A DNA stretch of 64,000 bases from Candidatus Bathyarchaeota archaeon (GCA_963828195.1 CAWHDT010000005.1:1-64000); one strand, 5' to 3'. Numbered from the stretch's first letter, positions 1 through 64,000 are shown. Made by a program: numbers and translations. The notes: generated by a model not told the origin, from the letters alone.

Positions 1-385
1 CGGTTTGGCGTCTATTCTTGGCCATAAGCTTCAAAAAATTCGCTTGATTAACCAGCTTTCCAGCAATAAACTTCTTCGCAAGAACCACGCTACGCTCATC
101 ATTATAAGCGATAAATTGTTCTCTTCTTGCCCTAACGGAGCCTGTTAAAGTTGCGGGCATCAATACAGCGTAAGGCCAGCCGCGATATTTGGCGAAGATT
201 ACTTGGATATTGTTCTCTGTAGCCAGTTCCAATGCGCTAGCTGAAAAAGCAACGCCTGAACAGCAGCAAATTATAGAATCAACGTCATCTGCCACTATCT
301 CTTTGATTTCCCCATTCTTCTTGACGCTAAAGCGATTTCTCTTCCTTCCCACGAAAATGCCGAAATCATCCAAAAACACATTCAT
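1..385 (-). CDS. cas1: CRISPR-associated endonuclease Cas1, N-terminal part (runs off window)
   Basis: Not in ORF track. Manual translation from ATG at 385: MNVFLDDFGIFVGRKRNRFSVKKNGEIKEIVADDVDSII...SASALELATENNIQVIFAKYRGWPYAVL...RARREQF...LAKKFIAGKLVNQ, a typical Cas1 N-terminus. Directly downstream of csa1. Confidence 0.92.
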   Translation of the reverse strand, partial: MNVFLDDFGIFVGRKRNRFSVKKNGEIKEIVADDVDSIICCCSGVAFSASALELATENNIQVIFAKYRGWPYAVLMPATLTGSVRARREQFIAYNDERSVVLAKKFIAGKLVNQANFLKLMAKNRRQT

Positions 386-401
386 GGCAGCATCAACCGC
401 T

Positions 402-1289
402 CTAGCCATAGCAGATGTTGTAGTATTGGCAGTACTCTTTGCACTGGGAACTCTCAGGCTTGCCAGGGTCTTTCCTCTCAGCTACAATTTCCAGTTTCTT
501 GTCTCTTTCCTCTATCCACCACTGTCTCAATTCATCATTGGCAAAAAAAAGGTCCTTCTGAACACTGATCTTACCGTTTTCAACGTTTAAGTAGACAGTA
601 CAACAAATGTCAACAGGTACTTCATGGATGCTTTCAAAAACAAGTGCGTAACCAACAGAGTAAAGCCTATGCCAATCTTCTTTTAAACTGGTAACTTTTA
701 GGTCAAACATGATGGTTCTAAGATAATCAAAACAATCCACACTAAGGATGTCGCTTAAGCCAAGCAGTTCACCAGAGAGTTTGTGCTCAACCAAAAAAGG
801 AACTGTTGTGCCTAGCAAATCCATCTCTGACGCATACGGCTGGCTGCAAGAAAGTTCTGCCAACTGGGCATCACACATTTTATGCATGAAATCCCAAACC
901 TGCCTACACTTATCAATAACGTTCTCAGGCTTTTCGCCAATTTCCTGCCACCTAACTTTCTGCCACCATGCATCAAAAGTTAGGTTCTGCCTTTGCCGAA
1001 AACTCTGCAAGCAATCGCTAATAATGCCATGAAATAATTTGCCCAAAGCCATCCGTGAACTCGGAGCCGCATACTTCTTTTCAATATTCCTCAGATACAC
1101 ATCCCGATTACTCGGGCAATATTTGGAGCTAACTTGATACATAGGTAACTTGATGTTGTCAAAATACGGTTTTAAGGGTGGTTGATGCCAATTCCAACCT
1201 CTAAGCTCTTTACTTACACCAACTTCTCTCGCGGTCGGCAAAAGCTGGTAGAGGAGTCGCTTCTGCTCTATGTCCGATAGAAAATACAA
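402..1289 (-). CDS. csa1: Type I-A-associated Cas4-family nuclease Csa1
   Basis: MYFL...ELRGWNWHQPPLKP, YCPSNRDVYL, VEHKLSGELLGLS, C-terminal CxxxCxYYxxC Fe-S cysteines; next to cas1 and the array. Confidence 0.92.
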   Translation of the reverse strand: MYFLSDIEQKRLLYQLLPTAREVGVSKELRGWNWHQPPLKPYFDNIKLPMYQVSSKYCPSNRDVYLRNIEKKYAAPSSRMALGKLFHGIISDCLQSFRQRQNLTFDAWWQKVRWQEIGEKPENVIDKCRQVWDFMHKMCDAQLAELSCSQPYASEMDLLGTTVPFLVEHKLSGELLGLSDILSVDCFDYLRTIMFDLKVTSLKEDWHRLYSVGYALVFESIHEVPVDICCTVYLNVENGKISVQKDLFFANDELRQWWIEERDKKLEIVAERKDPGKPESSQCKEYCQYYNICYG

Positions 1290-1425
1290 CCTTGGTCAAC
1301 CATCAAAACGACGTTATCCGATTATATTTATAAACTCAATGACGTTTCAATAATAATCGAGCCTATATATTCAGAGTCACATTCGAAATAAGCTCTAATC
1401 TGCGAATAAAGCCAAAATCGGCTCG
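1290..1425 (+). promoter_or_regulatory. CRISPR leader / divergent promoter region shared with csa1
   Basis: AT-rich 136 bp with TATA-like runs (TTTATAAA, TATATA) between the csa1 start and the first repeat; repeats end in ATTGAAAG on +. Confidence 0.7.
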
Positions 1426-1806
1426 GGTGCATGGAAAAATCCCAAGGAACGGGAATTGAAAGATTACCATCCAGCATCAAATCATACTCTGCAATTTCTG
1501 GTGCATGGAAAAATCCCAAGGAACGGGAATTGAAAGATGTATAGACTACATGCGCTAGTACTCAGATCAGTGGTGCATGGAAAAATCCCAAGGAACGGGA
1601 ATTGAAAGACTAGCATAGCTATGAGGTCGCGGCGAATGTACGTAGCTTATGCGAGGTAAGGTGCATGGAAAAATCCCAAGGAACGGGAATTGAAAGACGT
1701 ATGCCTATAAGATTCGGGTGCATGGAAAAATCCCAGGAACGGGAATTGAAAGTTGCCCGCATGCAGGATGGTGCATGGAAAAATCCCAAGGAACGGGAAT
1801 TGAAAG
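1426..1806 (+). CRISPR. CRISPR array: 6 repeats (37 bp GGTGCATGGAAAAATCCCAAGGAACGGGAATTGAAAG), 5 spacers of 37, 35, 51, 20 and 17 bp
   Basis: Repeats at 1426-1462, 1500-1536, 1572-1608, 1660-1696, 1717-1752 (one A deleted) and 1770-1806; TCCC/GGGA stem; 3' ATTGAAAG handle. Confidence 0.97.
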
Positions 1807-1828
1807 TGCTCTATGTAATGTGGCTTCT

Positions 1829-4564
1829 TTAGCTCAAAAGTTGTTTTTCTGCGATAGAGTAGTCTTCTTCTTTTCGGACTGTGTAAATCGTGTCGGCGAC
1901 GTCTTCTATTTCTGTATGGTGTGTAATTATGAGCATTTGTGGTATTATTCTGCCGCCTTCCCTGAAGAAAGAGCTGAGAATGTTCACAAGCTCCTTTCTT
2001 CTTTGCTCATCCAAGTGCGTTGTGGGTTCGTCCATTATGATGGTTTCGATTTTTCCTGACAATACTTGAGCAATAGCTAATCTAAGAGCAATCGCTAATG
2101 CTACCCGTTCACCCCCACTTATCTGGTCAATATCTTTCTCGCCACTTGCACCTATTACAGCGATATTATAATCATCATCGATTTTAATGTCGGAATAAGA
2201 AAGATTGAACCGTTCAAACAGGTCACGGGTAGACCTTTCAAGTAGAGGTCTAGCTCTTGCTCTGATTATCTTTTGTATTCCATCTTTTCCATAGGCATCT
2301 CTTATCTGGTTGAGTTTACCGATGAAAGTCTCAACCTTTTTCTTTTCTGCGGCTTTCTTTTCCAAAGCCCGTAGCTCTTCTTCGCATCTTCTTGCCTCTT
2401 CCTCAGCACTCGTTTTGGCTTGATTCAATTTGACGACTTCTTTCTCAAGACTACCCAGAGCATCCTTCTTTGAGTCATAAGCTACCTGTTGCTTTTCATG
2501 TTCTTTTTCCGAGTAGCCAAGCTTTTCAATTGCTTGAATCAAATCAGCGTATTTTCCGTTAACGATAGAAATCTCTTCTTTGGTTTTTTGCAAGATCGAC
2601 TCGTACTCAGTTTTCTTCATTGCAAGAGGTAGCTTTTGGTCATAGGTTTCTTTTTTATTTCGCAACTCCCGGAGTTCTTTTTGTGGCTCTTGAGATTTGT
2701 ATCCGAGCTTTTCCAAAGAAACATCGATTAATCCAGAAATATTGCCCAGTGCTTTAGTGATTGGCGTAATTTGTTTTTCAATTTCTTCCTGGGCAGGAAG
2801 CTTTTCTAGACGTCGCTTTGCCGAATCAAACTCTTGGTATGAGTCTTCAAGACTCTTTTTTCCGCCTTCTAGCTCTTCTATCGTTAGATCTATTTGTTTT
2901 AGAGCCTCTGCCTGTTGCTCAATCTCTTTAATCTCATTTTCTTGGAGCGTTATACGGCTCTTTGCTTCTTCAAACTCTGTAGCCAACGTTCTTATTCTCT
3001 CAGGGTCGATAGCGTCTACTTTCTTCGCTTTTCTTTTAGTCTGTTCCAAACTGTTGATTACTTCGTTCAACACGTTTTGAAGTTTTGATTTCTTGCTTTC
3101 CGATTCAATTTTCTCTAAAGAGTATTTGTTCACTAACTGATTGAGGCGCTCTGTAGTTAATTCGGCTTCACAGGTTGGGCAGCTTTTAATCTCCTCCTTG
3201 CTGCTCGCAAATTTTGAGAGGTTCTCATCTAAATCCTTCAAGCGCTGAGTCAGAACACTTATTATTCCATTTGTTTCAGAAGTTCTAGATTCGAGTTCTT
3301 GTACTGTTTTTTGATACTCTTGCTTTTTCCGTTCAAGAATAAGCTCAACGTTATCTATAGAAACTGGTTCATCTAGCGCTTTTGAAGCTTTTTCAAGATC
3401 CTTCTCTAAATTGCTTTGTTTGCTTATCTTTTCTTCAGCGATTTGCTTGAGCTGCTTCTTAGCTTTGGTTAACGATGCTTCAGCGCCTTCATAATTTTTG
3501 CGCTCTTTAAGTTTGTCAGCGATTAACTTTTCCTTTTCGAGATAGCCTTCATGGTCTTTCGCAGTGTCCTCTACTGCTTTTTTAAGCTGCTTTACTTCCT
3601 CTAATTTTGCTGAATATGAGGAGAGCGCTAATTCCTGTTTCTCTTTCTCTGTCAAATGGTCAATATAGTCTTCCAAGAAAGGCAATTGAGCAATAGAATT
3701 TTCTAGTTCCTTCACAACTTCCTCGGCTGCAACAGCCTGGCCAAGCTCTTCTTTTTCCCTTTGAAGCTTTTGCTTAAGGTTCTCGATATTGCCTTCAATT
3801 ACTCGTTTCTCTTTGTCATAGTTCTCAAATTGCTTTTTCGTATTTTTCAAGTCGTCCAAAACAGTCTGCAAGCATTTGAGTTCAGACTCAACTTCCGAAA
3901 GATTTTTCTTCTTTGAAGAAATTAGCGCTTCCAACTCTGCTGCCTTTGTTTCATAATCTCTCTTTGTTTTCTCAACTACCGGCTTCCGATCAAGCTCCGT
4001 TTTTAGCGCAATCTGTTTTTCTCGATATACCTGAATAACGCTTTTTATGCCTTCCCAAGCTATCTCAAGTTCTTCGACGCCTAGCAGTCTAGAAATAAGT
4101 TCTTTTCTGTCACCTGGCGTTGACGTGACAAGTTTTTCGATTTCACCTTGTCGGACATAAACAGACTGCATAAACATATTCTTGTCAAAGCCCAAAACCT
4201 TTTGAATCTCAGGAACGACAGAGCGCTCGCCGTCTTTAACAAGAAGCTTTCGCTGACCATCAACCGTCCGAAAAAGGCTGCCATGAGCAGACCCTTTTCG
4301 CTCAATAGACCATTCAGCATCGTAACTTATTCCAGCTTCAGTAAAGCATATTCCGACTTTGCATTTTTTGGCTCTGTCATTTATGAGTTTTTCTTTCTTT
4401 CCACGGTTACTATAGTCATTAAATAAAGCGAAGCTTATAGCGTCTAGAATACTAGTTTTGCCTGCTCCGTTAGGTCCTACAACAACGTTTATTCCATAAC
4501 CAAGGTCAATTTCAGTATTTTGGTGAGAAATGAAATTTTCAAGTTTGACCTTATTGAGAATCAT
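1829..4564 (-). CDS. rad50: DNA double-strand break repair ATPase Rad50
   Basis: Walker A GPNGAGKT, Q-loop VRQGEI, long coiled coil with central CPTC zinc hook, signature SGGE, Walker B IIMDEPT. Confidence 0.97.
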   Translation of the reverse strand: MILNKVKLENFISHQNTEIDLGYGINVVVGPNGAGKTSILDAISFALFNDYSNRGKKEKLINDRAKKCKVGICFTEAGISYDAEWSIERKGSAHGSLFRTVDGQRKLLVKDGERSVVPEIQKVLGFDKNMFMQSVYVRQGEIEKLVTSTPGDRKELISRLLGVEELEIAWEGIKSVIQVYREKQIALKTELDRKPVVEKTKRDYETKAAELEALISSKKKNLSEVESELKCLQTVLDDLKNTKKQFENYDKEKRVIEGNIENLKQKLQREKEELGQAVAAEEVVKELENSIAQLPFLEDYIDHLTEKEKQELALSSYSAKLEEVKQLKKAVEDTAKDHEGYLEKEKLIADKLKERKNYEGAEASLTKAKKQLKQIAEEKISKQSNLEKDLEKASKALDEPVSIDNVELILERKKQEYQKTVQELESRTSETNGIISVLTQRLKDLDENLSKFASSKEEIKSCPTCEAELTTERLNQLVNKYSLEKIESESKKSKLQNVLNEVINSLEQTKRKAKKVDAIDPERIRTLATEFEEAKSRITLQENEIKEIEQQAEALKQIDLTIEELEGGKKSLEDSYQEFDSAKRRLEKLPAQEEIEKQITPITKALGNISGLIDVSLEKLGYKSQEPQKELRELRNKKETYDQKLPLAMKKTEYESILQKTKEEISIVNGKYADLIQAIEKLGYSEKEHEKQQVAYDSKKDALGSLEKEVVKLNQAKTSAEEEARRCEEELRALEKKAAEKKKVETFIGKLNQIRDAYGKDGIQKIIRARARPLLERSTRDLFERFNLSYSDIKIDDDYNIAVIGASGEKDIDQISGGERVALAIALRLAIAQVLSGKIETIIMDEPTTHLDEQRRKELVNILSSFFREGGRIIPQMLIITHHTEIEDVADTIYTVRKEEDYSIAEKQLLS

Positions 4565-5706
4565 TGTAGTACCTCTTTTTGAAAGTATTCTTCAGCGACT
4601 TTCTTGGCTTCATCAATGTCCCTGTGTCGAAGATGACCCCACAATTCTAGCGCTAGCCCCGCCGTGTGTTCATCCTTGAAGTAATCTTGAATGACATTAT
4701 TGACTTGGAATGAACCTGGTTTTAGGTCCGGAAGCCTTTGTTCATTTTCCTCAACAATGTCTTGTCTAAAAGTGAGAACTCTTCCTGTTAAGGCAGATGT
4801 TAGAGTCTGATGAACATTCTGTCGATCAATGCTTTTGCCTTCAACAAGCACATGGATAATCGGCTGCTTTTCCATGCGCTCAACTTGCTTTACGAGAGAT
4901 TCTAGTTCACTCTCAAATCGCGAATAGTTCAGCCTAGCCTCAATCTGCGGTCTAATTCTTTCAATGTTGATATTTCGAACATCAACATCATCATTGTCAA
5001 AATCGACTATGTAAAAGCCTTTTCCAGTTTTTTGCCAGCCAGCAATCTCATCTCTTCTCAAGACTTCACTTGAACCAGGATAACCAAGTTCGCCTTTGCC
5101 AAATGAAGCTCGAATTCTTGTATGCAGGTGTCCCATTGCTAGATAATCAAAATTTTTTGGAAGCTCGTCCATGTGTAGCTCAAATGATCCTTCAAATGGT
5201 AGAAACTTGTCAATTCCCTCATGTAGCAAAAGAATACTAATCTTGCCATCAAACTTGAGAGTTGCAAGCTTCTTCATTTCTTCAACGAGAACGACACGAT
5301 AAGAGCGGGTTAGATTAGATAAACCTGCGACAACAACTTCTCTACCGCCAATGTTCAGTTGCTGTTGTTGTGCGCTCCCTCCTACCCCGAGGATTTGCAT
5401 TTGATCTTCAAAAAGTATGTGGGGAGCTATGCCTCTACTTTTGGGTCTGTCGTGGTCTCCAAGCACCGAAAAAATCTTTGTTTTTCCATCAAGCTTCTTC
5501 AAAAAATTCTTGAATGCACGATAAGCTTGCGGTGTGGGCCTTGGAGAATCAAAGAGATCCCCGCTATGAACTACGATATCTACGTGTTCCTCTAGAATTT
5601 TATCGCTGATTTCCTCTAATGCATCATAAATGTCTTTTTCTCGTTCATCCAAATTATATTGTTTGTACCCAAGGTGCGTATCAGCCAAATGAGCAATCCG
5701 AACCAT
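4561..5706 (-). CDS. mre11: DNA repair exonuclease Mre11
   Basis: Phosphoesterase motifs DTHLG, GDLFD, GDHD, GHLH, YPGS; overlaps rad50 start by 4 bp. Confidence 0.96.
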   Translation of the reverse strand: MVRIAHLADTHLGYKQYNLDEREKDIYDALEEISDKILEEHVDIVVHSGDLFDSPRPTPQAYRAFKNFLKKLDGKTKIFSVLGDHDRPKSRGIAPHILFEDQMQILGVGGSAQQQQLNIGGREVVVAGLSNLTRSYRVVLVEEMKKLATLKFDGKISILLLHEGIDKFLPFEGSFELHMDELPKNFDYLAMGHLHTRIRASFGKGELGYPGSSEVLRRDEIAGWQKTGKGFYIVDFDNDDVDVRNINIERIRPQIEARLNYSRFESELESLVKQVERMEKQPIIHVLVEGKSIDRQNVHQTLTSALTGRVLTFRQDIVEENEQRLPDLKPGSFQVNNVIQDYFKDEHTAGLALELWGHLRHRDIDEAKKVAEEYFQKEVLQ

Positions 5707-5717
5707 GACGAAGTCTC

Positions 5718-7337
5718 CTATTCACCTGGACCCATCAGGTCCTTCATTTCTCTACGCAGACGCTCGCCATCATTTTCCACAGTTTCTTCCCGGGACTTCT
5801 CAACGGCAGCCTTCATCTTACCAACAATATCTATATCGCTTCCGCCCTCCCTAGTTCTGCGTCGCTTCACTCTCACCATAACCGGAGCCCTTGTCATCTC
5901 GCCAACGAGCACAGCTTCACCAGTGTTAAGTCCAGGCAAATCTTCAAGCAGACTCTGCCCCAATCGCTCAGAACTCTTGGCAATTGCTAATTGATCATCA
6001 GGATTCGTCATGCGCATAACTATCTGGCTGTTGCATTGACTCAAAGCATCAGGATGAATTTTTGAAGGTCGCTGAGTAATCACGACAAGAAAGACACCAA
6101 ACTTTCTACCCTCTGCCGCAATTTTCTTTATAATTCTACTGGATTTTGTGTTACCCTGAAACGGAATAAAGCGATGCGCTTCTTCAACAAAAACAAAAAC
6201 GGGAAACTCAAATTCGCCGCTAGACGCCTTGTCATAAATGTCAGACAACAATCGGAATGCTATATAATCCGCGACCTCATCACTTAACCCTGAAAGATCG
6301 ACATCTGACAAATGCCTGGGCTTAAGTAAAGCATCAATATTAGTTGAAGCAGAAGTGAATACCTGCATTTTCACGATTTGCTTAATATATTTCTGGGCTG
6401 ATTTGGCACCCGCTATCTTACTTTTTTCTATTCCGCGGTCTTTCCAACTTTCAGCATTCTTTAACTCTTCGAGCAAATCTTCGGGCTGGAAAACCGCTTT
6501 ATCTGCTTTCAAATACTCAATTGCTTGTTCTAAACCATCTCGAATATTCAACATATTTTTACCGATATTAGCGATCAGGCAAATTTCTTCAACGTCCAAA
6601 TCCGAGAAACAAATCTCATAAGGCTCAACCTTGCCAACATCCCCAGCCGAGTACCGTCCAGTGCTTGCAGGGTTCCTAAACACAGTAATCCTGTCAGAAA
6701 GTTCATGTCTCTTCCCATCTGAATCTCTTCCCAAAAAAACATAATCCGCATGCGGGTCTAACATTACAATCGTGCCACCCTTGGCAAGCAATTCATCTGC
6801 AAGAATCCCTGCGAGATACGTTTTTCCCGAACCTGTCTGCGCTAAAAGCGCCAAATGCCTTCGAAAACCTTTAATCGAAAGCGCAACAGGAACCTCGCTA
6901 CGGGTAATTAAGCTGCCCACCCTAATTGCTTCATCCAAAGGATAAGAATAGAACGTTTCAAGCAACTCAGCAGGCGCAACATAAACAGGCTTACCTGGAA
7001 TAATTGCTTTTTTTGGCAACTGAAGCTCCCCGCTATCAGCCAGATAACCCAAAACCCTTGCTTTACCCCATACCTTACTATCTGCCAAACCCGCCTGTAT
7101 TATCTTCTTAATTATATCAAAATCCAGCTCTCTAGTCAAGGCCTGACTAGCAGACATTACCCTATCAATCTGAGCAACAATCTGAACAGGAATCAATTTC
7201 CCATCCTGCTCTTCTTCGGAATAAATCATCAAATACTCCCAACGCGATGGCATCTCACTTGGCTTAGATGAAAAATAAAACTCATTCGAACTAGCTTCAC
7301 CAACTATTACTCCAATTTCTTTAAGGGTACTTGACAC
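5718..7337 (-). CDS. herA: HerA helicase/translocase
   Basis: HAS-barrel-like N-terminus, RHLALLAQTGSGKT, VFVEEAH, EGRKFG, TQRPS, SQCN. Start placed at GTG 7337 behind a GGAGG SD (ORF track starts at 7445). Confidence 0.95.
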   Translation of the reverse strand: MSSTLKEIGVIVGEASSNEFYFSSKPSEMPSRWEYLMIYSEEEQDGKLIPVQIVAQIDRVMSASQALTRELDFDIIKKIIQAGLADSKVWGKARVLGYLADSGELQLPKKAIIPGKPVYVAPAELLETFYSYPLDEAIRVGSLITRSEVPVALSIKGFRRHLALLAQTGSGKTYLAGILADELLAKGGTIVMLDPHADYVFLGRDSDGKRHELSDRITVFRNPASTGRYSAGDVGKVEPYEICFSDLDVEEICLIANIGKNMLNIRDGLEQAIEYLKADKAVFQPEDLLEELKNAESWKDRGIEKSKIAGAKSAQKYIKQIVKMQVFTSASTNIDALLKPRHLSDVDLSGLSDEVADYIAFRLLSDIYDKASSGEFEFPVFVFVEEAHRFIPFQGNTKSSRIIKKIAAEGRKFGVFLVVITQRPSKIHPDALSQCNSQIVMRMTNPDDQLAIAKSSERLGQSLLEDLPGLNTGEAVLVGEMTRAPVMVRVKRRRTREGGSDIDIVGKMKAAVEKSREETVENDGERLRREMKDLMGPGE

Positions 7338-8667
7338 GTCTATAACTCCTCCCGCGTATAATCTTCTCCCCAAACATTTTCTCCATGTAAGGGAAGTAGA
7401 TATTATCAACGACTTTCTTCTTAAGCCTAACCCGTTCATCCACATTCTTCAACCAAAGATTATGGCAATCCAAACCGCCATAACCAGTAACCATAATATT
7501 CAACAGATCATCAACTTTTAGGTCAACGGGTTTAGGCCATCCTGTATTGGTAAATGTCTGATCCCAATAGGGTAAATCAACTCGTATAGGAGAATCACGA
7601 GCATCAAGCAAAAGATGTAAGGACACAATTCCGGGAAAAGTCGTAAAACTGGAAACAATATTTGACGCATATTTGACAAATTCTTGCCCCTTTTCTCTAT
7701 AAGTAACAGGGAAATACCTGCGCACATATCTTTCAGGATTATTACGACATAACTCAAAAAACCGAGACATCATCGGCGAAGGACCAAGCAGCAAAGGCTT
7801 CGTATACCCAGTAGACTCAGCAAGGCTCATAATTAGCTGATAATCTGGTCGCGAAGAAGTTAACTCTTCAAAAACCAAAGTTACCAACTCAAGATTATCT
7901 CCACATTTCTCCTTTAACTGTGAAAACTTCCTGAACGCAGATTCCTTAGCATTTTCCCCGCTCAGTAGCTCCAAGAACAAGGGCTTTAGTTTTTGAATAA
8001 TTACCGGATCTACTCGTGAACTTACGTTTCCAAGTTCTTCATCAAACAGAAGCCTCAGCAGATAATTACGATAAAAATCCGCACGGCTCTCCTTGCTCAC
8101 CCCAATAGGCACAATGCCCTTGCTCTTGCAAATTTCCAAAAACTCTCGAAAAGTCTGAAGATAATCAAGAAGTGTAAGCCTCTGCTCCTCAATCTTCGTT
8201 TCTATAGGTAAATGAACAGCTCGCCCATACAAAGAGCCATCAATCAAAACTCGACTGCATTCACAATCTTCCTTCAAAAAATTTAGGGCAACCTGAAACT
8301 CCAGCATCTCCATTTTCATGCTCACAAAACGCTGAGCATCAAGCAAACTGCCTTTAGTAAAAACTACATCTGTCTCCAGCAGTTTTCGAGTCTCATCCTT
8401 GCAAACTGCAAGCGATCTAACAACGTAAAAAATCCCTCCAGTAGAAAGAGGATTAGTATAGACGCTCGAATCAACTGCCGCTACCCCTAAATCACCGGGA
8501 TTTCCAGAAAAACTTTCCATATGGTCTATTTGAATCCAGTTCGAAAGAAAGTGCTTCTCTAATCTGTCGCGGAGAGGATTTGTCTTCCCCTCTAGCATCC
8601 GCTCCTTCATAATTCTCTCTTTCTTACTGAAGGAAGATGCAAACTCGCCGAGAAAATCTGGTGCCAA
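7321..8667 (-). CDS. nurA: NurA 5'-3' nuclease
   Basis: AAVDSS, MEMLE, LIDGSL, GVSKES motifs; first gene of the operon with herA, mre11 and rad50. Confidence 0.9.
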   Translation of the reverse strand: MAPDFLGEFASSFSKKERIMKERMLEGKTNPLRDRLEKHFLSNWIQIDHMESFSGNPGDLGVAAVDSSVYTNPLSTGGIFYVVRSLAVCKDETRKLLETDVVFTKGSLLDAQRFVSMKMEMLEFQVALNFLKEDCECSRVLIDGSLYGRAVHLPIETKIEEQRLTLLDYLQTFREFLEICKSKGIVPIGVSKESRADFYRNYLLRLLFDEELGNVSSRVDPVIIQKLKPLFLELLSGENAKESAFRKFSQLKEKCGDNLELVTLVFEELTSSRPDYQLIMSLAESTGYTKPLLLGPSPMMSRFFELCRNNPERYVRRYFPVTYREKGQEFVKYASNIVSSFTTFPGIVSLHLLLDARDSPIRVDLPYWDQTFTNTGWPKPVDLKVDDLLNIMVTGYGGLDCHNLWLKNVDERVRLKKKVVDNIYFPYMEKMFGEKIIRGRSYRRVKYP

Positions 8668-8770
8668 GACATCCCCTACTTGTCCATAGTGTTAGTTGAA
8701 ACAATATAAAAGATTTAGGAATCTATTGTCAATATTCTCTGATGACAGTATCCTCATGGATAACAAAAAA

Positions 8771-8817
8771 GTAGAGGAAAAGGTCCGCGTTAAAAAGGCA
8801 TGCGACGCCCGAATCTT
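8771..8817 (+). repeat. Repeat A, partial (3') copy
   Basis: gtccgcgttaaaaaggcatgcgacgcccgaatctt closely matches 12977-13011 (gtccgcgttacaaaggcatgcggcgcccgaatctt). Confidence 0.85.
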
Positions 8818-8977
8818 GGAACTGATTCGCTTGAATAATGACATGATAGACGGGGTTATCAGTCCATAATTTATGGAAGGCATCAAAATCCTCAATCAGA
8901 GGATGTAAATCAACTTTTAATCGAGCGAAAACAAGAAATAGATTTAAGTATATACTATCTTATAGAATTTAGCCGAA

Positions 8978-9412
8978 ATGGGGCTTTCTATGGCTAGTGT
9001 ATGGATGTTGTCTAAAGAGTCGATGAAGGGGATGGACATCGTATCAGTGTCCACGGATATCCTTTATGCTTTTGAACAATCGACTCGAGGTCAATTATCT
9101 CAGAAAGAACTCAACGAGAAGTGCCAAGAAGGACTAAACCTCTTATCTTTACTAAGCAACGCCGTGATTGCTCAAACGAAAGCAAAAACAGGAAAATCGG
9201 CAGACCTTTTTATGCTTAAAGTTGCTGAATCATTGGAAAAATCTATAGCTAAAACACCAACCCAGGTCCATGCAGATATTGATGAAGCAAAAAAAGAACT
9301 TGAAAGATGCAAGATAAGTTCAAAGACAATATGCCTACTTGAGCGAGTTTCTGATGTAGTCATGAACTTGACGTCCCGGAGCGTTGAAGAAATATCAACA
9401 TCTCTTCGGTAG
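8978..9412 (+). CDS. Hypothetical alpha-helical protein
   Basis: 144-aa ORF behind a TATA-like TTTAAG/TATATA; no recognisable motif. Confidence 0.7.
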   Translation: MGLSMASVWMLSKESMKGMDIVSVSTDILYAFEQSTRGQLSQKELNEKCQEGLNLLSLLSNAVIAQTKAKTGKSADLFMLKVAESLEKSIAKTPTQVHADIDEAKKELERCKISSKTICLLERVSDVVMNLTSRSVEEISTSLR

Positions 9413-9579
9413 ACAAGGCCTTCTCCGAAATTCTTGAATACAGAATTGACAGCTTAAAATACGAACTAGACAAACTTACAGTTGAACCTCCGCTAAGCTC
9501 TTTCATAGACCATGGAAACGATGTTATCGATAAACTAAGAGCTTATCTATTAAGGGCAAATTCAACTAATTCAGAAGTT

Positions 9580-10476
9580 GTGAGAAAAAACAGTCTTTGG
9601 CTGTGTGATACTGCTCTAAACTGGCTGCTCACGTTATACGGCAGATTTGAGAGTGTAGAAAAAAGAAGCCAGGACAGCAAGTGGATTGCACTGAACAATT
9701 TTGTTGCTAACTACTTAGGGGAATTTAAGTTTCTTTCAACACCGATGCCGCTCTTAGGCGATTCTTATTATTCTACTGGGTCTTTTCAATATTACAGAAA
9801 ACTTTCTTTAAGATTAACCAAGGAATATTATTTAGTATCCGTTGATTCTTCCGATTCTCCGATTTTTTGGCCTTTGGTGCTGCATGAGATGACTCACTGT
9901 TGGCTAGGTTCAAGTCATGTGGTAAATTCCATTTATGCCGCTCACAATAATGATCTGAACGGGTTAGATCGAGAAATTGCCGAAAACAGGATCGAAGAAG
10001 CATTGTGTGATTCGTTAGCTACATCTTTAATCGGGCCAGCGTACCCCTTTTCGTTTGTAAACAAGCTTTGGGCCCAATTCTCAAGGGAAGTTAGCAATTG
10101 GTATCCGACAAATGAATTTAGAATTGAATGCATGGCTAAGATTTTGGATGAACTGCAACTTACCGACGTAGCAAACGAGCTTAGGATGATTGTAAGTGAG
10201 AAATTCGCAAATTCGTGGAACAACGAAGAAATCGCTTGTGTAATTGATGATTTAGCTCAAACTACAAAAGAGTTTAGCCGGACACTTCCCAAGATAAGCT
10301 CAAAGATTTGTATCGAAGCAGAAAACGCATGTTCTACTTTGGATAAGTCACCACCAAGGGATATGCCAACCTTGTTTTTCTCATGTTGGATATTACTTGA
10401 TAAAATGGAACCCTCGGAGATACCCACTGGATTACACAATATCACAGATATTTTGCTGAAAGCTTTAAAATGGTGA
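9580..10476 (+). CDS. HExxH zinc-binding (metallopeptidase-like) protein; frame is open from 9388
   Basis: WPLVLHEMTHC plus downstream EEALCD...GPAY; no ATG/GTG/TTG between 9388 and 9580 although the frame is open. Confidence 0.7.
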   Translation: MRKNSLWLCDTALNWLLTLYGRFESVEKRSQDSKWIALNNFVANYLGEFKFLSTPMPLLGDSYYSTGSFQYYRKLSLRLTKEYYLVSVDSSDSPIFWPLVLHEMTHCWLGSSHVVNSIYAAHNNDLNGLDREIAENRIEEALCDSLATSLIGPAYPFSFVNKLWAQFSREVSNWYPTNEFRIECMAKILDELQLTDVANELRMIVSEKFANSWNNEEIACVIDDLAQTTKEFSRTLPKISSKICIEAENACSTLDKSPPRDMPTLFFSCWILLDKMEPSEIPTGLHNITDILLKALKW

Positions 10477-10500
10477 CCCAGCTCGCCGAACACCTGAGCT

Positions 10501-10551
10501 TAGTCATATTAACTACTAAAAAATTAAGATTTTTCTAACTTTTTGCGAAAA
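10501..10551 (+). repeat. Repeat B copy 1
   Basis: tagtcatattaactactaaaaaattaagatttttctaactttttgcgaaaa; 45/51 identical to 15121-15171. Confidence 0.85.
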
Positions 10552-10583
10552 TCACCATGAACAAAAACAGCGATTGGTAACAA

Positions 10584-11486
10584 TCAACCATGAGAATCAG
10601 ACCTTAGCGTTTCCAAAACGGTTGCAACTAATTTCTTCTCTTTATGAGCTTTTGAATCATCGATTATCCTGATAAGTGTGCTATCCATTTCTTCCAGAAA
10701 CTCGTATGACTTGAGAACTTTTCCAATAACCGTCTCTTGGGAAGGTAAGTCTCCTCTCCTTACTAAGCGTTCAAGATCATTCCAGTCATATTTAGTCCCT
10801 GATATATTATTGAGGAGATCTTTTGGTCTGAAGGGTTCTCTAACACTCCAGCATTTGATGACAGCAAGTTTTTGTACTCGGTGTTTGTCAAAGTGTCTAT
10901 CTGCAAACAGGTATAGGTCGTACAAATCGCGGGGTCGGAACCTCTGATATGCAGCCCGCAACTTCTCTGCCAATAACTCCTCTTTTTGAAGGCACCCCAC
11001 AGGAAACCGGGGAAATTCAGTGTACTTAAAATACATCTCATCCAACAAAGGCAACGCCTCAAGAGGTAACAGCGGTTTTTCACGGAAGCTTACTTCAAAC
11101 ATGAATTTTGCAGTGTTCCAAGCATGAGAATAGCTTATGACCGCTATGTAGGATTGCTCGCACGCCTCTGCTCCTTTCCGAACATTCTCCTCTGAAATCT
11201 TGAATTCTATGCCGAAATAGCTGCGCTTGTCCAGCAGCTTCTTAAGGTCAGATTGAAGGTCATCTAAGGAAATGCTTTGACTTGTAAAGTCAAGGTCCTC
11301 CGAGAATCTACCGGTACTCTCAAAATGTATTTTCTTTAAGCATGTACCACCCTTAAACGCCAACTTTTGTAAAATATCGTCAGATAAAACTTTTAAGACA
11401 TAGGTTAGGACTATATCGCGTTCTGCCACTTCTAAGGGCACTCTGCTAGAACGAGCATAGAATGTCACATACTTTTTGTCCAGCAT
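10584..11486 (-). CDS. abiEii: AbiEii/AbiGii-family nucleotidyltransferase toxin (type IV TA)
   Basis: ERD...L, FKGGTCLKK, RFSEDLDF, AEKLRA, RPRDLYDL. Confidence 0.93.
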   Translation of the reverse strand: MLDKKYVTFYARSSRVPLEVAERDIVLTYVLKVLSDDILQKLAFKGGTCLKKIHFESTGRFSEDLDFTSQSISLDDLQSDLKKLLDKRSYFGIEFKISEENVRKGAEACEQSYIAVISYSHAWNTAKFMFEVSFREKPLLPLEALPLLDEMYFKYTEFPRFPVGCLQKEELLAEKLRAAYQRFRPRDLYDLYLFADRHFDKHRVQKLAVIKCWSVREPFRPKDLLNNISGTKYDWNDLERLVRRGDLPSQETVIGKVLKSYEFLEEMDSTLIRIIDDSKAHKEKKLVATVLETLRSDSHG

Positions 11487-11493
11487 TTTCTTC

Positions 11494-12729
11494 TCACCTT
11501 ACCTCAATCTCGCTGAGTAACTGTTCTCTTGGCACGTTATCGATGACTCTCCAGTCATTAGAAAACGAGCCTGTCTTTAGCCTTCGGGAATCAAGATAAA
11601 TCGGAGTGTTTCCCACATGCCTAAGCAGCAAGCCTCTATGATCGGAAGCTAACGGTTGAACCAAACCCTCTTTTGAAAGAGAATCGACAACAAAGCCAAG
11701 CCTCTGAACCAAAGCATGCGATTCCATCCTGACAGCGTAATCCACCAACTTACCCTCATCAACCTTTGCTAAACCCCGCCATGTAATCCTTGCCAACTGC
11801 TCAACCCCACCCGCATAATGTGGCTTATCAAAAGAATCCACAATAGCCTTCTCAGGCTCAGCTAAACAAACCTCAGCATCAAACGCCCTTTCAAAACGGT
11901 AGCCAAAGAACTTACGTTTGGATAAAGTTACAAACTTGAAAGCGACGCTTTGCCACTCAACCTTTGGCTTCTTCTTTGTAGTAGCAATAAACAGAGTGAA
12001 CGGCATCTGAGTAGTAAATCCATAATGACTGTTAGCCGTGTAATAGCTGAAGTAATAGGGCTCAACCAAAGCAGCCCCTACAGCAAAAGAGTTAGCAGGA
12101 GGAATCTTTTCAGGGTAACCATAAGCCGCTGGAACAAACTGATAAAGACCCGTGGTTATCCGCTCAAGCCATTGTTTTCGCTCAAGATTATGAAGCAAAA
12201 CGTAAGCATAATTAGCGGAACAACGCAAAGCATCCTGAACATCCTTCGCTCGGATTACAGTCTTCTTCTCAACCTCCCACATGGCCGCCAATTTGGCTTC
12301 CTCTGGCGAGAGTCTCCTATCTTGAAACTGGTTCTGCTCCTCTCTAACCGCTTCAAGTTCAGCTCGAGTTATTCCAAGGTCTTCAAAAGTAACCAAACGA
12401 ATAGGCAATCCGCCAAGCGCTTTCATGGCTGACGTTTCAAATTCAGGACCAACGACTATTAACTCAAACTTTTCAAGTGGAGGCTCTAAGTTAGACAGGG
12501 CGGAATACAGGTTTAGAATTTTGCTTAGGCTACCGCGGCCTATTTTGTGCATCGTCACTTCCACAAAGACATCTATTCCAGCCTTATCCTTGAAATGAAA
12601 ATCAATTCTAATTCTGCCAGGTAGTTGTTCATCTGTGGCAACGAGCTTATGTTCGCCAAAGGCTTTGATTAGTTGCCTTGAAACAAACGCTTCTACACCG
12701 TGCTCCAAATAGTTCACCACTATTATCAT
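11494..12729 (-). CDS. abiEi: AbiEi-family antitoxin with extra N-terminal restriction-endonuclease-like domain
   Basis: wHTH (L.RKQWLERITTGLY), YFSYYTANSHYGFTTQ, EPEKAIVD, QRLGF; extra ~130-aa N-terminus containing RIDFHFKD...FVEVT. Confidence 0.88.
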   Translation of the reverse strand: MIIVVNYLEHGVEAFVSRQLIKAFGEHKLVATDEQLPGRIRIDFHFKDKAGIDVFVEVTMHKIGRGSLSKILNLYSALSNLEPPLEKFELIVVGPEFETSAMKALGGLPIRLVTFEDLGITRAELEAVREEQNQFQDRRLSPEEAKLAAMWEVEKKTVIRAKDVQDALRCSANYAYVLLHNLERKQWLERITTGLYQFVPAAYGYPEKIPPANSFAVGAALVEPYYFSYYTANSHYGFTTQMPFTLFIATTKKKPKVEWQSVAFKFVTLSKRKFFGYRFERAFDAEVCLAEPEKAIVDSFDKPHYAGGVEQLARITWRGLAKVDEGKLVDYAVRMESHALVQRLGFVVDSLSKEGLVQPLASDHRGLLLRHVGNTPIYLDSRRLKTGSFSNDWRVIDNVPREQLLSEIEVR

Positions 12730-12892
12730 TCGCCGATTAAGTATTATAATTTTTTCTTTTTATCTTAGCATTATACAGAAAATCATTAAGACTTTAAGAA
12801 ATAAATATTTTGCGTAGTTTATTGTAACGTTTTATCAGCCATTATTTTCCAGAAACATTTTATAAGTGTCCATCAGGATGAGTTTTAGTGGA

Positions 12893-13015
12893 TGAAGGCA
12901 TCTTAAGTTCGCGTGTCCAGCGGGTCGCGGGGTCTCCAGAGTTCCTTCGGGAATTACCCTTGCGGTAAGAGGCAACGTCCGCGTTACAAAGGCATGCGGC
13001 GCCCGAATCTTTGCT
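12893..13015 (+). repeat. Repeat A full copy 1 (TATA-like CTTAAG plus structured 56-nt core 12927-12982); candidate ncRNA or recombination site
   Basis: Aligns with 17141-17267; core differs at 5/56 positions; GUUCC-UUCG-GGAAU hairpin. Confidence 0.85.
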
Positions 13016-13106
13016 CAAGCTCTTTTACTTAATCTGTTTCTCTGTTCAAAGTGTAGTTTACCTATTCATGCTGAGAATGCGATTTGTTGTGGAGCGTACC
13101 AGTTAT

Positions 13107-13907
13107 TTATAGCGATAAGCCCTTGAGGAAAAAGTTAACTCGTTGATATGCATCAGTTCTTGCATTTTCAGAACCAATAAATCTAGCCACTGCGCTTGGG
13201 CCTTGGGAAATCATCGAGCCAAAGCCTTCTCTGAGTTCAATTATTGCATTAATCGTTGTTTTCTCTGTTCCTTTTCCTTTTAGCGCAGCCATGAACGCTT
13301 CAGAAGCTTGCTTAGGTCCTGTTCCGTAGAAACCCGCTACGCTGTAAATGTCATAGCTGTCTTTATCTTTCAGCCTGTACAAAGCGAGACCTTTCATAGT
13401 TAACGATGCAACAATGTTTGCACAATAAAGCTTCGCCGAAGCTAAACCATTACCAGGCATAATCGCGCTCAGCTCAACCTCAAAATTTTGGTCAAACACT
13501 ATCCCGCAACCTTCGATAACGCATGCTTTGAGATCAGCTTGAACCGAAGTTAACCACTCGCCAGGCAATCTTTTTGCACCTTCAGGCTCAGTTAAAAAAT
13601 CTACTTCAATCTTGTAACTAATCCCACTACTGGAAGAAACCACATGTCTTTCAAAACGAAATATGCTTCCAGTAGCCGCATATCCCAACCTTTCCAGAAT
13701 CTGTTTAATGTTTTCATATCGCTCAACAATAGAAGGTCTCAAAACAAAATCAATATCAATAGAACCGCAATGGTCAAAGTAGCCCCTTGTCAAAAAATAT
13801 GGTGCCCAGCCTCCTGCAAGAACCATATCATTTTTGTATTGTCGAAGAGCTCGGCATAGCTCAACTAAAACACCTTTCGAAGTTTCAGTTGCATCACGAT
13901 CATACAT
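13107..13907 (-). CDS. Pol-beta-like nucleotidyltransferase (putative type IV TA toxin)
   Basis: VLAGGWAP...GSIDIDF, MKGLAL..RLKDKDSYDIY; overlaps the upstream AbiEi-like gene. Confidence 0.82.
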   Translation of the reverse strand: MYDRDATETSKGVLVELCRALRQYKNDMVLAGGWAPYFLTRGYFDHCGSIDIDFVLRPSIVERYENIKQILERLGYAATGSIFRFERHVVSSSSGISYKIEVDFLTEPEGAKRLPGEWLTSVQADLKACVIEGCGIVFDQNFEVELSAIMPGNGLASAKLYCANIVASLTMKGLALYRLKDKDSYDIYSVAGFYGTGPKQASEAFMAALKGKGTEKTTINAIIELREGFGSMISQGPSAVARFIGSENARTDAYQRVNFFLKGLSL

Positions 13908-14571
13908 TCTGAACTGCCTCTTTTTTATGCCATTCTTTAAGCAGTACTTCTAAGAGTTGAGAAGCAGCCTCTTCGCCTCTTGCTGGAATATTATAAAGAT
14001 CAACGTAAAGCTGCACGTTAGACACAACCTTAACCCCTCGGACTTCATACGCTCCATAAAAAACGCCTTCATCGTAGGGCAAAACGAATTTTACGTTTCC
14101 GCCACTTGGTGTGGGATTTAATTCTAGCTTTTTTGCAAACTGGGAAGCTATGTCTAAAGAGGGAATATAGAGGTGCACGTCAACAGGTCGCACGTAAGGC
14201 GCTACAAGCCAAGCGCCGGCTAAACCTGAAAGAGCATATTTCAAATCGACCTCGGCAATTTTCTGCACGAACTGATCTATCTCTTTCTCAAAAGTGTAGT
14301 ATTCTAAGAATTTATTCGCGCGGTTATAGTCGCTGTAAGCTGCCCATCGTCTTAGCAATCGCATGGGGTCTACGATGACTATTCGGTTCCGCTTATCTCT
14401 TGCAACAAAGCCTAACTCAATAAGCGTTTTGCAAACATAATGCACCAATCCGTTTGACACTTGGGCCTCTGCAGCAAGTTCCCTCTCGTCCCAATCTCTG
14501 CCAAGAGTTACCAATAACACACGCAGAATCCTAGAGGATTTAGGCGCGAAGACATTTTTGACCTCAGACAT
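13900..14571 (-). CDS. wHTH + AbiEi-like (DUF2186/AbiEi_2-type) antitoxin
   Basis: N-terminal wHTH (RELAAEAQVSNGLVH), YALSGLAGAWLVAP, GGNV...PYDEGVF, VSNVQLYVDL...RGEEAA. ATG 14571 preferred over TTG 14601. Confidence 0.85.
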   Translation of the reverse strand: MSEVKNVFAPKSSRILRVLLVTLGRDWDERELAAEAQVSNGLVHYVCKTLIELGFVARDKRNRIVIVDPMRLLRRWAAYSDYNRANKFLEYYTFEKEIDQFVQKIAEVDLKYALSGLAGAWLVAPYVRPVDVHLYIPSLDIASQFAKKLELNPTPSGGNVKFVLPYDEGVFYGAYEVRGVKVVSNVQLYVDLYNIPARGEEAASQLLEVLLKEWHKKEAVQNV

Positions 14572-14595
14572 GTAGTTGCCTTCTAAAACAACGTT

Positions 14596-14678
14596 GCTCA
14601 ATGGGCTATATAAATGCTCAATGTTATTGAGCTAATTTTCTGCTCAACCACACTTATATATGCTCAACACTATTGAGC
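14596..14678. promoter_or_regulatory. Duplicated operator/promoter: GCTCAA-N5-TTGAGC palindromes plus half sites
   Basis: Palindromes at 14616-14632 and 14662-14678; half-sites at 14596 and 14642 (46-bp periodicity); TTTATATA on - at 14607-14614. Confidence 0.7.
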
Positions 14679-14779
14679 AAAACACTTTCAGTTAACTAAG
14701 CAGTCAAACATATGAACTGACCTATCAACGTAAAAAAGAAAAATATGTACCCTGACACATCATCATATAGGTGGACATA

Positions 14780-15026
14780 ATGAATAAAGACAAATCTGCC
14801 AAATTGAACAAAAAGAAAAAAACTCTCTCAAGAAACAACCAGGTTGCTTGCTGAAGGATACGAAGAGAACGCTGCAGAAGACTTAGCTATAGCAAAAGAT
14901 TTTGAAGCTGCTGAAAATGAACTCAACAAAAAATGCGACAAGCAGGACCGATATTGTCAGTGCAAAAGCAGCGTCAATGGAGTAGCGAGCAATAACAGTG
15001 TAATAGCCTGTTATCACACGAGTTAA
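14780..15026 (+). pseudogene. Remnant of a MazE/NdoAI-like antitoxin C-terminus, frameshifted
   Basis: LLAEGYEENAAEDLAIAKDFEAAENE resembles MazE-type C-termini; ATG 14780 is out of frame across an A-run; no toxin follows. Confidence 0.4.
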
Positions 15027-15120
15027 GCCTAGTTTAACACTAAATACACAATTAAAAGTGAGAATACTTTTACCATTGATAAACGCCATTTGAACCGATT
15101 TCACAATTTCAAGCTCAATA

Positions 15121-15171
15121 TAGCCATATTAGGTACTAAAAAGTTTAGATTTTTCTAACTTTCTGCGAAAA
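15121..15171 (+). repeat. Repeat B copy 2
   Basis: tagccatattaggtactaaaaagtttagatttttctaactttctgcgaaaa; 45/51 identical to 10501-10551. Confidence 0.85.
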
Positions 15172-15235
15172 ATAGCTATTTTGCGTGCCGCCGCTTAAAA
15201 AATGGATTATGAAGTGCAGAATTGATTTATTTCTT

Positions 15236-15282
15236 ATTTCATATTATTAAAAGGTTTAAATAGGTTTTCAATAATATGAAAT
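15236..15282 (+). promoter_or_regulatory. 13-bp perfect inverted repeat straddling a TATA box (putative autoregulatory operator)
   Basis: ATTTCATATTATT (15236-15248) ... TTTAAA ... AATAATATGAAAT (15270-15282), 4 bp before the ATG at 15287. Confidence 0.72.
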
Positions 15283-15286
15283 TGCT

Positions 15287-16234
15287 ATGAGATGCACAGA
15301 CTCTGAATATGCTTTCAGCAAGTCAGAATTGCAAATACTTAGAGAACTCTCTAAGGGAAAGCAATCCCTTCCAGAGATTAGAAAATCACTTTTGCTTAAA
15401 CCAGCGCTTCTTTCTTATAACTTAAAAAAATTACAGAAGAAAGTGCTGATCCAAACAACTGAAGAAGGAAACAGGAAATACGCATGCTTCAGCGAAACAA
15501 GTCATGCAGAACTGCTAAGAGACCTGTTGATTAGGTTCGATCATGTGGATTGGGAAAATATTCTAACGGGAAAAACAATCGATATTCTTTTCCAAGCCCT
15601 CAGCGCAAAAGAGGGAAATTTATCAGGTTTTTCCAATGCTACACTTTGGCGTTATCTAAAGGAACTAAGAGGAAGAGGCATTATTGGAGAGACTCAAAAA
15701 AGGTACCAAATTAACTCGCGCTTCCAAGTCCTCATAGACTTTCTAAAGGAATACCAACGGTATTTTGTTAACAAAATTTCTAAAACCCTCTCAGTGAAAA
15801 CGGTCATTCTTTGGCAAGAAGGCATGGAATTTCTGGTTAGGGCACCCAAAGCTGCGAAGCCGATATGTGAAGACTTCCACAAAACTGCCACCTCAATATT
15901 TGCTCAATATGATCTTCCGCTTTTTTCAGAATTTGACATCTACTTCTACTCAACAAGCAGAAGATCAATCAAACCTGAGGATGCAATACTGCATACGCTT
16001 CTTGTAGAACCTGGCAATGTGCGATACACAACTTACGCTCTTTTGCTGCTCAAAAAAACGCAGAAGGAAATCGACAAAACATATTTGCTCAAGGAAGCTG
16101 AAAGTTTTGGGCTCAAGAATCAAATAGTCGGTATGCTTGAATTCTTAGAGACTCACAGGCGACCAGAAGGTCAATCACTGCCTACTTGGAACGAATTTAT
16201 CACAAAAGCAAATGATTACGCGGTGATAGCCTGA
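15287..16234 (+). CDS. Tandem wHTH regulator / putative antitoxin
   Basis: N-terminal ArsR/MarR-like wHTH and a second wHTH (SNATLWRYLKEL..RGI); TGA/ATG overlap with the downstream nucleotidyltransferase. Confidence 0.78.
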   Translation: MRCTDSEYAFSKSELQILRELSKGKQSLPEIRKSLLLKPALLSYNLKKLQKKVLIQTTEEGNRKYACFSETSHAELLRDLLIRFDHVDWENILTGKTIDILFQALSAKEGNLSGFSNATLWRYLKELRGRGIIGETQKRYQINSRFQVLIDFLKEYQRYFVNKISKTLSVKTVILWQEGMEFLVRAPKAAKPICEDFHKTATSIFAQYDLPLFSEFDIYFYSTSRRSIKPEDAILHTLLVEPGNVRYTTYALLLLKKTQKEIDKTYLLKEAESFGLKNQIVGMLEFLETHRRPEGQSLPTWNEFITKANDYAVIA

Positions 16235-17082
16235 TGGCTCAAAGGCGCTCCTTTGATAAGAACTATCTCAATCAAGAATTCGATAAGGTAAACGCAACAG
16301 CAAAACAGACCCTTACACTTTATCTCGTAGGCGGAGGAGCCATGGCATTCTACGGTCTAAAAGCCGCTTCAAAAGACATAGACATAATCCTCACCAGCCA
16401 AGGCGACCTGACCAACCTGCAAACAATTCTTGAAGAAATAGGCTACAAAGAGCCAAACCCTGTTCTTGTCACTAGAGCATACAATAAAATGCAAACCAAC
16501 GCCATATTGGAAAATCAAGACGGCTTCAGATGGGACCTGTTCCTGAAAACAGTCTGTAACGCCCTCACGCTATCTGCTGAGATGCAGAAGAGAGCAACCT
16601 CACTCTATCAAGGTAACTTCCTAAAGGTCCTCATTGCTTCAAAAGAAGACCTCTTCTTGTTCAAAGGAATAACCGAACGGGAAGCTGATTTAGATGATAT
16701 GCGAATACTTGCACAATCAGGACTCTACTGGGAAACGATAAGCCAAGAATGTAGACGCCAATCTGAAGTTTCAGGCGTTTGCTGGGAAGGCGCACTCTAC
16801 CAAAACCTGCTAGATCTTAAAGAAAAATATGGCATTGAATCTCCAATTGAAAAATCCCTTAGAAAAGTTGCTGAACGAAAGATTATTGAAACAACGCTGC
16901 TTGGGCAAATCCAAAAGGGAAACCACACCGTCAAAATAATCGCTCAAGAAATCAAGGAGCCGCAAAACTTCATCAGGGAAGAACTTAAAGGATTAGCGGA
17001 CAGGGGACTAATTAGAATGGATAGATCAAGCAAACCTCATAAATTCTTCCTCAATGAAAAACCAACTAAAAATAAAAGGTGA
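16234..17082 (+). CDS. Nucleotidyltransferase (DUF6036-like) with C-terminal wHTH
   Basis: YLVGGGAM...SKDIDII, DLFLFKGITEREADLDD; C-terminal wHTH (IAQEI...IREELKGL.DRGLI). Confidence 0.82.
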   Translation: MAQRRSFDKNYLNQEFDKVNATAKQTLTLYLVGGGAMAFYGLKAASKDIDIILTSQGDLTNLQTILEEIGYKEPNPVLVTRAYNKMQTNAILENQDGFRWDLFLKTVCNALTLSAEMQKRATSLYQGNFLKVLIASKEDLFLFKGITEREADLDDMRILAQSGLYWETISQECRRQSEVSGVCWEGALYQNLLDLKEKYGIESPIEKSLRKVAERKIIETTLLGQIQKGNHTVKIIAQEIKEPQNFIREELKGLADRGLIRMDRSSKPHKFFLNEKPTKNKR

Positions 17083-17140
17083 CAAAAAAGCCATTTTGTC
17101 GATTGCTTGCGGTTTACAGATATTTTTCTTAAAATAAAAT

Positions 17141-17267
17141 TGAAGGCATCTTAAGTTTGCATGTCCAGCGGGGGGAGGGGCGGGGTCTTCAGAGTTCCTT
17201 TTGGAGTTATCCTTGCGGTAAGAGGCAACGTCCGCGTTATAACCGCATGTGTCGCCCAATTTTTGCT
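17141..17267 (+). repeat. Repeat A full copy 2 (core 17180-17235)
   Basis: tgaaggcatcttaagt...gcggggtcttcagagttccttttggagttatccttgcggtaagaggcaacgtccgcgtta; aligns with 12893-13015. Confidence 0.85.
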
Positions 17268-17470
17268 TTGACTCTGTAACAAAATCATATTGACGCTGCT
17301 TTTACCGGAGAGGCTGCGTCTCCTTTTTTGCTTGGCGGTTTCCTCTTTGTTGGTTGCGCAAACTTTACGGGAATCAGAAAAAAATGCGCCCTCAAACACC
17401 TTGACATTTTGGTCGCCTAATTCTTCAGCAAATGCCGCATTCTAGTTTTCAAGTGAAGTTCCTGGTTTTT

Positions 17471-17740
17471 TTATGTTGGTTCTAGTGATATTTCTAGGAG
17501 GTAGCCTGCTAGGTTTTCTGTTTTGCCAAATAATGTGTATGTTACTGTTTTTGGTATGTGTATGCGTCCGTCTTTGCCTGTTTTTGCGTAGAAGGTTTCT
17601 TGGGCGCTTCCGCTGTGGATTTCTACGTGGAGGACTTGTTGGGGGTCAAGTTTGAATTGCCAACGGATTATTTTGGGGATTTGGATTTTGTTGCATGCTT
17701 CAAGGGGGATTTTGAATGTTACTTTTTCGGTTAAAGGCAT
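17471..17740 (-). CDS. Duplicated AbrB/SpoVT-like DNA-binding protein
   Basis: Two swapped-hairpin-like motifs (NKIQIPKIIR, DGRIHIPK); ATG 17740 (MPLTEK). Confidence 0.7.
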   Translation of the reverse strand: MPLTEKVTFKIPLEACNKIQIPKIIRWQFKLDPQQVLHVEIHSGSAQETFYAKTGKDGRIHIPKTVTYTLFGKTENLAGYLLEISLEPT

Positions 17741-17960
17741 GTTCACTCCGGACCTGTTGACTTATTTTGACTTTTTCAGACTTATATTAACTTTTTCTGA
17801 CTCAACCTGCAAAACACACAAACACTAAACCAAAAAACCAACCCGAAACACAAACAAAAAAAATAACAAAAAAACTGCACAGCAGCCACCGCGCCAGACT
17901 ATCCCAAATGTTTATTTTGAAATGCTCGCTAAATTACTTGGTTAGCCCAAAGAGGTTTAT

Positions 17961-18737
17961 GTGGTGGTTTTGACGAGTAAAGAGCCTTCTGCATCAGATC
18001 GCTTTTGCGAGATGCGCCGATTATTCTCAGAAGTTTTAGGAACGTTCTTTCTTGTTCTAGTCGCTGTCGGTGGAGGAGTCGTAAATACCGCAACTCATGG
18101 CGCCATTAGCCTCGTTGCTCTTGTTGTTGCTCCTGCTTTAATGGTTATGGCAGTAATTCTTTTTATGGGCAAGGTTTCTGGGGCTCATCTGAATCCCGCA
18201 GTTACAATTGCTTTTTCTGCAAGGGGCGATTTTCCCTGGAGACGAGTCCCAGGGTACATCTTAGCTCAAATTGCCGGCGCAGTTATAGCATGCGGTTTCC
18301 TTGCTCTCACGTTCGGTGTAAAAGGAACCTTTGGGTCCACTCAACCTGGAGCTGGCTTCACTGGTTTGCAGGCAGTTTTGATAGAATTTATTCTTACTCT
18401 TGGGCTTGTCAGCGTAATTCTTGGAACCGCTTCTCACGCTCAAAACGTTGGGCCCCTGTCTGCACTTGCAGTTGGCGGCTACATTGCGTTGGCGGGACTT
18501 TGGGCAGCGCCTATATCTGGAGCATCAATGAACCCGGTGCGCTCGTTTGCCCCGGATCTGTTTCTTCTTAACTTCAGCAACTATTGGGTTTACTTGGTAG
18601 GTCCTATAGCGGGCGGTTTGCTTGCTGTGCTTTTTGCTTACATGCTGCGGGGACGCGGTGGAGATGAAACAGCAATCGAAGCTGCACAAGGTACCTTAAA
18701 AACCAATCAATTAATCGGTAGACAAACAATAGATTAA
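17961..18737 (+). CDS. Aquaporin (MIP family)
   Basis: SGAHLNPAVT and SGASMNPVRS boxes; six TM segments. Confidence 0.95.
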   Translation: MVVLTSKEPSASDRFCEMRRLFSEVLGTFFLVLVAVGGGVVNTATHGAISLVALVVAPALMVMAVILFMGKVSGAHLNPAVTIAFSARGDFPWRRVPGYILAQIAGAVIACGFLALTFGVKGTFGSTQPGAGFTGLQAVLIEFILTLGLVSVILGTASHAQNVGPLSALAVGGYIALAGLWAAPISGASMNPVRSFAPDLFLLNFSNYWVYLVGPIAGGLLAVLFAYMLRGRGGDETAIEAAQGTLKTNQLIGRQTID

Positions 18738-18774
18738 AAATGCAAAAAAGGAGGTTTAGAAAATTTCTTTAACT

Positions 18775-20175
18775 GTGCCGCCAAACAAAGTTCCAAGTCG
18801 TCAGGAGCGTTGGCAAAAAGGAAAAGAACTAAGTTCCCAGATTCCCTGGAAGAGCCACGGTGAATGGAGACGCCCCAGCAATTTTCCAGACCCACTTGCC
18901 CTAATTCAGGAACATGACAAAGATCGATTATCTTTTCTGCTGCCCATCAAATATGGGCGTATGGCGGCTTCACCTTTGGCTTATTTTAGAGGTTCAGCCG
19001 CTGTTATGGCAGCTGACCTTGCAAGTACTCCAGTCACCGGCATCGAAACAATGTTAAGCGGAGACGCGCACCTCGCAAACTTCGGCATCTTTGCCACCCC
19101 AGAGCGCAAACTAATCTTTGACATAAATGACTTTGATGAATGTTACCCTGGACCATGGGAATGGGACCTAAAACGCTTGGCAGCCAGCGCAGTTATCACG
19201 GGGAAAGAAAACGGGTTCAAACCTGAAGAAAACTGGGAAATAGCCAAGTACGTTGCCAAAAAGTATCGCAAAGCAATGACAAAATTTTCTGACATGCTCA
19301 CTTTAGACTTATGGTATAGCTACGTGGATGCCGAAAAGCTCTTAAAATCATTCAGCAATTCGAAAAAAGAAGCGAAAATTCTGCAAAAAACCATCAAGAA
19401 GGCTCGCGCACACACAGAAGAGCAGTCCGTTGAGAAATATGCCGAAATTGTAAATGGACGACGACAATTTGTTAATAATCCCCCATTAATGATTCGTCTA
19501 ACTGATGCCCCTGAGGATAGTGCCTTAACAGAAAAAAATCAAGTGTTAAGGTACAATTTGGAAAAAGCGTGGGTTGAATACGTTGGCAGCGTCGAAATAA
19601 ATCGTCGTAAACTGCTCAGTCGCTATCACATCGTTGACGCTGCTTTAAGAGTAGTGGGCGTCGGGAGCGTCGGAACCCGATGTTTCGTAGCTTTGCTTGA
19701 AGGTGACTCAACTGATGACGATATTGTGCTGCAGCAAAAAGAGGCTGATGCTTCAGTTTTAGAAGCCTATTTACCCCAGCGGGAATTTGTAAACCATGCA
19801 GACCGCGTGGTTATGGGGCAGCGGTTGATGCAGTCGGCAAGCGACATCTTTTTGGGTTGGAGCCGCGGCTTTGCTTCTTCAGGGCATGATTTCTATTGGC
19901 GCCAACTAAGAGACATGAAAGGATCTGTTGATGTTTCTACGTTGGATTTTAAAGGCTTAAGGGATTATCTGGCGTGTTGCAGCTACTGTTTAGCGTTAGG
20001 TCATGCACGTTCAGGAGACGCCGCCGAGATTGCTGGGTACCTGGACGGGGGGAAGCCATTTGATGAGGCGATCGCAAACTTTGCCGTTTGTTATGCAGGA
20101 CAAACGATGCATGATTATCACGCGTTGGCGGAAGCGATCAAGGCTGGCCGCATTGTTGCTCAGAAAGGCGTTTAA
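18775..20175 (+). CDS. DUF2252 family protein (kinase-like fold)
   Basis: YGRMAASPLAYFRGSA, GDAHLANFG, FDINDFDE, VVGVGSVG, RQLRDMKGS, LGHARSGD. Confidence 0.9.
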   Translation: MPPNKVPSRQERWQKGKELSSQIPWKSHGEWRRPSNFPDPLALIQEHDKDRLSFLLPIKYGRMAASPLAYFRGSAAVMAADLASTPVTGIETMLSGDAHLANFGIFATPERKLIFDINDFDECYPGPWEWDLKRLAASAVITGKENGFKPEENWEIAKYVAKKYRKAMTKFSDMLTLDLWYSYVDAEKLLKSFSNSKKEAKILQKTIKKARAHTEEQSVEKYAEIVNGRRQFVNNPPLMIRLTDAPEDSALTEKNQVLRYNLEKAWVEYVGSVEINRRKLLSRYHIVDAALRVVGVGSVGTRCFVALLEGDSTDDDIVLQQKEADASVLEAYLPQREFVNHADRVVMGQRLMQSASDIFLGWSRGFASSGHDFYWRQLRDMKGSVDVSTLDFKGLRDYLACCSYCLALGHARSGDAAEIAGYLDGGKPFDEAIANFAVCYAGQTMHDYHALAEAIKAGRIVAQKGV

Positions 20176-20396
20176 GAGTACAATCATTGGACACAGCCAT
20201 CCAACTGGCAAAGCGGATTTTGCATTTCAAAGGGCAAGATTCTTTGGCAGTTTTATTTGGTACTGCTCTACCAACTGGTTACTGACCCTTGAAAAAACCA
20301 CAGAAACACAAAACCCCAAAAAGACCCGAAACAACAATAACTAACCCAACCAGATCCCACTCGTTAAGTTTTGGCTTAACTAAATTCCACTGTTTG

Positions 20397-20930
20397 CTAT
20401 ATGCCTCTGATCAAAGCTGCTTCTAAGGTGGCGGAGATCGCTAATATGGCCAGATAGAGCAAGAGGGACTTCCACGTTTGGTTTTTGAGGCGTTCCATTA
20501 CAGTTCCTTTTGCCAATGCATATGTCAGCAATAGGCTTTCCGCTACTATTACTGAGTAAGCCAAGTTTTCAATTGTTCCAATCGGACGGTAAATGCCAAT
20601 TACGTAGAGGAACGGGGACATGTGGTAAGAGTAAGCCAATTGTCCGATTGCTTCTGCAGTGTTGAAGCATACCGCACCGAAGAGAATGGGACCGCCTATG
20701 GGAACGATAGCGAAGATGCTTACTAAGAAATTGTTTAAGAAAATGCTTTGGGGCGTAACAGTCTGCCGTATGGAGTTTACCTGCTGCTGAGTCTGGTTGG
20801 CGGCGGCAGGCGTGGTTGTCGTGTACCCGGCGTAAGCAACCGCAAACGTGATTGCTGCAATCGCCAAAAACACAATCAAAACCACAAGCAGAAAAGTCTT
20901 CGATAGAAAAGCATCATCCATTTTTTTCAC
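20397..20930 (-). CDS. Stage II sporulation protein M (DUF95)-like membrane protein
   Basis: IFLNN motif, G.IE.LAY, SATLEA; several TM helices. Confidence 0.7.
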   Translation of the reverse strand: MKKMDDAFLSKTFLLVVLIVFLAIAAITFAVAYAGYTTTTPAAANQTQQQVNSIRQTVTPQSIFLNNFLVSIFAIVPIGGPILFGAVCFNTAEAIGQLAYSYHMSPFLYVIGIYRPIGTIENLAYSVIVAESLLLTYALAKGTVMERLKNQTWKSLLLYLAILAISATLEAALIRGI

Positions 20931-21154
20931 CTAATGTTGAATTCTCGTTTATAATTCAATGTTCGAGGCAATTTCGGTCTAAGCGCCTATGTCGCCTCAG
21001 CTATTTAGTATTTCCTTTTTGGTCCGCGGTGTTGAACCTTGGCAAAAGCAACATCCAAACTAGTAGAGAATCCAATACTTCTTAAACAAAAATCCTGAAA
21101 AAATAAAGCCGACATTGAGAAGGTTTTAATGGTCGTTCTATGCCTTTAGTTTTT

Positions 21155-21473
21155 GGCGGTGGATCTTAGGCGGTGGGGTAGGGGTCCATTGTACCGTAAA
21201 CCCTCTATACGACGGGCTGACATCTGCGGATGAGGCGCCGAAGGCCGCTTGGATCTTCATTTCCGAAACATTGACTATCCGTCCTTTGGGGCTGGCGGTC
21301 AACGGGCAGCTTCCGTAGGGGAGCTGTTTCGTTGTTCACCAGGCGAACCCGGCTAGGCTCGGGAGAGAGCAACCTAAGTTTGGACGTCGTGCGCTCAAGG
21401 GGGTGCGGGTAAGAGCGTAGGGCTTGAAGGTTCCAGGCGGAGTCTGGGCGTCAAACCGCAGTGATCCACCGCT
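21155..21473 (+). ncRNA. ffs: Archaeal signal recognition particle RNA (7S)
   Basis: Terminal helix GGCGGTGGATC / GATCCACCGCT; 319 nt; helix 8 GCTAGGCTC-GGGA-GAGAGCAACC; helix 6 CAGCTTCC...GGGAGCTG; TTTTAA at 21124-21129 upstream. Confidence 0.92.
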
Positions 21474-21481
21474 ACTGCATT

Positions 21482-21766
21482 CTATTCGTATGCCGCTTCT
21501 CTACGAGAGATTTTGAGTACATTGATCGTTTTTGTGTTTTTATTGACTTCAAATATGATTCTGAAATCGTCGCTCCGCAGTCGATAGGTGTTTTTGCGCC
21601 CCTGCATTTTCTCAATATCTAGATGTTTGCCGAATTCAGGGAAGGTCTGGAGGCATGCTATGTCTTCAGTTAGATGGCGACGTCTTTTCTCCTCTATCTG
21701 TGCTAGAAACTTATCGATTTTTCTGTGAACGTTTAGGTTGTACTTTGCCACGCTTTTGTGCTCCAC
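21482..21766 (-). CDS. relE: RelE/ParE-family toxin
   Basis: DIEKMQGRKNTYRLRSDDFRIIF...ISRREAAY. Confidence 0.88.
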   Translation of the reverse strand: MEHKSVAKYNLNVHRKIDKFLAQIEEKRRRHLTEDIACLQTFPEFGKHLDIEKMQGRKNTYRLRSDDFRIIFEVNKNTKTINVLKISRREAAYE

Positions 21767-21989
21767 ATTTCGTTATAACTTGCTCTATGGGAACACACTT
21801 TCCCTCATTCATTTCTTTGCTCAGAATGTCTAGTTCTTTTGTTTCTTCTGGACTGAGTTCTTCCCCCTCAGGAATCAAAGATTCAAGCAGGCTATCTAGC
21901 GACTTCTCTATCGTTTTGAGTTCGAGCCTCATGCGTTTGACTTCTTCGTAAACCTTGTCTAAGCTGACTTCCGTGGTCAAATACACCAT
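21711..21989 (-). CDS. Putative cognate antitoxin
   Basis: Acidic small protein (IPEGEELSPEETKEL...EGKCVP) directly upstream of and overlapping relE. Confidence 0.75.
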   Translation of the reverse strand: MVYLTTEVSLDKVYEEVKRMRLELKTIEKSLDSLLESLIPEGEELSPEETKELDILSKEMNEGKCVPIEQVITKCGAQKRGKVQPKRSQKNR

Positions 21990-22080
21990 TCTCAAAACCA
22001 TTTACAGAATCCAACCTAATAACTTTTAACCAAAACTACTTTTTGTTTTGCACTTTATCATTGAAGCAGGTGACCAACAG

Positions 22081-22235
22081 GTTTCTGTAGGGGAGTTATT
22101 TTGCCGTTTACCAGGCGAACCCGGCTAGGCTCGGGAGAGAGCAACCTAAGTTTGGACGTCGTGCGCTCAAGGGGGTGCGGGTAAGAGCGTAGGGCTTGAA
22201 GGTTCCAGGCGGAGTCTGGGCGTCAAACCGCAGTG
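22081..22235 (+). repeat. Partial second copy of the SRP RNA gene (S-domain side)
   Basis: 22110-22235 is identical to 21338-21463 (126 bp); 22081-22109 is a degenerate helix 6; the terminal helix is absent. Confidence 0.95.
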
Positions 22236-22528
22236 GGGTTCTGGTAACTTCATAGGTGATAAATCTACCTGTTAAGGGTTCTGGTGCATCTTCGGGTACT
22301 TCTTTTTCACGGTGCGTGTCGGGTCATGGAGGCTTTTCTGAGTGAGTAAGTATTCTATAGGCACGTGCAGTAGGAAATCACCATTTTTCAACATAAGTTT
22401 AACGTCTTTTTCACTGTCGGCAAGTTTCTTAATACTAATAATAATAATGTTGATGACAGGTTTATTGACACAATTCTGGCTATTTTCTCTTTTTTATGCT
22501 TGGGTGGTTACTACAAGCTTTGGAGTAA

Positions 22529-23488
22529 TTATGATTCTTTTTCATCTTCTTTTTGACTAGCTTTTTTCTTTCTTTTGTAACGTGGAGAATTACGCCACGC
22601 ATTTGAACTTGTATTTCTATTAACGCTAACTTGCGACAAGTATTTTTGAAAATCTTGCCTTTTTATTATTGACTTACGCTCTTTCAAACCAATCCCACCA
22701 AGAATCGAGCCTAATGTGGCTAAAAAAATTCCGAAGGCAATAGTCCATGTCGATTGAGATAACGGGTTACTAGAAGGGTAGAAGGCATCAGTCATTTTTC
22801 CCAAATTATTTGGGTCCGTGAGAGCTGGATATTTGAAAATTGTTGGAATGTGTGCCGCTTCTAACTGCATTTCTGTCTCATTTATGTAAAGCATAGTTCC
22901 ATCGCTCATTGGTTGGAAATATATCGTTCCATGCGTGGTATAAAACAAACCTCCAATTTCTATTCGGTTAGGACCTGTCATTATTACTTGAAAAGTAGGC
23001 ACACCATCAGAACCTATGATTTCAAAAGCGTACGCATTATAATTTCTGTCCCAAAATAAGAGTGTGCTTGGGTCAACGGTTTTCCATTCATTATTTAAAA
23101 TTTCGGCTATGGTTGTTCCATTGGAATTTACAATGGTTGCAGAAACATACAATTTATTATTGATAAAATCAATTTTGAGTTCATCGTTCATAAAAGGACC
23201 AAATTTTGTTCCACTAGACGCAGGGAATACTTGATTCATGTCTATACCGCTTGCCAATTGTTGACTTGTAAAATTAATGTTAGTTAATGGAGAGCCATTA
23301 AAATTTTGAGACAATTGAACAGTAAAATTTTCTGATAGATTAAGAGGAAAGGGGTCTAGTTCGCCGTTTAAGGCTAAGATAGCTTCTTGTCTATTTTGAA
23401 AGCCTATGTCAATAATGACCAACCCTATTACACCTATTAATGAACCAATGACCAACAAAGCTACCATTGCAACTTTTCGTTTTGTCAA
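22529..23488 (-). CDS. Hypothetical membrane protein (two TM segments with an extracellular domain)
   Basis: Hydrophobic N-terminal and subterminal helices, Asn-rich middle, basic tail. Confidence 0.75.
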   Translation of the reverse strand: MTKRKVAMVALLVIGSLIGVIGLVIIDIGFQNRQEAILALNGELDPFPLNLSENFTVQLSQNFNGSPLTNINFTSQQLASGIDMNQVFPASSGTKFGPFMNDELKIDFINNKLYVSATIVNSNGTTIAEILNNEWKTVDPSTLLFWDRNYNAYAFEIIGSDGVPTFQVIMTGPNRIEIGGLFYTTHGTIYFQPMSDGTMLYINETEMQLEAAHIPTIFKYPALTDPNNLGKMTDAFYPSSNPLSQSTWTIAFGIFLATLGSILGGIGLKERKSIIKRQDFQKYLSQVSVNRNTSSNAWRNSPRYKRKKKASQKEDEKES

Positions 23489-23698
23489 GAGTCCACAACA
23501 ACAATGCTCTTTTGCCAGAATTAATAATTAAGGAGTGAACTTGGCTTATATTTTGTGGTTATTTGGTTGCTTTGCTTGCGTTTTGTATTAGGGTTAGCCA
23601 CTTGTTTGTTCCTTCTACGGTTATTCCGCAAGCTTCAGCGGGAGTTTTGCCGTCTAAGGCTCATGAGGTCACACTTAATTGTGAAAGTTAGTAACCTT

Positions 23699-23762
23699 TC
23701 AAAACGTCGGTTGCGTTGTAACAGCGCAGATAAACGCGTTTGTATCTACGAATCGGGGTCAC
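23699..23762 (-). pseudogene. Truncated, frameshifted VapC (PIN) toxin
   Basis: GTGA overlap with the antitoxin stop, extra C, then RFVDTNAFICAV...TGA (PIN first-strand motif xFVDTN). Confidence 0.6.
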
Positions 23763-24025
23763 TGAAAATCCTCAACCAGCTTCTTTCGGATGTATTCTCG
23801 CGCTAACTGTTTTGGCTCATCGACAGGATTTACCAGCTTAACGGAGCCATATAACGCCTCGGTAGGCTTCTTATGGGTTTCCACCGGCACTAGACAGATT
23901 CGTCCCCTGTACTCTGTAATAATAAGTCTAATGCCTTCATGAACACCATATTTTTCGCGCAACCGCCTAGGCAAAACAATGCGTCCATACTTGCCAACCT
24001 CAACAGACATACCAATCACCGACAA
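23759..24025 (-). CDS. AbrB/MazE-family antitoxin (orphan VapB)
   Basis: VGKYGRIVLPRRLREKYGVHEG, LYGS. Confidence 0.85.
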   Translation of the reverse strand: MSVIGMSVEVGKYGRIVLPRRLREKYGVHEGIRLIITEYRGRICLVPVETHKKPTEALYGSVKLVNPVDEPKQLAREYIRKKLVEDFQ

Positions 24026-24153
24026 ATCATCATAAACGACAAAACATAAATTTTTTTGCCCAAAAAAAGACTTTACGGCAAATCAAATTCGCCTATAACC
24101 GCAGGGCAAGTATGAAAACCACCACTTCCACCATGATTGTAAGCAGCCCCCTA

Positions 24154-24205
24154 GCCAGTAACCGACAATAACTTCAACATGGAGTCAACATGCAAAGTCG
24201 CAACC
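24154..24205 (+). repeat. Repeat C copy 1
   Basis: 46/52 identical to 27312-27363; weaker similarity continues to ~24280. Confidence 0.8.
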
Positions 24206-24560
24206 CAACAAAGGCTTCAAAGGCTGAAACAGAAAAGAAGCCCAAAACACAAACTTCCACATGTGAAAGTCAAGTTACGCTACAGCATGCGCTGAGGGTG
24301 GCACAAGCCAAGCAAAGCCTTTCGATAAGATGGAACAGTCTTACCCATGCTTGCTAAGCCTCCAGACAATCTAATTTCTTTATCATAGGCGTTCACTTGG
24401 GGCTACTGCTTTTGAGTAAAATCACTTAAAAAGTAAATGTTTAATAGAACTTTTGGAGCAGTGGAGGGTTCAGTGAAAGTGAAAATTTTTCTAGGTTCGA
24501 ACTAAGCAGTGCGTACTAACATCTACGCTGATTGGACTGAACCGACTGGAACCCAATTAG

Positions 24561-25102
24561 TTATAGATTGGTCTCTTCAACCAACGTTCCCATATGGTCG
24601 GTATATTCAAGATGGATATTTCCTTGAATCTCTGACGCTAGAAGCAATTGAGGCAAAGTGACCCCGTCGAATGTCATGTTTAAAGTGAAGTTCTTTTCAG
24701 AACCAATATTAAAGATTGTATTATCCCAATTAAGCGTATAAGCAGTACCGTTCACAAAAGATTCTTGAAATAAAAAATCCTGAATTTGATTTGTATTTGG
24801 ATTTATGAGTTAGGATTTAAATTCACTGGAAAAGCGTTAAACATTGGCAAAGTAACCTGAAGAACTAATTGGTTAACTTGGCAAGCGCGTGCTTGGTCGC
24901 CTATAACCCCTGAAACAATGAAGTCTAGATTATAGGTGTTGCTTGAGTTAACCCAATGAACTGAATATTGATTACTTGATATAAAGATATTAAGCTCACC
25001 TCTTTGATTTGCTTGCTCCGAAACATAAGTCATAACTGCAAATATCGCAGTAATTACGACGAAAACTAAGGTAACAACCGAAATAATCTTGTTATTGTCC
25101 AT
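24561..25102 (-). pseudogene. Frameshifted membrane-anchored exported protein
   Basis: ORF 24803-25102 (TM, Asn-rich) and ORF 24561-24755 are adjacent in different frames with similar composition. Confidence 0.5.
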
Positions 25103-25572
25103 ATTCTCAAACCTAAATATGCCAGAAATCCAAACTTTAAGGTTTTGGTTAGCGCGGCGCGCTCCTGTAATTAACAAAATGAAAAGGTTAACTTTTGAAA
25201 TTCACGACAGGAAAAGATTGAGAAGGTTAAAAAATGTAAACTTACACCAATGCTTTTAGGATACTTTCTTTATTACAATTATGCAGGACACAAGAAAGTC
25301 TTAACGTTAAGAATCCATAACATCGATATAATTATTGAAGATAAGTGGAAAAAACTCTGATGCTAGATGCCGGATGCCAGCACCTGTAGATGATGGACGA
25401 GCTATGTAGTATAATATAATAAAACTTATAAGTGGATCCACGTTTATTTTAGTTTGGATGACCGCTAGAGACACTACACAACCTTTACAGAGGTTTGTTA
25501 AAGATTATTGAAAAAACATGCAAGAGTAAAAAAGAGGATGATAGATTTGGATTATAGTTATCATAAAATTAT

Positions 25573-25678
25573 TTTTGGGGACAGGACCCCAAAATCCGCT
25601 AGCAGGTCATCCCCTTGATGACGTAAGCGGTGTGGCCTAGGGAATAACCGTGAACTAGGTCCCGCTTTCCAACTGAGG
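25573..25678. ncRNA. Candidate structured RNA directly 3' of the RNase H-like gene
   Basis: Hairpins TTTTGGGG/CCCCAAAA, CCGCT/AGCGG enclosing GTCATC/GATGAC, and GGCCTAG/CTAGGTC; GC-rich within AT-rich flanks. Confidence 0.45.
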
Positions 25679-26017
25679 TTAATTAAGAATTTTTAGTTCT
25701 TTTTCGAATGACGGGTCTTTTTCATTAAGAACAATGTTTTTGCGATATCGAAGGTTTTTTGATTTAATGTGGGCATGCTTAACTTCTATACATTGGTTAT
25801 CAGGTATGAAGAAAACATTTGGGTTAGAAAGCAAAGGATTTCTAGGATACTTGTCCGCCAATAATTGCTTCAAGTATTTTTCTACACGCAAAGATGTTTC
25901 TCCTTGAAAGTCTTTGTCTACCACAATAGCATCTCCTTCACAAAGAACAGGACAAACAACTTTGAAAATTAATGCGGCGGAGACTTTCTCAGCCCAATTT
26001 TTTGTGCATTTCTCCAA
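25679..26017 (-). CDS. Hypothetical protein, possibly RNase H-like fold, 5'-truncated (frame open to ~26110)
   Basis: AIVVDKDFQG...EVKHAH pattern; upstream in-frame WFVGTRL...YSVYISPEKHKE lacks a start and is fused to an M48 remnant. Confidence 0.5.
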   Translation of the reverse strand: MEKCTKNWAEKVSAALIFKVVCPVLCEGDAIVVDKDFQGETSLRVEKYLKQLLADKYPRNPLLSNPNVFFIPDNQCIEVKHAHIKSKNLRYRKNIVLNEKDPSFEKELKILN

Positions 26018-26099
26018 TTCTTTATGCTTTTCGGGTGAGATATAAACGCTGTAATGCTTTTGACCTTTTTTCTTTGATAATCTTGTTCCAACAAACCAT

Positions 26100-26443
26100 A
26101 TTGGGGGCGAGAAGGCCTATAACGATTCCAATTATTATCGTGGGCGCTAATAGCCGCCAGAATCGCTTTCTCCCATGTCTCTGATTTAGGTGAGTGAACT
26201 CGTGGGCTCCTACGGCGAGCACTTCATCAGGAAGCAGCGTTGCAAGATATTTGGCATCGAATAATACCCTGTCTAAAGAAGCCATGCCCCTGCCGGCAGG
26301 AATCGCATCTTATAATAGCGGTCTAACTTGCTTTTTTTCAAAATTTTGGTAACCTGCATAATTTCTGCAAGGTTGTCAAGGGATTCGGATGGAAAAGGAC
26401 TCGCTTTTAGCAACCACGACATCAATACGTTATAGATTCCCAC
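26100..26443 (-). pseudogene. M48-like peptidase pseudogene, paralogue of 62751-63413
   Basis: GTG 26443: MGIYNVLMSWLLKASPFPSESLDNLAEIM...RYYK / frameshift / ...DEVLAVGAHEFTH; 3' half missing. Confidence 0.8.
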
Positions 26444-26505
26444 GCTTTTTGCCTTCCCCTTTCATAGAATGCATTAATAAAAGAAAAAAGTTGGGTAACC
26501 TTTTT

Positions 26506-26690
26506 TTATTCTTCTTGAACCAGTGCCCATAAATGTTTGAGTGGTAATTCGGCTTTCAAGGATTCAGGAAACTTCTCAAAATGCTCCAATATTTCACTTA
26601 ATAAGTCTCCAGCATCCCATAACCTGACACATAAAGAAACTAAGTCGAGACTCTTCTAACACTTTTGTTGTTAAATCCCACTTTCTCAAC
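26506..26690 (-). pseudogene. C-terminal remnant of an Mrr-like restriction endonuclease
   Basis: Manual translation: EESRLSFF / frameshift / VRLWDAGDLLSEILEHFEKFPESLKAELPLKHLWALVQEE*. Confidence 0.65.
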
Positions 26691-26908
26691 AATATTAACG
26701 GTAGAATATAATGGATGGAAAAAATACTTGTTTTTAGCTAATTATTGTTTTAGGAATTGTATAACAAAGTTTGCCTTCGTGATAGTATTCAAAAATACTT
26801 TTCTTGCAATTTGGACAAGGGGTACCTTTTAACATGATAGTAACCTTTTCTAAACTCCCATTCTTTAACCGCTTTATCTGGAACTTCGGCATTGCATCTG
26901 GGGGCATT

Positions 26909-27145
26909 TCATTTGATTCGCCTTAGCTCTTCCTTAAGCTCCTCCTCGGTTATGTTTGTAAGCGCCGCTTTGTGTTTTCCAAGTTCGTACATGAAATCAA
27001 GCAGCGTTAAACCTGACAGTTTTGCGGCTTGGCCTACAGATATTTTCCTTTCCTTGTAGAGCATTATCGCTAGGTAAAGCTTCAATTCGTCTTCGCCTAC
27101 GTCGTCGATTAATGCTTTTGGAAGTTTCAGCTCCAAAATATTCAC
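26909..27145 (-). CDS. UPF0175-family antitoxin (orphan)
   Basis: LAIMLYKERKISVGQAAKLSGL...F; the usual PIN/DUF3368 partner is absent. Confidence 0.88.
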   Translation of the reverse strand: MNILELKLPKALIDDVGEDELKLYLAIMLYKERKISVGQAAKLSGLTLLDFMYELGKHKAALTNITEEELKEELRRIK

Positions 27146-27311
27146 CTATATTTTGATTCGTCAACCAAACTAAAATACCTTGTCGGTTCTTGACCCAAGC
27201 CGTCCAAAACCAGCTTTTTCATCCCTTCCCCCGCCGCCTGCCACGTCAACCTCAAGAAGCCAAACGCCAAGCAGGAAAAACCCAACGGCGAGACCAGCCG
27301 CCTCCAGAACC

Positions 27312-27480
27312 GCCCATAACCGACAGTAGCCTCAACATGGAGCCAACATGCAAAGTCGCAACCTGCCCATCCCAAAGTCGCAGTGTACAAACGCATTCTA
27401 GCGCTAAATCAAAAAAGCAACCCAGAACACAAACAGCCAGAGCGGAAAGTCGCAACTTACGCCAGCCCAAAAGTCGCAAC
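27312..27480 (+). repeat. Repeat C copy 2 with four AAAGTCGCA motifs
   Basis: 27312-27363 matches 24154-24205; AAAGTCGCA at 27352, 27374, 27446 and 27470 (also 24194). Confidence 0.8.
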
Positions 27481-27612
27481 TTAAAAATCCAGCAAAAAAC
27501 CATCCCAAAACCAAACCAAAAAATCGAGCAAGCCGCAACCCAAATGCTGTAAGATTGATTAATACGTTAGCTTATCATTTTTTCTAAGACAAAACGTTTA
27601 GAGGAAAATCTC

Positions 27613-28515
27613 ATGCAAAACGGTTATCCTAAAATAGCGATTATAATACTTAATTGGAATGGGTTACCAGATACTTTAGAATGCTTAAAGTCTCTTCAGA
27701 AGATTGAATACCCCAACTATGCGGTTGTAGTTATCGATAATGGCTCAAGAGGTAATGATGCTGAGGTTATCAGAAGAAAATTTGGAAATTTCGTTTCCGT
27801 AATCCAAGAAGAAAAAAACCTTGGTTTCGCAGGCGGCTGCAACGTGGGGATCCGTTGGGCACTTCATTCTAATGCGAATTACGTCTTCCTGTTGAATAAT
27901 GACACAATAGTGGATCCAAACGTCTTAATAGAGTTGATCAAAGCCTTCCAAAATGACGCGCAAATTGGAATAGTCGGTCCAAAAGTTTACTTTTACGAGC
28001 AGCCAAACATAATTTATACTGCCGGGGGCAAAGTGAATTTTTGGACTGGCAATACACCGCTCATAGGAAAATGTGCAGTTGACCATGGACAATTCGATGA
28101 CATTGAGGAGGTTGATTATGTTTGCGGTTGTGCCCTGCTGATAAAAGAAGAAACGATCAAGCAGATAGGGCTCTTGAATGAAAAGTATTTTGCTTATTAT
28201 GAAGAAACAGAATGGTGCACAAAGGCGAGAAAAACGGGTTTTAAAATAGTTTATGCTCCAAAAGCAAAAATTTGGCACAAAAGCTCAAAAACTGGTACAA
28301 GCGAGTTGGGAATGTACTATATGACTCGAAACCGTTTTTTATTCGTAAAAAGGAATTCCAGTAGCTTTCAACTAATCGTTTACAATGTTTTCTTTTTAAC
28401 CACCGATTTAATACTTCAGATGAAGAATAAGCTCTTCTTGAAGCCAAAGTTGCTTACAGCATATCTTAAAGGTATCCGAGACGGTTTAGGCACTTACTCC
28501 AACCCTGAGCAATAG
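27613..28515 (+). CDS. Glycosyltransferase family 2
   Basis: IIILNWN, VIDNGS, NLGFAGGCN, LLNND, GCALL, YYEETEWC. Confidence 0.95.
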   Translation: MQNGYPKIAIIILNWNGLPDTLECLKSLQKIEYPNYAVVVIDNGSRGNDAEVIRRKFGNFVSVIQEEKNLGFAGGCNVGIRWALHSNANYVFLLNNDTIVDPNVLIELIKAFQNDAQIGIVGPKVYFYEQPNIIYTAGGKVNFWTGNTPLIGKCAVDHGQFDDIEEVDYVCGCALLIKEETIKQIGLLNEKYFAYYEETEWCTKARKTGFKIVYAPKAKIWHKSSKTGTSELGMYYMTRNRFLFVKRNSSSFQLIVYNVFFLTTDLILQMKNKLFLKPKLLTAYLKGIRDGLGTYSNPEQ

Positions 28516-28718
28516 ATTGCAAAGGCATTTTAAAAAATGGTTCAAAAGGATTAAGCCATTTAGGTATTTATGAGAATCATCCAATAAATCTAAGGTTCCA
28601 CACAGATACTATTGATAGTTATCGGCATTATTTCCGTTCACGATAAGAAGCCCACGCGAATAGTTTGTGTAAAGTCAACCCGAATAGTGGGTGGAGGATT
28701 AGGATTCTTGATATTCAT

Positions 28719-29423
28719 TTATAATCTTTTGAATTTCAGGTCAGCTAAGTCCTTTCCAAACTCAACTGCTACGTCCTGCTTCTTCATCGCATCGATGTCA
28801 GTTATCCCGTTGATGTTTGTGATGTAAACGTTGGCTGATTTTCCGCCGTAAACTCCGTGGATGTCGAAAACCATGCCGACGACATAAAGCTCACGGCTTC
28901 GAATTTTTGCGTTTATCATGGGTTCTGCCGCAATCTGGCTTATTTGATAGTCAACATTGACTTGGGCGTATAATGCAAGCTTCTGATTTTCATCGGTGAC
29001 ATTAGCGATATCTATGTTCTGGTTTGCAAGCTTTATTGAGTTGACGAGTCCAATTACTTCTTTTTGTATAGCTTCGTCATCTTCACGGTAGTCAGACAAA
29101 ACTGCTTTGATGGCGCCACATCCTGTATGCCCCATAACAATCAAAAGCGGAGTATGTAAATGAAGAATTGGGTACTTTATTGACCCCTCTGAATTTCCGA
29201 ATTGATTGCCGATGTTTCTTACGGTAAATATCTCATTTGGGCTATCATTGCCGAAAATGTTCTGGGGAACCCTGGAATCACAGCATGTCAATAAAGCGAC
29301 TTTGGGTGTCTGTTTAGATTTAAGCTGCTCGTATTCTGAAGAATGTTTCTCGACGTATCTGATGTTGCCTTCGACTAGCTGCTTGAGGATATCTTGGGGG
29401 TTCAAGTGATTTTTCTCTGACAT
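28719..29423 (-). CDS. Beta-class carbonic anhydrase
   Basis: CCDSRV, RNIGN, GHTGCGA zinc motifs. Confidence 0.93.
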   Translation of the reverse strand: MSEKNHLNPQDILKQLVEGNIRYVEKHSSEYEQLKSKQTPKVALLTCCDSRVPQNIFGNDSPNEIFTVRNIGNQFGNSEGSIKYPILHLHTPLLIVMGHTGCGAIKAVLSDYREDDEAIQKEVIGLVNSIKLANQNIDIANVTDENQKLALYAQVNVDYQISQIAAEPMINAKIRSRELYVVGMVFDIHGVYGGKSANVYITNINGITDIDAMKKQDVAVEFGKDLADLKFKRL

Positions 29424-29596
29424 TTTTTCATCTCATTTCGCTTGACTTTCAAGTTTTAATGAATCTTGTCTTAATAAACGAACTGTACTTTTTCGCTTTT
29501 TTCATTTTTGCCCAACGCCAAATCAATTATTATTTGCTGTTTTTGAAAAAAGTTAAAAACAAAACGGTACTATAAAGTTGTTGAGAGACGAGCGGT

Positions 29597-30487
29597 GTGA
29601 GTAAAAGCCTAACAAAGAATCTAATTGTTACCGTTTTATGCATTTGCCTTATTCTTCTACAGATTTTCTTTCCCTATTCATATTATTCTTCGACGCCGCA
29701 TAACTCAAATTCGTCGTTCACTGTTGGAGTAACCTATGTTTACGAGCAGGATAATGTGAGCCAAATCTTCGGAGAAGTGTCTGAAATTCACAGTTTAGGC
29801 TTTCAAACTATCCGGGTGGATCTTGTATGTGACCCTTCCAACCCGCAAGATATTTCAAACCTTCAAACAAACGCATTTTTCAACGCAACTCAATACTTCA
29901 ACATCGCCGTAGCCGTTATAATTAACAATCAAGCGGCAGCAAGCACAATTCAGTATTACCTCTTCAACTGGGGCAAATACTTAAGCTATATCCAAGTCCT
30001 TAACGAACCTGAACTTTCAGCTTCTTGGGCTCCCGGCGCGCTTTTCACCGATGACGAAATAATCGATAGTTTCCAGCAGGACTTGGCGATAGTTCAATCA
30101 TTTCATCTTTCAGCTCAATTGTACACAAACTTCGAGGTAGGCTTTCTTCTTAGACCCAACATTCCGGTTGAACTAAGCAAAAACCTCAACTTTGTCGGAT
30201 TAGATATTTACATGCAATCTTTTCTGGTGCTAAGCCCAAACCTTGAGCTGTTTCTTCATCAAATAACAAACAAAAACGTGGTGATAACCGAGTTCGGCAT
30301 GGACACAGCTAACGATGCTGCACAGGCAAACTTTCTGATTCAAGGCCTTAATCTCTTTAAGAATATGGGTCTTAAGGGTTGCTGGATTGCTTATTGGAAC
30401 GATGATCAAGGGAACTATGGAATCAGGGGGCGACTCGCTGCTCAAATGATAGGTGAATGGATTGCTGAAAATACAAAGTCAAATTAA
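29597..30487 (+). CDS. Exported glycoside hydrolase-like protein (clan GH-A TIM barrel)
   Basis: N-terminal TM; LNEP and ITEFG catalytic-type glutamates. Confidence 0.7.
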   Translation: MSKSLTKNLIVTVLCICLILLQIFFPYSYYSSTPHNSNSSFTVGVTYVYEQDNVSQIFGEVSEIHSLGFQTIRVDLVCDPSNPQDISNLQTNAFFNATQYFNIAVAVIINNQAAASTIQYYLFNWGKYLSYIQVLNEPELSASWAPGALFTDDEIIDSFQQDLAIVQSFHLSAQLYTNFEVGFLLRPNIPVELSKNLNFVGLDIYMQSFLVLSPNLELFLHQITNKNVVITEFGMDTANDAAQANFLIQGLNLFKNMGLKGCWIAYWNDDQGNYGIRGRLAAQMIGEWIAENTKSN

Positions 30488-30911
30488 ACCCGCATTCCAA
30501 CGCGTGGCACAGGCTTTACGTAAGTCTAAAAACATCTTTATTCACGGCGTTTTCATGTTAAGCTCGCTAACCGTGGCTGAATTCCTTTTGTTTAATTTCC
30601 GAAACTCGTTTCTGCTATATTTGCCGCCTATAGGCTTCGCTTTTTTTCTTTTATCAATGTTCATAGTTCAACCCATAATAATCGGGGCATTAAACATAAT
30701 TGTTCTTCATCGCTTAAACAAATTCGAAGGTTGGCAAATCGGATTTTGGCTAAACGGCTTATTTTTGTTCCTTGTGTTCTCCGCATTCAACCTTGTTTTT
30801 CAGACGATAACCTATGTTTCCTATTTATCTTATGGTTTTGTTATCGCGGAAATAATTTTGTTGGCTTATCCCTTCGGAATCATCGCGAAGCTTAGCAACG
30901 GACAAGGCTAA
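30453..30911 (+). CDS. Hypothetical membrane protein
   Basis: About four TM helices; overlaps the upstream gene. Confidence 0.7.
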   Translation: MNGLLKIQSQIKPAFQRVAQALRKSKNIFIHGVFMLSSLTVAEFLLFNFRNSFLLYLPPIGFAFFLLSMFIVQPIIIGALNIIVLHRLNKFEGWQIGFWLNGLFLFLVFSAFNLVFQTITYVSYLSYGFVIAEIILLAYPFGIIAKLSNGQG

Positions 30912-30972
30912 AAACCAAAAACGTTTTGTTTAATAAATTCTCTCAGCTTTTATGTCGAATGCTTCTCCGTAT

Positions 30973-31644
30973 TTACGAGGAATTTGAACTCACTGGTGTT
31001 ATATCCCACTTAGTAACAGTGCCTTCGTGGAAAATGGCTATGCTTATTGTTGCTGTTTGCCCGCTGAACAAGCTTTCAAGCTGCGCTGAGCTGCCGCCAT
31101 AAACGTCTGTGGCTGCGTCTGTTCCAAATGATGCTCCATCATCCAAGGGGACAGTTGTGCTTATTTCGATCGTGCCGTCTGCAGCGTACGCGACAACGTG
31201 CAACCCCGCGTCGTATGCCGTGCCTCCTCCTGTGTTGGTCACTGTGCCTGATATGTAGAGGTGATTGTAGGGCGAGGCTGAGCCTTCATTGTATGTAGAG
31301 GTGCTTGGAATTTCAGTTATGCCTAAAGCCGTTACAAGGTTTGCAGACGTTAAATTTGCTTCTTGACTGGCAATAATTGCCTGTTGACTTTTAAGGGCCG
31401 AAATTTGGCTGTTTAGGCTTGCTACCTGATTGGTTAGGTTGGCTATTTCGCTGCTTTGGTTGATTATTACGTTATTTAGATTTATGTTTTCATTGATTAG
31501 ATTTGCAATATTGGTTTGCATCAAAGCGATTTTAGAGTTTTTGTCGTTTACCGCACCGTTATAATACAGTATGGTTCCTGAAAATGCAGCGACAAGAATT
31601 ATTCCCATCACCAAGATTGATGAAGCTTTGCTTATGGTTCCCAT
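30973..31644 (-). CDS. Membrane-anchored coiled-coil / Ig-like exported protein
   Basis: N-terminal TM, Asn/Gln heptads, ISGTVTNTG beta-rich C-terminus. Confidence 0.75.
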   Translation of the reverse strand: MGTISKASSILVMGIILVAAFSGTILYYNGAVNDKNSKIALMQTNIANLINENINLNNVIINQSSEIANLTNQVASLNSQISALKSQQAIIASQEANLTSANLVTALGITEIPSTSTYNEGSASPYNHLYISGTVTNTGGGTAYDAGLHVVAYAADGTIEISTTVPLDDGASFGTDAATDVYGGSSAQLESLFSGQTATISIAIFHEGTVTKWDITPVSSNSS

Positions 31645-31900
31645 GCTTACCCTATTTCTATGCTAATTGGCTTTAAGTTTTTCCTCTCTACTGTTTTGAG
31701 TCTGCGCAACCATCTCGTCTGTTCCTTGTTTTTTCGAACTAAGAAGTCTATGAACAACGATGAGGCTTGGCAAAACAGGGGTCAAAGTTATCTAGATAGG
31801 GCTAAATTTGTTTTTTCCGCGGAGAATAATCGTCACCTAACAGTAATTCTTAAAAGTAATATGGAACATTCACTACTCTATTCGCGAGGAAGGGACAGGT

Positions 31901-33511
31901 TTGGAATCGGGTTTGGGCGTAAAAATAGTTTTAACGGCGTCAGCTACAGAAATGAGCGACTTTTATAACAATCACTTTATCGCTTTCTTCGCTGGCTTCG
32001 GCAAAGGTCCGCTTCCGCTTTCCTTTATGAGAAAAACAGTTTATCCCCCAGTGGAACGCAAGCCTAACGGCCAAGCAAGATTTGCACCTTATGGCTTGCG
32101 GAAAGTAGAAGCTATATTGCTGGAAAACGGTTTTACAGAAAAAGATGTGGCTGTGGTTCACCCTGAAGACCTTGAAGACTTCATCGGGTCAGAAACCAAA
32201 GTGGTGGGAATTTCTTCAATGGATCCAACAGGCATGGGTTACGTAAGCAAGACCTACTCGTCGATAATCGGCGGCGGAGAACCCATGAACGCAGTAGAAT
32301 TCCAAAAACTCGTTACTCACCCCAGCATCAAAAAGTTTAAGCCAAAAATCATCGTCGGCGGATTCGGCTCTTGGCAGCTTGAACGCAACAAAGTGTCTGA
32401 AAGCTACGGCGTAGATTGCGTGCTTATAGGCGGAAGACCAGAGCCGATAGTTCAGGTTTTCAAGAAGGCAGTAAACGGAGAAGCTCTTCCCCGCATTGTT
32501 AAGGCCGATGAATCAATCAGCAACTGGGATTACAACGCTATAATGCCTTTGACCAAACATGCCGGAATCCACGGAGCTGTAGAAATTTCAAAAGGTTGCG
32601 GAAGAAACTGCCAATTTTGCACGCCTACCATGCAGCATAAAGTTGATGTGCCGCTTGAAAAAATTATGAAGGAAGTTGCGTTATCTACCGCAGAAGGCAG
32701 CGACCACATAACATTGGTCACTGAGGACCTGTTCTTGTATGGTTCTAAAGATCAAAGGTTCGTTCCAAACAAGGATGCCGTGGTTAAACTCGTGAAAAGC
32801 GTTGCTGAGTACCCAGGCGTTAAAAGCATTCAAGCGTCTCACATGTCGTTGGCGCCAGCGGTTCATAATCCTCAAATGGTGAAGGAACTCGCAGAAATAC
32901 TGATTGATCGAAGCTGGTATTCTTTTGATAAAAAGGCGATAATTACGGCGGAAACAGGAATTGAAACTGGCAGCCCAAGATTGATGAAGAAATATATGGC
33001 TGGTAAAATGTTGCCTTTTAAGCCTGAGCAGTGGCAGGAAATTGTCGAGACCGCCTTTGGCATATTTAACGACAACGACTGGTATCCGCTTGCAACATTG
33101 ATTGTGGGTCTCCCAGACGAGAAAGAAGAAGATGTGCTGCAGACGATTGAGTTAATGGATAAACTAAAGGATTATAACGCGTTCTACGTTCCCTTGTTCT
33201 TTGTTCCACTTGAGAATTGTGTGCTTATGAACAAGAAAGGCGCTGAAATGGATTCGCTTTCAAAAGCGCGTTGGGATTTCTTCATAAAATGCTGGGAATA
33301 CAACATTAAAATTTGGAAGCCGACTTTCCTTGAAAACCGTTTCTCCAACCCAATCCTGTACAAAGCAGTGAACCAAATTGTTATTCCATATGCTGGCAGA
33401 ATCGCAGGCTTCTACTATGGTTGGACACGCGGCGAACAACTAAAACAAGCTTTCTGGACGCTAAGCATGTCTCAGCCAGCATCAGTTAAAGAAAAACAAA
33501 AATCAATCTGA
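31901..33511 (+). CDS. B12-binding-domain radical SAM protein
   Basis: APYGLRKVEA, GISSMDP, EISKGCGRNCQFC (CxxxCxxC), GIETGS. Confidence 0.93.
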   Translation: MESGLGVKIVLTASATEMSDFYNNHFIAFFAGFGKGPLPLSFMRKTVYPPVERKPNGQARFAPYGLRKVEAILLENGFTEKDVAVVHPEDLEDFIGSETKVVGISSMDPTGMGYVSKTYSSIIGGGEPMNAVEFQKLVTHPSIKKFKPKIIVGGFGSWQLERNKVSESYGVDCVLIGGRPEPIVQVFKKAVNGEALPRIVKADESISNWDYNAIMPLTKHAGIHGAVEISKGCGRNCQFCTPTMQHKVDVPLEKIMKEVALSTAEGSDHITLVTEDLFLYGSKDQRFVPNKDAVVKLVKSVAEYPGVKSIQASHMSLAPAVHNPQMVKELAEILIDRSWYSFDKKAIITAETGIETGSPRLMKKYMAGKMLPFKPEQWQEIVETAFGIFNDNDWYPLATLIVGLPDEKEEDVLQTIELMDKLKDYNAFYVPLFFVPLENCVLMNKKGAEMDSLSKARWDFFIKCWEYNIKIWKPTFLENRFSNPILYKAVNQIVIPYAGRIAGFYYGWTRGEQLKQAFWTLSMSQPASVKEKQKSI

Positions 33512-34384
33512 TTCAGAGACTTCTTCCACAGTCTCCTGCATTTCCTCCGTTTCAAGCGGTTGCTCTGCAGCTGCTTCGAGCGCCGGCTCGGCGGCTAGTT
33601 GCTGCGGGAGCTTGAGGATTTTTCTTGCATGCGTAATGTACCCTGTGTGCCCAGTCATCAGTGTTTGAGGTCTGGTTTTTCCTCTTTCAACCTGCATTGC
33701 CCGCATCATGCACTCGATGGTTTCTATGAACACGAACCCGTTTTCTCTGAGCGCTTCCGTTGTTTTTACAACTTGGTCAATAGTGGGGCTAAACGAAACA
33801 ATAATGCCTGAAGGCCGAAGCGCTTCATAAGCATGTGGAACCACAAGCCACGGAACAGCCAAATCCAAAATAACCGCGTCAACGTCTCGCTCTTCGATTC
33901 CTAACGTGACATCTCCGTTTTTCATTTCAACGTGATCGATGAGTTTTGAGCGTTCGAGGTTTTTGGCCGCGTTTTTTTGGAATTCGCTGCGCAACTCGTA
34001 AGTGTAAACTTTGCCTGTTGGTCCAACGTAGTGCGCGAGGGCTGTTGTTAATGAGCCTGTTCCCGTGCCTGACTCGACCACTCTGCTTCCCGGTCCGATT
34101 CCGCTGAACATAACAATTAAGGCGGCGTCTTTGGGGTAGATGATTTGTGTGTTACGTGAAGACTTCATAATGTAGTCTGTTAAGGCTGGTTTGAGGGTGG
34201 TGAAGTAGATGCCAAGGCTGCTTTTGATGGGTTCCCCATAGTCTTTACCGATTAACTCATCAAGCTTCAAGTAGCCCTTATGCGTGTGGAATGTTTGCCC
34301 AGCCTGCATTTTTATCATGTAGGTTCTGCGTGCATCAAGGTAAATGAGCACGTAGTCGCCCTCGCTTATTTTTTGGTTAGCCAA
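33503..34384 (-). CDS. trmI: tRNA (adenine-N1)-methyltransferase TrmI
   Basis: TQIIYPKD, VVESGTGTGSLT, ILDL.VPW, FSPTIDQV, GHTGY; TTG 34384 is the likely start. Confidence 0.95.
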   Translation of the reverse strand: MANQKISEGDYVLIYLDARRTYMIKMQAGQTFHTHKGYLKLDELIGKDYGEPIKSSLGIYFTTLKPALTDYIMKSSRNTQIIYPKDAALIVMFSGIGPGSRVVESGTGTGSLTTALAHYVGPTGKVYTYELRSEFQKNAAKNLERSKLIDHVEMKNGDVTLGIEERDVDAVILDLAVPWLVVPHAYEALRPSGIIVSFSPTIDQVVKTTEALRENGFVFIETIECMMRAMQVERGKTRPQTLMTGHTGYITHARKILKLPQQLAAEPALEAAAEQPLETEEMQETVEEVSESD

Positions 34385-34492
34385 TGTTTTGCCTCTTTTG
34401 GAAGTGAAAATGCAGTTTGTCACATTTAAGCTTTGAACCATAGAAAACCGAATTGACATTTTCATAAACGTTATAAACGAAGAAAGTTAAAG

Positions 34493-34894
34493 ATGCATTT
34501 ACAAGGGATTTATTGTTTGTTTATCGCCGGCAAGCCTTCAATACTTATTGTTGATGATGATATAGCTATTTTACATACTTTTACCAAAATTTTTCAAAGA
34601 AAAGGTTACTCGGTAACTGTAGCTATAAAAGGCAAAGAAGCCGCAGAAAAACTAAGCATCAGCCAATACGACGTAGCGTTGATTGATCTGTCACTTCCGG
34701 ATATGGAAGGCAACGCTCTTTTTCCATTAATAAAAAATTCATCGCCTCAGACCCTGAGGATTATGCTTACGGGTAAAACATGGTTACAAAGCAGCATCAG
34801 GGATGCAGATGCTTTTGTTGGAAAACCAGTTAATCCCGAAAAACTTCTGAGCATTATTGATACTAAATTAAAAGATCGAGACGCCCAAATATAA
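34493..34894 (+). CDS. Single-domain response regulator (receiver)
   Basis: ILIVDDD, LIDLSLPDMEG, MLTG, KP. Confidence 0.9.
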   Translation: MHLQGIYCLFIAGKPSILIVDDDIAILHTFTKIFQRKGYSVTVAIKGKEAAEKLSISQYDVALIDLSLPDMEGNALFPLIKNSSPQTLRIMLTGKTWLQSSIRDADAFVGKPVNPEKLLSIIDTKLKDRDAQI

Positions 34895-35093
34895 TCGTAG
34901 ACAAAACTTTGTTTTCCTTGTAAAAAATATTGACGTCGGTTGAAAATTTGCGGGTTAATTTTCAATTAATGAAGCCTTTTTAGGATCCTCTTCATGAGTC
35001 TATTCAAATCATTTAGCAGACCGAGCGGGTACACTGTGAGAGAGCACGACGGCGCAGAAAGCGGAAAAAAGTGAAAAGCAGGTTTTAGCTTTT

Positions 35094-36752
35094 CTAGCTT
35101 AAAATAACTATGTTCGGGGGTTTTCTTCTATGCATAACCAATCCGATTACTACGGCTCCGAGGATGACGGCGGCAGCTACAACTGCAAGATATTGACCCA
35201 TCGTTGCCAAAGAAAACGTCGGGGCGGCTGTGGGCGCTTGAGCTTTCGAGATAGGGGTGTTCGTTGGTGCTGCGCTTGGTATTGACGCTTGGGTTGGTTC
35301 AGGTGCAGGTGTAGGGGAAGCGGTTGACGTTGGAGCTGGTGTCGGCGTGGAAGTTGGAGCGGGAGCAGGAGTTGCAGCAGGAGTCGGCGTGGGTGTTGCC
35401 TGAGGGTTTTGTGTAAAGGTTGCGGTTATCGTCTGATTAGAATTCATGGTCACTTGGGTCGTTAGACTTGTAACGTTGTTGCTCCACCCTTCAAAGCTCC
35501 AGCCGCTGGCGCTTGTCGCGGTCAAATTAAGTAAAGTTCCGTACGAGGAGGTTTCGTTGCCTGGAGCTACTGTGCCTTGGCCGACTGTGATTACCGTTAG
35601 CACGTAGCTGTTTTGGGCGTAAGTTGCGGTGATTGTGTGATTAGCTTGAACATTGGTGAAGCCCACAGTTTGACCCGAAGAAGAAGTGACCAGTACTGGG
35701 TCGGAGTCAGTTGTTATGCTTGCGATGGAGTAGCCGGTCGCAGGCGTGATGCTGAAGCTTGGAGTTGCACTATAATTAACAGGGCTTGAACCCGGAGAAA
35801 TAAGACCGTTCGCAGTCTGAGTAACCGTGATGGTGAGTTGATTTACAGTAAGCGTCGCAGCTGAAGACGGAATCGAAGTTGCACTTAAACTGTCAGTAAC
35901 TGTGGCTGTAATCGAGAAAGTACCTGAAGAATCAGGAGAATAACTGAATGTTGACGAAGTTTGATCGGACTGCGCAGACCCATTCACGTACCATTGATAA
36001 TATGCATATGACTCTGAACCGCCGCTGGGTGTAGCTGAAAACGTTTGGGACTGGCCGGTATCCATTGTACACGAGGTAGGCGAGACATTAACAGACGGGG
36101 CAGAATTCACCGTAACCAAAAATGGTGCTGAAGTAACCACAACAGGGGAAGTGGCACTGTCAGTCACTTGAAGCTCAAAACTCCAAGGACCTGAGGCAGT
36201 GGTGCCGTCAGTTGCGAAGTTATAACTCGCAGAATTCTGATTAGTAATCGCTAAGAAACTTGAATCGCTCGGGCTTTCCTGCAGCCACTGGTAAGAGTAC
36301 GGACCAGTGCCTGTTGTGACAGGGGTGGAAGTCAAATCTGAAGTTTGAGACTGATCGATCACATTTAAATTGGTAGAAACGGTTGGAGCAACAAGAGCAG
36401 AGTTGACTGTTACTGTGACGGTCGGGTTTGAAGTTGCAGTTAATGAGTTCGCGTCTGTGAATGTTACGTAAATGCCAGTGTCTGCGCTTGAAGTGATATA
36501 AGTAGCAGTGTCACCTGTCCCTGACGCACCCGGTATGAGACCCGCCTCATCAGACCATTGCCACGTAATTGGTTCAGTTCCTCCAGTAACTGTAGATGAT
36601 AATGTTGCTGACTGACCGTTGTCTATAGTTGCAGAAGAAGGCTCCACAGATATCGAAGGCTGAGGCGGATCAGCTTTGGTTTCTTTACTCGCAAATGCGC
36701 AGATTGATAACGTAACTAGAAATACGATTATTAGGATTTGTAGTTTCTTCAT
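35094..36752 (-). CDS. Cell-surface protein (PKD/Ig-like and InlB B-repeat-like domains, Pro/Thr linker, C-terminal TM)
   Basis: Signal peptide, repeated YQW/TVTDS motifs, GWSFEGWS...ITATF, PTPTPA linker, TM plus basic tail. Confidence 0.85.
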   Translation of the reverse strand: MKKLQILIIVFLVTLSICAFASKETKADPPQPSISVEPSSATIDNGQSATLSSTVTGGTEPITWQWSDEAGLIPGASGTGDTATYITSSADTGIYVTFTDANSLTATSNPTVTVTVNSALVAPTVSTNLNVIDQSQTSDLTSTPVTTGTGPYSYQWLQESPSDSSFLAITNQNSASYNFATDGTTASGPWSFELQVTDSATSPVVVTSAPFLVTVNSAPSVNVSPTSCTMDTGQSQTFSATPSGGSESYAYYQWYVNGSAQSDQTSSTFSYSPDSSGTFSITATVTDSLSATSIPSSAATLTVNQLTITVTQTANGLISPGSSPVNYSATPSFSITPATGYSIASITTDSDPVLVTSSSGQTVGFTNVQANHTITATYAQNSYVLTVITVGQGTVAPGNETSSYGTLLNLTATSASGWSFEGWSNNVTSLTTQVTMNSNQTITATFTQNPQATPTPTPAATPAPAPTSTPTPAPTSTASPTPAPEPTQASIPSAAPTNTPISKAQAPTAAPTFSLATMGQYLAVVAAAVILGAVVIGLVMHRRKPPNIVILS

Positions 36753-36986
36753 GTTTCATCCTCACGTTTCTTATTGTCCAATACTCAAACTCCTACCTGC
36801 GGTAGGACTATTGCTTGGATTATGAGGGCTTAACATTTGGGCTTTATGAATTTAGAGACAATATTTCCAATCAACAGAGCTTCCGCAGAGAATTTTTCAA
36901 CAAAAGTCTGTTGGAAGGTAATTAATGAAGAATAACTGATTTTGATTAGGACACAAAAAATAAAAAAAATGGAGTGTTGTTGGGTT

Positions 36987-37658
36987 TTATACTGGCGTCG
37001 GTGTGTATGGCTGGGGAGCCATTGTTGCTGGCGGTTGTTCTGGCTGAGGTTTTATTTGGAAGAAGGCAATTGCAATCAGCAGTACTGCGACCCACATTAG
37101 GATGGCGCCTATGCCGAAGGCTATCAGTAGAAATGCGCCTATGAGTAGCAGTAGAGAACCGGTTGAGAAAAGGCCTATGCTTGTTTTTGATGAAAGGGTT
37201 TTGAGTGATCGTCTGGCGAAGAAAGCTGCAACTATGGCGAAAACCCATAGAATCAATATGACTAAAAATATTGCCCCTAATGCTGATGTAAGATCGCCCA
37301 TGGGTATATTTGAAGTGTTTCGAGGCATACTACCTAATGATGAAATTGTTGACCAGCTGCCATTCCATGTTGGATAAATATCTTTAATCAGGTTTGTAAC
37401 TAAGGTTGTGTCAAAAATTATGTAGAGCGCCGCCGAAGCCGCCGCCACTACGCCCACTATGCCGAAGACGAGACTGTAGATTGCGTTAGTGAATATGCCT
37501 CTTTCTTTATAATAGTCCGCTAAACCGTTCAATGCGACGAAAACCAGTATTACGCCAATAAGGTCAAGAACGCCAAAAGTATAAGCGGTAGCAATTGAGC
37601 CTATTAAGATTAGTATTGCGCCTATGCCGCCCAAAGTCTTGCTTGATTCCAAATTCAA
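36987..37658 (-). CDS. DUF996-family membrane protein
   Basis: KTLGGIGAIL..., LADYYKERGIF, LFSTGSLL...IAFF. Confidence 0.8.
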   Translation of the reverse strand: MNLESSKTLGGIGAILILIGSIATAYTFGVLDLIGVILVFVALNGLADYYKERGIFTNAIYSLVFGIVGVVAAASAALYIIFDTTLVTNLIKDIYPTWNGSWSTISSLGSMPRNTSNIPMGDLTSALGAIFLVILILWVFAIVAAFFARRSLKTLSSKTSIGLFSTGSLLLLIGAFLLIAFGIGAILMWVAVLLIAIAFFQIKPQPEQPPATMAPQPYTPTPV

Positions 37659-37792
37659 CGTTTTTCCCTCTGATTTCTTGTCGTCTTTTTTAGAATAAAA
37701 GCTTTTTCATGCCCATTCATACCAGAATCTCAGCGCACTAGTGTGTGAACTTAAAAATCAAATTTTTTGGGATAATAACCCTTAATTTGAAG

Positions 37793-38122
37793 CTAAGTAG
37801 GTTTTTTTTCGCCGCCAAGTTGACCCTGCAGTATCCCATAATAGGTTTGCAAGTAGACTTTGCCGCTTTCCGTTATCGCATAGACTTTGCGGGAACGCCC
37901 AGCCTTTTGCTGTTTTTCGCTTTCCAGAAAGCCCCTTTTTTCAAGAGTGTTCAATGTAGGATAGAGTGCGCCATGCCTTAGTTTTATGTTGAAATCTGCT
38001 TCGACTTGTTTCTTGATTTGGTATCCCCAGGTTGGTTGAGCCTGCACTATTCTTAACAGCTGGATGTCGAGTAGGTTTCTGATTATGTGTTGTACAATTT
38101 CTTTTTTGTAGTTTTCTGACAC
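37793..38122 (-). CDS. PadR-family transcriptional regulator
   Basis: WGYQI, GALYPTLNTLEKRGF, RKVYAITESG. Confidence 0.9.
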   Translation of the reverse strand: MSENYKKEIVQHIIRNLLDIQLLRIVQAQPTWGYQIKKQVEADFNIKLRHGALYPTLNTLEKRGFLESEKQQKAGRSRKVYAITESGKVYLQTYYGILQGQLGGEKKPT

Positions 38123-38302
38123 GTTTTTCTTTTCCTGTGGGGTGCTTATGAATTGTTTGATGGTTGGATTTATTAGTTTATGCTAATTTTGTTTGCGGTC
38201 TTATTGCGTTGGTATGTTTTTGTATGCTTTGTTTATGTATGAAGCTTTATATCAGGGTTTATTAATATTACATACATCAAGATATGTCCGAAATAGGACA
38301 TA

Positions 38303-38779
38303 TTGTATATGCGTCGAACAAAACAACAGTTGGGAGAAAAAGAAAAAATGTTAAAAGCTTTAAACTCGCAAAAAGAGGTCTCAGCTAAACTAACAAAAGG
38401 TTTACTGGACCTGATAATACTGCAGTTCGTAAGCACACAGCCCATGCATGGATACCAAATAATCACGAAAATCCGCAAAAACTTCGGCGTGTATTTCGGC
38501 CCAAGCACAGTTTATCCGTTGCTGAACCTGCTTGAAAAGAAAGGTTTCTTAAAAAGTGAATGGAACATGAATTCTGATAGACCCAGAAAAATTTACAGCC
38601 TAACAGACGATGGGCAGAACATGCTGAGTTTCACTGAAGATTCCTTAAACCTGATTTGCCGAAAAATGGGGTCACAAATGAACGCAGAGCCTATGGAGCG
38701 ATCTGTCTCAGAAGGTACCATGATAGCTAGGAAGGGTCTAAGCTCAGAGTCAAGCCACTTGGCAGTGTCAATGCACTAG
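38303..38779 (+). CDS. PadR-family transcriptional regulator
   Basis: MHGYQI, GPSTVYPLL..LEKKG, RPRKIYSLT. Confidence 0.92.
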   Translation: MYMRRTKQQLGEKEKMLKALNSQKEVSAKLTKGLLDLIILQFVSTQPMHGYQIITKIRKNFGVYFGPSTVYPLLNLLEKKGFLKSEWNMNSDRPRKIYSLTDDGQNMLSFTEDSLNLICRKMGSQMNAEPMERSVSEGTMIARKGLSSESSHLAVSMH

Positions 38780-38905
38780 CAAAAAAATGTGTTCTGCAGG
38801 AAAGAGCGTTTATCTATTTGGTATTTGACCAAAAAATTGGTTGACCAAGTATTAATAAACGTGTTTTAAATATATCCCTCGCTAGTTCTATAGTGGCAGA
38901 CTCAT

Positions 38906-40639
38906 TTGAAACAAATTAGCAACGTTGCAGCCGAAGAATTGAACAATCAAATATTGGAGTTTTGTAGGCACGCCGCCGGTTCAGCAAGCGTTACCGCAGT
39001 AACCTACGTTGACAATTACGCAAACAAAACAATCAATGAAAAAACGATAGTTGACGCAATGGTTATCATCAAGAATTTTCAACCCAGAATAATGAGGTAC
39101 ATAAAAACCTTCAATGAACAAACCATCTTTGTCCTCGCGGTGGACCAATGGATTTTCGAGCGGGACATCGAAATAGGCCTCCTCGGAGAAGCCATCGCGA
39201 GCAAACTTATTTTCCCCCATAGTCCCCTTTGCGGAGAAGACTATTTCCAGGGTAAAGAAGTGTCTTTAAAAAAACGTTTGATTTTGGAGTTACTTCAGAA
39301 TTTGGCTTCCAGTTTTCCAGAGCTTACAGAGCGTTTTCAAATTAAACCGCAGTATTTCATGTACGAGGTGCTTCTGAATAGAATCCGCGTTTTCCCTTTA
39401 CTTGCCTACGACGCCGCAGACTTAGTTAACGGTCTTATGTCAAATGAAGATGTAAGCCTGCGCAGCTACATTATAGCTTTAAGGCAGCTTGAAGCTGAAA
39501 AGAAAATTTATTTCTTAAATGGCTACGTGAAAATGTCCAAGCATTTTTTGGTTGAATGCCAAGATCCAAGAATTAAACTGGTTAACCTCTCAAAAAACGC
39601 TCCGCGGACAATTTTTACATCGTTGTTCGGGACTTTTCCACAGTTAATCAATATTGTTTCCCAAAACACTGAGGCTTTTTTGAAGTCTCAAAAGATCAAT
39701 TGGCGAAAAGTTCCTGATTCACCCTACGGACTTATTGATACCCAAAAATACGTTTTCTTCGAAACTTCAGAAGGCTTAGTTTCGTTATCTGACAAAATCG
39801 ACATCAAAGGTTACGTTCAGAGCATGCTTTTGAATGGTCGAAGCGAAGACATCCAGATTGAACCGATCGGCGGCATGCTCAACGACGTTTACCTGATAAA
39901 TGTTCATGGAGACGACGGCGAAAGGAAGGTTATAGCTAAGCGTTTCAAAGATTGGTCGGGGTTCAAATGGTTTCCGTTAACGGTGTGGTCTCTTGGGGCA
40001 AGACCCCTCGCAATTACAGCCCAGGCGCGGCTTGCTAAGGAATGCGCAATTAACGGTTTTTTGTATAGTAAGGGCTTTTTTGTCCCGAAGATTTTGCGAG
40101 TAAGCAATGCCGAGCGCTTAATTTTCATGGAGTTCATTGAGGGCGAGAGCCTCAGCCAAGCTATCAAACGCATAGATGCCTCTTCAGAAAAAGAAACATC
40201 TGGAAACGAACTCAAAACAGAAACATTTGAGAAAGAACTCAAACTGTTAGAAGCTGCCGGCGAGTTGATTGCCAAGGTCCACGCGTACAACGTTGTCTTG
40301 GGAGATACCAAGCCGGAGAATATGCTGGTTAAACCAGACGGCACTATCTACATGATTGATTTTGAGCAGGCTTCTCAGGATGTTGACGGCGATAAAGCGT
40401 GGGATGTCGCTGTGTTTCTGTATTACTCAGGGCATTACCTTCAGCCTCTTTACGGCAAAAGCAAAGCTGAATCGATTGCAAAAGCTTTTATCAACGGGTA
40501 CTTGAAGGCTGGCGGAGACGTCGAAGTCATCCGAAAAGCTGGGGCTCCAAAGTACACCCGTGTCTTCGGCATATTCACAATGTGGAATATCATAACAACC
40601 ATCGCGAACGTCTGCAAAAAAACAGAAGCCCTAAAGTGA
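38906..40639 (+). CDS. Kinase (Bud32/RIO/Kdo-like) with a degenerate nucleotidyltransferase-like N-terminal region
   Basis: IAKRF, FMEFIEG, LGDTKPEN, IDFEQA, WDVA; the N-terminal assignment is tentative. Confidence 0.75.
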   Translation: MKQISNVAAEELNNQILEFCRHAAGSASVTAVTYVDNYANKTINEKTIVDAMVIIKNFQPRIMRYIKTFNEQTIFVLAVDQWIFERDIEIGLLGEAIASKLIFPHSPLCGEDYFQGKEVSLKKRLILELLQNLASSFPELTERFQIKPQYFMYEVLLNRIRVFPLLAYDAADLVNGLMSNEDVSLRSYIIALRQLEAEKKIYFLNGYVKMSKHFLVECQDPRIKLVNLSKNAPRTIFTSLFGTFPQLINIVSQNTEAFLKSQKINWRKVPDSPYGLIDTQKYVFFETSEGLVSLSDKIDIKGYVQSMLLNGRSEDIQIEPIGGMLNDVYLINVHGDDGERKVIAKRFKDWSGFKWFPLTVWSLGARPLAITAQARLAKECAINGFLYSKGFFVPKILRVSNAERLIFMEFIEGESLSQAIKRIDASSEKETSGNELKTETFEKELKLLEAAGELIAKVHAYNVVLGDTKPENMLVKPDGTIYMIDFEQASQDVDGDKAWDVAVFLYYSGHYLQPLYGKSKAESIAKAFINGYLKAGGDVEVIRKAGAPKYTRVFGIFTMWNIITTIANVCKKTEALK

Positions 40640-40645
40640 ATACCC

Positions 40646-41989
40646 ATGGTAAAAGCCCAAACGACACTAACATTCTATGGCGGAGTCAACGAGATCGGCG
40701 GAAACAAAATCCTGCTCCAAGACGGAGACACACGGGTTTTCTTTGATTTCGGCATGTCTTTTACCGCTAAAAAACAGTTTTATTCGCCGCCTTTCCTCTC
40801 GCCTAAAAACGAGCAAAGCCTCCAAGAGCTTGGAATCCTGCCGCAGATCCGCGGAATCTACAGTTTTGACCCCGCTCCGCCTGAAACGGATGCTGTGTTC
40901 CTTTCTCATGGGCATCTGGATCATTCGGCTTATTTGTCGTTTATTAAACGTGAAATTCCCGTGTACTGCGGCGAAACAACCCAAACTATCCTGCGAACGT
41001 TGAGCGACATCCGCCGTGCTGATTTGGAATTCAACGTTGGAGACATCAAATTTAACGTTTTCAGGACTGGTGATAAAATCAAAGTTGACAATTTAGTTGT
41101 TGAGCCGATTCATGTTGACCATTCAATTCCGGGCGCCTACGGCTTTCTGATTCACACTTCAAACGGCACAGTAGTGTACACTGGAGACTTTCGGGATCAC
41201 GGAGCTAAACCCGAGATGACTTATGAGTTTGTGGAGAAAGCCAGGGAGTCTGAGCCTGTTGCGGTCGTGACTGAAGCCACCAACATGACGGGCGCGACGG
41301 TTTCTAACGAAGTGGAAGTTGAGGCGAAACTGGACAGGATTGCGTCACAAGTTGACGGTATCTTGCTTGCGGAATTTGGGTATTCAGATGTTGACCGGCT
41401 CAGCACGTTTTATCGAATGGCTAAGAAGAACAATCGGTGCTTGGCTATTTCGTTCAAACAAGCATATCTGCTGGATGCGCTTCACAAGGACGTGCATTTG
41501 CAGGTTCCCTCGCTGGATGACGAGGGCATAATGATTTTTCGAAAGTCGAAGAAGCGATATGACAAGTGGGAAACCAAGTTGATTGAGCGCTTTGACGGGG
41601 CGGGCAAGATGTTCGATGTGTTCGAGGTTTCGAAGCAGCAGTGCAAGACGGTTTTAGCGGTTAGCTTTTACGATTTTGAAGAACTTAATTCTATTCAGCC
41701 AACGTCGGGAAGCTGCTATGTCCTGTCGGCGTCGGAGCGGTTTAACGAGGAAATGGAAATCGATTACGAACGCTTGGTCAATTGGCTTAGCCATTACGGT
41801 TTGCCGCAGTATCACGTGCACGTTTCGGGGCATATGATGCCGCTACAGCTTAAGGCGGCGCTAAAAAAGATAAATGCCAAACGGATGTTTCCGGTTCACA
41901 CTGAGAACGCTGAGCTGTTTAAGAGGTTTATGGGCGACGCGACGGGTCAAGTGACGCTTGTGGAGAAATCTCGGGAGTACCCGCTTTAG
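40646..41989 (+). CDS. MBL-fold / beta-CASP hydrolase, RNase J-like
   Basis: GGVNEIGGN, SHGHLDH, VDHS, YTGDFR, HVSGH, PVHTE. Confidence 0.9.
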   Translation: MVKAQTTLTFYGGVNEIGGNKILLQDGDTRVFFDFGMSFTAKKQFYSPPFLSPKNEQSLQELGILPQIRGIYSFDPAPPETDAVFLSHGHLDHSAYLSFIKREIPVYCGETTQTILRTLSDIRRADLEFNVGDIKFNVFRTGDKIKVDNLVVEPIHVDHSIPGAYGFLIHTSNGTVVYTGDFRDHGAKPEMTYEFVEKARESEPVAVVTEATNMTGATVSNEVEVEAKLDRIASQVDGILLAEFGYSDVDRLSTFYRMAKKNNRCLAISFKQAYLLDALHKDVHLQVPSLDDEGIMIFRKSKKRYDKWETKLIERFDGAGKMFDVFEVSKQQCKTVLAVSFYDFEELNSIQPTSGSCYVLSASERFNEEMEIDYERLVNWLSHYGLPQYHVHVSGHMMPLQLKAALKKINAKRMFPVHTENAELFKRFMGDATGQVTLVEKSREYPL

Positions 41990-42043
41990 CTTGGTGCGAG
42001 GGTTTATATCTTATTTTAACCGATTATATGTTGTGGCTTTTTT

Positions 42044-42319
42044 ATGAATGAAGAAATCAGTTTTTACAAGGGTCTCTACAAAGTCAAGATAATGACCAAG
42101 AGTGAAGGCTACTGGATGGTTGAGGCGTTGGAGAATTTTGAGGATTGCGAAGAGGGCGCGGGAATCAAGGTTAAAAAAGGTGAACAGCGCATTGTGCCGC
42201 CGGACACTTTGTTTAGTCAGAAAACGTTGCCGCCGATGGTTAAAGAGCACGAGTATGAACTTAACATGGAGAAGAAGCTTAAACGAATGATTTCCGAGGA
42301 TGAAGCTAAAAAAGAATAG
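42044..42319 (+). CDS. Hypothetical protein (paralogues at 43310-43380 and 43438-43629)
   Basis: YKGLYKVKIMTKSEGYWMVEALE recurs at 43438. Confidence 0.75.
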   Translation: MNEEISFYKGLYKVKIMTKSEGYWMVEALENFEDCEEGAGIKVKKGEQRIVPPDTLFSQKTLPPMVKEHEYELNMEKKLKRMISEDEAKKE

Positions 42320-42548
42320 AGCAGATTTTATTGGTTTTATGTAAAAGAAATTATCTTTGTTTTGAGCGTTTAGATATTTCATTACTCAAGCTGTAGGTGG
42401 GGGAGATTTCTCCGCTCCATGCGCAGTCTCGGCGATAAACCATACAGTTCTGACAAATCGTTATAAGATTCAAGTTATTGGATGTCTAAGTTTGTTGAGC
42501 CGCAGTTAGGGCACCGTTTTGGCATAAGTTTCCCCATCCTATCAACGT

Positions 42549-43034
42549 TCACTTGTTTTGTTCCTTGAAGCGTTTGAGAACTTCTGGCGGCACGGGGTTA
42601 ATGTATTTTAAGCCTACTTGATTGCAAAGTTTTTCAAAATCAGTGTCAGTTGTAACAATACTGCCAGCTTTTTCCTGTAATGCAAACGCAAGGTACATGC
42701 AGTCGAAAACATCATGTTTTAAATCTTCAGCCAACCGAAAACCCTGCAGAATCGTTTCCCGACTTAAACCTAGGTAACGAGGCATATCATAAGTGTTCAG
42801 GAAATGCTCAATTGAAGCTCTGCATTCCCTTTCAGGAAGACCCCAGCGCTTTGTCATTATCCAATGTGAACGCATGGGCAAAAAATCCATAATCAACGGA
42901 ATATAGGCGCCTCTCAAACCCTCTTCTACAACCAGCGAAACACATTCAAAGCCAGGATGCCCCTTGACTAGATAAACGGCTAAAATGTTAAGGTCAAAAA
43001 CTCGTTTCTCGAGGACATTGCCATTACTCGCCAA
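42549..43034 (-). CDS. vapC: VapC (PIN) toxin
   Basis: VFDLN, HDVFDCMYLAFA, IVTTDTDF; TTG 43034 follows a GGAGAGG SD. Confidence 0.88.
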   Translation of the reverse strand: MASNGNVLEKRVFDLNILAVYLVKGHPGFECVSLVVEEGLRGAYIPLIMDFLPMRSHWIMTKRWGLPERECRASIEHFLNTYDMPRYLGLSRETILQGFRLAEDLKHDVFDCMYLAFALQEKAGSIVTTDTDFEKLCNQVGLKYINPVPPEVLKRFKEQNK

Positions 43035-43245
43035 ACGTTGCCTCTCCAGAATCCAAAAACGCTTCTTTGCCCCATTTGCGATGGCTACCATCAACACGTA
43101 ACGGCTCTGGAAGAATGGGCTTCAAAACCAAGACACCGTCCGCTCTAACTACATCAAATTCAACTCCAGCCTTCAAGCCGAGCTTTTCACGTTCATCAAG
43201 TGGAATAAGAATCCTGCCCCGCTCATCCATTTTAACTTTACCCAC
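43024..43245 (-). CDS. vapB: AbrB-type VapB antitoxin
   Basis: KMDERGRILIP...REKLGL..G...LVLKP. Confidence 0.88.
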   Translation of the reverse strand: MGKVKMDERGRILIPLDEREKLGLKAGVEFDVVRADGVLVLKPILPEPLRVDGSHRKWGKEAFLDSGEATFGE

Positions 43246-43309
43246 TAATATGCACCCACATTTATAATATAATTATACCCACATAAATATTGCTATTAAA
43301 TGGGCATCG

Positions 43310-43380
43310 GTTGGAGGATTTTGAAAATTGTTCTGAAGGCGAAGGATCACCGTTAAAAAGGGTGAGCAGCGCATTTTGCC
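43310..43380 (+). pseudogene. Internal fragment of the 42044-42319 gene
   Basis: gttggaggattttgaaaattg...gttaaaaagggtgagcagcgcattttgcc aligns with 42127-42198 (1-nt gap). Confidence 0.75.
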
Positions 43381-43437
43381 CTGTATGCAAGCGAGCATTT
43401 ATTTACTTTGTTGCCTACTAGTACATAGCGGATTTTT

Positions 43438-43629
43438 ATGAGCAAACTATGCTACTACAAAGGAGTCTACAAGGTCAAAGTTTTAACTAAAAGCGAAGGC
43501 TACTGGATCATAGAAGCACTCGAAGACCTTCAAGACTACATAAACTACAAAAAAGTCACAATTAAAGCGGGCGAAAAAAGCATTGTTTTGCCGAGCGATT
43601 TGACTGGGAAAAAGCCTCTTCTCCGATGA
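43438..43629 (+). CDS. Shorter paralogue of 42044-42319
   Basis: YKGVYKVKVLTKSEGYWIIEALED...KAGEKSIV.P. Confidence 0.7.
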   Translation: MSKLCYYKGVYKVKVLTKSEGYWIIEALEDLQDYINYKKVTIKAGEKSIVLPSDLTGKKPLLR

Positions 43630-44233
43630 CTCAGGCCCAATAAGTATAAAGAATTTATCGGGAACAAGCATCTTTTTGTGGCTGAATTTTGGCACAAATA
43701 CTAGGTAGGACTATAGGTAGGCGTGGGTTTAGTTAGGGCTCGTTTCAGGTTGTTTTTTTGGTTTAGGGCTTGTTTGAAGGTTTAAGCTGAGGGCGAGGAA
43801 ACGTCAAATATGGCAAAAAGCCTCAGATTTTACTGGGAGAACCTGTTAGGCTCCAAACATGATTCCAAATAGAGAAGATTGCCCATTTCCAAGCCTGTAC
43901 TTTTTCCTTGAGGGTTCCTATAAGTGCATGATCGCATATGAAACGATTGTCACTACGCACAGCGTGATGCATATGGGCGGGCCAGCCTTCCTAGAAAAAA
44001 TCGTCACGTAATACTCCGAAATCTCCCTTTTAAGATCCCGCCATATCCCTCCAAAACAAGATTCAAAACAGAAACCCACTTTAACTTGCCTTCTCCAACA
44101 CAATGGGAAAGTAACTGCCTAATAAATTTCATTCCGCCATTGAAACACCCCGATCAGCATGTCACTTTGGGGGTAACGGTTAGCTGAAGGCTTAAAATCC
44201 AGAGAAACACATTGTAAACTTGGGGTCGTAAAT

Positions 44234-44482
44234 TTGACTAAAGACAGTGAACAAAAACAATTCGCCATCAATCTGGATGACTTAGATTTAGCTAAATTTC
44301 ACCGCGTCGGCACCAAAGTAATGAGTATCCTAAACAAACGAGTAAGCAACCCAGTTGAAGCCTACCTGCTTCTAAAACTATTATGCTACTCGATAGAGGA
44401 TTCTGAAGGCTTCAAGCTGATGCCCGAAGACGAAGAAAAGCTGCGAAAAATGTGCTTAGAGCCGCCAAAAAACGAGCCTTGA
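44234..44482 (+). CDS. Hypothetical protein
   Basis: 82-aa ORF with normal composition. Confidence 0.55.
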   Translation: MTKDSEQKQFAINLDDLDLAKFHRVGTKVMSILNKRVSNPVEAYLLLKLLCYSIEDSEGFKLMPEDEEKLRKMCLEPPKNEP

Positions 44483-44530
44483 CTGCCCGGGTAATCAGCT
44501 GTTTTCGTCGCCATCCTTGTCTACCTGATT

Positions 44531-44728
44531 CTAGGGTTTAATTGGAGGCTTGCCTTGCCCTCGAGCCAGAAAAGCACCCGATAAACCCAAAACAAAACCC
44601 AGCAGCTCCAAAGCCGCAGTGGTGCCGTTATACGGGGCTTTAAAAACAAAAAACTCGATTCCCAAATAGATAAGGGTTGCCGATCCAACCGCAAAAAGAG
44701 CAAAACCCACCAATCTTAAAGGCTTCAT
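44531..44728 (-). CDS. Small two-TM membrane protein
   Basis: Two hydrophobic segments. Confidence 0.5.
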   Translation of the reverse strand: MKPLRLVGFALFAVGSATLIYLGIEFFVFKAPYNGTTAALELLGFVLGLSGAFLARGQGKPPIKP

Positions 44729-44869
44729 GCTGTCACAAACTTTGTATCTGTTTTAACCTAGCTTAAAAAGATTTTTTTGTCCGCTATAAGTTCTGGCGTA
44801 GTTAAGCTTACTTAAAACCATTTTTAAGTAATAAGATGTTCAGATGGGTTGCTGTTATTTTGGGAAAGG

Positions 44870-45472
44870 TCATTGATTCGAGCTAGCGGTTTTTCGATGC
44901 CTAAGTGCCGCCGCAATAAAGAGCGTTGAGAGGAAAAGCGGCAGGATTACTAACCCTGATAGCTCTGGAAGGGCAGGAGTCAGTGCTGTTGTTGCAGGAT
45001 ATACTGGCGAAGTCGTTAGAGAAGGCGATGCAGAAGAAGAAACTGAAGAAGGAGATGAAGGTGGAGAGGTAGTGTCTGGATAAAAGTAGACTGTATAGGT
45101 AACCGTCTGTGGGATAGACCAATTGCCTGCTGTATCATTTGCGTAGAGCGTTAAAGTAGGATGTCCGAAATCGAACTGGTATTCATCTTTTATATATGCG
45201 CTGTTGTCGGTGACGTTTCCAGTGCAAGTTACGTTTGCGCCTCCGTTAATGCTGTATCCAACCCATGAAAGCGTATCGTTGGTTTGGTAGAGCAACTGGA
45301 AGTAGACGCCTTCGATGCTGACGTTGAAAAAAGTTTCGTTTGTAGGGTACAAAATGGAAATGGATGGATTAGCAGCGTTTTGGGCTATTACAGGTTTAAT
45401 GAGTAGACATGGACCTAAGATTGCCAAACACAGAATCAAAAGCAATGCGACAACCCTCGACAATTTATGCAT
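44870..45472 (-). CDS. Exported Ig-like protein with Ser/Pro linker and C-terminal TM
   Basis: ISILYP.N, SWVGYSING, LYANDTAGN; PEL+TM+RHRK sorting-like tail. Confidence 0.8.
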   Translation of the reverse strand: MHKLSRVVALLLILCLAILGPCLLIKPVIAQNAANPSISILYPTNETFFNVSIEGVYFQLLYQTNDTLSWVGYSINGGANVTCTGNVTDNSAYIKDEYQFDFGHPTLTLYANDTAGNWSIPQTVTYTVYFYPDTTSPPSSPSSVSSSASPSLTTSPVYPATTALTPALPELSGLVILPLFLSTLFIAAALRHRKTASSNQ

Positions 45473-45661
45473 ACTCGTATTTCTCCCATTTCAGAGTTAA
45501 ACACTTTACCGTTACCTCGTTTAATCACATAGCGACTCTTTAAACTACTTTTTAGAACACAGAAGCTAAAGTGATTAACAGGGCAGGGCATATGGCTAAA
45601 ATTGCAAATGTTGGACGTCGGAATGGATGCAGTTGAAAAAATTGCTCTATTCCCAAAATTA

Positions 45662-46186
45662 TTACGTTTCTTTCATTCTTTCGGACGTTACCAATAGAGT
45701 GCCTATGAACAGAACCACCAAACCGACAAAGAAAAGTAAGCCACCCAAAACAACAGCCCACAGTATGGCACCAAGTGCATAAGCCAGAAAACCCAAGATT
45801 AAACCTGAAATAAGTATGATGATTCCTGCCAAGAATGTTCTTCCACCTTCAGTATCTTCAAGATACCTCTTTCTGCTTCTGCCAGTCCTGAATCCAAGTC
45901 CGCGGAGAACAAGCCCGAAACCTATAGCCGAAGGAATTCCAACAATAGGTGCAAGTTTTGGGAAAAGAAAGATTAGGTAAACTCCTAAGCCTGTCAAAAG
46001 TATTCCAAGTGTCACATAGCTGATTTGAATACCTTCAGGTTGTTTCGTTGACATAGAGTCGTCTGACGATGTGTAGGTTGGCTTAGGTACTACTGATGTT
46101 GGTTTTAAAGAAGCACCGCATGCTGGACAGGACGTCATGTCCTGAGTTACTTCAGCGTCACAGTTACTGCAATAAATCTTATCCAT
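45662..46186 (-). CDS. Zinc-ribbon membrane protein
   Basis: CSNC...CPACG followed by four TM segments. Confidence 0.8.
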   Translation of the reverse strand: MDKIYCSNCDAEVTQDMTSCPACGASLKPTSVVPKPTYTSSDDSMSTKQPEGIQISYVTLGILLTGLGVYLIFLFPKLAPIVGIPSAIGFGLVLRGLGFRTGRSRKRYLEDTEGGRTFLAGIIILISGLILGFLAYALGAILWAVVLGGLLFFVGLVVLFIGTLLVTSERMKET

Positions 46187-46274
46187 AGGCAGCCATTTCT
46201 AAGTTATTCGGATTTAAGTTTTTGTTCTCTTGCGCTTTTTTGTCATCGTTTGCTGTGGTAAAAGGTCACGGCTG

Positions 46275-46820
46275 TTATGTGTTGGCTGAATTCTCAGCTG
46301 ACGGAGTAACTGCCATTACCAAGGAAGTGCTCGAAAAATATGATACATCGTATTTTTCATGTGCAGAAAGGAAGATAATTTTGCCGAAATTGATTTCTAA
46401 GGAGTAACTTCCTAATGTTGCATTGTTTGCCAAGTGGATTGTAATAGTAGTCGAGTTAGATGTTTCTGGTTGCAGGATAAGTTGGCTGAGGCTAAAAGAG
46501 TAGTTGAAAACTGCTTCTCGGGCAGATGCATTCCAAGGGGAACCCCCATTAAAGCCGTTACTTATGGCGCTCGTGTAGCCCACTATCGTGAGGTTTTCTA
46601 TGGGGATTGCTAATTCTGATGAACAAATCGATGTAAGATTGAGATTGACCTGTTGGGCTGAGCCCTGCGAAGCATTGATATCCGAAATGCTGGAAGTACA
46701 CAAAATTGGGGGTGTACTTACTGGCGTTTTACTTGCTGAGCTGTAACCGAAATACACCACTAAACCAACAATAACTATCGCAATCAGAATTGAAATTATG
46801 TGGTAGTATCTGCGCTTCAT
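46275..46820 (-). CDS. Membrane-anchored exported protein
   Basis: ATG 46820 (MKRRYYH + TM), beta-rich Ser/Asn domain. Confidence 0.7.
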   Translation of the reverse strand: MKRRYYHIISILIAIVIVGLVVYFGYSSASKTPVSTPPILCTSSISDINASQGSAQQVNLNLTSICSSELAIPIENLTIVGYTSAISNGFNGGSPWNASAREAVFNYSFSLSQLILQPETSNSTTITIHLANNATLGSYSLEINFGKIIFLSAHEKYDVSYFSSTSLVMAVTPSAENSANT

Positions 46821-47008
46821 CGTTTTATGCTTCTCTAACTTGGACAGTTGACAATATTCTCTTAACCGATATTTAATGCTACATAATAGAACACTCCTTA
46901 AGTGAGGTGTCCAGAAAACTGGACTCTGCGAAAAATTGTTTCTCAAGAAGTCTACAAAACAGGGATTAAATAGGCTAATGGATATGACAGCTTGAGGGTC
47001 AACCGACA

Positions 47009-47830
47009 ATGGAAGATGAAAAGCAAGTCGAAAATGACAGGCAACGGGCAGAAGTCTTTGACGCTTTGGGGCATCCCACACGCATACAAATCCTGAAAGT
47101 TCTAAGCGAAGGCTCTCTTGGGTTTGCGGATTTGAAGAAGAAAACAGGCTTTGAAAGCAGCGGACATCTGCAACACCACTTAACCAAACTGAACGGGTTG
47201 ATTAAGACCGATGAATATGGCAAATACTGTCTGTCCGATGAAGGGAAAGAGGCCCTGCTGATGGTTAAAACGGTAGAGAACACCTCGCCAAAAGGTGCGG
47301 TGGAAGAGAAACGACATCGAAACTTTAAGGTGGGCTTAAAACCAGTTGTTTTCCTGCTTGCGGCTCTCCTGATTGTAAGCTCGGCAGTAGCGGTATATGA
47401 GTACAATCAAATAAGTTCCAACGGACCTTCGACTGCTAAACTGAGCAATGCAGGGTATTTGTCGGGGTCTAAGCTGTACTTGATTTCGGCGAACGCCAGC
47501 TATGAAACAGTAAATGGCCGGTCGTGTTTAGTGGTTAATGCTACGGTGAGAAATGACTACACTTCGCAAGACCCGCCGCCTATGGATAATTCAGGCATCA
47601 ACAGTACAGGAATGGCGTACTTCGGCTTAACCGCCATACTATACGAAGGAAACAAAGTGATATCTTCGGAAGATGTAACCAGTCCTGGTTCGTCGCCGTT
47701 GGGCGTTCCACAAATCGGGTTAGGAAGCGGCCAGACCACGGTAAACCAGATTGATATTGCAACTTCAACCCACAACGTGGACAGCTATTCAATATATCTA
47801 ATCATGGTTGCAGGATACCCAATCCCATAG
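47009..47830 (+). CDS. Membrane-anchored ArsR-type wHTH regulator with extracellular domain
   Basis: FDALGHPTRIQIL, SSGHLQHHL, GKYCLSDEG; TM at ~aa 110-130. Confidence 0.85.
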   Translation: MEDEKQVENDRQRAEVFDALGHPTRIQILKVLSEGSLGFADLKKKTGFESSGHLQHHLTKLNGLIKTDEYGKYCLSDEGKEALLMVKTVENTSPKGAVEEKRHRNFKVGLKPVVFLLAALLIVSSAVAVYEYNQISSNGPSTAKLSNAGYLSGSKLYLISANASYETVNGRSCLVVNATVRNDYTSQDPPPMDNSGINSTGMAYFGLTAILYEGNKVISSEDVTSPGSSPLGVPQIGLGSGQTTVNQIDIATSTHNVDSYSIYLIMVAGYPIP

Positions 47831-47927
47831 GAAATACGAATGCTCGCTAATGACAACCAAAGATTTTGGTCTTTAGACGGCCATTTCTTGGTTTTGCACT
47901 TATATTGACTTTTTTTAATTGCAGCAT

Positions 47928-49115
47928 CTAAAAATGTTTTTGACCGAGTAAAAATTCTGGAGTAATTTGGTCATCTGGCACCTCATGTTCCTCGGGCAGA
48001 TAGATGTAGACACATATGTCTAATTGAGACATGTACTGGCACATAAGAGGTCCAACTTGAGCCCATTTAAGTCCACCTAGCCCACAGCCGAGAGCTGGAA
48101 GCGCCAAACTCTTAATTCCTTCCTTATTGTAATTTTCGACTATCCACTTAAGCCCAGCTTCAACATCGCGTACATCCGAATTGTCGCTCCAATGCTTTTT
48201 GGTGGGGAATAAAAGAAACCACGTTTCTCCATTGATATTTTTTATTGTAGATGGCTCGTCTGCAAACTCACAGTCAAAAGATAATTCCCTTTTGTATAAT
48301 GCAGGGGTTCCCATTTTGAGTTCATGTCTTTTGCATAAATCCTGATAATGAACATAGACATCGGGGAATTGGTATTTTGCTCTTGATGCGACCCCTTTCC
48401 CCATGACGCCGCCGATATTCACACTTACGGTTAACGTTTGTCCTAACGAGAAGAACATGTCGCCGTCAAGAACGGAAAGTAAGGGCGTAATTTGTCTGCT
48501 TCGAATTGGCTGGAAGAATAAACTAGGGACATAAATGAATTCGATATGTCGCGGATCGTTTAGAATCCGCTGCATTTTGTTCTTTGAATTGCAATCAGCA
48601 AAATAAATCGAGCGAACATAGCCAGGCGGAATCTCATCGGGAACTAAACATTCAGCCATAATTGTTCTTTTTGAGCCGTCAACTTCATTCCAATATTCAC
48701 GGTTTATCTGATTTAAAATTGTAGGCAGAATTCTATTCTTCTCTGCAATGGGTATTATTTCCGATTGAGAGTGTGCTGCATTGCCAGTTGTGATGTAAAT
48801 ATCATCGCGGTCTAGAATTCGTTTATCGACACCTACAACCGCAATCTGGTCAAGAGGATTATTGCGAATGACGGTAAAAAGCATCGGGTTTCTTGCTTGG
48901 AAATAGAGGTTCGCAAAATTCCAAAGACTTCTGCCATCGGGAACAGTTATGTTTTCTCTTCTGCAAACTACATCCTTGTTATATATCCTTTCAAAGTCAA
49001 CTCCTTCTTCTACAATCTTGCTATGACTCAGTATGCCGGTTTTTAGAATTGACTCTAAGTTTTTTACGTGAGTAATGTAGTACAACTCTCTTAGGAAGTT
49101 ACGTCGGCTTTGCAT
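47928..49115 (-). CDS. darTG: Fusion of DarT ssDNA ADP-ribosyltransferase (DUF4433) and DarG-type macrodomain
   Basis: DarT: LYYITHVKNL.SIL..GILS, ANLYFQARNPML, TTGNAA, MAECLV. Macro: GDMF, VNIGGVMGKGVA, FPTKKHW, SLALPALGCGLGGL.W. Confidence 0.9.
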   Translation of the reverse strand: MQSRRNFLRELYYITHVKNLESILKTGILSHSKIVEEGVDFERIYNKDVVCRRENITVPDGRSLWNFANLYFQARNPMLFTVIRNNPLDQIAVVGVDKRILDRDDIYITTGNAAHSQSEIIPIAEKNRILPTILNQINREYWNEVDGSKRTIMAECLVPDEIPPGYVRSIYFADCNSKNKMQRILNDPRHIEFIYVPSLFFQPIRSRQITPLLSVLDGDMFFSLGQTLTVSVNIGGVMGKGVASRAKYQFPDVYVHYQDLCKRHELKMGTPALYKRELSFDCEFADEPSTIKNINGETWFLLFPTKKHWSDNSDVRDVEAGLKWIVENYNKEGIKSLALPALGCGLGGLKWAQVGPLMCQYMSQLDICVYIYLPEEHEVPDDQITPEFLLGQKHF

Positions 49116-49357
49116 GCACTCTAAACCTTACTTATTCCTGTTATTGCATAATTACAATAAAACACTTTTGTGGCAGAGGTGCTAAACTAACCTTTAGGTA
49201 TTGTTTTTAATTGGCAGCTTACGGCAATCAACAGAGTCTTTAGATGCGCGGAAGTGCCCTTTAGAGAGGTGTACTCGTTACTCGAGGTGTTTTTGCTTTT
49301 GTTATAAACAATAGTGAAATCCTAATCATCGACAGGATAAATGCCCATATAATCAAC

Positions 49358-49558
49358 TTATCTTATTGCTTCGTCTATCTTTAAGTCCCGCCGCGTTTGG
49401 GTAACTTCCTTGAAAAGCTCCAAACATTCCTTTTTTGTGGGCGCCTCAACGCTGATGCTTCCGTAAGCCCCTATGTCAATTCTGTACTTTTTAGCTTCAA
49501 CATCATCGTTTTGACCCATAAATCGCCCCTCTCCATCAGCCATTTTCCGCTGATTCAT
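49358..49558 (-). CDS. Small hypothetical protein
   Basis: ORF with normal composition and a TATA-like CTTATA upstream. Confidence 0.45.
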   Translation of the reverse strand: MNQRKMADGEGRFMGQNDDVEAKKYRIDIGAYGSISVEAPTKKECLELFKEVTQTRRDLKIDEAIR

Positions 49559-49834
49559 TGCAACAATGCTTATGGCTTATAAGTTTAATTCATATGCGCC
49601 GATATTTCCAAAACAATATAGCGCCAACCAGTTTGCTTGAAAACTCATATTTAGGCGCTCGGAGGCTGCCATTTAGGGTAGTGCACCTGCTGTCCGCTGT
49701 GTTTTTGCTTTGCAATTTGGGGGTTATGCGCATACTCCTGCCAATTCAGAAGACATTAGCTTCAAGCCCAATTAACCGAATCGTCGGCATAACTTTAATA
49801 CATCGTTATGTTTTGTTGACATTTCGGATGGCAA

Positions 49835-50053
49835 ATGAAAAGGCATGAAGCAGTGGCTTTGCTGAAAGAATTAAGCTCTGAGAATTTATTGCATCCGTCT
49901 TGGGTGCTTATTGACCAGCGAAAGCCCGATAGATTTCAGCTATGTGTTAAAGGCGGTTATGACCGTCGCGGAATAGAGGTCTTTGTTCAAAAATACAATT
50001 TGGCGATTGAAGAAGACTTAACAAAAGGGCTTCTGTGCATTTTTAAGGCGTAG
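49835..50053 (+). CDS. Small hypothetical protein
   Basis: 72-aa ORF MKRHEAVALLKEL... Confidence 0.6.
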   Translation: MKRHEAVALLKELSSENLLHPSWVLIDQRKPDRFQLCVKGGYDRRGIEVFVQKYNLAIEEDLTKGLLCIFKA

Positions 50054-50090
50054 AAAACTTTGGAAACAGGTTTTCTGAGACAGTACCTTT

Positions 50091-50657
50091 TTACTTCTTT
50101 ACCCAAACATGGGTGATTTCCCCAAAAACAAATTTACGATAAACGTTTGCTTCTTTGTAAGCTTCGTTTATAGCGTCTTTAGCATCTTGCGTGCAAAAAT
50201 CATTGGGATCGGCGGTGGTAAGCGCCGTTAATTTACATTCAAAGATTAGTCTGGCTTCTTTGAAAGACATATCTCCACACGGAGTTTGAACACTTGCCAA
50301 TTCAACTTCCCTCATTTTCTCACTATCCCTTCCGGATTTACTTCCCAAAAAAAGCATTTGCTCCCTAAACTCACTCGGGAAATAAGACATAGTGTATGTT
50401 TGCTCTTTTTGAATCAGCTCAAGCGTATAACGGTCTGCACGAAGAATACACCACGTAGTAGGTTTCCTGAAAAGAAGCCCCAAACCGCCCCCACTGCCCA
50501 CCATGGAATTAAAATGATCTGCCTTGCCCGCAGTAAGAACGAAAAAATCTTTTCCAACCAACGTAAAAACATTGTCACATATCTCTTCCGGAGAAATTTG
50601 CTTAAAAAATTGATCAAAATTCATCTCTTTGACAGTTACAGGATTTGTTTTTTCCAT
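50091..50657 (-). CDS. Flavin reductase-like FMN-binding protein
   Basis: LTAG...FNSM, RYTLE, GSKSGRD..K, EARLIFECK, GEI; ATG 50657. Confidence 0.85.
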   Translation of the reverse strand: MEKTNPVTVKEMNFDQFFKQISPEEICDNVFTLVGKDFFVLTAGKADHFNSMVGSGGGLGLLFRKPTTWCILRADRYTLELIQKEQTYTMSYFPSEFREQMLFLGSKSGRDSEKMREVELASVQTPCGDMSFKEARLIFECKLTALTTADPNDFCTQDAKDAINEAYKEANVYRKFVFGEITHVWVKK

Positions 50658-51095
50658 ATCAAACCCCTTATACAAATTATAATCCTCCTTAATAAGAGTC
50701 AAAGCTTTGTGATAGCGTTGGACGCAGAATTCGTGGAAATAGTGCGCTAACAAAAAACACACATCACTTCACCAAAGCCCTTTTAGTCCGGGACGATGTT
50801 GATTCGATGGGGGATGATGTCGCCGTCCCAGTCTGATTGGGAAAGATGAAGATTGAAAATTGACAGACCCCGAACTGCTTCTCCGCGGCTTAACCGTTTT
50901 TGCGGAAGAAGAAGAAGAAAAATTGTTTTTTTGGGCTTCTTCTTCTTCTTTTGAATAAATATTGCCGAGAAGAACAACAGTTGTTTTCTGGGTGTTGTTG
51001 TTCCTTCATTTTTAAAAAAAGGATCGGGCAGCGGGGTTGCCATTGTTTTTTATAGTTGCTAAATTATAGGTTTTGTTTATTGGTGCATTTCGGGT

Positions 51096-51353
51096 ATGGC
51101 GAGGGTGCGGAAGAGTGCGGTGCAGATTCGCTTTGAAATCTTAGAGTACCTGTTCTTTAATTCTAAGCCTCAGCTGCGCACTGTGATCTGGCGGAAATCC
51201 ACGAATCTTAGCTACGACGATTTCCTTAAACATTTGGCGTTTCTGGAAGAGAAGAAGCTGGTGAAGGAAACAGCGGAGGGCTACACCAACTTGACGGAGG
51301 AAGGCAGAAAGCTGTATCTTGACCTGCGCAAGTCGCTTCCATCCATACTGTAG
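51096..51353 (+). CDS. wHTH transcriptional regulator
   Basis: RKS..QI..EIL, NLSYDDF..HL..L, LTEEG. Confidence 0.8.
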   Translation: MARVRKSAVQIRFEILEYLFFNSKPQLRTVIWRKSTNLSYDDFLKHLAFLEEKKLVKETAEGYTNLTEEGRKLYLDLRKSLPSIL

Positions 51354-51413
51354 CATTCACTTGAGGTGCACTACATATAAAAACAAAAAAAGCGGGTAAA
51401 TGGTGGAGTCAAA

Positions 51414-51764
51414 ATGTCTAAAGAAAACCGCGATGACAAGCAGTACCCAGTCAGGTCGTTGCATGACTTTCTGTTTGAGCTGGATAAGGAATGGACGAAA
51501 TTCCGAAACGGCACCTTAATCGGGCTTGGATCTTCAGCTGTCCTGTTCATCGTTGTCCTCTGGCTTATACTTAGAACCAGGCATTTCGGGCTTGGACTCG
51601 TGGGTTTTGCGCTTCTGATAATCGCAGCTGTCATTTTAGCCTACAGCGTTTACGCGATGTACGCGCAGTACCGTTTCCTCAACAAGTGGGAGCGCCGCAT
51701 CGGTTTGCTTTTGCACACGGAAGAAGAGATGCTGTCGGATAAGCTGGGCGACGCTAAGGCTTAA
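51414..51764 (+). CDS. Hypothetical two-TM membrane protein
   Basis: Two hydrophobic helices. Confidence 0.7.
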   Translation: MSKENRDDKQYPVRSLHDFLFELDKEWTKFRNGTLIGLGSSAVLFIVVLWLILRTRHFGLGLVGFALLIIAAVILAYSVYAMYAQYRFLNKWERRIGLLLHTEEEMLSDKLGDAKA

Positions 51765-51856
51765 TGTACATTTTTGGTGCATATCACAAGTGCGGCTTGC
51801 TTTTTAAAGACAACAACGAAGACTTGATTAATGAAAAGGTTGGAGGAACAAAAAAC

Positions 51857-52363
51857 ATGGTTAGTTTAACTAAAAAAAGCAAAATCGCGTTAGCCGCGAT
51901 AGTTACATTGGCAATTGTTTTGGCGGTTACAGTTCCGTATGTTAGCGCTCAAACCATCGCGAACAACGCCGCCACAAACATAAGAACCCTAAATGCCCGA
52001 GGCAACATTTACCAAACAATCAGCAGCAACACAATACAGTATTACAAGGCAAACTTGACCCTCACAGTTCAGCCGACAACAACCAGCGGCAACATCAAAT
52101 ACTTCGACGTCACAGGCGGCTCACTGGTCACAGCTAACGGCGTTACATACACGTTTACAAGCGGAAACGGCGGAGTCTTAACGGGGAAACATGATGTTCT
52201 TTTGCAGGCGCAGGGAACAGACGCCAACGGGAACCCAGTAACGCTGAAAATTGCGGCGCAATACTCCTACTCGTTCCTCGCAGGCAAAGTAGCTTTGAAA
52301 ATCGGCGCTAAACTGGAAACGGCAGACGCAAACTACACTCTCCTAATGCTGGCGCCAATCTAA
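51857..52363 (+). CDS. Exported protein
   Basis: GGAGG SD then ATG 51857 (MVSLTKKSK + signal peptide). Confidence 0.75.
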   Translation: MVSLTKKSKIALAAIVTLAIVLAVTVPYVSAQTIANNAATNIRTLNARGNIYQTISSNTIQYYKANLTLTVQPTTTSGNIKYFDVTGGSLVTANGVTYTFTSGNGGVLTGKHDVLLQAQGTDANGNPVTLKIAAQYSYSFLAGKVALKIGAKLETADANYTLLMLAPI

Positions 52364-52580
52364 GCGTTACAGCAAATTTTTTTTCTTTTCTTTCGTGTTC
52401 TTTTTTGACGTACCCAAAATGCTCTTAAGTTAAGGCGCTAAATAGCGTGCCAAAATCGTTGGCATTACGTATATAAGTTGGCGCTCAAAATATTAAATTA
52501 GAAGTATCCAGCCATTCGACTTTCGAAACGGCTTGTTTTTGCCAAATCAAAAATCGCTAAAACCGAGGTTACGCAACTTT

Positions 52581-54740
52581 ATGTATGAATCAAACGAATC
52601 TGTTAAGCTTCCTCCGAGGATCGGCAGGTTATCTGAGCTTGCCAATAACCTTTGGTGGAGCTGGCATGAAGAGGGGCGGCAGGTTTTCCGCTCGCTCGAT
52701 TATGCTTTCTGGCGAACCAGTGAACATAACCCAGTTAAGCAGCTGCGAAGCATAAGCATGGAAAAGTTGGAGGCGGCGGCTAGGGACCCTGCTTTTCTGG
52801 AGCAGTACGATGCGGTTATGCAGCGGTTTGATGAAGAAATGATGCGGGGACATGAATGGTGCGGCAAAACGGACCTTGAAAAACCCAATGGGCAAATCGC
52901 TTATTTCTCCGCTGAATACGCCCTCCAAGAGTCGCTGCCCATCTACGCGGGCGGCTTAGGCGTTTTGGCAGGCGACATATGCAAGGAATCTTCAGACCGA
53001 GGGCTTCCGCTGGTTGCAATTGGATTCATGTATCCACAGGGCTACTTTCACCAACGCATCTCGCCTGAAGGAGACCAGCAGGAAGATTACACTCAACTTG
53101 ACTTTGATGACGCCCCCATCTCGCCGTGTGCGTGGCCTGAAAGCTGTGGACCGCAGATTCCGATTCAACTCGCCGACCGCCTGCTGTACGTCAAAGTGTG
53201 GCAGGTAAGGGTTGGCCGCGTTAACTTGTACTTGATGGACACAAATGTTGAAGAAAATAATCCTCAAGACAGAATGTTGTCCGCGCGCCTCTACACAGCT
53301 GACGAAGAAGAACGGCTGCGGCAACTGATCGTTTTAGGCGTGGGCGGAGTGCGAACGCTGCGCGAACTCCACGTGGAACCAGTTGTTTGGCACGCTAACG
53401 AAGACCACACGGCTTTCATGATGCTTGAACGCCTCCGAATAGAACGGGCAAACGGCGCCTCCCTCAGTGAAGCCATCGAAAACGTCCGCAGATGCACAGT
53501 TTTCACAACCCATACCCCTGTTCCCGCGGGGCACCACGTCTTCAGCTTTCAACTGATGGATCATTATTCACGGAACCTTTGGGAATCACTAGGAATCGAC
53601 AGAGAAACTTTCCTTAAGCTGGGGAGGTACGAAGGGTTTGCGCCGGAAAAATTCAATCTAACCGCCTTTGCCCTTCGAATGTCTGGTCAAGCCAACGGCG
53701 TATCTAAACTGCATGGCAAAGTCACCAGGCGAATGTGGCATGTTCTTTGGCCAGATAAACCTGAAGATCAAGTTCCCATAATATCCATAACAAACGGGGT
53801 GCATTTGCCAAGTTGGCAAGCCCCTGAAATTAAGGAGCTCTGCGAAAAACATCTGGGTCCAGAATGTCTGCAGAAGCAGGATGAAGAGGAAATTTGGAAA
53901 TGCGTGGAAGACATACCTGACGAAGAACTGTGGCAGGTGCGGCGGACACTGAAGACGCGGTTGATAAGCACCATTCAGGATCGAGCTCAACGGCGGTGGA
54001 CGCAGGATTCAGCCACCACACAGCAGGTGATCGCTATGGGTTCCCTTCTTGACCCCTACGCTTTAACAGTGGCTTTTGCACGTCGATTCACCGAGTACAA
54101 GCGGCCTTACCTCATTGTATCCGACATTGAACGACTCAAACGCATAGTAACAAACCCCGTGAGACCCGTGCAGATAATTTTCGCGGGCAAATCACACCCA
54201 GCGGACTGGCAGTCAAAGCAGCTTCTTAAACAGGTTTACCGCGTAGTTTTGGACAGGGGATTTCAAGGTCGCATCGCCTTCGTCGAAGACTATGACCTTG
54301 ATGTGGCAAGGGAGCTTGTGCGGGGCGTTGATGTTTGGCTTAACATGCCACGGCGGCTTCAGGAGGCGTGTGGGACAAGCGGGATGAAGGCTTCGATGAA
54401 TGGAGTAATCAACTTTAGCGTTCGCGACGGATGGTGGGATGAAGCATACAACGGCAAAAACGGGTGGGCAATCGGCGATTCACAGGTAAGCAGTCCTGAA
54501 GAAGAAGATAGAAAAGACGCTGAGTCATTCTATAACTTGCTTGAAAACGAAATCGCGCCGCTCTACTACGACTTAGACCGCAGGGGCATACCGCACCAGT
54601 GGATAAAAATCGTTAAAGAAGCCATAAAAACCATCACCCCAGCTTTCAGCGCCTGCCAAATGATGAAAGAATACACGCAGGAAATGTACTTGTCTGCTGC
54701 CGGACAGCAAGTGCAAAAAAATAATCTGGCGGAGGGATAA
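52581..54740 (+). CDS. glgP: Alpha-glucan (glycogen/maltodextrin) phosphorylase
   Basis: NLWWSW, YFSAEY, YAGGLGVLAGD, FARRFTEYKR, EACGTSGMKASMNG (PLP lysine); ATG 52581. Confidence 0.96.
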   Translation: MYESNESVKLPPRIGRLSELANNLWWSWHEEGRQVFRSLDYAFWRTSEHNPVKQLRSISMEKLEAAARDPAFLEQYDAVMQRFDEEMMRGHEWCGKTDLEKPNGQIAYFSAEYALQESLPIYAGGLGVLAGDICKESSDRGLPLVAIGFMYPQGYFHQRISPEGDQQEDYTQLDFDDAPISPCAWPESCGPQIPIQLADRLLYVKVWQVRVGRVNLYLMDTNVEENNPQDRMLSARLYTADEEERLRQLIVLGVGGVRTLRELHVEPVVWHANEDHTAFMMLERLRIERANGASLSEAIENVRRCTVFTTHTPVPAGHHVFSFQLMDHYSRNLWESLGIDRETFLKLGRYEGFAPEKFNLTAFALRMSGQANGVSKLHGKVTRRMWHVLWPDKPEDQVPIISITNGVHLPSWQAPEIKELCEKHLGPECLQKQDEEEIWKCVEDIPDEELWQVRRTLKTRLISTIQDRAQRRWTQDSATTQQVIAMGSLLDPYALTVAFARRFTEYKRPYLIVSDIERLKRIVTNPVRPVQIIFAGKSHPADWQSKQLLKQVYRVVLDRGFQGRIAFVEDYDLDVARELVRGVDVWLNMPRRLQEACGTSGMKASMNGVINFSVRDGWWDEAYNGKNGWAIGDSQVSSPEEEDRKDAESFYNLLENEIAPLYYDLDRRGIPHQWIKIVKEAIKTITPAFSACQMMKEYTQEMYLSAAGQQVQKNNLAEG

Positions 54741-54741
54741 G

Positions 54742-55941
54742 ATGGAGACTCAAAAGAATTTTGCCCAAATGTTTTTTGACGAAGCAGACGCCTTTATGAT
54801 CGCCATCGGCAGCGACGAAATTGTTACCGACGTCAACAAAAAGGCATGTGAAATTCTAGGATATACTCGAGATGAGCTTCGGGGTAAAAACTGGTTTGAC
54901 AATTTTATTCCAGAAGCAAAAAGAGAAGACGCTAAATTTTTTTTCCATGACATGCTAAGCGGGACTCTTCGCCACATCCATTCTGAGCATCCAATCGTCA
55001 CTAAGCAAGGGGATGAACGGGTGTTTAATTTTCACAATGTACTAGTCAGCGACGAAAACGGCAACATTATTGGAACTCTTAGCTCAGGTGAAGAAGTCAC
55101 TGAGCAGAGGCGAAAAGAAAGGCTCTTACAAGAGGCTGAGAACCAACTGAACCTTTCTCTGGATTCCATGCTTGAGGGCTGTCAAATCATCGATTACGAT
55201 TGGCGGTACATCTACGTGAATGAGGCGGCGGCTAAGCAGGGGCGCAAGACGAAAGAGGAGTTGCTTGGTTACACGATGATGCAGGTTTATTTGGGCATAG
55301 ATAGGACGGAAATGTTTAGTCACCTTCGAAACTGCATGACCAACCGTGTTCCCCACCAGATGGATAATGAGTTTCTTTTTTCAGATGGGTCCAAAGGCTG
55401 GTTTGAACTGCACATGGAGCCTGTTCCTGGCGGAGTCTTGATTTTATCGATAGATATCACCAAGGAAAAGGAGGAAGAAGCCGAACTGAACCGGTACCGT
55501 TACAGGCTTGAGGAGGTGGTGGCGCAGCGCACCGCTGAATATGCAAAGGCAAACGAGGAGCTGAACCGGGAAATTCAGGAGCATCAAAAGATGGAGGAAG
55601 GGCTCAAACTGAGAGCAACAATTCTGGATAACGTGAGAGAAGCCATTTTTCTCGTGAACATTAAGGGAGATTTTGCCTACGCAAACGAGGCTGCGTTGAA
55701 AGCATACGGCTATAGCCTTGATGAATTCCTCAACATGAATATTCGTTCACTGCTTCATCCTGAAGACGTGCACTCATTCGAGGTGCTTCTGAAAAATATC
55801 GTTGAAAAAACACAGACCACCCCCGAAATGGTTCACGTGCGCAAAGACAAATCCTTAATGACGGTAAAGATACACAGCAGCTTGGTAAAAACAATGCATG
55901 GCAGATTCATCGTTCTTGTTGTCCGGGAAGTCGCAGCTTAA
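54742..55941 (+). CDS. Multi-PAS sensor protein with no output domain
   Basis: Three PAS-like blocks (VNKKACEILGY, YVNEAA, YANEAA..YGY) and a coiled coil; no HisKA or GGDEF domain. Confidence 0.85.
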   Translation: METQKNFAQMFFDEADAFMIAIGSDEIVTDVNKKACEILGYTRDELRGKNWFDNFIPEAKREDAKFFFHDMLSGTLRHIHSEHPIVTKQGDERVFNFHNVLVSDENGNIIGTLSSGEEVTEQRRKERLLQEAENQLNLSLDSMLEGCQIIDYDWRYIYVNEAAAKQGRKTKEELLGYTMMQVYLGIDRTEMFSHLRNCMTNRVPHQMDNEFLFSDGSKGWFELHMEPVPGGVLILSIDITKEKEEEAELNRYRYRLEEVVAQRTAEYAKANEELNREIQEHQKMEEGLKLRATILDNVREAIFLVNIKGDFAYANEAALKAYGYSLDEFLNMNIRSLLHPEDVHSFEVLLKNIVEKTQTTPEMVHVRKDKSLMTVKIHSSLVKTMHGRFIVLVVREVAA

Positions 55942-57395
55942 TATTTTATTATGAGCATTGTGCCGTTTCCGCTTGTCAATGCGTAGACGATGGTTACGTT
56001 AGAAGGGTTAGTTCCCGAATTAACCAGAGAGGACTGAGAATTAGCGTATTCTGCATGGTTTTGATTGGAGTTAGAAACCTGATTTAGAGACGCTTGACCA
56101 GTCGAGGAAAGAACCTGAAGGTTTGGGTTTTGCAAACTGTATATTTGCTCGATTGTCGGGTTAAAAGTCATATTGGTGCTGACCAATATTATGTGGTCGC
56201 CCAATGAATCGGTGCTTAAGCCTTTAACGTAAGTTGCTCCGCCCGCCAGCACATTTTTCGGCGTAACGTACCCTGATTGCAGGTTAACTAAAGCGTAAGT
56301 GGTTGTGATCCCCGCCACAATTATTATGCAGGTAAGCATGACTGCAACTATTAGTTTGCTAGGTTTGAGTCTTTTTGGTTTGGCTGATGTTAATTTATGT
56401 ATGTTGCTTAAACGCAAATCTATTTTCGGGTGACCTGAAAGTATTTGCGGTCGATGAATAATTGGTGATGATATAAGAAGATTTGAGGTTAAACTAATTA
56501 ATTTGTTTTCGCCGGGCAGGTTTTGAAGAGCCTTGGTGATTTTTGTCAATGCGATTGCTAAGCTTTCCGGTTTCTGCAAAAGTTTTGCTCCGTTTTCGTC
56601 CGCCAGCATTTCTCTTTCCCGTTGACTATTGAAAAACGCAAAGTATGCTAGAGGATTGAAGAATGAAATAACCGTTAAAGAGTTTGAGATGGTTTTAAAA
56701 AGGAAATCGTGGTTTTTGACGTGAGCAAGTTCGTGAGAGGCTACTGCCAATAATTCCTCTTTATTTAAAACATTTAAAATTCCCACGGTGAAAACAAGTT
56801 TTGCTCTGCGTCCATTTCCCAAGATGAATGCATTTGGGCGCAGGTCTTCAACGAGGGCAACTTGCGGACTTGAAATAGATAGTTTCTTGGAGATTTCAGC
56901 TACTTCTTTTTGAAGCCAGCCGTACTCGTTTGAGTCTAAGTTGATTACGTTTAGAAGTTTTGAGGCTAACCAATTACCCATACTAATTGTTGTGACCGCG
57001 TAGATGCCTCCTATTGCCAAGCCTGCTAAGCAGATAATTCCCGTTATTGACAGAATCGAATTTGTCGAATAACCCACTACTGTAACCATAGTTTGTGCCA
57101 AGGACGGTTGAAAACGGAACGGGTTTAAAAACGCGAGTCCTTGGGGAACAGGCATGTTGAAGGAACCGATTAAATGGTAAGAAATCGCTTGTATTACAGT
57201 TTTAGGCGGGAACGAAAACATTACGAAGAGTGGTGCAGCTAAGGGAATTAGGTAAATCAAGCTTTTGGTTTTGCTGCCTATAAATGGGCAACATTTTACG
57301 ACTATTTTTATGCAAACAAACGATATTGTTAATGCTATGATGGAGTAGTAAAAGTAGGGTTGAAAGACCTGAACAAATAAGTCTTCAAAGCTCAC
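55938..57395 (-). CDS. BlaR1/M56- or HtpX/M48-like membrane metallopeptidase
   Basis: TM segments, PNAF, HELAH, REMLAD, HP...RL; downstream of a BlaI-like gene. Confidence 0.85.
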   Translation of the reverse strand: MSFEDLFVQVFQPYFYYSIIALTISFVCIKIVVKCCPFIGSKTKSLIYLIPLAAPLFVMFSFPPKTVIQAISYHLIGSFNMPVPQGLAFLNPFRFQPSLAQTMVTVVGYSTNSILSITGIICLAGLAIGGIYAVTTISMGNWLASKLLNVINLDSNEYGWLQKEVAEISKKLSISSPQVALVEDLRPNAFILGNGRRAKLVFTVGILNVLNKEELLAVASHELAHVKNHDFLFKTISNSLTVISFFNPLAYFAFFNSQREREMLADENGAKLLQKPESLAIALTKITKALQNLPGENKLISLTSNLLISSPIIHRPQILSGHPKIDLRLSNIHKLTSAKPKRLKPSKLIVAVMLTCIIIVAGITTTYALVNLQSGYVTPKNVLAGGATYVKGLSTDSLGDHIILVSTNMTFNPTIEQIYSLQNPNLQVLSSTGQASLNQVSNSNQNHAEYANSQSSLVNSGTNPSNVTIVYALTSGNGTMLIIKY

Positions 57396-57425
57396 TTTAA
57401 CCGCCCCTTCGAATTATCCTATTTT

Positions 57426-57869
57426 TTATTTCCTTTTTATTTTGTTAAGTTGCTCTTGGAGTACGGTGCGTTCTTTTTCATCCATATTAGCTTCTTCAAT
57501 TAAACAGCTAGTTACTGCTTCGCCGAAATTACCGATTAAGCTTGCGAGAACCTCTCTTACCGCTGATTTTTGAAAGCTTATTTTTTCAAGTTTAGGCCAG
57601 TAAACATAGTAGAGTCCGCCTCTGCCTTTTTCTATTTTCCTGTCAAGTAAGCCTTTCTCGAAAAGTCTATCCATGGTTGACATGACGGTTGTGTAAGCTA
57701 TTTTTTTGCTTTTGTTTAAGGCAGCGTAGATTTCTCTGACTGTTATGGGCGCTTTTTTTGAACCCCATATTGCCTCCATGATGTTGGATTCCAGTGGACC
57801 AAGAAAGGCTTCTAATGCTTTGCCATCTATGTTGTATTGTGAGAACCCTGGTTTTATCTCTTCAGTCAT
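57426..57869 (-). CDS. BlaI/MecI/CopY-family repressor
   Basis: LGPLE..IM..IW, TVREI, AYTTVMSTMDRL.EKGLL.R. Confidence 0.92.
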   Translation of the reverse strand: MTEEIKPGFSQYNIDGKALEAFLGPLESNIMEAIWGSKKAPITVREIYAALNKSKKIAYTTVMSTMDRLFEKGLLDRKIEKGRGGLYYVYWPKLEKISFQKSAVREVLASLIGNFGEAVTSCLIEEANMDEKERTVLQEQLNKIKRK

Positions 57870-57983
57870 AGCTTCAGATCACCATACTATCATCTATAGT
57901 AGCTCTTTAAGCTTTCGAAAAAAACGCTCACCATTTCCTTAACCTGAATTTACAAAAAAAGAAAAATTAGAAACTTGCCATTT

Positions 57984-59274
57984 CTAAGAGGACGTTCCGG
58001 AGCCGCTGCTGGGAGCAGGTCTCGCGCCTAGCACTACTGATATGTTCTGGGTTTGATTGTTTTGAACAATTGTCACGCTGATGGTTTGTCCGGGGAGCGT
58101 GTTTTCTTCAAGATATGTTGACAGGTCATCTGAGTTTCGGATTCTTGAACCGTTGATAGCTGTGATAACGTCGCCGCCTGTGGTTAAGGTATTGCCGTCA
58201 ATTGTTGCTTGTGTGGTGCCGCCTTTGAGACCTGCGTTGGCTGCGGGTCCACCGCTTGTTACTGATTGGATCAGAACTCCGTATGTTACGTCGATTCCTG
58301 ATTGGGTCGCGATGTCATAGGACATGTCCACTCCAGTTAGGCCTAAGTACGGGTGCTGGGTGTAGACTCCAGTAGTGGCTAAATCCGCAACTTCCCGCAG
58401 TATAGTGTCTGAAGGGATTGCGAAGCCTAAGCCTTGTGAGTCATCCACAACAGCTGTTGTTATGCCGATGACTTGACCTTCGTAGTTGAGTAGCGGGCCG
58501 CCTGAGTTACCTGGGTTTATAGCCGTGCTTGTTTGGATGATGTCAGCGATGTCGTACCCGTTTGTGGTGTCTTCTGTAATGGTTCTGCCTAACGCGCTGA
58601 TTATGCCTGTGGTCATTGAGCCTGTTAATCCGTAGGGGCTGCCGATGGCTATGACTGGGTCTCCGACTTGTAGGCTTGATGAGTTGGTGACTGTTAGCGG
58701 CACTAGTTCGCTTTGTGGCGCATTAGTTGAAAGTACTGCCTAGGTCTGAATAGGGATCTGAGCCAAGCACTGTGCCTGGGTATGTGTTTCCATCTTGGAA
58801 GGTGATTGTGATGTTTACGCCGCCATCAATCACGTGGTAGTTTGTAACGATGATTTCTTGACTGTTAAGGTCATAGACAAATCCGGAACCTTGGACTTGC
58901 GAATAATAGACCTGATTGAATAAGTCTGTTTCCGGTTGGAAGTCCTCAACAACGACCACTGACGGGGACACCAGCTGGTATATCTGCGAAAGCGAAGCGT
59001 TTGCTGGTAATGTCTCGTCAGTTTGCGTTGTTGACGAAGTTGTGCTTGATTGTTCATTTACTGCGGTTGGGGTTTGGTTTTGCTGATTGTTTGTGGAGGC
59101 ATTTGAGTGAGCTATGTAATATCCGCCTATTCCAGCTGCTAAGGTGGAAACTATAAGTATGGTGATTATGAAAATGGCAAGTTTGGTTTTTTGGGGTTTT
59201 TGGGTTGGGTTTTCCGTTGTTTTATCTCCTTGCAAGTTGTGTTGAGCTACTATCTTTGGTAGTAGCATGACCAT
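57984..59274 (-). pseudogene. htrA: HtrA/DegP serine protease with PDZ, split by a +1 frameshift near 58739
   Basis: 5' ORF has GSGF, VTNYHV, SDPYSDL; 3' ORF has [11 protein letters not shown] and PDZ; removing one G from GACCTAGGCAGTA restores SDLAVL. Confidence 0.88.
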
Positions 59275-59449
59275 ATAAACATTACTGTTTATGCCGCACG
59301 CGATCTTTTTCGTCCACTAAAAGACGGTCCTCGAAGGGCTCAATAAACAGGGATGGTCTACAATGACGATGTTAGTTCTGATAGCAGCTACTACCTTAAA
59401 TAGTAGCAGTATGCAATAGATAGACAAGAACAAACTCGAAGGCATAAAC

Positions 59450-59782
59450 ATGTTTAACACCAATCTACCAATAAGGCAATTACTTGGGTGGCTTATCACT
59501 GGAACAAAAGGCGGCAAAACCCGGGCACAAATAATCAAAGCACTAAAAAAGAGCCCCCAAAACACAAATCAACTAGCAACACTCCTCAAAGTAAACTACA
59601 AAACAATCAGGCATCACCTGGAGATTCTGGAGAAAAACAAATTAATCATCTCCGCTGGAGGGCACTACTCTACAGCCTTCTTCCTCTCTGAATTGATGGA
59701 GGAAAACTATGGATTATTCCAAGAAATAACATGCAAAACTGATGATGCAAAAAGAAGACCAATTCGTGTTATACAAAAATAA
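59450..59782 (+). CDS. ArsR-type wHTH regulator
   Basis: WLITGTKGG.TRAQII, NQLA..L.VNYKTIRHHL. Confidence 0.88.
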   Translation: MFNTNLPIRQLLGWLITGTKGGKTRAQIIKALKKSPQNTNQLATLLKVNYKTIRHHLEILEKNKLIISAGGHYSTAFFLSELMEENYGLFQEITCKTDDAKRRPIRVIQK

Positions 59783-59867
59783 CACTCAAACTTTTTTTTA
59801 ACTTACCTTAATTGGTCGTAATCCTTAATAACAAAATATCGCCCCGTACATTTGAAGATGAAGTAAA

Positions 59868-60020
59868 ATGCCGAACTTTGAAATACGCTGTCCAAAATGC
59901 AGTTCACAAGCGGTAGAAAAAACTACGAATCAAGAGTTTCACTGCAGCAACTGTGGTGAAATATTTTATTTTGTTACCCCAAAATGCGGTTCCCCTGATC
60001 TTGAAAGATACAAACTTTAA
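59868..60020 (+). CDS. Small zinc-finger protein (50 aa)
   Basis: Not in ORF track: MPNFEIRCPKCSSQAVEKTTNQEFHCSNCGEIFYFVTPKCGSPDLERYKL*. Confidence 0.7.
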   Translation: MPNFEIRCPKCSSQAVEKTTNQEFHCSNCGEIFYFVTPKCGSPDLERYKL

Positions 60021-60122
60021 CGCTGACGTCAAGGCTTTTCTTATAGTTCTTTTTTGGTTTTTTGTTGGTTTGTAATTGGAGGAAATTTTTAAATGTATTC
60101 ATATTAGTAGGGAATACTTAGC

Positions 60123-60638
60123 ATGTGCGGAAGCCGGATGTTTGGAAATCAACAAGGAATGCGTCGGCGGTTGCAGGAAATAATTGAGAACTTCCGCCAG
60201 AAGGGAGCGACCAGCCCAGAAAAAGCCATGACGATTCAGGAATTGGGGTTGCCGCCGCGTTTTGAAGAAGCCATGCATCGAAGACTTGGCCAATCAGGAA
60301 TTTTTGTAGAAACAAACGGCAAATACTACCTGAATGAAGAACGGCTTAAACAAATCGAGGAGCAACGTGCCAAAATTGGTTCAGGAGGCGGCACGAATAG
60401 ATCTGGGCCTCCTAGTTGGTATCGTGCTGTCGGGATTTTTCTTATGTTGCCCATCGGCATCATCATTGCGTTAGCCCTGTTTTACTTTTTTGTTTACAAG
60501 GGCGGAGGCGGATACTTTCCAGGAGAATTTCTCGTTATTTTGCTAGTTATCGTGTTGATATTGTTTGTAGCGCGAATGTTATTCTGGAGTTCAAGAAGGA
60601 GATATTGGCGTAATCAGTGGGGAGGAACTGGTTACTGA
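60123..60638 (+). CDS. Hypothetical protein, wHTH-like N-terminus plus two TM segments
   Basis: FRQKGATSPEKA...GKYYLNE; C-terminal TM segments. Confidence 0.75.
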   Translation: MCGSRMFGNQQGMRRRLQEIIENFRQKGATSPEKAMTIQELGLPPRFEEAMHRRLGQSGIFVETNGKYYLNEERLKQIEEQRAKIGSGGGTNRSGPPSWYRAVGIFLMLPIGIIIALALFYFFVYKGGGGYFPGEFLVILLVIVLILFVARMLFWSSRRRYWRNQWGGTGY

Positions 60639-60715
60639 GCATTCGCTCGACGAATGTTAGCATTTTTCTTTGTTTCTGCCCATTTTTGTGCGGCTGCTAA
60701 AGAATAATAAAACGG

Positions 60716-61981
60716 TTATGGATTATTTTTTGGCTTTAAAACTGCTGTTGCATAGTTTTCTTCTTGAAAGTATTTGTCCGCTGTTTCTATGATGTCTTTT
60801 TTGGATAACGCGCAGATCTTGTCTTTATAATTGATTAGGGCGTTCTGATTGCCGAAATAGATTTCCATGTCAGCTATAATCTCAGGCAAGTGTTGCGGAC
60901 TGTCGATTGCCCTGAATATATCGCCGAGGATCAAGTTTTTGCTTTTTTCCAGTTCATTGTCCTTGATTACTTGGGTCTTTAGCTTTTGAAGTTCCTCTTG
61001 AATAATAATTTGGGTTTGTTTTAGTGACTTGTTTTTGACTGCACAGTTTATGGAAAAGAACCCGTAGTCCAAACCAGACGCGTTAATCGACGTAAAGTCG
61101 TAGGTAAGGGCTCTTTTCTCCCGCAATTCCTTAAACAGCCTCGAGCTTTCTCCCACGCCCAAAATTGCGCTTATAAGATCCAAAGCTGGAGTGTCAACGT
61201 CTTTTGCCGAGCAAGTTCTAAAACCAAAACTGAGGTAGGCTTGAGTTAAACCAGATTTTTCGATTATTGCTTCTTTTTTAGGTTTGCCTTCCTCGATTTT
61301 TCTGCTGACCCTCGGAGCTGCATTGCAGTTTTCTCTATTCGCGTAGTTCTGGAGTACTTCTTCTGCTTCTTTTTCTGAAAATTTTCCAGTAAGTATCAAT
61401 ACCATGTTGCTGGGGGTGTAATGGGTTTGATGAGCTTTTTCTATCTCGGCAAGTGAAATCTGATTAACTGTTTTTTTTAAGCCCAAAACGGGATTTTTTA
61501 CCGGGTGATGCTTGAAGAGGCATTTGAGCAGGGTCTCTCCGCTTTTTTCTTGCGGATCATCAGCGTTTTCTGCAATCTCATTCAGTATTACCTTGCGTTC
61601 AAGCTCAAGCTTGCCGCTGTCAAACGCAGAATCGAAAAGCAACCCTGAAAGAACCCTTGAAGCGTGAGCTAACCTTTCTGGAAACACATCCACCGAGGTA
61701 AAAGTCGATTCCTCAGATGTTTCAAAATATGAACATCCGCCTAATTTTTCAATTTCATTATGAAGATTTATTCTACTCTGGGAACCTCCGACGGTCATGT
61801 GCTCAAGAAAATGAGCCAGTCCACAGCTGCTTTCAGAATCATCGTTTGAGCCATATTCAATCGCAACTGACAATTGCGTGGTTAACCCAGAAGGTTTGGG
61901 AAACAGCAAGACTCTCAAACCATTTGGCAACATCTGTCGTTTCCACGTCAAGTTATTGTTCATAGCAAGACAGAGGTTCAA
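60716..61981 (-). CDS. M16 (pitrilysin-family) zinc peptidase
   Basis: LPNGL, GLAHFLEHM (HxxEH), ERKVILNE, SSRLFKELREKRAL.Y. Confidence 0.93.
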   Translation of the reverse strand: MNLCLAMNNNLTWKRQMLPNGLRVLLFPKPSGLTTQLSVAIEYGSNDDSESSCGLAHFLEHMTVGGSQSRINLHNEIEKLGGCSYFETSEESTFTSVDVFPERLAHASRVLSGLLFDSAFDSGKLELERKVILNEIAENADDPQEKSGETLLKCLFKHHPVKNPVLGLKKTVNQISLAEIEKAHQTHYTPSNMVLILTGKFSEKEAEEVLQNYANRENCNAAPRVSRKIEEGKPKKEAIIEKSGLTQAYLSFGFRTCSAKDVDTPALDLISAILGVGESSRLFKELREKRALTYDFTSINASGLDYGFFSINCAVKNKSLKQTQIIIQEELQKLKTQVIKDNELEKSKNLILGDIFRAIDSPQHLPEIIADMEIYFGNQNALINYKDKICALSKKDIIETADKYFQEENYATAVLKPKNNP

Positions 61982-62248
61982 GGGTCTAAAAAACCTTAGT
62001 TTGCCATCAATGAATAAGGCTACTGTGCCAAAAATAATGATATTTAACCTGATTGAAGGAGGATAAAACGCAATTCAGGGAGCTCGAGGAATAGGCGAAA
62101 AAATAATAAGCCCCGACGGGAAAGCCACTCTACGTGCGAATATGTACTTTTTCAGTTATGAGCTAAAACATGAAGGGAATAGTGCCTCAGTAATGCAGCG
62201 GCATACTATTATTTGTGAGAAATATACAATAAAGAAGTCGGAGAGGCT

Positions 62249-62635
62249 TTGGCCGTGGAAGTAGAAAACGTGTTCAAAATAGCGGTGACCTGTTCTAGAG
62301 TTTGCGAGTTCTTGACGAGCAAGAGTTGGGAATTCCAAGGAAAGGATGAGGAAATGGAGATGGACTTGTTCAGAAACAAGAAGACTGGACAGCAGGTGTT
62401 CGTCGTGGACATTTCGGAGGAGTTTCCAGTGACCTTTCTTATGGGCGAGCTTAGCATGTCGGAGTTCAGTATCATTGCTAGTGAATTGACGCCGGATATC
62501 CAGTTACTGGAAGTTGACAGTAGTTGGGAAGGTAAACCGACGACCATCGTGGTCGCTATGACAGAAGAGCAAGTTAGGAACATGTTCGGCAGAAGAACGA
62601 AGATGAGAAAGCTTGTAGTTCATGGCGTCGCATGA
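62249..62635 (+). CDS. Hypothetical protein
   Basis: 128-aa acidic ORF with a GGAGAGG SD. Confidence 0.5.
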   Translation: MAVEVENVFKIAVTCSRVCEFLTSKSWEFQGKDEEMEMDLFRNKKTGQQVFVVDISEEFPVTFLMGELSMSEFSIIASELTPDIQLLEVDSSWEGKPTTIVVAMTEEQVRNMFGRRTKMRKLVVHGVA

Positions 62636-62750
62636 GCGCCTACTATGTTTGACACTTCTTTCATACCATCATCTACAAGGTCGCAAGAACCGCACGCTCT
62701 TAAAAGTCAAGACCCTATATGGTAACCATCAATCGTTTGGATGATAGAAA

Positions 62751-63413
62751 ATGGGATTAATAAGCTCCATTACGGTGCGGCTGCTTAGCGCACAACCATT
62801 TGAAATGCAAGCACTTGACACACTAGCAGAGAGCATGAAAGCAACTTCAATCCTCAAAAAAGATAGGTTCCACCGCTATTACAAATCGAGTATTCTTCCC
62901 ATCCCTTGCTTAGCCTACTCTGACGCGCTTGTCTTTAACTCCAATTATTACCAAATCCTTTCGACTGATGAGGTTCTTGCTATTGGCGCCCACGAATTTA
63001 ATCACATAGCAAAAAGGCATATTGCAAAGAGGTTACCTCGAACGGTTCTTCCCGCTGCAGTGCTTGCTGTAGTGATAGGTTACCTGCTTTTTATCAACTC
63101 TGCTTCATTTCTGTTCATTGCATCGGCAGTGGTTCTGTCTTTCTTTTTCTTTTTGTTTGGTTCCTATTATGTTAACGCTAAATTTTTTAGAAAACAAGAA
63201 ACTGAATCTGACTTAAGTGCCGTCGAGTTTGTTAATGGAGCTGCCATGATATCTGCCCTGGCTAGGCTTCGCCCACAAAAAACAAGTTGGCTTTCTAAAT
63301 TGATGCCGCATACCCACCCAACTATAGAGCAAAGAATACATGGTATTCAAGCCGTTGCGGGCACCAAAAATTCATTTACCTTTACTATTACTTTTGGTGA
63401 TGACGCGCGTTAG
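62751..63413 (+). CDS. M48-family metallopeptidase
   Basis: AHEFNH, two TM segments, ETESD, THPTIEQRI. Confidence 0.88.
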   Translation: MGLISSITVRLLSAQPFEMQALDTLAESMKATSILKKDRFHRYYKSSILPIPCLAYSDALVFNSNYYQILSTDEVLAIGAHEFNHIAKRHIAKRLPRTVLPAAVLAVVIGYLLFINSASFLFIASAVVLSFFFFLFGSYYVNAKFFRKQETESDLSAVEFVNGAAMISALARLRPQKTSWLSKLMPHTHPTIEQRIHGIQAVAGTKNSFTFTITFGDDAR

Positions 63414-63579
63414 CGCATGCTCCAGGCTATTCTGAGTTCGCCCCTTCATCCAAAAATATGCCGTAAAACAATAGCTTCGGCTATGTCTGCTCGACATACC
63501 TCTTTTTGAATTTACGCTTAAATACTCGATCGCTCCCAAACGATAATTAACATTCGCACAGCAGTTTGGTAATGTTAAA

Positions 63580-64000
63580 ATGATAGACACAGAGAACCTC
63601 ACCAAAAAATTCGGCGATCTAACAGCCGTAGAGAACCTCACCTTGCATGTTGACGACGGCGAAGTCTTCGGTTTCCTCGGACCAAACGGAGCAGGAAAAA
63701 CCACCACTGTGAGAATACTTTGCTGCCTAATATCAAAATCTAGTGGGAACGCAAACATAGGCGGCTATGACATAGGAAAAAAGGAAGACTCAATTAAAAT
63801 CCGCAAGATCATCGGGTTAGTTCCTGATAACGTTGGGTTATCTGAAAATCTGACCGCCTACGACAACATAGATTTTTACGGAAAAATATACGATTGCTCG
63901 GATGCTCAAAGGAAAGAGAACAATAAGCGTTTTCTTGAAATGTTAGGGCTTTGGGATAAGAGAAACGATTTAGCAGGGACCTTTTCCAAGGGCATGAAAC
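63580..64000 (+). CDS. ABC transporter ATP-binding protein (partial, runs off window)
   Basis: ATG 63580: MIDTENLTKKFG...FGFLGPNGAGKTT...FSKGMK. Confidence 0.93.
   Translation, partial: MIDTENLTKKFGDLTAVENLTLHVDDGEVFGFLGPNGAGKTTTVRILCCLISKSSGNANIGGYDIGKKEDSIKIRKIIGLVPDNVGLSENLTAYDNIDFYGKIYDCSDAQRKENNKRFLEMLGLWDKRNDLAGTFSKGMK

Follow-up and report, generated by a model that had tools for sequence, protein, structure and literature searches.

An extra nurA-herA-mre11-rad50 operon, a putative mobile end-resection module, adjoins a CRISPR array in a Bathyarchaeia genome

The DNA analyzed here (the window, 64,000 nucleotides) is the start of contig C5 (C5:1-64000) of a Candidatus Bathyarchaeota archaeon genome. 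Over positions 1-8667, ORF calls and family profiles agree on six genes, all on the minus strand and contiguous with a CRISPR array, in the order cas1 fragment, csa1, rad50, mre11, herA and nurA, as given in the initial annotation. The accessory-type rad50 (1829-4564, minus strand) encodes 911 aa, and its best NCBIfam match is Rad50 (NF002244, 352 bits, under the cut-off of 847). Its motifs are complete (GPNGAGKT at 30-37, Q140 of the Q-loop, a CPTC zinc hook at 466-469, SGGE at 821, IIMDE and TH), with Walker A, signature, Walker B and H-loop all detected by motif inspection; on these motifs it is classed as a Rad50 ATPase, a family marked by a split ABC ATPase head, a long coiled coil and a central CxxC zinc hook. 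The accessory-type mre11 (4561-5706, minus strand, 381 aa) matches Metallophos (55 bits) and NF041031 (284 bits, cut-off 500), and residues 4-375 match the Mre11 of PDB 3av0 (E = 8e-54). Its phosphoesterase motifs are DTHLG, GDLF, GDHD and GHLH, with the Asp of motif III replacing the canonical Asn (GNHD) in 27/27 accessory sequences. We classify it as a predicted Mre11 nuclease of the calcineurin-like phosphoesterase type that scores below the NCBIfam equivalog cut-off.

The herA gene (5718-7445, minus strand) encodes at most 575 aa; its longest ORF shares 125 nt with nurA, so the true start is probably further in. A DUF87 domain (PF01935, 124 bits, cut-off 23), the P-loop AQTGSGKT and the Walker B motif FVFVEEAH identify it as a putative HerA helicase/translocase, with 219 bits on NF040819, under the cut-off. 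The nurA gene (7321-8667, minus strand, 448 aa) matches PF09376 (47.7 bits, cut-off 21) over profile positions 3-169 of 254 only, and no PDB sequence matches the protein at E ≤ 0.1; DSS and DGS are visible in it and presumably carry the catalytic residues. Upstream of nurA, a conserved stretch (8668-8813, minus strand), presumed to be the operon promoter, is 90-93% identical to the related loci L025 and L040, and homology to both stops at 8812/8813, with none past that point. The operon in the window is intact, as are the catalytic motifs of the accessory Mre11, Rad50 and HerA, and the operon proteins score under the NCBIfam equivalog cut-offs.

On the other side of rad50 lie components of a putative type I-A adaptation set: a cas1 fragment, csa1 scoring above cut-off, a leader and an array. 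Only the N-terminal 136 codons of cas1 are present (2-409, minus strand; PF01867, 85 bits; TIGR00287, 73.3 bits). The window begins at the contig start, and cas1 is therefore a fragment; L040 has a full-length cas1, with which it shares 93-94% identity, and the remainder of the cas locus is absent from this assembly. The csa1 gene (402-1289, minus strand) encodes a Cas4-family nuclease of type I-A adaptation modules (PF06023, 256 bits; TIGR01896, 185 bits, cut-off 103) and is also recognized by PADLOC as Cas4/Cas4a. The AT-rich region that follows (1290-1425, plus strand) contains the CRISPR leader and a divergent csa1 promoter region with a TATA-like TTTATAAA; promoter-like sites occur on both of its strands, it shares 81% identity with the leader of L040, and its core is kept in G185:C4. 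Of the adaptation module that the initial annotation placed beside the operon, csa1 and the array stand, and cas1 is represented only by its contig-cut end.

The array itself (1426-1806, plus strand) has six 37-nt repeats, ending in ATTGAAAG on the plus strand, and spacers of 37, 35, 51, 19 and 17 nt, the two shortest at the rad50 end, where repeat 5 has a 1-nt deletion. Given the plus-strand ATTGAAAG end, the leader beside csa1, and the degenerate repeat and short spacers near rad50, the array is read on the plus strand toward rad50. It does not run with the minus-strand genes; its trailer end faces rad50, and array and operon are convergent, tail-to-tail. The trailer (1807-1828) separates the final repeat, which ends at 1806, from the rad50 stop codon (1829-1831) by 22 bp, a distance already noted initially, and is identical in L040. 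Read on the minus strand, each repeat forms a hairpin followed by TTTTT, giving 6 terminator-like sites compared with 0.6 in shuffled sequences. In L040 we also find cas2, cas4 and a Cas3-type helicase, the last gene before that locus ends, and a csa1-cas1-cas2-cas4-type adaptation module is present in the genomes G185, G197 and G108. The array is thus type I-A-like, with its leader on the far side from the operon, beside csa1-cas1(-cas2-cas4). The L040 genes have frameshifts, which are assembly errors or decay.

Defence cassettes do continue beyond nurA, as initially described. Two AbiEii/AbiEi toxin-antitoxin pairs of the abortive-infection type (10584-14601, minus strand; PF08843, PF09952 and PADLOC AbiEii/AbiEi models) are followed by a toxin-antitoxin-like pair of HVO_2833_C and a DUF6036 nucleotidyltransferase (15287-17082, plus strand). 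The variable stretch ends with this pair. Ordinary aquaporin and DUF2252 genes come after it, and only these align to relatives at background identity (78-79%).

The same genome encodes a further mre11-rad50 pair (C3:23411-26700) and a further herA-nurA pair (C8:1592-4134). Mre11 of the C3 type occurs in 11/11 genomes of the same genus and 23/27 of the same family, with identity dropping from 85% to 44% with taxonomic distance; the corresponding HerA is present in 113 of 201 genomes of the class, and its identity is likewise graded. In the Mre11 tree, built by a quick method with SH-aLRT support only, this vertical clade (21 rows, support 100) tracks taxonomy, and the operon belongs to a separate accessory clade (27 rows, support 100) that is sister to Archaeoglobaceae plus Methanocellales. 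On C3 and C8 the genome keeps the Mre11-Rad50 and HerA-NurA that its lineage has inherited vertically, and the operon in the window is an extra copy. The earlier suspicion that it is something other than the housekeeping copy holds up on both the gene search and the tree; it is neither the sole set nor the vertically inherited one.

Window-type Mre11 is rare, being found in 2 of 24 same-genus genomes and 15 of 401 genomes of the class. When four genomes are compared with G000, vertical Mre11 identity falls from G016 (89%) through the L025 genome (81%) and G020 (77%) to the L040 genome (about 73%), and accessory Mre11 identity rises over the same series (71%, 90%, 92% and 98%, respectively); this inverse ranking indicates horizontal transfer. 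At the DNA level the operon is 93-97% identical to L025/L040, compared with 72-79% for the flanks, and the homology borders at 1825 and 8813 are sharp. The extra operon is thus a discrete block of ~7 kb (1825-8813), rare in the class and exchanged horizontally between species. Its neighbourhoods vary: the 176 ORFs in the flanks of 31 loci form as many as 155 clusters, and the block settles in differing, poorly conserved surroundings that are often rich in defence and toxin-antitoxin genes. Identity within the accessory clade still declines roughly with taxonomic distance (63-92% in the genus, 57-70% in the family, 54-56% in the order and 52-53% in other orders), and ancient presence with many losses accounts for part of the pattern.

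Defence or toxin-antitoxin genes lie within 4 kb of 12 of 32 operon loci and of none of 20 vertical Mre11-Rad50 control loci (Fisher p = 0.001; p = 0.008 using 8 of 28 distinct contexts), a contrast in which the operon loci are non-independent and the control is a core gene rather than a random accessory gene. "Defence" was set by Pfam labels within 4 kb (Cas, BREX, AbiE, DNA methylase/restriction, MNT-HepT). Relative to this core-gene control the operon's neighbours are enriched, and it is in this sense that the operon resides in defence islands. From homology and neighbourhood, we infer an accessory, mobile end-resection module that resides in such islands and putatively acts on DNA ends; we put the probability of this reading at about 0.65.

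A possible, clearly less probable explanation is that the operon is a plain repair paralogue, serving homologous recombination redundantly or under particular conditions and playing no part in defence; having been acquired by transfer, it would sit in variable regions along with the defence genes and arrays that gather there. The remaining 20 of the 32 operon loci, with no recognized defence gene within 4 kb and several amid proteasome, exosome and glycolysis core genes, are in keeping with this. So are the closeness of the proteins to canonical archaeal repair proteins (PDB 3av0; the NCBIfam Mre11, Rad50 and HerA repair models match best) and the nesting of the accessory clade within ordinary archaeal Mre11. 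The vertical set of Bathyarchaeia has atypical features (Rad50 short, at 695 aa; Mre11 motif GSHD), so genuine repair capacity could be gained from a canonical one, and two genomes, G108 and G208, which gave no hit for vertical-type Mre11 at E ≤ 1e-40, appear to depend on the "accessory" operon alone; there it may be the working repair set. This explanation nevertheless leaves unaccounted for the defence contrast, with its core-gene rather than accessory-gene control, and the occurrence, in four or more separate branches, of a repeat of one family and one orientation immediately behind rad50.

That repeat recurs at the rad50-array junction in all five assessable loci of the window's clade (the window, L040, L025, L124 and L125). 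An array or single-repeat remnant also follows rad50 in four more distant loci, directly in L026, L151 and L142 and, in L041, behind one methylase gene, 1.3 kb from rad50. The junction repeats share family and orientation across both major branches of the accessory clade, and none of this family occurs in 20 control loci. Operon, antisense array, leader and csa1-cas1-cas2-cas4 recur in the same order in the window and L040, and G197 and G185 have matching array-leader-csa1 contigs, terminating at or within the array. These observations would suit a dedicated CRISPR accessory, in which the operon family would be an original component of a type I-A CRISPR-Cas locus and travel with it; like RecBCD/AddAB in bacteria, it would make or trim prespacers for Csa1-Cas1-Cas2-Cas4, or else repair the array once a spacer has been integrated. 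Passages of published work point the same way: Csa3a activates nurA/herA along with adaptation genes, and NurA-HerA has been proposed to be RecBCD-like (PMC5587795), and an adaptation role has been proposed for the CRISPR-associated nurA-csm6-herA paralogues of Pyrobaculum (PMC3396285).

We nonetheless consider this reading doubtful. At 23 of 27 genome loci (L041 among them) the 600-800 bp next to rad50 contain no repeat, and none was found near rad50 at 54 of 58 metagenome loci scanned, so the linkage that the initial annotation proposed to look for in relatives holds for the window's clade and four distant loci and is missing from most others. Other neighbouring genes belong to BREX, AbiE or restriction-modification systems, not to CRISPR. 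Within about 10 kb, full arrays show no excess (2/27 accessory loci vs. 5/53 Mre11 loci of other archaea). Between the window and L040, DNA identity is 95-98% for the operon and 81-84% for csa1, cas1 and leader, and the pattern is opposite in G197 (csa1, 85%; Rad50, 49%); operon and cas genes have separate divergence histories, which does not support the proposal that they were co-mobilised as one unit. G108 carries the two modules on separate contigs, no less than 3.3 kb from each other, and in the window convergent transcription would run through terminator-like repeats. A dedicated prespacer generator, as first envisaged, also fits poorly with the weak co-occurrence of Csa1 (4 of 15 operon-bearing genomes vs. 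50 of 386 others; Fisher p = 0.13) and with the lack of any shared motif in the promoter comparison.

It is very improbable that the block is cargo of an integrated plasmid or virus, serving that element's replication or recombination: its sharp borders, differing insertion contexts and adjoining toxin-antitoxin pairs would suit such an origin, but a scan of flank ORFs at E ≤ 1e-6 gave no integrase, transposase or replication family, and the window has no tRNA gene.

Several known systems resemble the operon. The canonical herA-mre11-rad50-nurA double-strand-break repair operon of thermophiles (Constantinesco et al. 2004, as cited in PMC3396285 and PMC13748450) clusters the same four families, with nuclease and ATPase motifs intact. 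The operon described here differs in its order (nurA-herA-mre11-rad50 in 27/27 Bathyarchaeia loci), in being a second, rare (15/401) and laterally exchanged copy beside a vertical set, in its sub-cut-off NCBIfam scores and its GDHD rather than GNHD motif, and in its host, a mesophilic peat/soil lineage, to judge from record titles and the labels of runs. The Thermoproteales nurA-csm6-herA cluster is likewise a NurA-HerA paralogue additional to the repair copy and beside CRISPR arrays; the passages of the 2012 report that describe it (PMC3396285) present it as vertically inherited, always array-linked in the genus, carrying csm6 and without mre11-rad50. We rejected membership in that cluster, since our operon has all four genes including mre11 and rad50, has no csm6/CARF gene, is only patchily adjacent to arrays and is exchanged horizontally as a block. 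In Sulfolobus islandicus, according to the relevant passages of Liu et al. 2017 (PMC5587795), the Csa3a regulator couples adaptation, through a type I-A module (csa1-cas1-cas2-cas4), to dispersed housekeeping genes; there, as with RecBCD/AddAB, the fragments for Cas1-Cas2 are proposed to come from an end-resection machine, whereas here the coupling consists in physical adjacency of an extra copy, and we found neither a csa3 gene nor a shared motif.

Bacterial anti-phage systems share with the operon a HerA-family ATPase, a nuclease partner and residence in defence islands, and bacterial NurA-HerA degrade viral DNA, as stated in a NurA review (PMC13748450). The HerA of the window scores 219 bits on the repair model, compared with 116 and 88 on anti-phage models. 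SIR2-HerA is reportedly one such HerA-based anti-phage system of bacteria; the partners here are NurA and Mre11-Rad50, not SIR2 or DUF4297.

If the operon is a mobile end-resection module, its four proteins would form the usual machine, in which Mre11-Rad50 would locate and trim DNA ends and the HerA ring would drive DNA into NurA. Transcription of the operon probably stops in the repeats, which probably also act as crossover points in block exchange. Fragments usable by the adjacent Cas1-Cas2-Cas4/Csa1 would be a possible by-product rather than a proven dedicated task, although the operon may have a role devoted to CRISPR adaptation. The position of the operon beside an array in a defence patch hints at a role in immunity; as a copy in the flexible genome, it would most likely process DNA ends that are foreign or result from damage, much as RecBCD does.

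The window opens a 954-kb contig, and the gene order read by the initial annotation is confirmed there. A fragment of cas1 (2–409), comprising the N-terminal part and truncated by the assembly because the window begins at the contig start, is followed by csa1 (402–1289), an AT-rich CRISPR leader with a TATA-like box adjoining csa1 (1290–1425), an array of six 37-nt direct repeats between csa1 and rad50 (1426–1806), rad50 (1829–4564), mre11 (4561–5706), herA (5718–7445) and nurA (7321–8667). All six genes are on the minus strand, and the nearest repeat is 22 bp from the rad50 stop codon. The rest of cas1, with any cas2, cas4 or effector genes, was not found in the nine contigs of the genome. 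Another contig (C9:85556–88958) has a third cas1, a 352-aa frame, accompanied by matches resembling cas2 and cas3; a k-mer scan of the genome found no array for it.

The defence cassettes noted beyond the operon are also present. Past nurA there are, in order, two ORFs without a family match, two AbiEii/AbiEi pairs and an HVO_2833_C/DUF6036 nucleotidyltransferase pair, with ordinary genes (aquaporin, DUF2252) from ~17.9 kb onwards. The two ORFs (8978–9412, +, 144 aa; 9580–10476, +, 298 aa) are flanked by the nurA promoter and the first AbiE pair and have no Pfam, NCBIfam or PADLOC match; the 1.8-kb stretch that contains them is missing in L025 and L040, two relatives with closely similar operons, in which an AbiE pair directly precedes nurA. 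There are no tRNA genes within the 64-kb window. Dispersed short repeats at 23540–23720 and 24130–24500 may be miniature mobile elements; blastn matches them 9 and 22 times, respectively, in the contigs of the genome and many times in same-genus genomes.

The suggestion that the operon is not the housekeeping copy is borne out by a second gene set in the same genome. Contig C3 (23411–26700) carries mre11 (401 aa) and a short rad50 (695 aa; zinc hook CPLC near residue 364), while contig C8 (1592–4134) carries herA-like (488 aa) and nurA-like (359 aa) genes; we refer to these as vertical and to the operon of the window as accessory. C3-type Mre11 (E ≤ 1e-40) occurs in 11/11 same-genus, 23/27 same-family and 66/201 class genomes, and its identity declines as taxonomic distance grows (85% to 44%). 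C8-type HerA is similarly graded and is found at E ≤ 1e-40 in 113/201 class genomes, with only 3/11 in the genus, which suggests repeated loss; several genomes have the two vertical-type genes side by side. Window-type Mre11 is rare, being present in 2 of the 24 other genomes of the genus (71–92% identity) and, at E ≤ 1e-60, in 15/401 class genomes including that of the window (13/220 high-quality genomes). The operon is not a sole, vertically inherited copy. Six operon-bearing genomes were also sampled in the HerA survey, and all of them retain vertical HerA; in two of the six (G108, G208), vertical-type Mre11 was not found at E ≤ 1e-40. The named relatives with a window-type operon are Bathyarchaeia of peat, bog and soil.

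The operon genes appear to be functional. In Rad50 we find Walker A, the Q-loop, a CPTC zinc hook at the centre, SGGE, Walker B and the H-loop, and in HerA a P-loop and Walker B. Mre11 carries the phosphoesterase motifs, and its match to the M. jannaschii Mre11 structure (3av0) has E = 8e-54. NurA scores above the Pfam cut-off; a sequence search of the PDB gave no match for it. Mre11 motif III is GDHD in 27/27 accessory sequences, GNHD in Methanobacteriota sequences and GSHD in 21/21 vertical Bathyarchaeia sequences (C3:23411–26700, which is L006, and L104–L123). Frameshifts split mre11, rad50 and the start of nurA in the 98%-identical relative (L040 10001–13880), and may reflect long-read assembly error or operon decay.

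For phylogenetic placement, we built a quick maximum likelihood tree of 70 Mre11 sequences (LG+G4, with SH-aLRT as the only support measure). All 27 accessory Bathyarchaeia sequences group in a single clade (support 100) within the general archaeal group, and their sister is Archaeoglobaceae plus Methanocellales (support 99). The 21 vertical sequences make up another clade (support 100), far removed from the first and on a long branch apart from other archaeal Mre11; branching inside it tracks class, order, family and genus. For the genus of the window, accessory copies occupy at least two positions in the tree (window/L024/L025, and L026 with L032). Relative to the genome of the window, vertical and accessory Mre11 identities are 89% and 71% in G016, 81% and 90% in the genome of L025, 77% and 92% in G020, and about 73% and 98% in the genome of L040; the two rankings of these four genomes are reversed. 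Operon DNA is 93% (L025) and 95–98% (L040) identical to the window, while the flanks of both loci match other regions of the window's genome at 72–79%. Homology of L025 to the window covers exactly window positions 1825–8813, whereas its flanks correspond to C2 and to C5:787–789 kb. Together, the reversed rankings, the high identity of the operon relative to its flanks and the sharp limits of homology show that the operon was recently exchanged between species. The right flank of the window has no long collinear match in five relatives. Within the accessory clade, identity drops roughly with rank (genus, 63–92%; family, 57–70%; order, 54–56%; other orders, 52–53%), which counts against a purely horizontal history.

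We collected 80 loci from genome contigs with an Mre11 profile, 27 of them from Bathyarchaeia, and the order nurA-herA-mre11-rad50 is kept in 27/27 of the latter as far as the contigs extend. The junction of rad50 with an array is present in 5/5 assessable loci of the window's own clade (the L024 contig stops inside rad50). L040 has rad50, an identical 22-bp trailer, 30 repeats, leader, csa1, cas1, cas2, cas4 and a convergent Cas3 helicase; its repeat differs by one base from that of the window and no spacers are in common. On metagenome contigs L124 and L125 (Rad50 identity 95% and 93%), rad50 leads straight into arrays of at least 11 repeats. L025 has two repeats immediately after rad50, followed by a truncated enolase gene, and lacks cas genes; this junction looks like a deletion scar that took out the cas genes. 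The enolase gene abutting the two-repeat remnant (L025 13918–15195) is split and its first ~33 residues are missing.

The linkage looked for in relatives holds at every assessable locus of the window's clade and, as an array or a remnant, in four more distant loci, with most other loci lacking it. One full repeat lies 47 bp past rad50 in L026, a 12-repeat array 134 bp past rad50 in L151, a repeat-like match in L142 (score 20 vs. a null maximum of 13) and a 4-repeat array behind one methylase gene, 1.3 kb away, in L041; these share repeat family and orientation with the window's clade. The search (blastn-short plus local alignment) catches two-repeat and single-repeat remnants, and gave no repeat above the null within 600 bp in the other 23/27 genome loci (L041 among them, its array being 1.3 kb off) or within 800 bp in 54/58 metagenome loci. 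Of the 58, three duplicate genome loci, and there are six near-identical pairs. The 20 vertical Mre11-Rad50 loci have no repeat of the window's family. Arrays of at least three repeats accompany 5/53 Mre11 loci of other archaea vs. 2/27 Bathyarchaeia operon loci; it is the position of the junction, its orientation and the repeat family that are unusual, not the raw frequency of arrays. CRISPR arrays of other repeat families also lie 0.3–1.3 kb from mre11 in two Methanobrevibacter loci and one Methanoxibalbensis locus (L076 10–280, L085 36–364 and L060 12432–14659).

In the lineage of the window, the operon is arranged tail-to-tail with a type I-A-like array. On the plus strand the 3' end of the repeat is ATTGAAAG, with a 5-bp stem (TCCC...GGGA) just before it; at the end next to rad50 there are an imperfect repeat and two spacers of unusually small length, 19 and 17 nt. 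The repeat 3' end, the leader beside csa1 and the degenerate rad50 end indicate that the array is transcribed on the plus strand, towards rad50. An excerpt of PMC3396285 gives Pyrobaculum crRNA reads as beginning 8 nt ahead of the spacer, and this start fits an 8-nt handle from the 3' end of the window repeat. With this polarity, csa1-cas1 diverge from the leader and the operon converges on the array trailer. On the operon strand each repeat reads as a short hairpin followed by TTTTT, giving six terminator-like sites vs. 0.6 expected in shuffles. Archaeal RNA polymerase is halted by oligo-T tracts, and the operon transcript probably ends at the first repeat, a putative terminator. Spacers 1 and 2 had no exact match in the viral contigs, in an exact search with these two spacers.

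The initial annotation suggested that the operon could be co-mobilised with the CRISPR module, which the identities do not support. Between the window and L040, operon and trailer are 95–98% identical and leader, csa1 and cas1 81–84%, with the break inside the array; the trend is opposite for the G197 genome (Csa1 85%, Cas1 87%; Mre11 62%, Rad50 49%). Genomes G185 and G108 carry the same array-leader-csa1-cas1-cas2-cas4 module. In G108, module and operon are on separate contigs and operon genes are absent within 3.3 kb of the trailer. The contigs of G197 and G185 break off at the array, within it or inside rad50. Arrays of this widespread repeat family are putative crossover sites during block exchange.

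Csa1 is present in 54/401 class genomes, 4/15 with the operon vs. 50/386 without (p = 0.13). This result speaks neither for nor against coupling, since genomes of this kind frequently lack their arrays and cas loci in the assembly. Between the csa1/leader region and the region upstream of nurA, shared 8–11-mers are no more numerous than in shuffles. Contigs of an RNA library (run X20) include pieces with 90–99% identity on rad50, mre11, herA, nurA and one repeat and none on csa1/cas1, although uncovered parts prove nothing; this is a weak hint of operon transcription in a relative, with DNA carry-over possible. In contigs of DNA run X1, csa1/cas1 variants have depths of 20–44 and the operon 5 or less, which hints that the cas module also occurs in other, more abundant organisms, contig depth being a poor measure.

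Synteny is almost absent: the 176 flank ORFs found within 4 kb to either side in 31 operon loci sort into 155 clusters. At least one Cas, BREX, AbiE, DNA methylase/restriction or MNT-HepT gene lies within 4 kb in 12/32 operon loci (window, L025, L032, L035, L036, L037, L040, L041, L043, L044, L051 and L056), in eight distinct contexts. None of 20 vertical Mre11-Rad50 loci treated alike is defence-flanked; their neighbors are conserved {zf-AN1/M50 peptidase in at least 12 loci, ribosomal protein S10}. The difference is significant by locus (Fisher, p = 0.001) and by context (p = 0.008), with the reservation that related loci are not independent and that the control is a core gene. The operon adjoins BREX-type genes in three loci: L043 (BrxL and a PglX-like methylase), L056 of Promethearchaeota (BrxA/B/C) and L032 (G016 C5:478–498 kb; Eco57I-type methylase, a kinase with HD_assoc and a SNF2 helicase).

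Taken as a whole, comparative sequence evidence indicates that the operon is an accessory end-resection module, exchanged laterally and with a tendency to sit among defence genes. A general anti-invader or specialised repair role in the flexible genome is more likely than a dedicated role in adaptation, which we consider doubtful. In bacteria, prespacer DNA is supplied by RecBCD/AddAB. By analogy, though we think it unlikely, the operon family could be a true CRISPR-associated module of Bathyarchaeia type I-A, first joined at the trailer end of the array and spreading with or into such loci; as the archaeal RecBCD equivalent it would cut up invading linear DNA and pass fragments to Csa1-Cas1-Cas2-Cas4, and single repeats after rad50 would be scars of the linkage reused as transcription terminators. 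The accessible text of PMC3396285 proposes an adaptation role for CRISPR-associated nurA-csm6-herA paralogues in Pyrobaculum and relatives. As far as the consulted sections of PMC5587795 go, Csa3a binds the nurA/herA promoters and activates them along with csa1-cas1-cas2-cas4, and the authors propose a role similar to that of RecBCD, the tie of Sulfolobus NurA-HerA to prespacer supply being only through this shared regulator. A passage of PMC13748450 states that bacterial NurA-HerA degrades viral DNA. Literature searches, subscription journals being outside their scope, turned up no paper that describes an additional operon of these four genes, be it in Bathyarchaeia or in defence islands. A transposon or provirus can be set aside, since no integrase or transposase families occur among the scanned flank ORFs of operon loci.

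A separately inherited, complete resection operon that recurs beside arrays of type I-A and in the company of BREX, AbiE and restriction genes is a concrete candidate source of prespacers for archaeal CRISPR. Because the cell retains repair genes of its own, work on the extra set would not be confounded by effects on essential repair. A repair operon of the textbook “housekeeping” kind can belong to the flexible genome and travel laterally as cargo, which matters when the repair capacity of uncultivated archaea is annotated.
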